A DNA stretch of 39,600 bases from a virus (IMGVR_UViG_3300013383_000010), one strand, 5' to 3'; positions 1 through 39,600 are shown, numbered from the stretch's first letter. Notes: generated by a model from the sequence alone, not told the origin. Made by a program: numbers and translations.

Positions 1-77
1 CATCCGAATCTACCTCTATCGGAATTGCTTCCGGGTTGAGTTTGTCTTTTCGCATTTCCTCACCCCCCTCCTTTCCG
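1..77. repeat. Terminal direct repeat, identical to 39524..39600 (circular-contig overlap)
   Basis: Compared base by base with the last 77 nt and found identical. Bases 1..39 are also the 3' end of the gene that starts at 39047. Confidence 0.95.
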
Positions 78-92
78 TTGCATTGCTTTGTT
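59..92 (-). promoter_or_regulatory. Conserved leader motif, copy 1 (minus-strand reading ACAAAGCAATGCAACG-GAAAGGAGGGGGGTGAG)
   Basis: Near-identical to 38955..38989. The core CGTTGCATTGCTTTGT also occurs at 38699..38714. It lies downstream of the minus-strand promoter at 126..154 and ends in a strong SD followed by ATG 55..53. Confidence 0.5.
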
Positions 93-125
93 CTTTTCGG
101 AGCACCGCTCCGTTCTTATGGTGCA

Positions 126-154
126 ATCATATGCTCTATTAGTGCATTTGTCAA
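126..154 (-). promoter_or_regulatory. Sigma70-type promoter on the minus strand (TTGACA-17-TATGAT)
   Basis: Plus-strand tgtcaa at 149..154 and atcata at 126..131 read on the minus strand as TTGACA, a 17-nt spacer and TATGAT. Confidence 0.6.
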
Positions 155-185
155 GCCCCTTTTTGCTCTATTGGAACATTTTTTC

Positions 186-214
186 TTGACTTTCTGTTCT
201 GAGGCTGTTAAAGT
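186..214 (+). promoter_or_regulatory. Candidate promoter of the XRE repressor gene (TTGACT-17-TAAAGT)
   Basis: TTGACT at 186..191, a 17-nt spacer and TAAAGT at 209..214, followed by AGGAGG at 223..228 and ATG 238. Confidence 0.45.
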
Positions 215-237
215 GTCCTCGAAAGGAGGTGCTGCCT

Positions 238-627
238 ATGTCCGTTGGCAGTCGTATCAAAGAGCTGCGCAATTCTCTTGACCTCACGCAGCAGAAGTTC
301 GCCGATCGTCTCGGCATCCAGCGGGGAATCATCGGCAAATATGAAGTTGACGTTTCCGCCCCGTCCGATGCGGTGATCTCGCTGATCTGCCGCGAGTTCC
401 ATGTGCGGGAAGCCTGGCTGCGCGATGGCGAAGGGGAGATGTTCGAGATAAAGCCCCGCGCCGAGGAGCTCGGCGAGCTTGTCCGAAAGCTCCTGGCCGA
501 CCGGCCGGAATCCTTCCGCTCCCGCCTCATCACGTCGCTCCTGCGCTTCGAGCCCAATTCCCCCGAATGGCAGATCCTTGAGAACATCTATAATTCCATC
601 GCAGACGAAAAAGAGAGCAGGGAATGA
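238..627 (+). CDS. XRE-family HTH transcriptional regulator (candidate prophage repressor)
   Basis: AGGAGG lies 9 nt upstream of ATG 238; the track start at 229 is a GTG. The N-terminal HTH signature is IKELRNSLDLTQQKFADRLGIQRGIIGKYE. There is no S24 peptidase-like C-terminus. Confidence 0.8.
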   Translation: MSVGSRIKELRNSLDLTQQKFADRLGIQRGIIGKYEVDVSAPSDAVISLICREFHVREAWLRDGEGEMFEIKPRAEELGELVRKLLADRPESFRSRLITSLLRFEPNSPEWQILENIYNSIADEKESRE

Positions 628-643
628 TCCCCGCTCTCTTTTT
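612..643 (+). terminator. Rho-independent terminator after the XRE gene
   Basis: Stem agagagcaggg / ccccgctctct with one mismatch, stop codon in the loop, followed by TTTTT. Confidence 0.6.
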
Positions 644-647
644 CATG

Positions 648-685
648 TTGACATTGTGCATATTTTGTAATACAATGTATATACA
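648..685 (+). promoter_or_regulatory. Toxin-antitoxin operon promoter with palindromic operators
   Basis: TTGACA at 648..653, a 17-nt spacer and TACAAT at 671..676. Palindrome TTGTA-A-TACAA at 665..675 and perfect palindrome TGTATATACA at 676..685. Confidence 0.65.
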
Positions 686-706
686 AACATCAAAGGAGTT
701 GATAAT

Positions 707-979
707 ATGGCAACCGCAGTTATGAATATCCGTATGGACAGCGAACTCAAGAAGCAGTTCGAGGCGTTCTGTGCCGACATGGGGCTTTCCGTCACCGCCG
801 CCGTCACCGTCTTTGCGAAAAAGGCTGTCCGCGAATACCGCATCCCCTTTGAGATCGGCGCGGAGATCCCGAACGCCGAGACGAGAAAGGCGATCGAGGA
901 CGCCGAGGCCGGCATCGGCATGAGCGGCCCGTTCCACTCCGTCGCGGATCTGATGGAGGCGCTCAATGCTGACGATTAA
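707..979 (+). CDS. RelB/DinJ-family antitoxin
   Basis: 90 aa. MNIRMDSELKKQFEAFCADMGLSVTAAVTVFAKKAV matches the DinJ/RelB ribbon-helix-helix pattern. SD AAAGGAG is present. Overlaps the toxin gene by 14 nt. Confidence 0.75.
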   Translation: MATAVMNIRMDSELKKQFEAFCADMGLSVTAAVTVFAKKAVREYRIPFEIGAEIPNAETRKAIEDAEAGIGMSGPFHSVADLMEALNADD

Positions 980-1241
980 GTACCAGGCAGCTTTCCGCCG
1001 GGATTATAAGCGCATCGTCCGCCGCGGCTACGACGTCCGCCTTTTGGAAAACGTCGTGCAGCTTCTCGCCGAGGAAAAGCCCCTTCCGGAAAAGCACCGC
1101 GACCACGCGCTCTCCGGCGACTATATCGGCTGCCGCGAGTGTCACATCACACCGGACTGGCTTCTGATCTACGAGATATCCCACGGTGAGCTGACGCTCT
1201 GCCTCACCCGTACCGGTACGCACAGCGATTTGTTCGACTGA
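966..1241 (+). CDS. YafQ/RelE-family type II toxin (mRNA interferase)
   Basis: 91 aa. FRRDYKR...LPEKHRDHALSGDYIGCRECHITPDWLLIY...L.L.RTGTHSDLF is the typical YafQ/RelE pattern. Paired with the upstream antitoxin. Confidence 0.75.
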   Translation: MLTIKYQAAFRRDYKRIVRRGYDVRLLENVVQLLAEEKPLPEKHRDHALSGDYIGCRECHITPDWLLIYEISHGELTLCLTRTGTHSDLFD

Positions 1242-1249
1242 CAGAGAGA

Positions 1250-1285
1250 ACCCGTCGGAGTTTCCGACGGGTCCTTTCTTCTTTC
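1250..1285. terminator. Hairpin terminator between the convergent toxin gene and micro-ORF
   Basis: Perfect 9-bp stem ACCCGTCGG (1250..1258) / CCGACGGGT (1264..1272), followed by a T/C-rich tail on the plus strand. Confidence 0.6.
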
Positions 1286-1386
1286 TACGCCGCTTTCAGA
1301 AAGCTCCGGATAAACCGCAGCGCCTCCTCGTCCGCATCCTTCAGCAGCTCCGTGATCTCCGCGATGATCTTTTCCCGCTCGTCCAT
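1285..1386 (-). CDS. Micro-ORF family member a (33 aa: MDEREKIIAEITELLKDADEEALRFIRSFLKAA)
   Basis: SD GGGAGGAAGAA lies directly upstream of the ATG. It is a paralogue of 27205..27324, with the same C-terminus EALRFIRSFLKAA and DNA-level similarity. It is below the track length cut-off. Confidence 0.5.
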   Translation of the reverse strand: MDEREKIIAEITELLKDADEEALRFIRSFLKAA

Positions 1387-1408
1387 TTCTTCCTCCCTTG
1401 TCATTTTG

Positions 1409-1455
1409 TTGTATATTTGGTCATTCTCTTGTATATTCCGACAAACTTGTATATT
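1409..1455 (+). promoter_or_regulatory. Three direct repeats TTGTATATT (candidate operators or overlapping promoters)
   Basis: Copies at 1409, 1429 and 1447. TTGTAT (1409) plus 17 nt plus TATATT (1432) also fits a promoter reading towards 1691. Confidence 0.5.
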
Positions 1456-1690
1456 TTCTGCGCCGCAGGGCGGGAAACGGTGCTATAGTGTAGGCGAACG
1501 CCCGGGGGGGCCGTGCCGCAGGCTCGCCCCGGGCGTCTGCCGCGGGGCGTCCCGCTCGTCCTGCTGTGCCTGTATCGTAGCAGTTCCCGGCAAATTCCGA
1601 AACCGAACGCTTTACGGTCGAGCCGGAGTTCAGTTTTTTCGACACGAATATATCCCGGTTCAACCCGAAAATAACGAAAGGACGGAGAAC

Positions 1691-2209
1691 ATGAACGAAA
1701 TGGACGCGCTGAAAAACCGCTGGAGAGAGGCCAAGGGCACACGCACCTTCCCGGACATCGCCGAAGCCGCCGATCTGTCGCCGAGCACCGTGGAATATGC
1801 CTTTTCTTCAAAATCCACGAACCCCAGCTTTGATACGGTCGTGCGCATCTCCCGGGAGCTGCACGTCTCGCTGGATGAGACGTTCGGCATTCTCTCCCCG
1901 AGCGATCGCGCGGAGTCGGAGCTTGCCCGGCAGGACGCCGCCCACTGGAAGGCGCGGTACGAAGCGTCCGTCCGGGACATCGAATATCTCCGCACGGTCA
2001 TTCTGATGCTCGGTGCGTTCTTCCTCGTTCTGGTCGTCTGGTGCGTCACCATGGATCTTCGCTGCACGGAAGTCGGCTTCTTCCGCGGCGAGTGGAACTT
2101 CGCCGCGGTGTTCTCGATGTTCTGCGCCGCGATCGCCGCGCTGATGGTCGTCCTCGTCGTCGTCCGCGTCTGCCGCCGCCACCGGCAGCGCAAAGGAGAA
2201 AAGGAATGA
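1691..2209 (+). CDS. Membrane-anchored HTH protein (N-terminal XRE-like HTH, two C-terminal TM helices)
   Basis: SD AAAGGACGGAG precedes ATG 1691. HTH segment FPDIAEAADLSPSTVEYAFSSKSTNPSFDTVVRISRELHVSLDETF. Hydrophobic segments ILMLGAFFLVLVVWCV and AAVFSMFCAAIAALMVVLVVV. The stop overlaps the integrase ATG (ATGA). Confidence 0.65.
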   Translation: MNEMDALKNRWREAKGTRTFPDIAEAADLSPSTVEYAFSSKSTNPSFDTVVRISRELHVSLDETFGILSPSDRAESELARQDAAHWKARYEASVRDIEYLRTVILMLGAFFLVLVVWCVTMDLRCTEVGFFRGEWNFAAVFSMFCAAIAALMVVLVVVRVCRRHRQRKGEKE

Positions 2210-3354
2210 AGTGCTGCAACTGTTCCCGCGAGATCCCGGAAAATTCTTTGTATTGCAACTGGTGCGGAAAGAAACAGCTCCGGGAGAAGGAAAAGAAGCT
2301 CAAGATCCCCGCTCCCCGGCAGCTCCCCTCCGGCAGCTGGACGGTGCAGCTCCGCCGCGAGGGCGTGAACGTCACCGAGCCGACGGAAGAGGCGTGCCGC
2401 ACCAAAGCCCTCGCCATCCGCGCCGGGTTTCTGGAAGCAGAGAGCGCGCTCCCCCGGCTCACGCTCGGCATTCTTCTCGATAAGTATCTGGAAGACCGCC
2501 CCATGCTTTCGCCGTCCACCAGGCGAAGTTACCAATGCATCCGAAACAGCGCTTTTCCCGGCTGTATGGATAAGGATATCCGCTCTATAAACTGGCCGCG
2601 CGCCGTTGCGGCAGAGTCGCAGCGCGTTGCAAAGAAAACCCTGAAGAATGAGCTCGGCTTTGTTGCCGCCGCCTACAAGGAGCAGAAGATACCGTTTGAC
2701 CCCGTGGATCTCGGCGTCGTCCCAAAGGCCGATACTCCGTGGCTGGACTATGCGCAGATACTAACCTTCGTTGACGCGATCCGCGACACGCCCGTCGAGC
2801 TTCCTGCGCTCCTTGCGCTGCACTCTCTCCGCCGCTCGGAGATCTTCGCGCTCCGTCCGGAGGATATCGACCCCAAAGCCGAAACGATTTCCGTCTCCGG
2901 CGCCACGGTCTATACATCCTCTGCCGAATGGATACGCCGGGACGAGAACAAGAGTGCCCGCTCGCAGCGCGTCGTTCCCATCGTGATACCCCGGCTTTTG
3001 GAAATTCTCAAAGACCACGACGGCGATATATGCCCGCTCGGCGACGGCGTGCGTCGGCAGATCAACCGGATCTGTGCCGCAAACGGTTTGCCGGAGGTCG
3101 GCCTGCATGGTCTGCGCCGCAGCTTTGCTTCCCTCGCCTATCATCTCGGATGGTCGGAAGAAGAGACCATGCGGCACGGCGGCTGGAGCGATTGGAAAAC
3201 CGTCCACGATTTTTATCTCCGGCTTTCCGAAAAAGATTTGTCCAAAGCCGCGAAAAAAATGCGGCGGTTCTATTCCGTTAGTAAATCCGTTAGTAAAAAA
3301 GGGTCTAAAAACGCTCAAAAACGTACATCGACCCCGCCGACCGGCACAGAATAA
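2206..3354 (+). CDS. int: Tyrosine recombinase / phage integrase with N-terminal zinc ribbon
   Basis: 382 aa. CCNC...CNWC zinc ribbon. Catalytic-type motifs LHSLRRSE, HGLRRSFAS, HGGW and a terminal Y in VHDFYLRL. Adjacent to attP-like features. Confidence 0.9.
   Translation: MKCCNCSREIPENSLYCNWCGKKQLREKEKKLKIPAPRQLPSGSWTVQLRREGVNVTEPTEEACRTKALAIRAGFLEAESALPRLTLGILLDKYLEDRPMLSPSTRRSYQCIRNSAFPGCMDKDIRSINWPRAVAAESQRVAKKTLKNELGFVAAAYKEQKIPFDPVDLGVVPKADTPWLDYAQILTFVDAIRDTPVELPALLALHSLRRSEIFALRPEDIDPKAETISVSGATVYTSSAEWIRRDENKSARSQRVVPIVIPRLLEILKDHDGDICPLGDGVRRQINRICAANGLPEVGLHGLRRSFASLAYHLGWSEEETMRHGGWSDWKTVHDFYLRLSEKDLSKAAKKMRRFYSVSKSVSKKGSKNAQKRTSTPPTGTE
3274..3297 (+). repeat. Tandem arm-type repeat TCCGTTAGTAAA x2 (inside the int 3' end)
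   Basis: Perfect 12-nt tandem duplication encoding SVSKSVSK. The same CGTTAGTAAA core recurs at 3508..3517. Confidence 0.6.
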
Positions 3355-3372
3355 TAGTACCGAAAAACGCCG

Positions 3373-3418
3373 AAAACCCCTTGAAATTACTCATTTTTTG
3401 AGCATTTCAAGGGGTTTT
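3373..3418 (+). terminator. Long hairpin terminator after the integrase gene
   Basis: 15-bp arms AAAACCCCTTGAAAT (3373..3387) / ATTTCAAGGGGTTTT (3404..3418), with T-rich flanks on both sides. Confidence 0.75.
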
Positions 3419-3422
3419 CTCG

Positions 3423-3450
3423 TGGAGCGGATAATGGGAATCGAACCCAC
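3423..3450 (-). other. attP core candidate: 3' end of a tRNA gene (T-arm + acceptor + CCA), tRNA-Gly-like
   Basis: The minus strand reads GTGGGTTCGATTCCCATTATCCGCTCCA, with the GGTTCGATTCC T-loop, a 7-nt acceptor strand, discriminator U and CCA. Upstream sequence is not tRNA-like, so this is a fragment only. Confidence 0.7.
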
Positions 3451-3496
3451 TTATAACATATAAAATGCGCTGATTTATCAATGAATTTGACACTTT

Positions 3497-3517
3497 GTCA
3501 GTAAAAGCGTTAGTAAA
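3497..3517 (+). repeat. Arm-type repeats on the other side of the core (GTCAGTAAAA, CGTTAGTAAA)
   Basis: Same orientation and core as the repeats at 3274..3297. Together they flank the tRNA-derived core. Confidence 0.5.
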
Positions 3518-3523
3518 ATCGCA

Positions 3524-3557
3524 AAAAACAGAGCCGCTACATGCGGCTCTGTTTTTT
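3524..3557. terminator. Bidirectional rho-independent terminator
   Basis: AAAAAAC-AGAGCCGC-tacat-GCGGCTCT-GTTTTTT, with A and T tracts on both sides. Confidence 0.75.
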
Positions 3558-3581
3558 ATCTCCCGTCATAGAGTCCGAGCT

Positions 3582-3686
3582 TCACGCGGATCTCCGCGTC
3601 CCGCTCCATGAGCTTCTCGTGCTTATATTCCCAGATGGCTCACGCCGGTGCGCAGAAAGCTGAATCGTGTCTTTCTTCTTGGGCAT
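3582..3686 (-). CDS. Small ORF (34 aa), possibly frameshifted
   Basis: SD AAGGAGG lies 7 nt before ATG 3686. A better-looking C-terminus (WEYKHEKLMERDAEIRVKLGLYDGR) is in the -1 frame and ends at 3556, inside the terminator A-tract. Confidence 0.3.
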   Translation of the reverse strand: MPKKKDTIQLSAHRREPSGNISTRSSWSGTRRSA

Positions 3687-3810
3687 GTAAAAACCTCCTT
3701 GATTTATTGCCTTACCGGATATATAATCAAGGCGGTCGGGGTAAGGCTCCCGGCTCGCCTTGTTTTGGGCTTGAGCAGCGGTGCTTGGAAATGTGGCCGC
3801 TGCTCTTTCT

Positions 3811-3936
3811 TTATGCCTTGACCTTGCTGTCGCGGACGATCTCGGCGGCGGCCTCAGGGCTCTTCGCCGTGGCCTCAATCAGCTTCGCAATGTTTTCGAG
3901 AAACTGATTGAGCTCTGCGGTTGTCATTTCTGACAT
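3811..3936 (-). CDS. Small helical protein (41 aa: MSEMTTAELNQFLENIAKLIEATAKSPEAAAEIVRDSKVKA)
   Basis: SD GGAAAGGAAGTGAGGAA precedes the ATG. A candidate promoter lies upstream and a 9-bp hairpin (GAGCAGCGG/CCGCTGCTC) lies downstream. Confidence 0.5.
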   Translation of the reverse strand: MSEMTTAELNQFLENIAKLIEATAKSPEAAAEIVRDSKVKA

Positions 3937-3985
3937 TTCCTCACTTCCTTTCCGAAGGGGCTTTCGCCCCTGCCTTACGAGTATC

Positions 3986-4052
3986 ATTATAATCTATCTG
4001 CGCAGATATGTCTATTTCGTATATATACGCAGATATAGGCACGTGGTATAAT
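3986..4052. promoter_or_regulatory. Divergent promoter region with direct repeats CGCAGATAT x2
   Basis: Minus strand: TAGACA (4014..4009), 17 nt, TATAAT (3991..3986). Plus strand: extended -10 TGgTATAAT (4044..4052). CGCAGATAT occurs at 4001..4009 and 4028..4036. Confidence 0.55.
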
Positions 4053-4074
4053 CTCTCCGAAAGGTGGTGTATGC

Positions 4075-4272
4075 ATGGCAACAACCAAGGCGCAGCAGAA
4101 GGCAGTAAATAAATACATGGCCTCGAATTATGATCGAATCAATCTCACCGTCCCCAAAGGCGCAAAGGAAACCATCAAATCCCACGCAGAGAGCCGCGGG
4201 GAGAGCGTGAACGGCTTTATCAACCGGGCGATCAACGAGACCATCGAGCGCGACAAACAGGACAGGGAATGA
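4075..4272 (+). CDS. Ribbon-helix-helix (Arc/CopG-like) DNA-binding protein
   Basis: 65 aa. The pattern YDRINLTVPKGAKETIKSHAESRGESVNGFINRAINE is a beta strand followed by two helices. SD AAAGGTGG is present. Confidence 0.6.
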   Translation: MATTKAQQKAVNKYMASNYDRINLTVPKGAKETIKSHAESRGESVNGFINRAINETIERDKQDRE

Positions 4273-4290
4273 CCCCTGTCCTGTTTTCGT
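4257..4290 (+). terminator. Rho-independent terminator (convergent with the giant gene)
   Basis: Perfect 11-bp stem ACAGGACAGGG / CCCTGTCCTGT, stop codon in the loop, followed by TTTCGTTTC. Confidence 0.75.
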
Positions 4291-4293
4291 TTC

Positions 4294-7200
4294 TCACTTC
4301 ACACTCGGCAGCTTCCCGTACTTGAGGAAGTAGTCGATCGGGCTTCCTTCCTCAACATACAGCGTCCGGTTTCCCGCTTTGATCGCCCTTTTCTTGGCCT
4401 GCGTCACAGCCTTGCGGATGTCCGTCCCGCTCGACTTCTGCGTGAAGTCCGCGATCACATTTCCGCTCGTCTTCGCCGTTTTGGAAGACGGCGCAAGCGC
4501 ATTCCCGCTCGTTTTCGCCGTGCTCCCTGTCTTCGCGGAAGCCTCCGGGATGACGATCTTCCCGGCCTTCGGCGTCGGGGCCTTGAGCGTCGTCTTCCTG
4601 CTGCTCCCGCGGCGGCTTCCGGAGCCGCCCGAGCCGCCGTTCCACTTCTGGTACTTTGCGCTCTTCTCGGTGTATCCGGCGGCAACGTAAAGAGCGTCCT
4701 TCTGCTCGGCGGGAATGTCGAGACTGTTGATGTACTCCACGACCTTCGCCTTCTTGGAGCCGGAAATGCTCTTGCCGTTCTCGTCCTTGTCGGCATGCAT
4801 CTCCTTCGTGGCAAAGTAGTAGTCGTAGTAGGTCTCATAGGAAACGCCTTTTGCATACGCGGTGCGGGCTTTGTCGTACACGTCCGCGTTGTAGGTGCGC
4901 AGTGCATACTCCGCGCCGAACACCTCGCGGTTACATTCGCGGTATACGATGGCGTCCATGCGGCTCTCCGCCTGGTCCTCGGTGATGTCGTAGAGTTCGG
5001 CATACTCGGCGATGGCCGCGTCGTTGTCGGTCGCAAGCTCCGGGTGCGCCTTGAGGTATTTGTCCACCGCCTCGCGGTACGGCTCGGCTTTCGCGATGAT
5101 CTCCTTCTGCCGCTCGATGAGCTGCTTCTTCAGCGCGCGGACGAGCCGGTTCTTTTCGCCGTCGGAAAGGTTCTTGTCGTTCTGAAGAGCGCGGATCTGC
5201 GCGTAATAGTCGTTCACCTCGTCGCCGGCACGGGAGACGTATTTCCGCGTGATGCCCGCTCCGACGTCGCCGTCGTTCGCGTCGTACTTGAGATCATCCA
5301 GAAGGTCGTAGTACTCGCCGGTGGTCTTGTTGGTGCTCGTCGTGTCGATGGTGAACGCCGCCATGGGCGCCGACAGCAGCTTGCTTGCCGCGTTTGTTGC
5401 CGGTGTCATCAGCGGCAGCAGGATGTCGCCGAAAATGCCGGTGTACTGGTCGAGAAGATAGTTGATCTTCTTCGGCGACAGGTTGAACGTTTTTCCGATC
5501 AGCTTGGAGAGCTCGTCCGTTTTCTCGTCGTACCGATCTCCCGGACGGTAGTTTTGCAGACGGTCGCTCTCGATGTTCCCGCCGTACCACGTCGTGCCGG
5601 GGTTGTCGGGATTGAAGAGCTTTGTCTGCGTGAACGCCGTGGCGATGTTCTGGTTGAAGATATCCGTGGGCGCGATGTTGCTCTTGATGACCTCGAACAC
5701 GTCGGAGAATTTCACATCTTCGCCCTCGATCTTCTCCTTCCCGTATACCGCGAGCGTTCCCAGCACCGCAGCGGCGCGGCCCTTCGGGATCTTGACCCAG
5801 TACCCACTGCCGAAAAACTTCTCCGGGAGTTTGATGAGGTAGTAGTTTGACTTCGTATTGGCCGGGATATCGTCCCACTCGTCATCGTCCCACCACATCA
5901 GTTCGTTGAGTATCTGCGGCAGGATGCCCCAGAGCGCTGCGCTCAGTATCAGCTTTCCGGCGGCCTGTACACTGCGGACCCCCGTGGCGTTTCGGATGAA
6001 TTTGTCAAAGCCCTGCACGGAGGGGTTGAGGAACGGCACGAGATACCGGTTGAGCATCTTGGTAACGCTGCCGCCGCGGGCAAAGTTCGTCGTGATGTCC
6101 GCCGCACCGAGCATCGCCTCCATGAGATCGTTCTGTGTGAACTTGCCGTCCTTGCTCCCGCCGCTGTTGGCGAGGATGGTCATAAACTCCGCAAGACGCG
6201 GAGCCGCTTCCACCTGCTGCTGCAAAAGCTCGAACCTTGCCCACAATTTCCCCAGTTTGTTTTTCGGTTCCTTCACCATGCCGGTCGTGTAGTCCAGCAT
6301 GGAGGAATAAGAACCTCCCAGCGCCTTGTACTGCTGCCAGATCTCTCCGTTCTTCCGGATCTGTCTCTTTGCCTGCGGGAACATTTTCAGCCACGTTTTC
6401 ATGTCCGTGGAATAGAATCCGGCGTCCTGGAAGTCCCGCACGGCGTTTTTGATGAGAAACCACGGAGACCATGCAGTATTCATTGCTTTGAATACATCGT
6501 TCAGCTTCTTCATTGCCTTTGCCGCGCCGTAGTTTGCGAACTTGTCCGGCTCAAAGGCCTTCATCGCCGCGGTGAGCCCCTCGTCCATCGTGATGTCGTA
6601 GGCTTTGCCGTTCTCCTTCACGGAGAAGATGTTCTCGAATACCGGTCTGTAGTCCTCGTCGCTCTCAAGCGCGGCCTCCGTCGGCGTGTACTCGCTCTCG
6701 GCAACGTCCCAGATGTACTTCTCCGTCGCTTTCTTGTTGCCGTCATACTCGCGCACCAGCGCAAGGCCGAACTGGTTAAGACCGGCGTTCCGCATCGTGG
6801 ATACCGTTTTGCGGGATAGCGCCGTGTGCAGCGGCAGAAGCACGCCGTCGCTGCCGACAGCCCGCCCGATGGCGTTCGATACGACGATCCCGCCGTTCCG
6901 CCGGGCGCTTCGGGCTTTCTTGCTGCTCGTCCCTTCCTCGCGGAATGTGGGGATGTAGTGCGGATACCGCTTTTTCAGTGCGTCGGCAAACTCCCGCGTG
7001 ATGAGCCCAGCCTCCACGCGGTAGCGGATGAGATCGTCCGAGTACTTGTAGACTTCCTTCGCCCACTCCTTGAACTCCGGGTTCTTCGCTGCAAGGAGCA
7101 TAGCCGCCGTCTGGGAATCGTCCGCCGTCACGTCGTATCCGAACACCGGCTTCAAACCCTGCTTTTCCACAATGGCCCGCTGCCGTTCCAGCTCCAGCGC

Positions 7201-10200
7201 GTAGGCCGCGCCCTCCGCTACGGACGTAAGGCTCGGCGCCTCGCCGTTGTGCGCCGCGAGATAGATCTCGTGCGCCGCCTGGCGTACGACCGGTGAATCG
7301 CTGTCGCTGTTTGCGATCCGGCGCAGCTCTTCCTTTGACAGTTCCTTGAGCTGCGGGTATTTTTCTTTTACCCAGCGGAGATTTTCCTTGATCCGCTCCA
7401 GTTCGGCGCTGTTGTCGTACTTCATGCGGTCCACGTTGTGCATGTGCAGAAGATAGAGCTGAAAATCGCGGTACTTTGTCTCATTCTTCCGCATCGGGGC
7501 AAGGGTATCCGCAAGGCTCGCGCCGATCCTGTGGCCGTCGATGTCGGTACGCGCGCCGCCCTTGGCGATCCAGTTTCCCGCCCGCTGGGAGTACGCCCCG
7601 GCATTGAAGTAGTATCCCTCAAGACTTTTGCTTCCCGTAGCCTTGGCGATCCGGCGCACCGTGTCCCCGGCATTGACGAACATCCGCATGGCCCCGCTCG
7701 TGATTTTCTCAAAGTCCTCGCGGTAATTCCGCTCGGCCTTTATGACCTCGGACGTGACCTTTTCCGTCGTGGCGGCGATCGTCTCTTTTGCCGCCGCGTT
7801 TTCCGTCTCCGCGGCGTCGCTGCTCTCCCGGGACGTCTCCGCGTTGTCGGGCTGTTCGGGATCTCCGAACAGCTCGGCGATCCTCGCATCCTCGTCCGCG
7901 GTTTTCTCGGCTTCGAATTTCTTGGCGCGCTGGTAGTTCTCCTCCGAGAAATTCTTGTTGGCCATCGTGATAACTTGCTCCGCCGCGTCTCTTGCCGCCG
8001 TCTCCTTCAGCGCCCGGACAAGTGTGTCTGCCTTGTGGCCGTCGTGGAAGATCGTTGCCTCGAAGTATTTGCCGATCGGCGTTTGCTTCACCTCGACCTT
8101 GAAAGTGGAATCCTTCGGCGTTCCCTTGAGGAATCCGGTCATCTGCACCTTCACCTCGGACTTGCCCTTGCCCATAAGATCCCGGTATACCTCGCCGGAG
8201 CTTTTGTTCGGCACGAATCGCTGTCCCGCCCCGCGGTTCTCCCTGGCGCGGATCCGCTCCGTTTCCCGTCGGTCTGCCTCCTGCAATTTGCGCAGCCGTT
8301 CCCGCCGTGCATCCTCTTCACTTACTTCGGTTTTCCGGTTTTCCACCTCTACGCTCGCTTTGCCGGAAGAAGCCTTCTGAATCACTCCTCCGAGCTCGCT
8401 TAATTTTTTCCCTGTAATCTTGACACCGTCTTCGGCATATGCTATATTGCCGATAGAGCCATACGGTGGTTGGCGTGACGGGAATTGTACCCTGAGCTGC
8501 ATCAACCATGTATTGGCTCTATTTTTGTTTGTGTCAAGGTACAGCAGTTCGGAGTTATTGATAAGATTCCGCAGATTTTCATCCGCTCTTCCGTAGGCGC
8601 TCGTCACAAGGGAAAATTCAGCTTCCGTTCTTCCGCCCGGCTTGGGTGTGAGCTCCAGCGCCACCATTAGGCTGTTGCCGTTTTTTGCCTTCTCCTCGCT
8701 CAGCAGTACGATGCTGTCCGGTCGGGTAAGAGACTTCATAATCAGTACCGGGTTTTCAAGGATACTCGGAACCTTTTTGATGACATCAACATTCACTTCT
8801 GGATGATCTTCAAAGATCGTCCCGATTTTACTCTTCCGCATGTAGATGTTATCCGTTCTCGCGCCGATGCTTTGCAGCGCCTCGGAAGTTGTTCCAGCGC
8901 GGAAATAGCCTGGAGAAGTGCTCAGCATGTCCGTCGGCGTATTTCTCACCCAGTCATCCACGTTCTTTCCGAAGTTCTCATCGATGCTATAGCTCGTCGC
9001 ATTCCCATCCGCAAACACGGTATCCGCGTCGCCCAGATTGGGCGGCGTATTTTTTCGCTCTTCGGCGGTCATCCGACGGCGGGAGGCGGTGTCTCTCGCT
9101 TCGATCTCTCCGGCGGTGTTGCGGTAGAACTCGTTCACCGCCTCGCCCGCGTCGCCGAGAATGCGGTCGTACCGGTTCAGCTTTCCGAACCATTCCTTGC
9201 CGTAGAGTTGCTTGTACAGCTCGTCCGAGCGCTTCTCCAGCGCGTCCATGCGGCTTTCGTCGTAGAGCATGGAGCCGTCGAACATTGCCCCCATCTCGCG
9301 TTCGGTGCTGCGGTACTCGTCATAAAGCGCCCGATCCTCGGTGCTCAATCCGTTGAGAAGCCGTGCGCGGTTGTCGCGGTACTTTTCCGCTGCTCTGTCG
9401 TAGTTCTCCCCGCGGTTCCAGTAGCCGGGGTTCGTCCCGCTCGCAAATCCCTCCGCCGCCTGCACCCGGTGCTGTACCTCGTGCATGAGAACATCGAGCG
9501 CCTCGTTCGCGTCGTATTTGAGCTTTGCGTCAATGGTGATCGTGTTCGTCTCGCGGCTGTAGCTGCCCGCTGTACCGTTCGGCATATAGGCGAACTTCAC
9601 CTTGGTTTCCGCGATCTCGGGGTACGCCTCGAAAAGGGCGTTGTGCTGCATGATGTCCCGCAGTGTCGCGTCCCCCTCGTCGATACGGCGCGCCAGCTCT
9701 TTTTTTGTGCCGCCGTGCTTCTTGTCCAGCCCCAGCAGTTCGGCGTGCTCCGCCTCGGTGAGATTACCTGTGAGCATGCGGTTCATCAGCTGCGTATAGC
9801 GCGCATAGTCCGCATTGTCGGTGCTGTACTGTGCCTCGCCGTTCCGACTGAAGGTCGCGTCTCCATCGTCGATCTCAAACCGCCACTGGCCATCCATGCC
9901 GCGGTACCAGCCCGTTTCCTGCCGGATGGTCTCGTTGTCCGTCCCGCTCTGCTCCATTGCTTCCGCGCGGCGCAGCGCCTCCCGGTCTGCGGTCCCGGCT
10001 CGAATGCCCGCTACGCTCGCCCTGCCGGAAGATTTTTCTTGACTATTTCCCTCCGTCTGGCGTATAGTAGCCGTAGAAGAGGATTTCTCCTGTTGAGCGC
10101 CGGTTTCGGTAACGGAATCGGAAGAGCCGTGCTTTCTGGCGGGGGACGTCCTCTTCTCCATTTTCCCCACGTTATACACGACCACGCCATTATTCCCGTC

Positions 10201-13200
10201 TGCAATAGATATCGTTACCTTGTAGTACTGCCCATCAAAGTCTTGGAACCACGCCTCACGGTACAGCCAGCCGTTTTCCGCAAACTTCCCGTGAATCGGG
10301 CGTCCGTCTGTTGAAGTCTCATCCGGTCTGGCGTTTTTGTTGACCCGCTCGGACACCTTTGCGAGCTCGTCTATATGCGCCTCGGCGTTCAGCTTCGTCT
10401 CGTATTCCGAATCGGTCATCGGACGGCGGCGTCCGCTCTCGTCCGTCACATAGTTCCGGAAGCTTGCCTTTCCGGCGGTATCCTTCGTGATCTTTAGCAC
10501 GTCCCCGGAATCCGTCGTGAGTATCACGTCCTCGCCGTTGCGGATCTTCCGGTTGATGTATCCTTCGATCTGGTCGGCCCAGCTGCTCGGGTCATTCCCG
10601 AAGATTACCTGCCGGTCGGCCTGTACATACTTCTTGCCGTCCGGAAGAACCACAATGCTCGCCCGGCCGGAAGATTTTTCTTGACTATTTCCCTCTGTCT
10701 GGCGTATAGTAGCCGTAGAAGAGGATTTCTCCTGTCGAGCGCCGGTTTCGGTAACGGAATCGGAAGAGCCGCGTTTTTTGGTGGGAGAGGTTCTCTTCTC
10801 TATTTTTCCCACGTTGTACACAACGACCCCGTTGTTTCCGTCAGCAGTGGATATCGTCACTCGGTAGTATTGTCCGTCAAAATCAGAAAACCACGCCGTT
10901 CGATAATACCAGCCGTTTTTTGCAAGCTCACCGTGAATCGGTTTCCCGTTTGTTCCAATTTCGTCCGCTGCTGGTTTTTGATTATTCTTTTCAGAGATTT
11001 GTGCCAGCTCGTCAATATGCGCTTCGGCGTTCAGCTTCGCCTCATATTCCGTGTCCGACATTCTTCGCATTGTCCCGTTTTCGCCGGGAACATAGTTCCT
11101 GAAGCTCGCCTTCCCGGCGGTATCCTTCGTAATCTTCAGCACATCACCGGAATCTGTCGTGAGGATCACATCTTCGCCGTTGCGTATCTTCCGGTTGATG
11201 TATCCTTCGATCTGGTCGGCCCAGCTGCCCGGGTCATTCCCGAAGATCACCTGTCGGTCAGCCTGTACATACTTCTTGCCGTCCGGGAGCGTCACAATGC
11301 TTGCGCGTCCTTCCGGCGGCCCCGTCGTCTCCTGCTGCGCCTCTGCCCTCTGGGCAGGGGCGTTTCTTTCTGTCTCGGCGCGCACGGCCGCCTGTACCGG
11401 CGCTTCGCCGGAGAACCAGTTCAGCCCCGCGTAAGCGTCCGCCGCGATCTCCTCGGTGAGCAGCCGCTCGATCTCGTCCACGCTCATATTTGCGAAATCG
11501 TAGACCCCTGCGTAGTCCGCTTTATAGGCATCCCGCATGGCGTCGTATTCCTCGGCGGTCATGCTCTCGCGGATCACCTCATCTGTCGCGCGGATAACTT
11601 CCTCGGATGCATAGTTGTGGAACAGCTCGTGCTGCACCAGCATCTCCGGGCTGATGACATTTCCTGCGCTGTCCGCGGCGTCCACGCGGAAGAACACCCT
11701 CCCGCTCTCGGTATAGGCGTTCGCGTAGCCGTTTGAGATCTGGATCGCCCCGCGCACCGCTACCGGCTCAAGCCCGGTCTCCCGCACCGCGTCGTAGGCG
11801 CTCTTTGCCTCGCCGCCGAGCTTCTGCGCATCCACGACGGTCACGGTCTCCGTGCCGCCGTCCCGAATGCCGAGCTGCGCCGGCGTTACTTGCCGTAGAT
11901 CCGCCTGCGCGTCCGTTCCCACGCCTCGTTGAACTTCCGTTCGGCCTCCGGCGAGAGCTTGTAGCCCTCCTTCGGCGCCTTCCGCAGCTTGTCCGCGGGA
12001 ACCGACATAAGCAGCCCCGCTTTCTTCCCGGTGATAAGAACTCTGTCCATTGTTCATTCCCTCCTGAATATTGATCGCCGCCGCGGGCGTCGTGCTGATC
12101 CCTTCGTTTTGCGCCCTCTGCGCGCCCACAGGCGCGTTTTGCGCCCCGGTGGTATAAGTACCCTCCTGCATACGCGAAATACGCTCCTGCGCTCCTACAT
12201 CCCCGCGCAGCGCTCTTTGCATCTCGCGGATCATCTGCATGTGCTCGCGCGCTTCCTGCGCCGCGGTCTGCTGCTGCGTTTCCAGCGCACCGAGCTCCGT
12301 GCCGGCGTCTATGATCTTCTCGCGTGTCTCGCTGTTGAAAAGGCCGTTCTCCTTCATGGAGGCGCGCGCCTCTTCGATCTTCGCGTTGACGGTCTCGTTG
12401 GCGTAGCTCTCGTTCTGCGCCCGGAACCGCCCGTTCACAGCGCCGTCGATGCCGGAGAGAAATCCTCCGGAGATCGCACCGGCGAGATAGCTTTCCCACA
12501 GTCCCCGGATCGTCACGTCATCCATCCAGTTTTCGCCGAGCGTTTTGCCGTTATAGATGCTCTTGGCAAACGGGGAAACGAGGTCCGAGGCGACCTCTTC
12601 CAGACCCTCGCCGTTCATCTGTCCAAGCAGCGTCAGTACGGTGCGCATCGTCTTGCTGCTCGTGAGCGTTCCGATGAGCGCCTTGGTAAACTGCTCCTTC
12701 GGCAGATATTTCCCGGCGGCTTTGATCGTCAGCTTGTTCGCCATATCTCCGGCGGCTTCCGTTGCTGCCTCGATGGAGCCGATCACCGTGCCGTAGGTCA
12801 GCGCTTTGTCCCAGCTTGCGCCGTCTTCCAGCGCTTCCTCGATCGCCGCGCCGGACGCCTGGTTGAAGAAGAGAAAGCTCTGGAACGCCTCGCCGCCCTT
12901 TTCGCCCAGAAGCGCCGTGCCGATGAGCCGCCCGGCCATCGGGAGCGCCTGGTTGCCCACGCTTTCGGCAATACTCATGGCCTGCTGCCACTTGGGGCCG
13001 AGATCGGCGTATCTCTGGTCCACTCTCTCCTGATATGTGTTGTCGCGCTGGAAGGCGGTCTTCACGCCCTCTTTGTCGAGACGCTCGTATCCTTTTTCGG
13101 CGGCGCGCTGCATGGCTCTCGCTCTGTCGTTTTTGAGATCCGCGACGCCCATATACTCGTCGAGATCCTTCTGCTGCTGTGTGCGGGTGTCCGCCGGGAT

Positions 13201-13623
13201 CTCTACGCCGGTTTTCCGCCCCGTGGTCTGCTCCCACATGGCCTTGTAGTAGGCGTCGTCCGCCGCATTGAGCGGATTTGCCGCCTGTGCGCGGTACCCC
13301 GCCTCGTTCAAGCCGGTGCGCAGACCTTCCTTTGCGCCCGCTGCGGCCTTTTCAAAGATGCCCGCGATGCCGTGGAAAAAGTTGTTGTTCGTCCCGCTCT
13401 TTATCTGCGCCGCAGCGTCGGCGTATGGCGTCTGCATGGTGCTCTGGCCCTGCGAGGCTTTCAGAGCGTTTGTATACAGGAGCTGGCTATCCGCGTTTCC
13501 GCCTTTTTTGCTTTCAAGCAGCGCGTCCACGTAGCTCACCGGCTTTTCTCCGGAAGCACTTCCGGAGGAAGCCGTTCGGCTTCCTCCGGTTTTCTTTTTC
13601 AGAAGATCGTCTAATGCGTTCAT
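4294..13623 (-). CDS. Giant 3,109-aa multidomain (polyvalent-type) protein, probably packaged in the virion and ejected
   Basis: Uninterrupted ORF. SD ACGGAGGAAAAA precedes ATG 13623 (the track start at 13683 lacks an SD). HELFH at 11617..11631 and HEVQH at 9469..9483. Tandem 214-aa modules. A MuF-C-like segment at about 8440..8900. It follows the portal and the 435-aa gene. Confidence 0.85.
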   Translation of the reverse strand: MNALDDLLKKKTGGSRTASSGSASGEKPVSYVDALLESKKGGNADSQLLYTNALKASQGQSTMQTPYADAAAQIKSGTNNNFFHGIAGIFEKAAAGAKEGLRTGLNEAGYRAQAANPLNAADDAYYKAMWEQTTGRKTGVEIPADTRTQQQKDLDEYMGVADLKNDRARAMQRAAEKGYERLDKEGVKTAFQRDNTYQERVDQRYADLGPKWQQAMSIAESVGNQALPMAGRLIGTALLGEKGGEAFQSFLFFNQASGAAIEEALEDGASWDKALTYGTVIGSIEAATEAAGDMANKLTIKAAGKYLPKEQFTKALIGTLTSSKTMRTVLTLLGQMNGEGLEEVASDLVSPFAKSIYNGKTLGENWMDDVTIRGLWESYLAGAISGGFLSGIDGAVNGRFRAQNESYANETVNAKIEEARASMKENGLFNSETREKIIDAGTELGALETQQQTAAQEAREHMQMIREMQRALRGDVGAQERISRMQEGTYTTGAQNAPVGAQRAQNEGISTTPAAAINIQEGMNNGQSSYHREESGAAYVGSRGQAAEGAEGGLQALAGGRTEVQRGVGTDAQADLRQVTPAQLGIRDGGTETVTVVDAQKLGGEAKSAYDAVRETGLEPVAVRGAIQISNGYANAYTESGRVFFRVDAADSAGNVISPEMLVQHELFHNYASEEVIRATDEVIRESMTAEEYDAMRDAYKADYAGVYDFANMSVDEIERLLTEEIAADAYAGLNWFSGEAPVQAAVRAETERNAPAQRAEAQQETTGPPEGRASIVTLPDGKKYVQADRQVIFGNDPGSWADQIEGYINRKIRNGEDVILTTDSGDVLKITKDTAGKASFRNYVPGENGTMRRMSDTEYEAKLNAEAHIDELAQISEKNNQKPAADEIGTNGKPIHGELAKNGWYYRTAWFSDFDGQYYRVTISTADGNNGVVVYNVGKIEKRTSPTKKRGSSDSVTETGARQEKSSSTATIRQTEGNSQEKSSGRASIVVLPDGKKYVQADRQVIFGNDPSSWADQIEGYINRKIRNGEDVILTTDSGDVLKITKDTAGKASFRNYVTDESGRRRPMTDSEYETKLNAEAHIDELAKVSERVNKNARPDETSTDGRPIHGKFAENGWLYREAWFQDFDGQYYKVTISIADGNNGVVVYNVGKMEKRTSPARKHGSSDSVTETGAQQEKSSSTATIRQTEGNSQEKSSGRASVAGIRAGTADREALRRAEAMEQSGTDNETIRQETGWYRGMDGQWRFEIDDGDATFSRNGEAQYSTDNADYARYTQLMNRMLTGNLTEAEHAELLGLDKKHGGTKKELARRIDEGDATLRDIMQHNALFEAYPEIAETKVKFAYMPNGTAGSYSRETNTITIDAKLKYDANEALDVLMHEVQHRVQAAEGFASGTNPGYWNRGENYDRAAEKYRDNRARLLNGLSTEDRALYDEYRSTEREMGAMFDGSMLYDESRMDALEKRSDELYKQLYGKEWFGKLNRYDRILGDAGEAVNEFYRNTAGEIEARDTASRRRMTAEERKNTPPNLGDADTVFADGNATSYSIDENFGKNVDDWVRNTPTDMLSTSPGYFRAGTTSEALQSIGARTDNIYMRKSKIGTIFEDHPEVNVDVIKKVPSILENPVLIMKSLTRPDSIVLLSEEKAKNGNSLMVALELTPKPGGRTEAEFSLVTSAYGRADENLRNLINNSELLYLDTNKNRANTWLMQLRVQFPSRQPPYGSIGNIAYAEDGVKITGKKLSELGGVIQKASSGKASVEVENRKTEVSEEDARRERLRKLQEADRRETERIRARENRGAGQRFVPNKSSGEVYRDLMGKGKSEVKVQMTGFLKGTPKDSTFKVEVKQTPIGKYFEATIFHDGHKADTLVRALKETAARDAAEQVITMANKNFSEENYQRAKKFEAEKTADEDARIAELFGDPEQPDNAETSRESSDAAETENAAAKETIAATTEKVTSEVIKAERNYREDFEKITSGAMRMFVNAGDTVRRIAKATGSKSLEGYYFNAGAYSQRAGNWIAKGGARTDIDGHRIGASLADTLAPMRKNETKYRDFQLYLLHMHNVDRMKYDNSAELERIKENLRWVKEKYPQLKELSKEELRRIANSDSDSPVVRQAAHEIYLAAHNGEAPSLTSVAEGAAYALELERQRAIVEKQGLKPVFGYDVTADDSQTAAMLLAAKNPEFKEWAKEVYKYSDDLIRYRVEAGLITREFADALKKRYPHYIPTFREEGTSSKKARSARRNGGIVVSNAIGRAVGSDGVLLPLHTALSRKTVSTMRNAGLNQFGLALVREYDGNKKATEKYIWDVAESEYTPTEAALESDEDYRPVFENIFSVKENGKAYDITMDEGLTAAMKAFEPDKFANYGAAKAMKKLNDVFKAMNTAWSPWFLIKNAVRDFQDAGFYSTDMKTWLKMFPQAKRQIRKNGEIWQQYKALGGSYSSMLDYTTGMVKEPKNKLGKLWARFELLQQQVEAAPRLAEFMTILANSGGSKDGKFTQNDLMEAMLGAADITTNFARGGSVTKMLNRYLVPFLNPSVQGFDKFIRNATGVRSVQAAGKLILSAALWGILPQILNELMWWDDDEWDDIPANTKSNYYLIKLPEKFFGSGYWVKIPKGRAAAVLGTLAVYGKEKIEGEDVKFSDVFEVIKSNIAPTDIFNQNIATAFTQTKLFNPDNPGTTWYGGNIESDRLQNYRPGDRYDEKTDELSKLIGKTFNLSPKKINYLLDQYTGIFGDILLPLMTPATNAASKLLSAPMAAFTIDTTSTNKTTGEYYDLLDDLKYDANDGDVGAGITRKYVSRAGDEVNDYYAQIRALQNDKNLSDGEKNRLVRALKKQLIERQKEIIAKAEPYREAVDKYLKAHPELATDNDAAIAEYAELYDITEDQAESRMDAIVYRECNREVFGAEYALRTYNADVYDKARTAYAKGVSYETYYDYYFATKEMHADKDENGKSISGSKKAKVVEYINSLDIPAEQKDALYVAAGYTEKSAKYQKWNGGSGGSGSRRGSSRKTTLKAPTPKAGKIVIPEASAKTGSTAKTSGNALAPSSKTAKTSGNVIADFTQKSSGTDIRKAVTQAKKRAIKAGNRTLYVEEGSPIDYFLKYGKLPSVK
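10027..11310 (-). repeat. In-frame tandem duplication, 2 x 642 bp (2 x 214 aa), inside the giant gene
   Basis: Copy 1 is 10669..11310 and copy 2 is 10027..10668. Each begins GRASIV(T/V)LPDGKKYVQADRQ and ends TIRQTEGNSQEKSS. A third GRAS starts at 10026. Confidence 0.95.
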
Positions 13624-13645
13624 TTTTTCCTCCGTTTTTGAGGTT

Positions 13646-14953
13646 TCAGATGTACTGTTTTCTGTACTGATTGAAAGAATCAAGTGACGGGTTTTTATCT
13701 CCGATCGTCGGCGCTATTCTCTTCGCATAATTTGCATATAGCATTACGTCGCCCGCTTGGTCTTCCGTCAGAGACTTATTCACCGTGGCCTCTTTCGCCA
13801 GCGCCGCCTGGATTTCCGCGAGCGTCGCTCCGTTTGCCAGAAGAGCATTCACTTTGTCGTAATACGATGCTATGTCCTTCCCACGGCCGCTCCCGCTGCT
13901 GCCGCTGGATCCGCCGTAACTTCCGGATCCTCCGCTCGACCCGGCCGCCGTCTCCGACGCCTTGACGTATCCGAGCGCCTGCGCCATCTCCGGATTGGCG
14001 GCGATCCACGCCTTTTGCATCGCGTCGATCTGGCTCTGCGAGTAGCCGAGATCGAGATAGCCGGAAAAGTCGCCGTACTGCGCCATGTTCTGCGCCTTCG
14101 TCGCGGCGTCCTGCTGCTGCTGAAGAATGAGATTCATCATGTTGGCGTAGAGATTCTGCTGCGCTTCCGCATTTGCCTGGTCCCGCGCGGCGTTTGCCTG
14201 ATACTCGGCGTCCGCGCCCTGCTGCCGCAGCTGCATAATGGCGGCGATGCGCGCAGCCTCGTTCTCGTTCAGCCGCTCTCCATAGGCCGTGTCCAGCCCC
14301 AGCCGGGCGGACTCGCTCATGCCGCCGCTGTAGCCTCTCGCGGCCATCTCCTGCGGCAGCACGCGCAGGGATTCCATGTAGTCCCGGTAGAGCTGCTTGT
14401 TGAGACTGCCGTACTGGTCGCCCAGCTCGCCGATCCCCTGTTCCACCTGCGCGAGAGCGCGCTCCGCCGCGGCCTTGGCGGCGTCGTTGTTTGCTTTTAC
14501 TGCGTCGTCGTACATCTTCTGGTACTGGTCCTTGAGATCGTCCAGATACGTTCTCTGCGGCTCCGTCGGTGTTTCGCTCGGCGTCTCTTCCGTCGTGCCT
14601 TCCGTCGTTCCTTTCTGTGCGTTGCCGTCGTTGTCGATGTACGTCACCCTGTCCCTGCCGGTCGAGGGCGTGCTCGGCTGCTGATTGGAATTTGATGGCG
14701 GCGTGTTCTTTTTCGTCTCCATGTTTTTCGCGACCGTTTCAATGGTATCCTGCGAAAACCCGCCCGGAGGCTCCGAGCCCGGCAGAAGGAGACCGAAGCC
14801 GTCGCGGTGATATCCCGGCGGAGTGTATGTACCGTTTTTGATCGCGTCGGTATAGTCCTTGCTGTAACCGTTCTTCTGTGTTCCTCCGCTGGACGGCATC
14901 TGCCCGGTCGTTCCGGATCCATTGTCCCACATATACGGCGTTTTACTTGCCAT
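13646..14953 (-). CDS. 435-aa virion-associated protein of unknown function (Gly/Ser/Thr/Pro-rich N-terminus, Gln/Ala-rich helical core)
   Basis: SD GGAGGAAAGAAGA precedes the ATG. Lies between the portal/Zn-ribbon genes and the giant gene. No recognisable catalytic motif. Confidence 0.7.
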   Translation of the reverse strand: MASKTPYMWDNGSGTTGQMPSSGGTQKNGYSKDYTDAIKNGTYTPPGYHRDGFGLLLPGSEPPGGFSQDTIETVAKNMETKKNTPPSNSNQQPSTPSTGRDRVTYIDNDGNAQKGTTEGTTEETPSETPTEPQRTYLDDLKDQYQKMYDDAVKANNDAAKAAAERALAQVEQGIGELGDQYGSLNKQLYRDYMESLRVLPQEMAARGYSGGMSESARLGLDTAYGERLNENEAARIAAIMQLRQQGADAEYQANAARDQANAEAQQNLYANMMNLILQQQQDAATKAQNMAQYGDFSGYLDLGYSQSQIDAMQKAWIAANPEMAQALGYVKASETAAGSSGGSGSYGGSSGSSGSGRGKDIASYYDKVNALLANGATLAEIQAALAKEATVNKSLTEDQAGDVMLYANYAKRIAPTIGDKNPSLDSFNQYRKQYI

Positions 14954-15053
14954 TCTTCTTTCCTCCCTGATAGCGAACGCACTTCGGGTTGCGGCACTCC
15001 CATTCCGCTGCGTTCTTCTTCGTCATCTCAATGCCGCATTTCGGGCACTTCAT
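14943..15053 (-). CDS. 36-aa zinc-ribbon peptide (MKCPKCGIEMTKKNAAEWECRNPKCVRYQGGKKNGK)
   Basis: ATGA overlap with the portal stop. Two CxxC pairs. Overlaps the start of the next gene by 11 nt. Confidence 0.5.
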   Translation of the reverse strand: MKCPKCGIEMTKKNAAEWECRNPKCVRYQGGKKNGK

Positions 15054-16882
15054 ACCGGCGCACCTCCCAGCAGCGGGAGCGTCTGCGCCCCCGGTATTCC
15101 GCTCTCCTGGCTCCCTTGTGCAAAGGGAGCTGTCGCCGCAGGCGACTGAGGGATTGTCGCGCCGAATCTCCGCTGCCATTCGTCGATGATCTCCTGCTTA
15201 CCCGGCAGATTGATGAGATCCAGCTGCGCGGCAAAGAGCTTCCAGTTCTCCGCCGTCACCTGGCTCTGCGTGAGCGCCTGCAGCGTCTGGAGCGTCTGCG
15301 CCTTGCCGTGGGCGATGCTGTCGCCCGCCGTGATCGTCACGTCCACGCGCGGGAAGTACTTCCACTCCTCCCGCACAACGTTCCCGGCCTTGTCCGTCAC
15401 AGCCGGCATGGTGTCCCAGAAGTTGTCGGCGTTGAACTGCATCGTCTGCGCCGCGCGGTCCTTCGTCTCGTCCGCGCCGATGAACAGCATCCGGTCATCG
15501 TCGAAAAATTCCAGCGCCAGCCAGTCGAGCAGCTCATAGAGCCGCTCGAACCCGGCGTTGCGGTCCGCGCCCTTGATGTCCGCCTGGCTCTGCGCGTCCT
15601 GCCGCATCATGGCAAGGCCGGTCGCCGTCGTAACGCGGCTCGCTTCCTTGCCGGTGTTGGTGTCGTAGTTTCTTGACGCCCGCTCGATCTGCTGCTTGAA
15701 GAAATCCACGCCCATCGAACCGTTTGCGATGCTCTGCAATCCGCCGAGCCGCTGCACGCCGCCCATGCGCCCCTGCTTGAGATGCACCACAGCTCCCGGC
15801 TCATTGGTGAATTCCTCGCCGTCCGCGAGCGCGCTGTCCTCCACGAGAAGAATGTCATTGGCGAGGAACGTGTCGTTCAGAATGTTCATGGCGAGCTTCC
15901 GGTCGGCAGCGTCCACGAGATCAAGGACCGGCATAAGCTCGCTCCTGTTCCAGAATCGGTTCTCGTCCTGTATGCGCCAGTAGTGCGCGAACGGGAAGAG
16001 CTGGTTCTGTTTGCACGTCCTCTTCCAGTAGTTCGGGATGTACTTCAGCTCCCGCCCTCCCGCGAGGATCGAGCACGCCACCGCCCCGGCAGGGATCGTC
16101 TCGCCGTCCTCCGTCGTTTCGACCGGCTGCCGGAACCAATGCTCGAGCACCTGCACCGTGTCGTCCAGATCGTTCACCGCCGTCGTGAGATCGAATACGC
16201 CGGTGCGGGAAACGTAGTCCGCCGTGAGGATATCGTCCGCCGTGAGACCCAGCTTCTCCAGCTCGCGGCGGAACACCTGGCAGAACTTCACCCGGTGCAT
16301 CGTGTACACATAGTCCACATACTGCCCGTCCTGCAAGCCGCCGTCGCGGATGGCGGGATCCGGGAAGATCGCCTCCGTGGGGATATCCTTGATCCGGATA
16401 TCCCCCTCGTTTACGCCGCAGCGCATGTCCTTGTCCCAGTACGCCTTCCAGAAGGCGTCCCCGAGTTTCAGCAATCTTCGTTCGTTGCGCGTGTTCATAT
16501 CGGCGAGACGGTTGTTCTCCGTGATGTAGCGCACGGCAAATTCGCGCTGCTTCGCCTTCTGGCTGTCGAGATCGTTGTCTCGGCCCCGAAACTCCGGCTC
16601 CGGTACCGTCGGATCGATCTGGCTTTCCACAAGGATGTACGGATCCGGCATGTTCGCCGGGATCCACGGCACATCGTTTGCGCGGCAGTATTCGATCATC
16701 TCCTTCGAGGCGTCATGGATTCCGTTGTAGTAGTCGTTGCACCGCTCCCACTCGATCTCCACGGCGGTGCGGGCGTTCTTCGCTCGGCGGAAGAGCGCGT
16801 CCGCCGTCTCTTCACGCATCTCGGGTGTGGAATAGTCGTACCCGACGATCGCCCGCTCGCCGGTCTGTTTCTTCTTTCTCAT
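15050..16882 (-). CDS. Portal protein
   Basis: 610 aa. The N-terminal pattern (WERCNDYYNG.H, PDPYILVESQID, LGDAFWKAYWD, IKDIPTEAIFPDP, GQYVDYVYTM) resembles SPP1-gp6-type portals. The size is typical. Confidence 0.65.
   Translation of the reverse strand: MRKKKQTGERAIVGYDYSTPEMREETADALFRRAKNARTAVEIEWERCNDYYNGIHDASKEMIEYCRANDVPWIPANMPDPYILVESQIDPTVPEPEFRGRDNDLDSQKAKQREFAVRYITENNRLADMNTRNERRLLKLGDAFWKAYWDKDMRCGVNEGDIRIKDIPTEAIFPDPAIRDGGLQDGQYVDYVYTMHRVKFCQVFRRELEKLGLTADDILTADYVSRTGVFDLTTAVNDLDDTVQVLEHWFRQPVETTEDGETIPAGAVACSILAGGRELKYIPNYWKRTCKQNQLFPFAHYWRIQDENRFWNRSELMPVLDLVDAADRKLAMNILNDTFLANDILLVEDSALADGEEFTNEPGAVVHLKQGRMGGVQRLGGLQSIANGSMGVDFFKQQIERASRNYDTNTGKEASRVTTATGLAMMRQDAQSQADIKGADRNAGFERLYELLDWLALEFFDDDRMLFIGADETKDRAAQTMQFNADNFWDTMPAVTDKAGNVVREEWKYFPRVDVTITAGDSIAHGKAQTLQTLQALTQSQVTAENWKLFAAQLDLINLPGKQEIIDEWQRRFGATIPQSPAATAPFAQGSQESGIPGAQTLPLLGGAPV
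15109..15157. repeat. Double-hairpin element, copy A (inside the portal 3' end)
   Basis: GGCTCCCTTGTGCAAAGGGAGCTGTCGCCGCAGGCGACTGAGGGATTGT. Hairpins at 15111..15129 and 15132..15146. Second copy at 31474..31524. Confidence 0.85.
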
Positions 16883-17892
16883 TTCCGCCGCTCCGCGTCG
16901 ATCTCGTTGACGCGCTTCTGGACGGCATCGTATTTGTCACCGAGCTTCTGTTTGCGCACCGTTCCGTTGCCGTAGTCGCCGCGGATGACAGCGTAGGCAA
17001 GAGCGTCGATCTCGGCTGCGGTCAGCTCATCGGACGTCGGCGGCGTGGTCGGCTCGCCCGTGCCCTGCTTGGCGAGAAGCTCATTGACGCGCTTCTGGAC
17101 TGCTTCGTAGTCATAGCCCGCAGCCTCAAGGCGCTGCTTGCGCTCTCCGCCGTTGCCCCATTTGCCGGTAAGCACTTCCTGCGCCAGCTCGTCAACGGTC
17201 GGCTTTACCGGGGTCTCCGGCTCCACCGGCGCGGCAGTTTTTCCGCACAGCTTGTCCCAGCCCGCGCGGTCGATGTAGGCCAGGTTAAGGTCAAGGCGGC
17301 GGGGATAGCCGTCAAGAAAGCCCATGGAGGTGTACTGGCGGATGGTGATGTTCTCGCCCCACGGTCCTACTTTTTTGTTTCCGGGCGGATCGGCGAGGTA
17401 GCCGCGCACCGGGGTGTAGCCTTTCTTGTAGTTTTTGTCGGTCGAGATCGCGTACTGCGCCACCCAGAGAGGGTGATTCTTAGCAACCTCGGCCCACACC
17501 TTAGAGTTGGCCGTGCCCTTGCTCATGTAGATCATGGCGCGGATGCCGGTCTTTTCGTAAACGTAGTCCAGCCAGCGCTTGGCCCAATCGGAGCCGAGCT
17601 TCACGGCCTTCGCTTCCCAGTCAAGCGCAAGGACGATCTTGCCGAGGTAAGGCTCGACTACGCTCAGAAAATGCTGCGCTTCTCTCTCCGGTGTCGTGCC
17701 GGTGAAGCCGTCCAGCGCGAAGTGATAAGCGCCTACGCACTTACCCTCCGAAAGCGCCTGTTCGATCTGCCGTTTGAAGTCCGGGGAAACGTATCCCGTG
17801 CCGCCCGTGGCTTTGCAGATGACAAAGTCACAGGGGACTTTGGTGAGGTCGATTCCTCTCTGGTGGTCTGCGATGTCAATGCCGTTCATCAT
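16879..17892 (-). CDS. Endolysin: GH25 muramidase with two C-terminal Cpl-7 (CW_7) cell-wall-binding repeats
   Basis: SD AAGGAGG precedes ATGATG 17892. GIDIADHQRGIDLTKV...FVICKATGGTGYVSP...GAYHF is the GH25 pattern. Repeats GKWGNGGERKQRLEAAGYDYEAVQKRVNELL and GDYGNGTVRKQKLGDKYDAVQKRVNEI. Confidence 0.85.
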   Translation of the reverse strand: MMNGIDIADHQRGIDLTKVPCDFVICKATGGTGYVSPDFKRQIEQALSEGKCVGAYHFALDGFTGTTPEREAQHFLSVVEPYLGKIVLALDWEAKAVKLGSDWAKRWLDYVYEKTGIRAMIYMSKGTANSKVWAEVAKNHPLWVAQYAISTDKNYKKGYTPVRGYLADPPGNKKVGPWGENITIRQYTSMGFLDGYPRRLDLNLAYIDRAGWDKLCGKTAAPVEPETPVKPTVDELAQEVLTGKWGNGGERKQRLEAAGYDYEAVQKRVNELLAKQGTGEPTTPPTSDELTAAEIDALAYAVIRGDYGNGTVRKQKLGDKYDAVQKRVNEIDAERRK

Positions 17893-17906
17893 TTTTCTGT
17901 TCCTCC

Positions 17907-19442
17907 TTAGTTTGTGTATTGCACATAAATGTCGCCGTCGGCGCCCGTGCCGGTGCTCGGCGCGCTCGTTCCGGCGTAGATGTTGCGGACATTCGTGTTG
18001 CCCATGACGATGATTCTGGGAAGGTTGTGCCACTTTGTGATCGTGACCATGTCGCCGGGGCGGTCAAGGGAAATGCTCCCCGCGCCGCTCCATAACATCT
18101 TCCGGTCATTGCCGTCGATTGCGGGGATATCAGCCTCCCAGCCGACTGTGTACGTCACGCCGCCCACCACTTCGCCTCTAATAAGTGTTACGGCCCATCC
18201 AATCGGTAGCGCCGCGAGGACTTCGGAGGTCAACGTGAAGTTTCTGCTGGCAGATGGCGCGACAACACAAATTTTCCCATTGCATTCGGCCGCAAAAGGC
18301 GTAATGTCAGATCGTGATTCGATGGCGATGCCCAAAGCATCCGCCGCCAATTTCTCCCGTGTCACAACGCCCTCGCCGAGATTGGCCGTAACGATCGCTC
18401 CATTCGCGTTAGACGCAGCGTTAAGATTCGCCCTCGCCGCTGCCGCTGTGGTCGCGCCCGTGCCGCCATTGGCGACGGGGACAGTCGAAACAGCGGAAAG
18501 CGCACCGCTTCCGTTCGCCTTTAAGAAGCCGTTCAGCGTGCCGAAAAGCGCCGTGCGGATTTTAGCGACGATGTTCGACCAGAGCGTTTTCCGGGTGATC
18601 TTTTCGGAGGTATCGTAGAAGGGGAAATAGTCTCCGTCCGCGACATCCTCGACGGCAGTCAAAAGCACTGCGTCCTTCTGTCTGGCGTCGAGGGCAGATT
18701 CGACCGTGGCCTGCGAGCCGGACACAAGGGGGATATTTGCGGCAACGACTTCCATATTGCCGGAATCGTCCGGGAATTTACCGTTGACCTTTCTAACATT
18801 GCCGCCACGATAGCGGTCAAACGAACAGACAAGGTGCTCTAAAGTGGCCTTTTTGTTTGCACCGGCAACGTACACCGGAATTTCTCCGGTGAAACCTGTG
18901 CCCAGCAGTTCTGCGGGCTGCGTTTCCGGCAGCCCGTGCGTGAGCGGCTGCATCTCATCAATGGCCGCGGAGAGCGTTGTCTCATCCTCTGTACTCATCG
19001 GGATATCCGCGCCGGTGAGCGCGACATTCCCGGAATCGTCCGGATCTTTGCCGTTGACCGTATCGACGGAGCCCACGCCATTCAAGCCGTTATAAACGGA
19101 GAATGTGGTATACTCCCCATTGTCGAACGTGATCTTGTATGCATCCGCCGTGCCGGGAGCGTGCGTGCCGCTTTGCAGCGTGATAGACGCGATGCCGTTT
19201 CCGTTCTTCACGGTGAAGGTAGATGTGGAATCGTCCGTCAGCGTGACGGTGTAGGTGTCCGTCAAACCGTTCGTTCCGGTTTTGACAATGCTTTTGATGG
19301 ACGTGCCCGGCTCGCCCCGGTCGCCCTTCTCGCCCGGCGGGCCCTGAAAGTAAACTCTCTCGGGCATCGCCATTTTCCCGCTCATGGACGCTTCCGGCGT
19401 CAGTTGTCCCGACAGGGAAACAATAGGGGTAATGTCTGCCAT
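17907..19442 (-). CDS. Tail fibre / receptor-binding protein with a short collagen-like tract
   Basis: 511 aa. GPPGEKGDRGEPG tract. Internal repeat V..VNGK.PDDSGN...A.IP occurs twice. C-terminal motif GDIYVQYTN is shared with the gene at 20291..21094. Confidence 0.7.
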   Translation of the reverse strand: MADITPIVSLSGQLTPEASMSGKMAMPERVYFQGPPGEKGDRGEPGTSIKSIVKTGTNGLTDTYTVTLTDDSTSTFTVKNGNGIASITLQSGTHAPGTADAYKITFDNGEYTTFSVYNGLNGVGSVDTVNGKDPDDSGNVALTGADIPMSTEDETTLSAAIDEMQPLTHGLPETQPAELLGTGFTGEIPVYVAGANKKATLEHLVCSFDRYRGGNVRKVNGKFPDDSGNMEVVAANIPLVSGSQATVESALDARQKDAVLLTAVEDVADGDYFPFYDTSEKITRKTLWSNIVAKIRTALFGTLNGFLKANGSGALSAVSTVPVANGGTGATTAAAARANLNAASNANGAIVTANLGEGVVTREKLAADALGIAIESRSDITPFAAECNGKICVVAPSASRNFTLTSEVLAALPIGWAVTLIRGEVVGGVTYTVGWEADIPAIDGNDRKMLWSGAGSISLDRPGDMVTITKWHNLPRIIVMGNTNVRNIYAGTSAPSTGTGADGDIYVQYTN

Positions 19443-19777
19443 TATGTGACCTCCTTGAGGATCTCAAACGTTGCCGGCGGGATGACGGTGTAAACATCCC
19501 CCTCCGCCGTCGTGAGCTGCACGTCGTATATATACCTGCCGAACGCCAGCGCCTTTGTGTTCTCCGGTTTGATGTGGAACGCTTCCCCGCCGGGTACGCG
19601 GATCTGCACGGCGGGCGATGTATCCATCACCGTTTTCTTGACGGTCAGAGTAACCTCGTCCTCCTCCGTGAATACGTATTCCTTCCCTGTGACTGCGTTC
19701 GTCGCACGGTCAATAAACAGCCGCGCCGTGTCGCCGCGCGTCAGATGGATGGTGTTGTCTTTGTCTACTGTGAGCAC
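19442..19777 (-). CDS. Small beta-rich tail-associated protein (~111 aa)
   Basis: Only the distal part of track ORF 19442..20275 looks coding. GTG 19777 overlaps the upstream stop (TAGTG), with GGGGGAG 10 nt upstream. TAATG coupling to the fibre gene. The start is uncertain (alternative GTG 19786). Confidence 0.5.
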   Translation of the reverse strand: MLTVDKDNTIHLTRGDTARLFIDRATNAVTGKEYVFTEEDEVTLTVKKTVMDTSPAVQIRVPGGEAFHIKPENTKALAFGRYIYDVQLTTAEGDVYTVIPPATFEILKEVT

Positions 19778-20280
19778 TACTTCCACGCTCCCCCTGTTTT
19801 GAATTTTACCGGCCCAGTTTTCCACGCGCCGGAGACCTTGACGTACACCGCCGACGCTTTTTTCCACGCGCCGGAGACCTTGACATAAACCACATCGCCG
19901 AGAAGCGCCGGGGCGGTGAAGCTGGTCGTTCCGTAGTTCGTGCCGTCGTTGTCCTGCCCGACGTAGACCTTGATCGTAGCGCCCGCCGCCGCCGTTCCGG
20001 TGAAGTAAGCGGTCCTTGTGCCGCTGGTTGCGGTCCATGTGAGAGATGTGCTCGCCCCTGCGTTCGAGCCATTCACGTCGCATCGCAGGTAGGATGCCTT
20101 GACGTCGTTTTTGTACCACGTTCTGGTTTCGACGACTTTGAGCGCAAACCCCGTGCCGGTCATGCGGGCAAAATAGACCACGCTCGTGATCTTGAGGTTG
20201 TTGCTTTCCCACGTCGTGGTCCCTTTCTGCACCCACGAACTGCCGCTCGGCCGCGTCGGGGCGGTTAAGCTCCATCCCAT
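19777..20280 (-). CDS. Tail fibre-associated protein with a C-terminal 14-aa repeat (VYVKVSGAWK..)
   Basis: 167 aa. SD GAGGTGA lies 5 nt before the ATG. A 42-nt tandem repeat occurs at 19820..19845 and 19862..19887, plus a degenerate third unit. Confidence 0.65.
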   Translation of the reverse strand: MGWSLTAPTRPSGSSWVQKGTTTWESNNLKITSVVYFARMTGTGFALKVVETRTWYKNDVKASYLRCDVNGSNAGASTSLTWTATSGTRTAYFTGTAAAGATIKVYVGQDNDGTNYGTTSFTAPALLGDVVYVKVSGAWKKASAVYVKVSGAWKTGPVKFKTGGAWK

Positions 20281-20290
20281 TTAATTCACC

Positions 20291-21094
20291 TCAATTCGCG
20301 TACTGGATGTAGATGTCGCCTTCGGAACCGCCGGACGGACCCTCTGTTCCGGCGGTTATGGTCCGCACCTGATTTGCGGCGATGCCGAATTTCGTGTAAG
20401 AAATGTTGTCGGCGAGCTTTGCGGCGGTGATCGTCTTATCCGCCATTTTGGCAGCCGTAAGCGTCGCATCCGCGATCTGTGCCGCGGTGATCGTTTTGTC
20501 CGCGATCTTGGCGGCGGTGATCGCCTTGTTTGCGATCTTGGCGGTAATGATCGCTAAGGCGGCGACACGGTCTGCATCGACCGCCCCGGCAGCGATTTTA
20601 TCGGACGTGACCGCGCCGGAGGCGATTTTCGCCGCCGTGACCGCGCCGGAGGCAAGGTTGTCTCCCGTCAGCGCCGGGATGCGCGCTGCGGCGAGCGTAC
20701 CGGACGTGATGGCCGATGCTGCATGCGTGTGGCTCGCCGCCGCGCCGCCGAGAGCCGCCGCCGTCACCTCCGCGGCGAGCTTTGCGAGCGTGATGCTCCC
20801 GTCCATAACGCTGCCCTGCGTGATCTCCTGCATCGCCACGATGATCTCTTCGAGCGCCGACTGGATGTTGTCTGCCGAAAAGCCGGAGATCGTCGTGATG
20901 CCGAGCTGCCCGGCCGCTCCCGTTCCGGTCAGCTCGTCAAGAAGCGCGTTGAAGCGCTCTCTCACCACCGCCGTCACCAGCGCGTCGAATACCTTTTTGT
21001 TCTGCGCCGCCGTGCCGGTCAGCTTGTCGGGCTGGCTCTGCACGCCGTTTGCGGCAATGGCGGCTTCCGTGATCTTCTGTTCCTGTATGCTCAT
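20291..21094 (-). CDS. Tail fibre-like protein with a decapeptide repeat array
   Basis: SD GAGGTGA lies 8 nt before ATG 21094 (the track GTG 21106 lacks SD spacing). About 9 repeats of the ITAAKIADKT type. C-terminal motif GDIYIQYAN. Confidence 0.7.
   Translation of the reverse strand: MSIQEQKITEAAIAANGVQSQPDKLTGTAAQNKKVFDALVTAVVRERFNALLDELTGTGAAGQLGITTISGFSADNIQSALEEIIVAMQEITQGSVMDGSITLAKLAAEVTAAALGGAAASHTHAASAITSGTLAAARIPALTGDNLASGAVTAAKIASGAVTSDKIAAGAVDADRVAALAIITAKIANKAITAAKIADKTITAAQIADATLTAAKMADKTITAAKLADNISYTKFGIAANQVRTITAGTEGPSGGSEGDIYIQYAN
20408..20665 (-). repeat. Imperfect 30-nt (10-aa) tandem repeat array inside the fibre gene
   Basis: Protein units VTAAKIASGA, VTSDKIAAGA, VDADRVAALA, IITAKIANKA, ITAAKIADKT, ITAAQIADAT, LTAAKMADKT, ITAAKLADN. 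Confidence 0.8.
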
Positions 21095-21102
21095 TTTTCT
21101 CT

Positions 21103-22962
21103 TCACCTCTTTGCGTAATTGCCTGTGACATAGTGCTTTGTGATCTGAAAGATACCGAACCCCTCGTTCGGCTCGGCGTTCCGGACGATGACCTGCAAGC
21201 GCTTGTAGTTTTTTACCTTGCGGTTGAGAAAGATCTCCTGCGGGCTCTCGTCCGTGTTGAACGTGATCCGCTCAAAATCGATGTCGGAAAAGTCCAGAAT
21301 GTCCATCGGCTTTCCGGCGACCTTCTTTTCGTGGCCGCCGGTGCGGTCGGCACGGATGTATACCTCGGCGCTCGAGCGCGCATACGGCTTGATCGTCACG
21401 CAGCAGCCGCGCTTGAGCAGCGTCTTGAGAATGGCGGGCGTGCCGTCATCGTCATACTTCGTCGCCCATACCGCGGATATGGCCGCGCCGTCGTCGCTGT
21501 AGCGGCTCACGGCCTCGACGTCCGTGTTGAATTTGCAGATCCGCCCGTCCGCCGTGCCGAAATACAGCGATTCTTCCGCGCCAGCTCGTCGGTTCATCCA
21601 GCAGGACGCCGGGATGTTCTCAAAGTAGTAGCCTTCGTACACGTAGTCGCCGAGTGCTGCGCTCCGGTAGCTCTTGTTCTGCCGCCCGTCCAGCGCGTAA
21701 ACGTGGCCGTTCGGGAAGGCAAGCATATACATGCCGTTCCAGATCACCGCCTCGGCCTTTTCGCGCTCCGGCTCGTCGTTGAGAAGGTTGTTTACATAGA
21801 AGCTGCGCCCCTGCGTGATCTTCTCGCTCGTATACGAGTTTGTGGCCACGGCCATCACCCCGGTACGCGATAGGAAGAGAGGGTCGTCCAGCAGGGAGGC
21901 GAAGCTCCCCGGCGCGATGGATCCGACACCCGCCACGGCCTGCTGCTGCGGCTGCGCGATCTCGCTGTCCTGCAATTCCGCCGTGCGGAGATAGATCGTG
22001 CTGTCCTGCCCGTTGTCCTCCTTCACGATGCCGAGAGACTTTCCCAGACGGCAGTACCCGAGGATCGCCGTTGCTTCGCTCCCGACCTCGTTGTACAGGA
22101 GGTCGGGGAAGTACGTCGGATCGTTCATCCCGCTCGTCCAGTCCACGTTCGGTAGGTCTGAATTTCCGGAGAGCACCGCGCGGTCGTTCGTGCCGATGCC
22201 GTAGGTCGTGATGATCGTGCACTTGTCGATGCGGTCGGTGTAGCCCTCCACCGTGTGCGGAAACTGCACCACCAGCCCGTCCTCCGATCCGGCCAGCGGC
22301 TTTTCCGGCGCTGTGGTCATCTTGACGATGCCCTTCTCGCGGTCGAGCGTGAACGCCGTCGTCTCCTCTCCGAACACCCAGACTTTGACTGTGCCGGTCG
22401 CGTCGATGTCTCCGTCGAGCTGAAACTCCTTTGTCGTGCCGTCCGTCTGAAAGGCGTTCTTCCGGTATGGCGTGAGCATATTCACGTTCTCGTAGCTTTG
22501 TCCGCCGCCGGACGGCATGCGCGTGATGACGGTCGTCGGGATGTAGGCGTCCTGTGAGGCTCTGTGAGCCGCTGTGCCGTCGTATACGTAGAATCCGCCC
22601 CCCGTTACTATCCAGAGCTTCCCGGCCAGATACGCGGCGTGTGAGCGTCTCTCCGGCAGCCCCGTGAGGATCTGCGCCGGCGCCGTCTCATCGTCCCAGG
22701 CGTAGAGCACCGTTCCGATGTGGGCGAGTTTTTTCTCCGCGCCGTCGAATTTTCCGGCGAACAGGCCGTATACCGGCTTGTCCTTCTGCCAGAGCGTCCG
22801 CCAGCCGAGCCGCTTCTGCGGCATTCCGCCGCCGTCCGCCACGATGTTCGTGCACAGCGGACTTCGGGAATAGTCCACGAGCGAGGGGTCTGTGGAAAAG
22901 TCCGCGCCGCGGAATGTCTTGTACACCCGCTGCTGGATGCTGACTCCGGTTTTCTTCGCCAT
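21103..22962 (-). CDS. Large tail structural protein (candidate nozzle/tail-tubular or hub protein)
   Basis: 619 aa and beta-rich. Lies between the adaptor-like gene and the fibres. No enzymatic motif recognised. Confidence 0.5.
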   Translation of the reverse strand: MAKKTGVSIQQRVYKTFRGADFSTDPSLVDYSRSPLCTNIVADGGGMPQKRLGWRTLWQKDKPVYGLFAGKFDGAEKKLAHIGTVLYAWDDETAPAQILTGLPERRSHAAYLAGKLWIVTGGGFYVYDGTAAHRASQDAYIPTTVITRMPSGGGQSYENVNMLTPYRKNAFQTDGTTKEFQLDGDIDATGTVKVWVFGEETTAFTLDREKGIVKMTTAPEKPLAGSEDGLVVQFPHTVEGYTDRIDKCTIITTYGIGTNDRAVLSGNSDLPNVDWTSGMNDPTYFPDLLYNEVGSEATAILGYCRLGKSLGIVKEDNGQDSTIYLRTAELQDSEIAQPQQQAVAGVGSIAPGSFASLLDDPLFLSRTGVMAVATNSYTSEKITQGRSFYVNNLLNDEPEREKAEAVIWNGMYMLAFPNGHVYALDGRQNKSYRSAALGDYVYEGYYFENIPASCWMNRRAGAEESLYFGTADGRICKFNTDVEAVSRYSDDGAAISAVWATKYDDDGTPAILKTLLKRGCCVTIKPYARSSAEVYIRADRTGGHEKKVAGKPMDILDFSDIDFERITFNTDESPQEIFLNRKVKNYKRLQVIVRNAEPNEGFGIFQITKHYVTGNYAKR

Positions 22963-22965
22963 GGC

Positions 22966-23523
22966 TCACCCCCGGAACAGACTCTGCGCGATGCGCCGGT
23001 TCTCGCCCGGCTGCGTCGTTTTGAGCAGACTCGCCTGGTAGTTGTACATCTGGAGCATCGCGCCGTAGTCCATCACGAGATCCGGGAGGAGCTGCTGCGC
23101 CGCCACGTAGTACGGCATGCACTCGCAGGCGTCCTCGGCGATCTCAAACTCATAGTCATCCGCTGCAGAGGAGTCGATGCTCTTCGGCAGCGCGTAGTAC
23201 TCCACGATCACCTCCGCGGCGCTGCCCTCCGGGATGACGATCTGCCCGCTCCGCCAGCGGAAGCGGTTCGTGGCCGGGCGGTCATCCGCCCATACGCGGT
23301 AGAGCGCGTAGAAGTCGTCCGGCATGTCGTAGGCCGTCACGCCGGATACCGGCCGGATCGTCTCCTCCCGAACGATCTTCTTGATCTGCGCAAGCGTCTT
23401 CTGCGCCATGTCGAAGAACGCGGTCATCTTCTTCTCGATGTCCTCGTCGTGCTCGATCTCGCCGCCCGCGCTGTGCTCGTCGAGGAGCATGTATACCTTG
23501 TTTTTCGCTTCTCCGAGCGTCAT
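22966..23523 (-). CDS. Head-tail adaptor/connector-like protein
   Basis: 185 aa. SD AAGGAGG is present. The call rests on its position between the capsid/holin genes and the tail genes, and on its size. Confidence 0.4.
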   Translation of the reverse strand: MTLGEAKNKVYMLLDEHSAGGEIEHDEDIEKKMTAFFDMAQKTLAQIKKIVREETIRPVSGVTAYDMPDDFYALYRVWADDRPATNRFRWRSGQIVIPEGSAAEVIVEYYALPKSIDSSAADDYEFEIAEDACECMPYYVAAQQLLPDLVMDYGAMLQMYNYQASLLKTTQPGENRRIAQSLFRG

Positions 23524-23581
23524 GTTGATTCCTCCTTGCGGAAACAGGGCGAGTCGCCCCGCCCTGTTTCCTTCCCAAATG

Positions 23582-24037
23582 TCAGTTGTCCGGCGGGGCT
23601 TCCATCTCCGCCTTCTTTTCGGCGGTCTGTTTCAGACGGTCGAGCAGCTTCATCAGAAATCCCGGCATAGGCACGCCGATCTTCCCGCTGTTCTCCAGAA
23701 TGGAGATAAGTTCGTTGATAATGAGCCACACGATCACCAGCAGACCCACAATGAAATTCACATCCAGCTGTACGCCGAGCTTGCCGCCGAGCATCGTGAT
23801 GAGATAATCAATGCCCATGCCCACGGCCACGATCATCAGATAGAAAACCTTCTTGATCACGCCCTGGATCCCTTTGCGGCTTGAAAGCTCCTTGTTCATC
23901 CACGCCGCCGTCATTCCCGTGACGTAATCGCAGATCATCACCGCGATCAGTACCGCCACCGGGATAACGAGCTGGCGGAGATACGCCATCAGCGCCGCCG
24001 CAGCGGCCGTGATGATCGCTTTCCAGAAGTTGTCCAT
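23582..24037 (-). CDS. Holin (phage_holin_4_1 / LL-H-type pattern)
   Basis: 151 aa with about 4 TM segments. The conserved-looking INELISILEN motif and a charged C-terminal tail are present. SD AAAGGAG is present. Confidence 0.75.
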   Translation of the reverse strand: MDNFWKAIITAAAAALMAYLRQLVIPVAVLIAVMICDYVTGMTAAWMNKELSSRKGIQGVIKKVFYLMIVAVGMGIDYLITMLGGKLGVQLDVNFIVGLLVIVWLIINELISILENSGKIGVPMPGFLMKLLDRLKQTAEKKAEMEAPPDN

Positions 24038-24049
24038 ACCGTTCTCCTT

Positions 24050-24313
24050 TCAGTCCAGCAGCAGGAACCGCACGTCCGTGGATGCCGCCGAAGCGACGAC
24101 CGCCAGCTCTCCGGCGGCGAACGGCACCTGCAGCACCGTGTTGGCCGGAACGGGGAAGCCCGCCGCGGCGGTCAGCGCCTTGTTCGGGTCATACGGCGCG
24201 ATGTACACGACGTTCGCGCTGTTGTTGGAAACAACGGCGGTCTGACAGTGGCAGTCCACCTTCGTCTCCTTCGTGCCCGCCGCAACGGCGAGCACGCGGT
24301 CAATTTTCATCAT
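24050..24313 (-). CDS. 87-aa hypothetical protein (beta-rich, capsid-module)
   Basis: SD AGGAGAAAGGAAA precedes ATGATG 24313. Only the distal part of track ORF 24050..24865 is coding. Confidence 0.55.
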   Translation of the reverse strand: MMKIDRVLAVAAGTKETKVDCHCQTAVVSNNSANVVYIAPYDPNKALTAAAGFPVPANTVLQVPFAAGELAVVASAASTDVRFLLLD

Positions 24314-24343
24314 ATTCGTTTCCTTTCTCCTGCCTCGCAGAGT

Positions 24344-24502
24344 TTGCGCCCGCAGGCGCAAAAGGATTTTAAATCGTTTTCTCCGGCGACATGTGCGTCG
24401 GAGAAAACTCTTCTCGGCCTGCAAACGTGCGAGCGCAGCGAGTGCGCTGCAGCAGGCCGCATCCCCATCGACGGAAAGCCCAGCGAAGCGGGTTTCCGTC
24501 GA
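24344..24502 (-). terminator. Highly structured region after the capsid gene (four hairpins)
   Basis: Stems at 24468..24477/24493..24502 (10 bp, directly after the stop), 24432..24437/24443..24448, 24377..24385/24399..24407 (9 bp) and 24344..24350/24355..24361 (7 bp). Confidence 0.6.
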
Positions 24503-24504
24503 AA

Positions 24505-25464
24505 TCAGCCCGGATCGCCGAAAATGATCTGCCGCGCGTCGCCCCAGCCCACGCCGAAGTCGGCATACGCGGTGTAAAGATCGATCAGCGGGTTGTCCTG
24601 CTCCTGCTGCATGACGGTCGGGCGCGTGTTGTAGACGATGTTCACGATCTCCTTCATCAGTCGGCGGTCGCACACCGCCCACTGTTTGCCCGTGAAGCCG
24701 TCCGCGCCGCCGCCCATGACGATGTAGCGCATGCCGTACACGGGGTTCGCGGCATTCGTGTTGTCGTCCGGGTTCAGCATGGGCGTCAGACGGGAGTTCT
24801 CTCCGAACATCTTCTTCGCCTTTTCCTCCAGTTCCGGCGCGATGAGCACCGTGTCGAGATCGCACAGGAACGGCATGCCGTCCGGCGTCACGAAACGGTT
24901 GGCGCGCGCCTGCGCCGCCGTAATAGCGGAGACCGAGAACGCGTCCGTGGAGACGTTGGAGTACGTACCCGCATCCGCGTCTACCTCAAAGCGGCGGCCC
25001 TGCGATCCGCGCGAGGCGACAGGGTGCGCGGCGTTGGCCCAGCTCACGCCGTCGCCGCCGTTGTGACGGCCGTCGGTGTTCCAGGCGTTGGCGAACATGC
25101 GCAGCACATGCAGATACACCGTGATCGCCATGCTGTCGCCGAGCTTCGTGCCGACTTTCTTCGTTTCGCCCATCTTGTCGATCTTCGCCTGCTTGTAGCC
25201 GACAGGGACGGAAAGCGTGTACTCCACCGGCGTGATCACAGTCTTAAAGCCGCGGTGCAGCTCGGCGGTGTTCAGGTTGTTTCCGTCATAGACCATCGCC
25301 TCTCCGTAGCCGCCGGAGCCGGTCAGCTCATAGTCGATGCTCTTGGCGTTCACCTCGCCCACGACGGGCGAGAGCTTATTGAGACGGTCGGCATACGCAA
25401 AGTCGAACGCCTTGCCGACAAACTTGTAGTTGTCGGTCTTCCAGTTTCCGAAATTGTTAGGCAT
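24505..25464 (-). CDS. Major capsid protein (HK97-fold inferred)
   Basis: 319 aa. Strong SD AAGGAGGG. Follows the scaffold and decoration-like genes and is followed by a strong hairpin. Size and composition are typical. Confidence 0.65.
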   Translation of the reverse strand: MPNNFGNWKTDNYKFVGKAFDFAYADRLNKLSPVVGEVNAKSIDYELTGSGGYGEAMVYDGNNLNTAELHRGFKTVITPVEYTLSVPVGYKQAKIDKMGETKKVGTKLGDSMAITVYLHVLRMFANAWNTDGRHNGGDGVSWANAAHPVASRGSQGRRFEVDADAGTYSNVSTDAFSVSAITAAQARANRFVTPDGMPFLCDLDTVLIAPELEEKAKKMFGENSRLTPMLNPDDNTNAANPVYGMRYIVMGGGADGFTGKQWAVCDRRLMKEIVNIVYNTRPTVMQQEQDNPLIDLYTAYADFGVGWGDARQIIFGDPG

Positions 25465-25477
25465 TTTCTTTCCCTCC

Positions 25478-26149
25478 TTAGGTCAGCGCATGGCCGATCG
25501 CCATGAGCTTAATGGTGCCGCGCTCGTAGTCGTGGCCGATGCAGCGGATCTTCGTCGCGCCGACGGTCTTGAGCGTGATGCCGAGGCGCTTGTCGCCGAG
25601 ACTCGCAACGCCGCCGATCGCGGCGCCGATCACGGGGTAGACTTCGTACACGTCGCCCGCGGACGGCGTGCCGCCGCTCGCTTTCGTCATCACCGTGCCG
25701 GTCTTGGTGTAGTCGGTCACGACGATCTGCGTGCCGAGCGCGTCGGTGTTCGTGCTGTTCGCTGCCTTCTCCTTCAGGACGAGGATCGCGTTGTTGAAAG
25801 CGTCGTCCGCGGCGGCGGCGTCCACATCGCCTTCCGCCGGTACAATGGTCGCGGCGCTGCCGGAGGCGGCCTTGATCGTCGGCGCCGGGCACTCGAAGAT
25901 GAGCGTCGGGTTGTCGCAGACAAGGATCTCCTTGCCGTTCGCGCGCAGGTTGAGCGCGTCCTCCTTGCCGGAGTGGAACTCCGCGGCAATGCCGAGGATA
26001 CCGCCGGTCTCCGCAGCGGCGGCCAGAACGACCTTGCCGGCGGAAAGCTTCACCACGGCGCCCGCGTCGATCACGGTCGCCGCGTCAATGGGGTAGTTGC
26101 GGGCGGTCTGCAATACGCTGCCGCCGTCCGCATTCTGTACAGGATGCAT
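25478..26149 (-). CDS. Capsid decoration/cement-like protein
   Basis: 223 aa. IDAGAVVKLSAGKVVLAAAAETGGILGIAAE resembles the DUF2190/decoration-type pattern. Lies between the scaffold and capsid genes. Confidence 0.4.
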   Translation of the reverse strand: MHPVQNADGGSVLQTARNYPIDAATVIDAGAVVKLSAGKVVLAAAAETGGILGIAAEFHSGKEDALNLRANGKEILVCDNPTLIFECPAPTIKAASGSAATIVPAEGDVDAAAADDAFNNAILVLKEKAANSTNTDALGTQIVVTDYTKTGTVMTKASGGTPSAGDVYEVYPVIGAAIGGVASLGDKRLGITLKTVGATKIRCIGHDYERGTIKLMAIGHALT

Positions 26150-26161
26150 GATGTTCTCCTT

Positions 26162-26959
26162 TCATCGTTTCAGAAATTCTTTGGCGGTCATTTTCATCTG
26201 CGGGTAGCTGCGGTTCCATTCGTCAAGCTCCCGCTGCTGGGCGGCCGTCAGCCCATCCGATACGCCGCCTCCGCCCGCTCCCGTGGAGCGTTCGGCCTTT
26301 GCGGCAGACTTTTCCACCGCCTTTGCGGCGGCGTCCTCTCCGACAAGCTCCTTCCAGTCGTCGTACAGGTCGCCCAAAGGCTCCTTCCCGTAGCGGCTGC
26401 CGCAGAAGCGGCGGAATTTGTCGTTCGCGTCGAGCTTGCGGAGGTCCACGTCCGGGTGCTCCCGGAGGAATGCCGCGGCGTCCTGGGCTACCCAGTCGCT
26501 CCGGCGCTTCGCCTCGGCCTCGGCCTTCTCTTTCTCTGCCCGCTCGCGCTTCTGGCGTCGGACGACCTCTTTGGCGTCCTCTTCCTCTTCCAGATCCTCC
26601 ACGGTGCGTCCGCTCTCCGCCGCGGCCTTTTTGAGCCGCGCCGCGCGGGTCTTGTCGGCATAGGATTCCAGCACATCCAGCGAGTCGATCGCCCCGCCGC
26701 CGTCCGGATCGCTCAGCCCCAGCTTGGCCACCGCCGCGCCGTAGCGTTCCGCTGCCTTCTTGAAGCCCGCCGCCTCTCCGGCCTTGCGCGCCGCCTGGTA
26801 TCTGGCGTTTTCCTCCCGGCTCTGTCTGGCAGGTTCGGCGGCCTCCTGCTTCTTTTCGCCTGCGGATCCCTCCGCTTCAGCTCCGGTCTCCTCTGCGGTC
26901 ACGACGCCGCCCTCCGTGCCCTCTTCCGGAGTTTCGACTTCCATGTTCTCGATATCCAT
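26162..26959 (-). CDS. Scaffolding protein
   Basis: 265 aa, highly charged (Glu/Lys/Arg/Ala-rich) and helical, immediately upstream of the capsid genes. Confidence 0.55.
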   Translation of the reverse strand: MDIENMEVETPEEGTEGGVVTAEETGAEAEGSAGEKKQEAAEPARQSREENARYQAARKAGEAAGFKKAAERYGAAVAKLGLSDPDGGGAIDSLDVLESYADKTRAARLKKAAAESGRTVEDLEEEEDAKEVVRRQKRERAEKEKAEAEAKRRSDWVAQDAAAFLREHPDVDLRKLDANDKFRRFCGSRYGKEPLGDLYDDWKELVGEDAAAKAVEKSAAKAERSTGAGGGGVSDGLTAAQQRELDEWNRSYPQMKMTAKEFLKR

Positions 26960-27112
26960 GCGGGGTTCCTTTCTGCCGCTGTACTGCCGCGGCCGCGATG
27001 TATTTTTGCTTGCTGATGAAAGGTTAACCCGAAATATCTGTCCGTGCTCGGCGACTTTTTTGTTGATTTTTCACGAATCGTCAAACCCATTGGTACAACA
27101 GGCGGTTTCAGC

Positions 27113-27150
27113 CCCGAAAACAGCAAAACCGGAGCGGTTTCCCGCTCCGG
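27113..27150 (-). terminator. Rho-independent terminator closing the RHH cassette
   Basis: The minus strand reads CCGGAGCGG-GAAA-CCGCTCCGG followed by TTTTGCTGTTTTCGGGG. Confidence 0.8.
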
Positions 27151-27204
27151 TCGAAAAATTTCTGTGAAATATTACCCGTGATTATAATCCTGTTTGCGTT
27201 ACTC

Positions 27205-27324
27205 TCATGCCGCCTTTAAGAAGCTCCGTATGAACCGCAGCGCCTCGTCGTCCGTGTCGGCCAACAGTCCGATGATCTCCTCGATGGTCTTTTCCCGCTC
27301 GATGGTTGCCGTATTGCTTTTCAT
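27205..27324 (-). CDS. Micro-ORF family member b (39 aa: MKSNTATIEREKTIEEIIGLLADTDDEALRFIRSFLKAA)
   Basis: SD AAAGGAG lies 8 nt before the ATG. Paralogue of 1285..1386. Confidence 0.5.
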   Translation of the reverse strand: MKSNTATIEREKTIEEIIGLLADTDDEALRFIRSFLKAA

Positions 27325-27338
27325 GCCCCAGACTCCTT

Positions 27339-27446
27339 TCAAATCATTCCCAACAGGAAGAAATACACCCGCCGCAGCGCCCGTATATCCATCCGGCGCA
27401 GCATCCGCACGATCTCCTCGATTTTCGTCTCTGTATCGTTATTCAT
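27339..27446 (-). CDS. Micro-ORF family member c (35 aa: MNNDTETKIEEIVRMLRRMDIRALRRVYFFLLGMI)
   Basis: It has the same architecture as members a and b but is more diverged. An alternative in-frame ATG at 27482 has SD GGGAGG and sits in the loop of a 10-bp hairpin (27466..27475/27492..27501). Confidence 0.4.
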   Translation of the reverse strand: MNNDTETKIEEIVRMLRRMDIRALRRVYFFLLGMI

Positions 27447-27568
27447 ACTCTCTGTTCCTTTCTCCCGCGAAACGGAACGCATCACAGCCTCCCGTTTCGC
27501 GTCTTTCGTATTTTTTCTCTATCACAGCGAGGATTTTTTGATTTTCGCGGTCAGGGAATATATTTACC

Positions 27569-27817
27569 TTACCCGACCGTCTCGCTCGTCTCCGCCTCGT
27601 TTATAGCGCTGTTTTTTCTCAACATCGAAGCTGCGATCCGCGCCTTCTGTTCTTCCGTCCGTTTGGCCTTTTTCCGGAAAGGATTCTTCCCGAAGCGGAA
27701 CGGCCACAGTGGGCAGTTGCTCTCACAGGGGCATAGCTCTACCTGCTTCATGCTGCCGCAGCAGCAGTCAAGGCATTTCTCACGGATGACTTTTACCGGG
27801 TTTGTGCTTTTGGGCAT
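27569..27817 (-). CDS. Cys-rich small protein (82 aa; CLDCCCGS...CPCESNCPLWPFRFG)
   Basis: SD AAGGAGG lies 7 nt before ATG 27817. Eight Cys residues fall within 30 residues, followed by a basic C-terminal tail. Confidence 0.6.
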   Translation of the reverse strand: MPKSTNPVKVIREKCLDCCCGSMKQVELCPCESNCPLWPFRFGKNPFRKKAKRTEEQKARIAASMLRKNSAINEAETSETVG

Positions 27818-27953
27818 AGAAAAACCTCCTTCAAATTGTCCTTGACCTTTGAAAGAGGGCATAGTAATATTATTTACGCCCTCCTTGCAAAAGGTCGGTA
27901 ATGGGTCTCCCTGTGTTGTCAGTCCGCCAAGATAGCCAACACGGGGGGATTTT

Positions 27954-28133
27954 TTATTCTTCCTGTTTCAGACGGTCGTACACCGACTTGATACCCTGCC
28001 GGATAATGTCGGCCTTGCTCTGCCCGGTTTTCTCCGCGCAGTACTCCAAGCGGTCTACATCCTCCTGCGACAGTCTAACGCGGGTGCTAAGCTGCTTCGG
28101 GTTGTCGGTGGGTCTGCCTGTTCGTGGAGACAT
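27954..28133 (-). CDS. Ribbon-helix-helix (CopG-like) regulator
   Basis: 59 aa (MSPRTGRPTDNPKQLSTRVRLSQEDVDRLEYCAEKTGQSKADIIRQGIKSVY). The track start at 28160 lies inside the operator, so ATG 28133 with SD GAGAGGTGA is preferred. Confidence 0.7.
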   Translation of the reverse strand: MSPRTGRPTDNPKQLSTRVRLSQEDVDRLEYCAEKTGQSKADIIRQGIKSVYDRLKQEE

Positions 28134-28150
28134 TGTATCACCTCTCTTTC

Positions 28151-28194
28151 GTATCCACATAAGTCATTATATATTATGTGGATACATATGTCAA
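28151..28194 (-). promoter_or_regulatory. Consensus sigma70 promoter with a 12-bp inverted-repeat operator
   Basis: TTGACA (28194..28189), 17 nt, TATAAT (28171..28166). Perfect IR GTATCCACATAA (28151..28162) / TTATGTGGATAC (28174..28185) brackets the -10 element. Confidence 0.8.
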
Positions 28195-28238
28195 TACACA
28201 AACGCAAAAACAGGACAGGTTTTTCCCTGTCCTGTTTC

Positions 28239-29864
28239 TCAATACACTCTCCGCGTCCGCTTCTGCCGCTTCATCTGGTCGATGAGCTTTTCTCTCGGCT
28301 TCTCCGGCTCGGTGAGCACCGTCATCCGCTGCTGGTGCCGCACCGCGTAGGTGATCGCCGCGCCCATCACAAGGTCGTCGTGCTTCCCGGCGAGCGCCTC
28401 CGGCCGGTGATCCTCGTTGTAGCAGAACGTCAGCATCTCTTCGAGCAGCTCCCGGTCGGTGAACCATTCCGGGTGCGAGGAGAATACCTCCACGAGATTC
28501 GCAATGGCGCGCGGGCGCGATTGCCGGTCGGTGCGGAAGCCGAAGCTCTTCTTCATCTGCCGCGTGTATGTGTCCTCCCGCTCGCGGCTGTACTGGTTCG
28601 GATACTCCATCTCCTGGAGCTTCATCGCCGGGTAGGTGGAAAAGTTCGTCTCGATGGCGACGAGCGCGTCGTTGTAGAATCTCCCGAGCGCGTAGATCTG
28701 CCGGACATATTCCGGCTCGCTGTACTTCTGCCGCAGCTTCGCCGCGATCCTGCCCGTGACGTTGTTGATAACAACGGCCGTGAAGTAGTCCGAGCCTTCG
28801 CCCGCCGTGTCGCCGCCGAGCACATACGGAACGCCCTCCTCCGGCAGCTCGTAGAGCGTGATCGCGCCGGTCTCGCTCTCCGTCCACTCGCCGTTTGCAA
28901 ACTCGCCGCGCCCGACCGGTTCGGGCAGCCGCTCCAGCCGCAGGACGATCTGCTCGTTGTCGAATACGCCCGTGCCGCTGTGCAGGAACGCTTCGCCCGG
29001 GCTTGCCGGATACTCCTGCCGGAACATGTCCAGACTCCCGCCGCAGTTGTTCGCAATGCACCAGCGCCGCCATTGGAGCTGCTCGTCCGTCAGGTGATAT
29101 GCGTCCCGCAGATCCCGCTCCTCCGGCGTCCATTCCGTCCCCGATACAACGGGCATAGAGTAATCCGGGTTTTCAAACCATGCGAAGAATACCGGCTCAA
29201 AGTCATTCTCCCCGGCCACGGCGGCGTCCCATCGCTCCTTGAAGTCCTCGAAGCCGTTTGCCGTGCTCTCGATGACGACCATCGTGCCCGGCAGACTCGG
29301 CACGGCCTGCAAGATGCCGGCAAGCGTGGAGGCTTTCCCGTCCGCGCCGTCCGGCCAGAAGGCGTACTCCGAAAGATGCACGCATTGCAGCGTGTCGGAT
29401 CGTCCGATGCCGCGCCCGCCCGCCGTGGCGCAGCGGATCCGGGAGCGCAGCCCCGGCCTTGCCTCCCGCTCGCTGCGGAGCTTGGACGGGTTCTCAAACA
29501 CCAGCTCCTGCGCGTTGGAGGATCGCATCATCGGCTTCACCGGCGCGGGCAGCTCGTCGTAGAAGAGCTTGCTCATCCGGAAGAGGTTCGCCGTCGCGTC
29601 CTCGCGGTGCGCAACGATGAGGGCGTTCGTGTTCTTCCGCGTCGCGCAGGCGTGGAAGATGAGACCCTCGGTCAGTGTGGAAAAGCCGAGCTGCCGGGCC
29701 TTGAGGATGATGAGCCGCACGGGTTTCCCCGCGTCCTGCTGGCGCTTCGCCACGGCGTAGAGCTTTCGCTGCGCGTCGTTCAGCCGGAACGGCACGACCG
29801 TCCCGCTCTTCGTCTTGATCTTCAGGCAGTTCTCGATGTAGTCCCTGGCGATGCACGGGTTCAC
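28239..29864 (-). CDS. terL: Terminase large subunit
   Basis: 541 aa from GTG 29864 (GTGA overlap with the terS stop, SD AGGAGGG). ATPase and nuclease-type patterns are ILKARQLGFSTL, VVIESTANG and GGDTAGEGSDYF. Confidence 0.85.
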   Translation of the reverse strand: MNPCIARDYIENCLKIKTKSGTVVPFRLNDAQRKLYAVAKRQQDAGKPVRLIILKARQLGFSTLTEGLIFHACATRKNTNALIVAHREDATANLFRMSKLFYDELPAPVKPMMRSSNAQELVFENPSKLRSEREARPGLRSRIRCATAGGRGIGRSDTLQCVHLSEYAFWPDGADGKASTLAGILQAVPSLPGTMVVIESTANGFEDFKERWDAAVAGENDFEPVFFAWFENPDYSMPVVSGTEWTPEERDLRDAYHLTDEQLQWRRWCIANNCGGSLDMFRQEYPASPGEAFLHSGTGVFDNEQIVLRLERLPEPVGRGEFANGEWTESETGAITLYELPEEGVPYVLGGDTAGEGSDYFTAVVINNVTGRIAAKLRQKYSEPEYVRQIYALGRFYNDALVAIETNFSTYPAMKLQEMEYPNQYSREREDTYTRQMKKSFGFRTDRQSRPRAIANLVEVFSSHPEWFTDRELLEEMLTFCYNEDHRPEALAGKHDDLVMGAAITYAVRHQQRMTVLTEPEKPREKLIDQMKRQKRTRRVY

Positions 29865-30304
29865 AGCTTCGATCCCTCCTGCCTTGCGAGCCAGTCCTCG
29901 ATGCTCTCGGCGGCGCTCTGCTCGCCGTCCGCGAAGTTCATGTGCTCGTTGAGCTCGTGCAGCGCGCGGATGGCGCTGTTGGCGTCGAGCAGCTTCTCGC
30001 CGTTTCTCTCGTCCCGGCGCGTCTCCGGGTTCCAGCGGTAGGCCGGGACCTTCTCCATGCATGCTTTCACGATCTCCACGAGCCGCGTGCCGATCCACTC
30101 CTTGGAGATGCCCATCTCGTCGAAGAGCTTCTTCTCGAGCGAGCGCCGGTATTCGATCACGCCCGGCGTCTCCAGCAGCTTCGACGCGCGCGACGCGGCG
30201 CTCCTCGCGCTGTACCCCGCGGCGATAGCGGCGGCGGTGGCGTTCCCGGATTTGAGATATTCCTGTACGAATTTCCGCTGCTGCGGTGTAATGTCTTTTG
30301 CCAT
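29861..30304 (-). CDS. terS: Terminase small subunit (Terminase_2-like)
   Basis: ITPQQRKFVQEYLKSGNATAAAIAAGYSARSAASRASKLL is the classic TerS N-terminal HTH pattern. SD GAGGAGGG is present. Confidence 0.8.
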   Translation of the reverse strand: MAKDITPQQRKFVQEYLKSGNATAAAIAAGYSARSAASRASKLLETPGVIEYRRSLEKKLFDEMGISKEWIGTRLVEIVKACMEKVPAYRWNPETRRDERNGEKLLDANSAIRALHELNEHMNFADGEQSAAESIEDWLARQEGSKL

Positions 30305-30316
30305 TACTTTCCCTCC

Positions 30317-30592
30317 TCACATCGGCCAATACGCCGCATAAAAATCCCGGCGCAGCTCGTAGATCCTGCCCACCGGCACGCTCGTCTCGCGGCTCGCCGT
30401 CTCCGGCGATTTGTTTTTCAGCAGAACGGCGATGAGGGCACGCCCCTCGGCCCGCCCTTTCGCTGTGGTCTCTATCGTTTTCCGGATCTCGTCCTGCTCC
30501 GCCGGCGGCAAATTGCGGTACGCCTCCAGAAACGCATGGACAATGCGCTGCTGCCAGACCGCCCCGCAGCCCTTCATCGGCCGGAATTTCAA
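30317..30592 (-). CDS. Small HTH protein (candidate late-gene regulator, sigma70 region-4-like)
   Basis: 91 aa. TTG start overlaps the rep stop (TTGA), with GGAGGTGA 7 nt upstream. HTH-like segment SPETASRETSVPVGRIYELRRDF. Lies directly upstream of terS. Confidence 0.4.
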   Translation of the reverse strand: MKFRPMKGCGAVWQQRIVHAFLEAYRNLPPAEQDEIRKTIETTAKGRAEGRALIAVLLKNKSPETASRETSVPVGRIYELRRDFYAAYWPM

Positions 30593-31386
30593 CGCCGCAT
30601 CACCTCCGTCTTCGCGGAGGCCCCGCCGACATTTGTTTTATCTGAACGCGCAGAGACGCGCGCGCCGTTGCCTTTTCTTTCCTTCTCCTTGCGGACGTAG
30701 CGGACATAGGCGCTATAGAATCCGCTCTCCTCGTCCCGCGTCTCGGTCTGCTCGCGGATGGAAGCGTCCTTCGGCAGCTTGATCTTACTGTGGGCATACA
30801 CCGGCACCGGCTCGGTGTATATCGGTTTCTCCAGCCCGCGCGAGGGATGGTATTTCTTCTTTCCCTCCTCGCCCCTGGCGTTGGAGATCATGTACCGTGC
30901 AATGCCCGTATAGTCTCCGCGCCCGTCCAGACGCCGGTAGCTGACAGCTTCCTTCGGCCAGAGCGCACAGATCAGCTCATAGTCCATCGCCGGGAGGACG
31001 ATGTGATAATGCGGGCGGGCATCCAGCTCTCCGCTTTTTCTTCCCTCCGCGTACACGTAGATGAGATTCTTTCCGTGCACCTTCCGATACGACGCGCGGA
31101 GTTTTCGCATAAACCGGCCGAACACCGTTTGAGCGGTCTCCCAGGATATTTCTTCCTCCGGGAAGGTGAGCGTGAGCCACAGATCCCCGCAGACAAAATT
31201 GCAGTTGAGCGTTCGGGCAAGGCTCTTTACGGCGTTGATCTCATTCCGGAGAATTTTCCTGATGCTGGACTTCTTAGCTCTCGTTCCCCGCCGGACGCGG
31301 CGATCCTCCCGGTTGGTCGGCATCATCGCGCGGCGGATCTCCTCCACCGGTCCCGCTATGATCTTGTACTCCATCAGCGCAAGCAC
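30589..31386 (-). CDS. HUH-superfamily rolling-circle replication initiator (Rep)
   Basis: RCR motif I LWLTLTF, motif II (HUH) PHYHIVLP, and a candidate motif III Tyr in GIARYMISNA. SD AGGAGG precedes GTG 31386 (alternative ATG 31374). Confidence 0.6.
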   Translation of the reverse strand: MLALMEYKIIAGPVEEIRRAMMPTNREDRRVRRGTRAKKSSIRKILRNEINAVKSLARTLNCNFVCGDLWLTLTFPEEEISWETAQTVFGRFMRKLRASYRKVHGKNLIYVYAEGRKSGELDARPHYHIVLPAMDYELICALWPKEAVSYRRLDGRGDYTGIARYMISNARGEEGKKKYHPSRGLEKPIYTEPVPVYAHSKIKLPKDASIREQTETRDEESGFYSAYVRYVRKEKERKGNGARVSARSDKTNVGGASAKTEVMRR

Positions 31387-31435
31387 TCCTTTTTCCTCCT
31401 CGGTCGTTAAGTTATCCTTTTAACAAGTCCGCAAA

Positions 31436-31462
31436 AATTCGCGCACGCGCACGCGAATTATA
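31436..31462 (-). promoter_or_regulatory. Hairpin/IR AATTCGCG-N8-CGCGAATT overlapping a TATAAT box upstream of rep
   Basis: Arms at 31436..31443 and 31452..31459. Minus-strand TATAAT at 31462..31457. No good -35 element was found. Confidence 0.4.
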
Positions 31463-31473
31463 TAAGGTGTAAA

Positions 31474-31524
31474 GGCTCCCTTGTGCGAAGGGAGCTGTCA
31501 GCCGCAGGCTGACTGAGGGATTGT
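31474..31524. repeat. Double-hairpin element, copy B (intergenic, upstream of rep)
   Basis: GGCTCCCTTGTGCGAAGGGAGCTGTCAGCCGCAGGCTGACTGAGGGATTGT. It differs from copy A by one loop base and one added A-T pair in hairpin 2. Confidence 0.85.
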
Positions 31525-31582
31525 TTCCGCCCTCATTTCCGCCGCCGTCCCCGGCAGCAGAAATCAAACCGGAAATTTCCTC

Positions 31583-31611
31583 TTGCTTATATCACGGTAT
31601 CGTGATATAAT
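31583..31611 (+). promoter_or_regulatory. Promoter with a 9-bp inverted-repeat operator for the plus-strand cassette
   Basis: TTGCTT (31583..31588), 17 nt, TATAAT (31606..31611). IR TATATCACG (31588..31596) / CGTGATATA (31601..31609). Confidence 0.7.
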
Positions 31612-31639
31612 GTAGTCACAAACGAAAGGAGGCATTATC

Positions 31640-31894
31640 ATGCCGGTAGTCGCCCGATTTTATGGGATCATCGTGAAAATGTATCTTCTCGACGGAGAGC
31701 ACAATCCCCCGCACGTCCACATTCTTTATGGAGAGAAGAACGGCGTCCTTGATCTCAACACGCTCACGTTCAAAGAATGTGACCTTCCCACGAAAGCCCG
31801 CGCCCTCGTCCTCGAATGGGCTTCCGCGTACCAGCAGGAGCTTCTCACCATGTGGAAAACGCAGTCGTTCCGCGTGCTCCCGCCTCTCGAATGA
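31640..31894 (+). CDS. DUF4160-like protein
   Basis: 84 aa. FYGIIVKMYLLDGEHNPPHVHILYGE is the characteristic DUF4160 N-terminus. SD AAAGGAGG is present. Confidence 0.65.
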   Translation: MPVVARFYGIIVKMYLLDGEHNPPHVHILYGEKNGVLDLNTLTFKECDLPTKARALVLEWASAYQQELLTMWKTQSFRVLPPLE

Positions 31895-31924
31895 GGCAGG
31901 AGCTTTCCGGAAAGGAGGTATCTC

Positions 31925-32362
31925 ATGTTTCATAAACTCAAATCCGTCACGCCGCTTCCGGACTATAGGCTCCTCGCCAATTTCTCGGACGGCTCCGTGA
32001 AGTCCTACGACTTCCGCCCGCTCTTCGACCGCATGGAGGTGTATGTCCCGCTGCGGGAATCTCCCGCGCTCTGGGCGTCCGCCGCCGTCGATCCCGGCGG
32101 CTACGGCGTTTCATGGTCGGACGAGATCGACATTTCCGCCGAGGAGCTGTGGGAGCACGGCGTCGCCGCCGAAAGCCCGTTCTCCGGTCTGCTCTCGTTC
32201 GCCGACGCCACCGGTTTATGGGGTCTCAGCGAAAGCGCCCTGCGCAAGGCCGTGGAATACCGGAAGCTCACCGTCGGCGTCGATGTCCAGAAGTTCGGCA
32301 AGCAATGGGTCGTCACCCGCTCCGCCATGGAACGCGAGTATGGCCATCCGCCGCGCCAATAA
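31925..32362 (+). CDS. DUF2442-like domain fused to a C-terminal HTH
   Basis: 145 aa. The N-terminus (KSVTPLPDYRLLANFSDGSVKSYDF...GYGVSWSDEIDISAEELW) fits DUF2442. The C-terminus (SFADATGLWGLSESALRKAVEYRKL) is HTH-like. Confidence 0.6.
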   Translation: MFHKLKSVTPLPDYRLLANFSDGSVKSYDFRPLFDRMEVYVPLRESPALWASAAVDPGGYGVSWSDEIDISAEELWEHGVAAESPFSGLLSFADATGLWGLSESALRKAVEYRKLTVGVDVQKFGKQWVVTRSAMEREYGHPPRQ

Positions 32363-32372
32363 GGAGTTCGCA

Positions 32373-32918
32373 ATGAAACAGCAAGACCGCTATTGTTTCC
32401 CTGCCGTGTTCACCTATGAGCCGGGGCAGGAGATCGCCGTGGTGTTCCCGGATCTCGACGTTGCCACCAGCGGCGAAACGCAGGACGACGCTTTCCGCTC
32501 TGCCAGGGAGCTCCTCGGCTGCGTGCTTTTCGGCATGGAAGAGGACGGAGAGAAGATCCCCACGCCGTCGTCCCTGGAATCTCTGCATATGGACGCAAAC
32601 GAGCGCAGCGCCCTGATCGACGTGTATATGCCCGCCGTCCGGCTGGCCAAATCCGGTAAAGCCGTTTATCCCATTGTCCTCACGCCCGATCCGTCCGGCG
32701 GCTACGCCGTCCGTGTCCCCGGTCTGGATATCAATACCGAGGGCGATACCGTCCCCGAATGTATCGACATGGCGCGCGAGGCCATCGGCCTCTGGGGTAT
32801 CTGTGAGGAAGATTCCGGCCGCGCCGTTCCCGCTCCCGCGTCGCTGTCCCCGGAGCACGAACCCGGCGAGATCGTCACGCTCGTGGACGTGGACTTTGAT
32901 ACCTACCGCCGTTCTTGA
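32373..32918 (+). CDS. Tandem HicB-like (UPF0150) antitoxin-fold domains, no HicA partner seen
   Basis: 181 aa from ATG 32373 (SD AAGGAG). Two copies of the pattern Y..V...D..GGY.V..PDL....T.G.T..E....A.E. Confidence 0.55.
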   Translation: MKQQDRYCFPAVFTYEPGQEIAVVFPDLDVATSGETQDDAFRSARELLGCVLFGMEEDGEKIPTPSSLESLHMDANERSALIDVYMPAVRLAKSGKAVYPIVLTPDPSGGYAVRVPGLDINTEGDTVPECIDMAREAIGLWGICEEDSGRAVPAPASLSPEHEPGEIVTLVDVDFDTYRRS

Positions 32919-32928
32919 ATACGCCTTC

Positions 32929-32955
32929 GCCCGCCGGTCTCCCGGCGGGCTTTTT
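32929..32955 (+). terminator. Rho-independent terminator of the plus-strand cassette
   Basis: GCCCGCCGG-tctc-CCGGCGGGC followed by TTTTT. Confidence 0.8.
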
Positions 32956-32981
32956 CTGTCCTTTTATTCCTCCGGCGCGTA

Positions 32982-33962
32982 TTATCCGCACCTCCCGATC
33001 AGCGTTTCCAAAATCTTCCTCGTCCCCGCGAGCAGCTTTCCCGCCGTCTCGCCGTCCGTGCTCTTCATCACATGCAGCTTTTCCACTGCCAGATTGAAGT
33101 TCTCCTGCGCGAGCTTCACGAGCAATATCACCTCGTTCGCCCCGCTCTGCGCGGCTGCGAGCCGTTTTCGCAGCTCTTCGGCCTCGGCTCTGGCCTTTTC
33201 CGCCGCCGCGCCCGCGCTCTTTCCGGCGTCCCTCGCGGCGCTCTCCGCGGCTTTCAGCCGCTTTTCCAGCTCGGCCACGGCCTTTTTCTTTTCCTCCGCG
33301 GCGGCGGCCTTCGCCTCCTCTACGGCCCTCTGCACCGCCGTCTCGTCGATGGCGACCTCCACCGGGCGGTTCTCCGTCTCGCGCAGCATCGCCTCCATCT
33401 TCTGCGCCGCGTCCTCGGCGTCCTCGCGCTTCACGCGCTGATCCTCGAGCGCGTCCTTCGTCTCGGCAAGCTCGGCCTCGGCGTCCCGCAGCGCCTTCTG
33501 CGCCGCCCCGAGCTCCCTGTCCGCCGTCTCCAGACTCTTTCGCGCCTCGTCCCGCTCGCGGATCGCCTCTTCGAGATCGCGGGCCGAAATGTGCTCGGCG
33601 TCCACCTCGCGGGCAAACTCCTCGCGTTCCTCCTCCGGCACGGCCAAAAGCCGCAAAGCATTGGAAACACTGATTTTTCCCAACGTTGGGAAAATGTTCT
33701 CCACGCCCAGAAGCGACCCCTGCGCGGCCCCGTACTCGTTGTAGAGCTTGATGAAGCGGTACGCGCTCGACTTGCTGATCTCCGTTTCGCGCTCCACCCA
33801 TCCGGCGAAGTCCTCGCCTACCTTGTCCTTCGCAAGCTGTAGCCGGTACCCGATCTGGATGCCGTATTCCAGCACCATCTGCCGCGCCTGCCGCGTCAGC
33901 AGCCGGATCTCGCCGCCGAGCTGCTCCGGCGTCATGTCCTCGGTCTTGATAATGTCATTCAC
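32982..33962 (-). CDS. DUF3102-like protein with a long Glu/Ala/Lys-rich coiled-coil C-terminus
   Basis: The N-terminal pattern (EIRLLTRQARQMVLEYGIQIGYRLQLAKDKVGEDFAGWVE...SKSSAYRFIKLY) fits DUF3102. The preferred start is GTG 33962 (GTGA overlap, SD ACGGAGGA). Alternatives are ATG 33935 and ATG 34010. Confidence 0.6.
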   Translation of the reverse strand: MNDIIKTEDMTPEQLGGEIRLLTRQARQMVLEYGIQIGYRLQLAKDKVGEDFAGWVERETEISKSSAYRFIKLYNEYGAAQGSLLGVENIFPTLGKISVSNALRLLAVPEEEREEFAREVDAEHISARDLEEAIRERDEARKSLETADRELGAAQKALRDAEAELAETKDALEDQRVKREDAEDAAQKMEAMLRETENRPVEVAIDETAVQRAVEEAKAAAAEEKKKAVAELEKRLKAAESAARDAGKSAGAAAEKARAEAEELRKRLAAAQSGANEVILLVKLAQENFNLAVEKLHVMKSTDGETAGKLLAGTRKILETLIGRCG

Positions 33963-35569
33963 GCTGCGCTTGTCCTCCGTTTCCGGCCGGAGCGTACCCA
34001 CTCCAGCCATGTATTTTCAAAGTTCCGCACCTCTTCGGTGCGCGCACAGTTGCGCATGCCCCGGTTCTCCGTCACCGAGAGCTGCTTCTCGTTGAAGTTG
34101 AGTGTGAACCACGGCTCATCCGGCTTGTCCTTCCGCCGGATGAAGAAGATCGTGAGCCCGCCCCGCGCGTGCCGCTCGGCGTAGGAGGCGACGCAGTGGT
34201 GCAGCGCCTTGCCCTCGGCGACGAGTTCTTCCTCCGTCGCGCACGGGCGGATGAAGATGCCGCCGTCCTCGAACGCATACTTCTTCATGCGCTCATACCG
34301 CTGTTGAAAACGCTCCCGCCGCTCCGCGGCGGCCTTTGCCTTCTGCCGCTCCTGCATCCGGTCGTGCGCCCGCCGGAGATTCTGCGGCCACATCGCGTCC
34401 CGGTCGCCGAGATCCTCGCCGAGCTTCTCGGCCATATTCCAGTAGTCCAGCAGATACCCCGGCCACAGCCGGCTCTTATACCGCGCCGCCTGCCTGTCAA
34501 GATACCTCTCCGCCTTTGCCGGCAGCACGCCGCGCTTCAAAAAGTCCTCCTGTTGGCTCTCCGTTACCTTCGTGACCTCCTCGCCGAGACGGCAGGCCAC
34601 GCCGTATTTCCGCGCGAGCAGCAGCGCCTTCAGACGCTTCGGCGCGTCCTCCGCGCCGTTGAAGCAGGCAAGCTCTTCCTTCGTCAGCCGCAGCATCTCG
34701 TGCGGCTTTCGCTTTTTCCAGTCCGCGCCGTGCAGTACGTCGGTCCTTTCCGACCAGTTTTTGTTATACGCCGGAGAGCGCTTCCCCTCGGCGATGAGCG
34801 CCGCCGCGAGCTTCTTCGCGTTCGGCGCCATCAGCGCCTCGGCGGTGCGGTGCCGCTGCCATAGCTTCATCCATGTGACCGGGAAGCGGTATTCCGTCTC
34901 TATGTCCATGTAGGTCTCCAGCTTGCAGTCGGCGCACTCCGTCTGCGCGTAGACGTTGGCCAGCCCCTCCGGGCAGTACACAAGATCCACGTCGAACATC
35001 GTGTCGCCGAAGCGTTTCCGCTCCTGCCAGCCGGGGATAATGTAGGTCGCGGTCGTGAATTTCCGCCAGTGCCGCCAGCGCGCGGCGCTCGTCCCGCCGA
35101 AGGCGTATACCTCCCACGGGTCAACGCGCCATGTGACGCGCCCGCTCTTCTCCACGTCCCGGCACACCCGCCAGAGATAGAGCAGCAGCTTCCCGCCCCG
35201 CGCCTCCGCCGTCATCGGCCAGACGCAGCGTTCGAGACGCCGCGCGTTTGACACATGCCGCGCCTCCACCGCCTCGCCGCACATCGGGCAGGCGAGCCTG
35301 TCGCCGCTTATAAGTGCATCCCCGCTCACCGGGTGGCGAAAGCCGAACGGCGCGCTGTACCCCGCGTGGCCGCAGCCGCCGCCCGGCACATATGGCATCT
35401 TCACCGTCTCCCCGCACGCCGAGCATACGGCGTCCGCGCATTTGTGCCGCAGCCCCGTCAGGGGATCCGTCTGCCGTCCGGCGCGGTAGATGAAATAATC
35501 CCGCCAGTTAAGCCGTTGCGCCTTTACCCAGTCGAGCAGCCCTTCCGGCGGCGTTTCCGAGAGAGTCAT
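33959..35569 (-). CDS. PcfJ-like protein with N-terminal Zn-ribbon region
   Basis: 536 aa. The C-terminal pattern NLRRAHD...EGKALHHCVASYAERHARGGLTIFFIRRKDKPDEPWFTLNF...ENRGMRN fits the PcfJ family. Confidence 0.6.
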   Translation of the reverse strand: MTLSETPPEGLLDWVKAQRLNWRDYFIYRAGRQTDPLTGLRHKCADAVCSACGETVKMPYVPGGGCGHAGYSAPFGFRHPVSGDALISGDRLACPMCGEAVEARHVSNARRLERCVWPMTAEARGGKLLLYLWRVCRDVEKSGRVTWRVDPWEVYAFGGTSAARWRHWRKFTTATYIIPGWQERKRFGDTMFDVDLVYCPEGLANVYAQTECADCKLETYMDIETEYRFPVTWMKLWQRHRTAEALMAPNAKKLAAALIAEGKRSPAYNKNWSERTDVLHGADWKKRKPHEMLRLTKEELACFNGAEDAPKRLKALLLARKYGVACRLGEEVTKVTESQQEDFLKRGVLPAKAERYLDRQAARYKSRLWPGYLLDYWNMAEKLGEDLGDRDAMWPQNLRRAHDRMQERQKAKAAAERRERFQQRYERMKKYAFEDGGIFIRPCATEEELVAEGKALHHCVASYAERHARGGLTIFFIRRKDKPDEPWFTLNFNEKQLSVTENRGMRNCARTEEVRNFENTWLEWVRSGRKRRTSAA

Positions 35570-35916
35570 AAAAACGCCCCCAGATCGATGATCTCGGCAT
35601 TGCCCTCAACGCCGCCCGCAGGGGCGGGGCTCTGCTCCGCCCGCGCCGCCAGCCCGTAAAACTCCCGCAAAATCCGCTCGGTCTCCGCGCCCGTCACGCA
35701 CGCAAAGTTCCCGGTCTTATGCGCGTCCGCGTATGCCTTGATCTTCTTCTCGGCCTGCTGAATGCTCATCTCCGGGATATCAAGATCCCTGTCGAGCAGC
35801 TCCGCGCTCTCCGGCTCCCGCCGTGCCATGTCCTTGAGCTGCTCGCCCACCATCCACGCGGCGGTGCGCCCCTTTTCCTTCGCCTGCTGCCGCTCGATCT
35901 TTTCCATGACCGGCAT
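35566..35916 (-). CDS. PcfK-like protein (family reported to include the anti-CRISPR AcrIIA9; from memory)
   Basis: 116 aa from ATG 35916. Coupled by ATGA overlap to the PcfJ-like gene, which is the usual PcfK-PcfJ order. AEKKIKAYADAHKTGNFACVTGAETERILREFY. Confidence 0.4.
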   Translation of the reverse strand: MPVMEKIERQQAKEKGRTAAWMVGEQLKDMARREPESAELLDRDLDIPEMSIQQAEKKIKAYADAHKTGNFACVTGAETERILREFYGLAARAEQSPAPAGGVEGNAEIIDLGAFL

Positions 35917-36069
35917 ACACATCCGTCCTTTCTCCGGCCTGCCATCTTCAGGCATGGGCGGCCATCCCCATGCGACGGGCTTTCCGCCCGTTTCGGCTAA
36001 AAGATATGCCCCAGCACCGCGAGCAGCGCCGCCATAGCGGCGCACGCCCCGCAAGCCCACATGACCCGC

Positions 36070-36285
36070 TCACGCATCCTTCGCCCTCCTGTTCCACCGC
36101 CGCTCGATCTCGAGCCTTGCCTGCCGCTGCGGATCTTTCATCCCCGGCGGCGCCGGGTACAGCGTGTGCATCTCCGCGCCGCAGGCAACGCAGCGGATCG
36201 TCGCGATGTATGTCCCCATCGGATGCCCCTTCGCCGGGGCAATGGAGCGGCGCGCCTCTGCGCCGCAGAACGGGCAGGGCTTCAT
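36070..36285 (-). CDS. Lar-family restriction-alleviation protein
   Basis: 71 aa. MKPCPFCG...IRCVACGA...RRWNRR matches the Lar family pattern (CPFCG, a second Cys pair, terminal WNRR). Confidence 0.6.
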   Translation of the reverse strand: MKPCPFCGAEARRSIAPAKGHPMGTYIATIRCVACGAEMHTLYPAPPGMKDPQRQARLEIERRWNRRAKDA

Positions 36286-36491
36286 CCGTGCCGCCCTCCT
36301 CTCCGGAGCAGCGCCGCGTCCGGCAGCCGCATCCAGCGGCAGATGTCCGCCGCGAAGGAGATGTAGCCGTAAAGCGCAAACAGCGCCTCGATGATCCCGA
36401 ACCCCTTTCCGTTCAGCCAGATGAAGAAGATCACCGCGCTCATCAGCGCCATGATCATCGCCGTGACAAACATTGCCTTGCTCCTGCTCAT
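36282..36491 (-). CDS. 69-aa membrane protein
   Basis: SD GAGAGAGGAAAA is present. Two hydrophobic helices. ATGA overlaps on both sides. Confidence 0.5.
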   Translation of the reverse strand: MSRSKAMFVTAMIMALMSAVIFFIWLNGKGFGIIEALFALYGYISFAADICRWMRLPDAALLRRGGRHG

Positions 36492-36751
36492 TTCGTTTTC
36501 CTCTCTCTCTTTTTGTTGGGGCAGAAATGGAACCTGTGCGCCGCCCCGCGCATCTCGTCCTCCTCGCACTCTACGACCGGCAGCGGCGTGCCGCTGTTGG
36601 TGTAGAGCGTCACCATGTCGCGCTCGCCCTCTTCGGCCCGGCGGAAGCGGTACGGCGTCAGCGACGCTTCCACGCACAGCGTCCCCCGCGGCCCCGGCAC
36701 GAACAGCACCGGCCGCCCGCAGTATTTGCACTTCGTCTCTTTCGGTATCAT
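36488..36751 (-). CDS. 87-aa Zn-binding-type hypothetical protein
   Basis: CKYCG ... HFCP. SD GAAAGGAAAG is present. ATGA coupling. Confidence 0.5.
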   Translation of the reverse strand: MIPKETKCKYCGRPVLFVPGPRGTLCVEASLTPYRFRRAEEGERDMVTLYTNSGTPLPVVECEEDEMRGAAHRFHFCPNKKRERKTK

Positions 36752-36939
36752 CGAATCTTTCCTTTCTTTTTGCACCACTCCGGCGTCCTCACACTGTCCG
36801 GATACGGATTCCCCTCCCGAACAACATGAATCACCCGCCCGAACTTGTCGCCGTTCTCACGGCAGAAGCACCGCACCGCCTGCTTCCCCTGCGGCCACTG
36901 GTCCAGCGCGATGTGCGGGCATCCCCTGCACGTCTTCAT
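36748..36939 (-). CDS. 63-aa Cys-rich hypothetical protein
   Basis: MKTCRGCPH...CFC...WC. ATGA coupling to both neighbours. Confidence 0.45.
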   Translation of the reverse strand: MKTCRGCPHIALDQWPQGKQAVRCFCRENGDKFGRVIHVVREGNPYPDSVRTPEWCKKKGKIR

Positions 36940-37490
36940 GGCGCTTTCCTCCGCGGCGGAGCATTTGGCGGCAGCTCCAGCTTCTTTCGCGCCTTGTACA
37001 CCGACGGCCTCGACGCGCCGAGCCTCTCCGCGATCTGCGGATCGTTCAGCCCCTCGGCCCAGCATTTCTTCAGCTCCTCCGGATCGATGACATACCGGAA
37101 CGCGTTCGGCGCCAGCCCCGCCCGGCGCCGCCACCGCCGCACGGTGTCCGCATTGCAGCCGATCTCCCGCGCGATCTCCGTGTCCCGCTTGCCCTCTTCC
37201 CATAGCGCCCGGAACTGCGCCCAGTCGTACTTCTTCCTGCCGGCCGTGCTCATCCGGGCCTTCGGCATCCTGTCCGGCGGTCTCTTTGCCGATACGACGA
37301 TCGGCTGCGACCGCCTTGTTTCGGTCTTCCCCGTGCGGTACAGCCCGCATTTCCGGGTGATGTCGGCCTCGCCCCGGCTCGTCTTTGTCTCGCCGGTGAT
37401 AAAGAAGTAGTTGCAGCTCGGCACGTTCCCGTCCACGCGCCCGGCGTGGTACCGGCACTTTGTCCGGTAACATATGTACTCGTCCTTCAA
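36936..37490 (-). CDS. DNA-binding protein with an N-terminal Cys cluster and two HTH motifs
   Basis: 184 aa. TTG start overlapping the upstream stop (TTGA). HTH-like segments RDTEIAREIGCNADTVRRWRRR and NDPQIAERLGASRPSVYKARKK. Confidence 0.55.
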   Translation of the reverse strand: MKDEYICYRTKCRYHAGRVDGNVPSCNYFFITGETKTSRGEADITRKCGLYRTGKTETRRSQPIVVSAKRPPDRMPKARMSTAGRKKYDWAQFRALWEEGKRDTEIAREIGCNADTVRRWRRRAGLAPNAFRYVIDPEELKKCWAEGLNDPQIAERLGASRPSVYKARKKLELPPNAPPRRKAP

Positions 37491-37846
37491 AACGGCAGCA
37501 CCGCCCCTTCCTCGATCAGATGAAAGGCGCTCTCGTTGTCCCAGCCGTCGTCCGGGTGCTCGATCCCCCAGATCTCCGCCTCATCGAGATAGTTCTTCCC
37601 GAAGTGCGCGACGAACTCTTCCTTGCTCCACCTCTGCTCGGTCATCGCCTTGTGCTGGCCGTAGCGGTGCAGAAGCTCCGCCGTCTCGCCGGAGCGGTGC
37701 GCGCTGTCCGCGTCGATCCGGTGGCACCACGGGCAGAGGCGGACGGTCAGGCCGTACTTTGTGGAAATAGGCCGCCGGGCTCCGCCGAAAATGTGGTGCT
37801 CTTCGAGCTGTTCATAATTCCCGCACAGAAAACAAATACCTTTCAT
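37487..37846 (-). CDS. HNH-type zinc-finger nuclease-like protein
   Basis: 119 aa. CFLCG...EEHHIFGG...LCPWCH is an HNH-like arrangement. SD AAAGGACGAAG is present. Confidence 0.5.
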   Translation of the reverse strand: MKGICFLCGNYEQLEEHHIFGGARRPISTKYGLTVRLCPWCHRIDADSAHRSGETAELLHRYGQHKAMTEQRWSKEEFVAHFGKNYLDEAEIWGIEHPDDGWDNESAFHLIEEGAVLPF

Positions 37847-37926
37847 CGTTCTTCGTCCTTTCAAAATTCTTGTCTCTCCCTCCGGGAGAGGTGGCGCGGC
37901 GCAGCCGTGACGGAGAGGGTCCCCCC

Positions 37927-38166
37927 CTATTTCGTCGCTTCCAGAATTCTCGCCGCCAGATCGTCCACGCGCCACTTCTTCTTTGTGCCGCGCTGGAAGC
38001 ACGGCAGCCCGTCCAGAAACTCCGCGACGATCCTCCGGTTCTCTATCCCGAGATACCGCCCGATCTGCGCCATGTCGGCGTACCTCGCGCCGTCCGTGCA
38101 GTGCTCCGTGAGATCCGCCTCGATCTTCCTCTGCTCCGCCGGAACGCACAGCCGTACCCTCGGCAT
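37927..38166 (-). CDS. 79-aa HTH protein (excisionase/regulator-like)
   Basis: SD AAGGAGG lies 8 nt before the ATG. MAQIGRYLGIENRRIVAEFL...KKKWRVDDLA resembles Xis/AlpA-type small HTH proteins. Confidence 0.4.
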   Translation of the reverse strand: MPRVRLCVPAEQRKIEADLTEHCTDGARYADMAQIGRYLGIENRRIVAEFLDGLPCFQRGTKKKWRVDDLAARILEATK

Positions 38167-38313
38167 TTACCCCGCCTCCTTCTCGTCCTTTTTCTTGCTC
38201 TGCATATACTCCACGGCCAGAGCCGCGCCGTCGATCTGCTGCACGAACTTCTCCTGCAGCTCCGGCGGCAGCGCGCACACCTTCTCGGCCAGCGCCTTCT
38301 CCTTTTCGCTCAT
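38167..38313 (-). CDS. 48-aa first gene of the early operon
   Basis: SD CAGGAGGTGAGGAC precedes ATG 38313. The rest of track ORF 38167..38796 is Arg-rich out-of-context sequence. Confidence 0.5.
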   Translation of the reverse strand: MSEKEKALAEKVCALPPELQEKFVQQIDGAALAVEYMQSKKKDEKEAG

Positions 38314-38350
38314 GTCCTCACCTCCTGTCGCTTGTGTTTTTCCCGCTCCT

Positions 38351-38374
38351 GCGGTACGATGAAAAATGCCGCGG
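38351..38374 (+). repeat. 24-bp inverted repeat, left arm (GCGGTACGATGAAAAATGCCGCGG)
   Basis: The reverse complement recurs at 38672..38695 with 23/24 identity. It lies in the divergent region between the early operon and the small HTH gene. Confidence 0.9.
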
Positions 38375-38405
38375 CTGTGTGCTGCTTTGTATCTCCATCT
38401 CGGAG

Positions 38406-38636
38406 ATGAAAGGTGGTGGTACATTGCCGCACCCGGAAAAAGAGGGTCTCGTGCTGTTCTTCCTGAACAAGCAGGACAACGCCGTCTTTGCACGCCGTCT
38501 CGGTGTCTCCTTTCAGACGCTTTGCCGTTTGTACCGCGGGACCGAGAGAATGAGCCGTTCCGTTCGCCGGAAGGCTCTTTCAATTCTTGGCGTGACCGAA
38601 GACGAGTTTTCTTTCCTTGTCTCGAAGGTCGCCTGA
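38406..38636 (+). CDS. Small Cro/XRE-like HTH protein
   Basis: HTH segment AVFARRLGVSFQTLCRLYRGTERMSRSVRRKALSILGV. The start is uncertain: ATG 38406 (no SD spacing), TTG 38424 (GGTGGTGG upstream) or GTG 38451 (AGAGGG upstream). Confidence 0.65.
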   Translation: MKGGGTLPHPEKEGLVLFFLNKQDNAVFARRLGVSFQTLCRLYRGTERMSRSVRRKALSILGVTEDEFSFLVSKVA

Positions 38637-38644
38637 TTCCCGGA

Positions 38645-38671
38645 GGGAGGCCGCACCCCGGTCTCCCTTTT
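38645..38671 (+). terminator. Rho-independent terminator after the small HTH gene
   Basis: GGGAGGCCG-caccc-CGGTCTCCC (one G-U pair) followed by TTTT. Confidence 0.65.
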
Positions 38672-38695
38672 CCGCGGCATTTTTCATCGCACCGC
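38672..38695 (-). repeat. 24-bp inverted repeat, right arm
   Basis: Plus strand CCGCGGCATTTTTCATCGCACCGC is the reverse complement of the left arm with one mismatch. Confidence 0.9.
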
Positions 38696-38698
38696 TTG

Positions 38699-38714
38699 CG
38701 TTGCATTGCTTTGT
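38699..38714 (-). promoter_or_regulatory. Conserved leader motif, core copy 2 (CGTTGCATTGCTTTGT)
   Basis: Exact 16-nt core shared with 76..91 and 38973..38988. A degenerate version TGCTGCTTTGTATCTCC lies at about 38380..38396. Confidence 0.45.
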
Positions 38715-38789
38715 CTCCGGCGTCGCTTCCGCCCTTATCGTTGAGCACCATATGGAGATTTTCCGTTTCTTCGTCTCGCTTTTCCGCGG

Positions 38790-38951
38790 TTAACACAGCA
38801 GCATCTTCACCGCAGCCACGAGAAGCGCCCCCGCGATCCCGAATAGCACGGCGACCGCCGTTTCAAGCGCTTCCGCTTTCCAGCGCAGCCGGATCAGCTC
38901 TTTTCTCATCGCGTCCACACTCTCTTCCAGCTCCTCCAGCTCCTCTTCCAC
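38790..38951 (-). CDS. Small coiled-coil + TM protein (53 aa from GTG; 68 aa if ATG 38996)
   Basis: EEELEELEESVDAMRKELIRLRWKAEALE followed by TM segment TAVAVLFGIAGALLVAAV. The conserved leader with SD AAAGGAGGGGG lies about 10 nt before GTG 38951 and would be inside the ORF if ATG 38996 were used. Confidence 0.5.
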   Translation of the reverse strand: MEEELEELEESVDAMRKELIRLRWKAEALETAVAVLFGIAGALLVAAVKMLLC

Positions 38952-38954
38952 CCG

Positions 38955-38989
38955 CTCACCCCCTCCTTTCTGCGTTGCATTGCTTTGTT
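38955..38989 (-). promoter_or_regulatory. Conserved leader motif, copy 3
   Basis: Plus strand CTCACCCCCTCCTTTCTGCGTTGCATTGCTTTGTT. Near-identical to 59..92 apart from one C and a TG insertion. Confidence 0.5.
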
Positions 38990-39046
38990 TTGCCATCCTC
39001 CCGCCGTTTCTGGATTGGTCTTACTCAGAAAAAAGGAGGTTCGCTC

Positions 39047-39562
39047 ATGTCTTATCTGGTAAATTTCGTTCCGTCTCCCGCTCCGGTTCTCGACCCCCGG
39101 CTTCGCGGTCGGATCGTCTTTTGCTCCGATGCGCAGATTCCGCAGGAGATCAACCTCGCTTTGTCGCTGGTTCTCGTAGCTGTCGCCGATCAGTTGGAAA
39201 AAGAAAACCGCCTCTTCGGCGATACGCCGATCACCTGCATCTTTTCCAATTCAGATTCCTTCACGATTGCCCTGAACGAACCGGAGCAGGCCGTCTGTAT
39301 GCGGATCATCTTTTATCCGCTTTCCCGGCTGTGCCGCCTCGGAGCAAATCAGCTTCTCACTTCTCTTGCCGAGGAGCTTTGCCATCTTATCTGGGACATC
39401 CCCGACGAAACCCTTGTCAACTTTAAGGTTCTTGAGGTGCTTCGTAATCTTCGTCCGCAATTCTCCCTCGCGGATCTGTACTCGGCTGCTGAAGTTGAAG
39501 CATGCGCTCAGTACGCGCAAGAACATCCGAATCTACCTCTATCGGAATTGCTTCCGGGTTGA
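39047..39562 (+). CDS. 171-aa hypothetical protein, first gene of the lysogeny-side operon
   Basis: Strong SD AAAAGGAGG lies 7 nt before ATG 39047. Coding-like composition. Runs into the terminal repeat. No catalytic motif (EELCH is not HExxH). Confidence 0.6.
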   Translation: MSYLVNFVPSPAPVLDPRLRGRIVFCSDAQIPQEINLALSLVLVAVADQLEKENRLFGDTPITCIFSNSDSFTIALNEPEQAVCMRIIFYPLSRLCRLGANQLLTSLAEELCHLIWDIPDETLVNFKVLEVLRNLRPQFSLADLYSAAEVEACAQYAQEHPNLPLSELLPG

Positions 39563-39600
39563 GTTTGTCTTTTCGCATTTCCTCACCCCCCTCCTTTCCG
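39524..39600. repeat. Terminal direct repeat, identical to 1..77
   Basis: See the feature at 1..77. Confidence 0.95.

Follow-up and report, generated by a model that had tools for sequence, protein, structure and literature searches.

What kind of protein is encoded by a single gene that fills close to a quarter of a small viral genome, and what might it do for the phage? We examined this in a stretch of viral DNA of 39,600 nucleotides (hereafter the window), in which one open reading frame runs without internal stop from an ATG at position 13623 to a stop codon at 4294..4296 (4294..13623, minus strand; 9,330 nt, 3,109 aa). It covers 9,330 of the 39,600 bases (23.6%), in agreement with an earlier reading of the sequence alone, which had pointed to one uninterrupted frame of about a quarter of the genome. 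The longest possible frame starts at a TTG (4294..13683, minus strand; 3,129 aa), and a GGAGGA sequence, which contains GGAGG, lies 6 nt before the ATG at 13623. All parts of the gene described below are on the minus strand.

No other late gene separates the giant gene from the integrase. Upstream of it on the same strand, and in the order that the sequence-only reading had given, lie a P22-like portal (15050..16882; PF16510 E 3e-11, phrog_156 E 4e-26), a 36-residue CxxC...CxxxxC peptide (14943..15053) and, directly adjacent, a 435-residue low-complexity or coiled-coil protein (13646..14953), the equivalent of which is kept beside the giant gene in relatives. The gap between this last gene and the giant one is 22 nt. 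On the other side, a hairpin with a 13-bp stem (4255..4286), located 8 nt past the stop codon by a consensus scan only, is a candidate late-operon terminator, and a tyrosine integrase is convergently encoded on the plus strand (2041..3354; phrog_1 E 2e-38, PF00589 at its threshold). The same phage encodes TerL (28239..30329), a repressor-like HTH protein and a lysin composed of GH25 and CW_7, from which the host envelope is presumably of the Gram-positive type. The gene order of the region recurs in an integrated relative (L005), while a distant lineage (L008) shows the order lysin, portal, 656-residue protein, 3,079-residue giant protein and integrase; the relatives are integrated prophages, one of them within a 119-kb contig. 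Portal, integrase, repressor-like protein and integrated relatives are consistent with the small temperate phage proposed earlier, and the gene content supports a temperate phage of the short-tailed type, with the giant gene as part of its late operon. By megablast the phage matches none of 50,697 phage records, and no isolate is known; NCBIfam returned nothing for the giant protein or its 435-residue neighbor, a literature search on phage 8P found nothing, and the ORFs scanned included no tail tube, sheath or chaperone gene. One record (P0195) lies on a contig of only 10.6 kb and lacks gene context.

Three Pfam families, LPD23, MuF_C and LPD38, are recognized in the polypeptide above their curated cut-offs, each with an E-value of about 1e-20 to 1e-22. 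Together with two HExxH motifs they form a set of disparate predicted domains within one chain, encoded by a phage with a portal–terminase system and close to virion genes (the portal two genes upstream, and TerL). This combination supports the assignment of the giant protein to the phage-type polyvalent proteins, an already described class, and here the sequence-only reading was on the mark. Its further suggestion that such a domain mix was undescribed in a small temperate phage overstated the novelty: temperate Stx podoviruses carry a protein of 2,783–2,811 aa with MuF_C and LPD38, which has been detected in virions, and the polyvalent-protein concept, mosaic members included, dates from 2017 (Iyer et al. 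2017). The giant protein adds a new lineage, and certain new details, to a known kind.

The N-terminal part (aa 1–560; 11944..13623) is Gly/Ala-rich, carries an EGLEEVASD motif, is kept in the family in the form of two alleles and gave no family match. Beyond it lies a domain (aa 588–760; 11344..11862) with the sequence HELFH (aa 665; 11617..11631) and, downstream, a Glu-bearing helix (EEIAADAYAG), for which a zincin-like nature had been suggested. The giant protein contains only 27 histidines, its expected number of HExxH motifs is 0.019, and at least two appear in 0.02% of 5,000 shuffles of the protein; both motifs are therefore real beyond chance (expected 0.02). The first is present in 121/121 family members and in 23/23 distant representatives, and it always stands 101 residues upstream of the first cassette junction (121/121). 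An AF2 model of the domain (pLDDT ~90) consists of a helix, a beta-sheet, the HExxH helix and a Glu helix (helix 20–31, strands 35–62, helix 75–87 with HELFH and helix 131–148 with EEIAAD), which is the layout of a zincin: a small beta-sheet, then the HExxH helix, then a further helix bearing Glu. Pfam gave chance-level zincin matches only (M13, DUF5700 and eCIS_core; E 0.09–0.5) and no peptidase model above its cut-off anywhere on the giant protein; a match to MPTase-PolyVal (PF18818), which the sequence-only reading had put forward as a check, is likewise absent from the whole polypeptide. Foldseek with the model of aa 585–985 found nothing significant in the PDB (best E 0.25), and tblastn with the same residues found no match among 72,556 plasmids. 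The hints among the PDB results (the CDI toxin complex 6cp9, NTF2-like folds and metalloproteinases) were all insignificant and were set aside. Judging from the predicted topology and the invariant motif, domain 1 is zincin-like and belongs to a widespread family for which no Pfam model exists.

Domain 1 is followed by a tandem repeat with a 642-nt period across 9995..11310 (82–88% nucleotide identity), which recovers the two 214-residue modules previously read at 10027..11310. Tandem Repeats Finder missed the repeat because this period exceeds its limit. Copy 1 (aa 772–985; 10669..11310) and copy 2 (aa 986–1199; 10027..10668) differ in that the C-terminal half of the latter is a different allele, and copy 2 stands alone in one relative (P0008). 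The module is present in zero, one and two copies in 82, 28 and 11 of the 121 members, respectively, and represents a widespread domain family without a Pfam model, since neither the copies in the window nor distant members are matched by Pfam. A nuclease-like or LPD identity, as the sequence-only reading had it, is tentative. When compared with BFVD by Foldseek, the module gave modest matches to the models of two small viral proteins annotated as LPD3 (PF18798; E 1e-4 and 2e-3; TM 0.39–0.42), while hhalign against the LPD3 cassettes of relatives gave a probability below 1% with shallow template alignments; comparisons with the MuF_C and other cassette alignments, whose templates are also shallow, were not significant, and Foldseek against the PDB gave nothing significant. 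Domain 1 and the 214-residue module families together comprise 740 clusters at 50% identity.

The next cassette (9034..10026) joins LPD23 (aa 1203–1258; 9850..10017; Pfam E 1e-20, above the curated cut-off) to a second zincin-like peptidase. Its HExxH motif is HEVQH (aa 1381; 9469..9483), with GEIEARD downstream, and is found in 108/121 family members. DUF6782 aligns here with E 5e-5 and 23.1 bits, under its 27-bit cut-off, and the same family (PF20573) is recorded for close relatives of the giant protein, so that the second metallopeptidase-like module noticed earlier is supported as a DUF6782-like peptidase cassette. The following cassette (aa 1557–1753; 8365..8955) contains MuF_C (PF18819), which matches at 8518..8811 with E 5e-22 and 82.8 bits against a cut-off of 27.6 bits, over profile positions 7–102 of 103; a weaker, overlapping match to PBECR3 (E 0.006–0.04) agrees with a PBECR-type predicted RNase, and candidate residues picked by eye are the H of EDHPEV (aa 1605–1610) and the T/S of LVTSAYGR (aa 1672–1679). 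This cassette is the AT-richest stretch of the gene (GC 0.487 at 8494..8793 versus ~0.60 elsewhere), which confirms the AT-rich patch near 8440..8900, whose product had correctly been likened to the MuF C-terminal domain. A second dip in GC (0.507 at 10594..11193) falls on the 214-residue modules, and the cassettes are AT-richer than the constant N and C parts that flank them. In a tblastn search of phage records with aa 1–1779, the LPD23-peptidase and MuF_C parts alone gave matches.

The remainder of the protein is a conserved C-terminal part (aa 1754–3109; 4297..8364) that is ~86% identical across the family. The sequence-only reading had passed over these ~1,300 residues as lacking a nameable motif, apart from a hydrophobic segment; the region in fact contains LPD38 (aa 2580–2744; 5392..5886; Pfam E 4e-22), matches phrog_14770 and is, with its LPD38, the core that the family has conserved. 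The hydrophobic segment itself is confirmed as a single helix-like stretch directly ahead of LPD38 (AAGKLILSAALWGILPQILNELM, aa 2554–2576; 5896..5964; mean Kyte-Doolittle 1.48). According to BLASTP, tblastn and phrog_14770, a core spanning aa 2110–2834 (5122..7296) is common to giant proteins of other podoviruses: BLASTP aligns it with Bacillus phage Page gp20 over 800 columns (E 1e-14), gp35 of Stx2-converting phage 86 is colinear with the giant protein through MuF_C and then the core (E 4e-8 and 1e-10), and tblastn detects similarity of Escherichia phage PTXU04 gp25 to aa ~2327–2736. In all three proteins LPD38 lies near the C end, as it does in the giant protein (aa 2580–2744 of 3,109), where it falls within the about 100–400 residues from the terminus that characterize this type of core, with the colinear helical stretch ahead of it. 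Among the records examined, the phage relatives of this core are all short-tailed; identity to proteins with experimental data amounts to 21–29% and concerns part of the C region only. An AlphaFold model of aa 1960–3109, built from 22 closely related sequences, was unusable (pLDDT 40), and in BFVD it found the LPD38 homologues again at a TM of ~0.1. Searches of the PDB sequences with phmmer (whole protein) or with an HMM of one family alignment (A2) gave nothing or poly-Q artefacts only. KYDANDGD, one of the best conserved stretches, prompted the idea of a virion RNA polymerase, which was rejected: no DxDxD triad is formed by these residues, and Page gp20 does not keep the stretch.

Comparison of the relatives reveals a clear division within the protein. 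The N and C parts are constant in all 121 family members, with 0–4 cassettes between them, which in addition to those of the window comprise four LPD3 types, a second MuF_C type and two unknown types; some members are nearly free of cassettes (the 0–1 architecture and 2,372-aa forms). The junctions share a linker, whose core occurs twice in the giant protein (IRQTEGNSQEKSSGRA, aa 973–988; 10660..10707, and aa 1187–1202; 10018..10065), and a second junction (RRRMTAEERKNTPPNLGDADTVFADG, aa 1515–1540; 9004..9081) is where alternative cassettes join in relatives. Over 51 nt the linker core is 88–100% identical in nucleotide sequence between junctions, with flanks only 27–67% identical, and this conservation is seen inside a single genome as well as across genomes that share only ~70% identity between their proteins. 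The junction motif [KR][FYA]S[ILV] occurs at 105 sites, or 80 once 25 homologous starts of 214-residue modules are subtracted, and the sub-pattern [KR][FY]S[ILV] occurs at 84 sites in more distant polyvalent proteins versus 19±4 in shuffles (an about four-fold enrichment), which is suggestive of cleavage sites and no proof of them.

On these grounds we consider it fairly probable, as a complete explanation including the mechanism, that a temperate, podovirus-like phage of gut Oscillospiraceae, ~39.6 kb in size, encodes here a polyvalent protein of the carrier-plus-cargo kind. The carrier would consist of the constant N part (aa 1–770), ending in the zincin-like HExxH domain, and of the constant, mostly helical C part (aa 1754–3109) with its one hydrophobic segment and LPD38; the cargo would be the exchangeable array formed by the two 214-residue alleles, LPD23 with its zincin-like peptidase and the MuF_C/PBECR-type predicted RNase. 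The protein would be produced late, alongside the portal and tail genes, packed into the capsid, and expelled through portal and tail before or with the DNA. Packing into the capsid and injection with the DNA are probable by analogy with phi24B gp47, which mass spectrometry found in abundance in virions although it cannot be seen in the cryo-EM map, and which its authors proposed to be an encapsidated ejection protein (bioRxiv 10.64898/2026.04.10.717836). The carrier may be the essential part, aiding genome passage across the envelope, while the cassettes would target host RNA, proteins or defence systems in the cytoplasm within minutes of entry. The built-in peptidases would probably free the cassettes by cutting the conserved linkers, an idea that derives from the two conserved HExxH domains and from the proposal of Iyer et al. 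that polyvalent proteins are processed by their MPTase domains. The sequences themselves show the domain content, the synteny, the mosaic of cassettes and the conservation of the linker in its nucleotides, whereas we infer that the protein is packaged, ejected and cleaved, and what each cassette does.

A more specific version of this scheme, which we regard as doubtful in its entirety, treats the giant protein as a plug-and-play delivery chassis with a dual-purpose linker and two new domain families. The 51-nt linker DNA, kept even at synonymous sites, would serve as a homology patch for cassette swapping, duplication and deletion, and the linker peptide (…SSG(R/K)AS(V/I)…) would be the cut site of zincin domain 1, such that cargo is freed after injection; domain 1 and the 214-residue module would be new, widespread families specific to gut phages and would form the entry to the array. 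Recent recombination alone, with no cleavage involved, could also account for the conservation of the linker. Alternatively, and in our view unlikely, the giant protein is a structural ejection or internal-core protein that serves genome delivery along its whole length (envelope penetration, channel formation, DNA pulling) and whose cassettes are spacers, wall-degrading or assembly domains and not anti-host effectors. The carrier is indeed two thirds of the protein and its conserved part, members almost without cassettes exist, the LPD38-bearing PTXU04 relative is required for efficient infection, and the authors of the phi24B study see gp47 as a conduit-forming ejection protein with a wall-degrading peptidase. 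However, cassettes are swapped, duplicated and lost between near-identical phages, and therefore behave as accessory, conflict-driven cargo and not as part of a machine; in addition, MuF_C falls in the PBECR predicted-RNase clade, with no obvious envelope-crossing role, and Pfam finds no peptidoglycan hydrolase domain in the protein.

The remaining explanations place the protein outside the virion, in another kind of phage, or among artefacts and pseudogenes. The position of the gene at the prophage extremity, beside the integrase or the host junction, the deviant GC of the cassettes and an exchange of cassettes reminiscent of polymorphic toxins would all suit an unpackaged, moron-like protein that acts in the cytoplasm, expressed late or from the prophage (a giant toxin, a superinfection-exclusion or a defence factor). 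We judge this quite improbable, as the short gap to the preceding late gene, together with the ribosome-binding site, leaves no space for a separate promoter, the order portal, intervening gene and giant gene is kept across lineages, the literature puts LPD38 and MuF_C in virion-associated contexts, and the counterpart in Stx phages is physically present in virions. In a further reading the phage would be long-tailed and the giant protein its mis-assigned tape-measure-like or tail-fibre component, which its length, its mostly helical character with Gly/Ala-rich segments and weak BFVD matches of the C-part model (E 0.03–0.4; TM ~0.07) might bring to mind. This is very improbable: the matches are insignificant and come from the poor model mentioned above, there is no tape-measure match in Pfam or PHROG, and the P22-like portal, the lack of tail tube, sheath or chaperone genes among the scanned ORFs and the short-tailed relatives of the core all speak against it. 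Finally, that the frame arose through faulty assembly or as a fused pseudogene hardly deserves consideration. A 642-nt tandem repeat and repeated linkers can mislead short-read assemblers, and small junk ORFs made of linker–linker fusions are present on other contigs; but the two repeat copies are resolvable in assembly because they are 12–18% different, a one-copy variant is shorter by exactly 214 aa on a contig shorter by ~700 bp, and ~1,000 homologues of 2,400–3,500 aa are known from public metagenomes. Moreover, seven 3,109-aa protein clusters, 99–100% identical, derive from separate, independent contigs of 31.7–41.1 kb (JGI, ENA and NCBI), so the frame is intact, as had been assumed, and no chimera.

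The interest of the protein extends beyond this genome. Inside a newly infected cell, polyvalent proteins are considered the earliest phage molecules at work, and almost none has been studied. The giant protein stands for a large clade of uncultured, temperate phages of ~39 kb that infect gut Oscillospiraceae, and the clear separation of constant carrier and exchangeable cargo turns this clade into a natural inventory of early effectors and enzymes against host defences, all of them candidates. Both the exchange of cassettes and their proteolytic release could be tested at one concrete site, the conserved linker, and zincin domain 1 and the 214-residue module, for which no models exist, could enter domain databases. 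What was already known is the concept (2017), the presence of a related Stx giant protein in virions and the need for another during infection.

The closest known counterparts are the giant proteins of the Stx podoviruses (phi24B gp47, 2,811 aa; Stx2-converting phage 86 gp35, 2,783 aa). These phages are, like ours, temperate and short-tailed, and their protein is also a single polypeptide, encoded at the end of the late genes and immediately ahead of the integrase, with MuF_C followed by an LPD38-bearing C core. Nevertheless, identity is only ~29% over two short stretches; the Stx proteins have LPD5 and LPD1 instead of the first HExxH domain, the 214-residue modules and the LPD23-peptidase; reports on them describe neither a conserved linker nor a swapping of cassettes; and the Stx phages have a 60-kb genome and a Gram-negative host, so that, given the presumed Gram-positive-type envelope, the periplasm-spanning model for phi24B does not transfer directly. 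Escherichia phage PTXU04 is another podovirus, whose gp25 (PTXU04_00025, 2,197 aa) resembles part of the C core and has LPD38 near its C end, and knock-down of this gene impairs infection (bioRxiv 10.1101/2023.09.18.558157); in contrast to our phage it is lytic, and gp25 has no other recognizable domain and ~23% identity. Bacillus phage Page (Pagevirus; relatives Pony, Palmer and Pascal) is, in turn, a ~40-kb podovirus of Firmicutes whose LPD38-containing gp20 (1,679 aa), encoded at the end of the structural block and ahead of the lysis genes, can be aligned colinearly with the C core over a longer stretch than any other protein (aa 2110–2834), although gp20 is half the size, 21% identical, devoid of a cassette array and annotated only as hypothetical.

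Broader parallels are found among proteins assembled from many domains. The polyvalent proteins of Iyer et al. 2017, including the mosaic jhp1044 family of Helicobacter prophages, likewise unite LPDs, MuF-C/PBECR and HExxH peptidases in one polypeptide, are encoded beside virion genes and have domains that are extensively duplicated and rearranged between orthologues; the giant protein has another combination of domains, two of them outside Pfam models, and a fixed N and C carrier with a linker conserved at the nucleotide level is not described in the sections of that article consulted. The N4 virion RNA polymerase and P1 DdrB/DarB are also very large, loaded into the capsid and injected, with a zincin-like domain tied to processing or encapsidation, but the giant protein lacks RNA polymerase, helicase and methylase domains, and no sequence similarity to them was found. 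Lastly, the MuF polymorphic toxins (cited in PMC9206674) resemble our protein in that they, too, come from temperate phages that infect gut Firmicutes; they are head-associated carriers whose toxin ends vary, and they are common in gut prophages. They are built from an N-terminal Phage_Mu_F head domain and one C-terminal toxin, whereas in the giant protein MuF-C (PBECR) occurs alone, in an internal position and on an unrelated carrier.

As the sequence-only reading had proposed, the giant gene is a single uninterrupted ORF: 3,109 codons run free of stops from an ATG at 13623 on the minus strand (4294..13623), which amounts to 23.6% of the 39,600 bases of the window. The longest mechanical ORF starts at a TTG on the same strand (4294..13683); GGAGGA lies 6 nt before the ATG and the stop of the preceding gene 22 nt before it. 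The protein has one Cys and 27 His per 3,109 residues, 4 of the latter inside two HExxH motifs, and its hydrophobic segment (aa 2554–2576) is present and the only one of its kind. The AT-rich patch is likewise real (GC 0.487 at 8494..8793), and a second GC dip covers the duplicated 214-aa modules described below. A perfect hairpin with a 13-bp stem (4255..4286), 8 nt past the stop, is a candidate terminator of the late operon, and a second strong terminator-like hairpin lies at 3522..3558 on the minus strand.

The genes of the following block all lie on the minus strand. In order of transcription, a replication initiation protein (30589..31386; PHROG 3584 type, rolling-circle-related) adjoins the large terminase (28239..30329), which is followed by genes of unassigned product, a virion structural protein, tail-fibre-like proteins, an endolysin (GH25 and two CW_7 repeats), a P22-like portal (15050..16882), a 36-aa zinc-ribbon peptide (MKCPKCG...CRNPKC..., 14943..15053, overlapping the portal stop by 4 nt), a 435-aa low-complexity/coiled-coil protein (13646..14953) and, directly downstream and last, the giant gene; past it lie a convergent tyrosine integrase and an HTH repressor-like gene. 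This order is unusual (16879..30329), in that the terminase is ~11 kb from the portal and the endolysin sits between tail-fibre-like genes and portal. The endolysin ORF as listed overlaps an upstream 511-aa ORF by 127 nt and its profile match begins at aa 45, so its real start is probably later. Two large ORFs near the replication gene (33959..35569 and 32982..34010) matched only PHROGs of unknown function.

The gene content and order, together with a relative (C part 86% identical) found as a prophage within a 119-kb bacterial contig, its giant gene close to the end of the prophage, and a more distant lineage in which lysin, portal, 656-aa protein, 3,079-aa giant and integrase follow one another in that order, bear out a temperate phage of the short-tailed type. 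The host is probably a member of the Oscillospiraceae, as we infer from a 39.4-kb relative binned with Oscillibacter sp. ER4, source names ("Firmicutes", "Oscillospiraceae") and ~60% GC; megablast against 50,697 phage records found no close sequenced isolate. The 36-aa gene is kept in the related locus L005, between the portal and a 438-aa gene, and relatives always have a gene of 438–656 aa between portal and giant gene. The 435-aa protein of the window (low-complexity N part, Q/A-rich helical middle, Gly/Ser linker; no match in Pfam or NCBIfam) could serve as a scaffold or as a further internal/ejection protein. The C-terminal tail of the portal (15050..15170), '...TIPQSPAATAPFAQGSQ...', has the peptide TIPQS(P/A)A(A/P)TAPFAQGS in common with the N part (~aa 530–560) of the giant protein of several relatives (comparison with P0025, P0015, P0043 and P0051); the giant protein of the window does not have it. 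Its occurrence in both proteins could reflect a common docking or cleavage function, or be the scar of a recombination.

Pfam clearly assigned three domains to the giant protein: LPD23 (aa 1203–1258), MuF_C (aa 1605–1702, overlapped by a weak PBECR3 match) and LPD38 (aa 2580–2744). The two HExxH motifs (11617..11631 and 9469..9483) are far above chance, with 0.019 expected given 27 His and two or more in 0.02% of 5,000 shuffles. The stretch past LPD23, with HEVQH and GEIEARD, matched DUF6782 at 23.1 bits, under the 27-bit cut-off; this putative metallopeptidase family is recorded in many close relatives. Around the first motif (HELFH, aa 665), Pfam zincin profiles matched at chance level only. 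Searched against 1.84 billion representative proteins, aa 560–985 returned 740 clusters (257 at E <= 1e-30), mostly of proteins of 2,000–3,900 aa, in which the domain around HELFH (zincin domain 1) and the 214-aa module are often contiguous. This HExxH is kept in all 23 distant representatives and all 121 family members, and a downstream 'EE(I/L)xADAYAG' helix usually is too. In an AlphaFold model of aa 585–985, built from 53 diverse sequences (pLDDT 83.5), zincin domain 1 folds as a helix and a small sheet, then the HExxH helix and, further on, a helix that bears Glu, the topology that Iyer et al. 2017 give for zincin-like MPTases. Zincin domain 1 and the 214-aa module had no Pfam family match, distant members included, and no significant PDB match; neither occurs in the 50,697 phage or the 72,556 plasmid records.

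The tandem duplication of the 214-aa module (aa 772–985 and 986–1199) was upheld, with a 642-nt period over 9995..11310. Near-invariant polar residues (ADRQ, TAGK, H-I-D-E-L, YR, D.D, the Ser of 'TIS', N) form a set of the kind typical of enzymes. The sole fold lead was a modest match to small viral LPD3-annotated proteins (E 1e-4 and 2e-3, TM ~0.4), which hhalign did not confirm; we therefore left the module unnamed. Since N halves and linkers of the two copies are 90–100% identical in nucleotides and the C halves only 50–80%, they are two joined alleles and no fresh duplication.

Comparison of the 121 family members resolved a carrier with exchangeable cargo: a constant N part of 772–873 aa ending in zincin domain 1, a constant C part of at least 1,331 aa and, between them, 0–4 cassettes. 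The architecture of the window, two 214-aa modules followed by LPD23-peptidase and MuF_C, is a minority form (11/121); the module is absent from 82 members and single in 28, and the same slots hold four LPD3 types, a second MuF_C type and two unassigned types. Cassettes are separated by a linker, '...SSTATIRQTEGNSQEKSSG(R/K)AS(V/I)...', with shorter forms at the first and last junctions. Its 51-nt core is 88–100% identical in DNA between junctions with unrelated flanks, whether the junctions belong to one genome or to genomes with ~70% identical proteins, and may plausibly act as the patch of homology through which cassettes are exchanged. The motif [KR][FY]S[ILV] occurs 84 times in 75 more distant giants (shuffles, 19±4; reversed motif, 6), part of the excess being homologous starts of the 214-aa module. 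Small ORFs of 118–176 aa on other contigs (P0141, P0144, P0155; one on a 580-kb contig) are linker-to-linker fusions with module tails, reading '...VVYNVGKMEKK...GNGQEKSSGRAS...'; they may stem from cassette arrays that have decayed, or from assemblies that collapsed at the repeated linker.

Beyond the observed domain content, synteny, mosaic and linker conservation, we infer packaging, ejection, cleavage and all activities. The giant protein would be made late, loaded into the capsid and expelled at infection, with the N and C carrier parts as the indispensable delivery part and the cassettes as early effectors. MuF_C belongs with the predicted RNases of PBECR type; for the 214-aa module an enzymatic role is probable, and its variable half may determine target specificity; and the LPD23-associated peptidase could be a processing enzyme or an effector. 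Zincin domain 1, invariably 101 residues before the first junction, is the strongest candidate for the enzyme that would release the cargo.

Taken as a whole, this carrier with injected cargo is the explanation that we consider reasonably probable. That the protein serves purely as a structural ejection protein seems unlikely to us, and that it stays unpackaged, as a cytoplasmic or moron-type protein, more doubtful still. No tape-measure, tube or sheath signature was seen among the genes of the window, and we give a tape-measure-like protein very little credence. An assembly artefact is practically negligible: 3,109-aa proteins of 99–100% identity form seven clusters on separate ~39.6-kb contigs from three sources, and a single-module variant is exactly 214 aa shorter on a contig ~700 bp shorter, so the ORF is not a chimera.

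The ~1,300-aa C region, in which the sequence-only reading could name no motif, proved to hold a conserved core with LPD38 (its AlphaFold model, mostly helical at pLDDT 40, was unusable). Colinear alignments link this region to three giant proteins: Bacillus podovirus Page gp20, in its C part (aa 2110–2834 of the window's giant protein, E 1e-14), PTXU04 gp25, and gp35 of Stx2-converting phage 86, the last with MuF_C and then the core in the same order. Each of the three has LPD38 towards its C end. The Stx-phage gene, too, comes last among the late genes and adjoins the integrase. By mass spectrometry phi24B gp47 is an abundant virion protein, yet the cryo-EM map does not show it; its authors propose that it is an encapsidated ejection protein (preprint, bioRxiv 10.64898/2026.04.10.717836), and knock-down of PTXU04_00025 impaired infection (preprint, bioRxiv 10.1101/2023.09.18.558157). 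In Pseudomonas phage 8P (L010, MT152150.1 26390..41827), also temperate, the last late gene encodes a polyvalent-like giant, a 'structural protein' of 5,145 aa with a similarly placed LPD23-type module; holin, lysozyme and integrase follow it. The kind is already known: Iyer et al. 2017 define phage-type polyvalent proteins, the idea of MPTase processing and mosaicism, and LPD38-bearing podovirus giants have virion and essentiality data from preprints. New are the lineage of uncultured temperate gut-Firmicute phages with ~1,000 homologues, this combination of domains, two widespread domain families that no model covers (zincin domain 1 and the 214-aa module) and the explicit carrier/cargo layout with its nucleotide-conserved linker.
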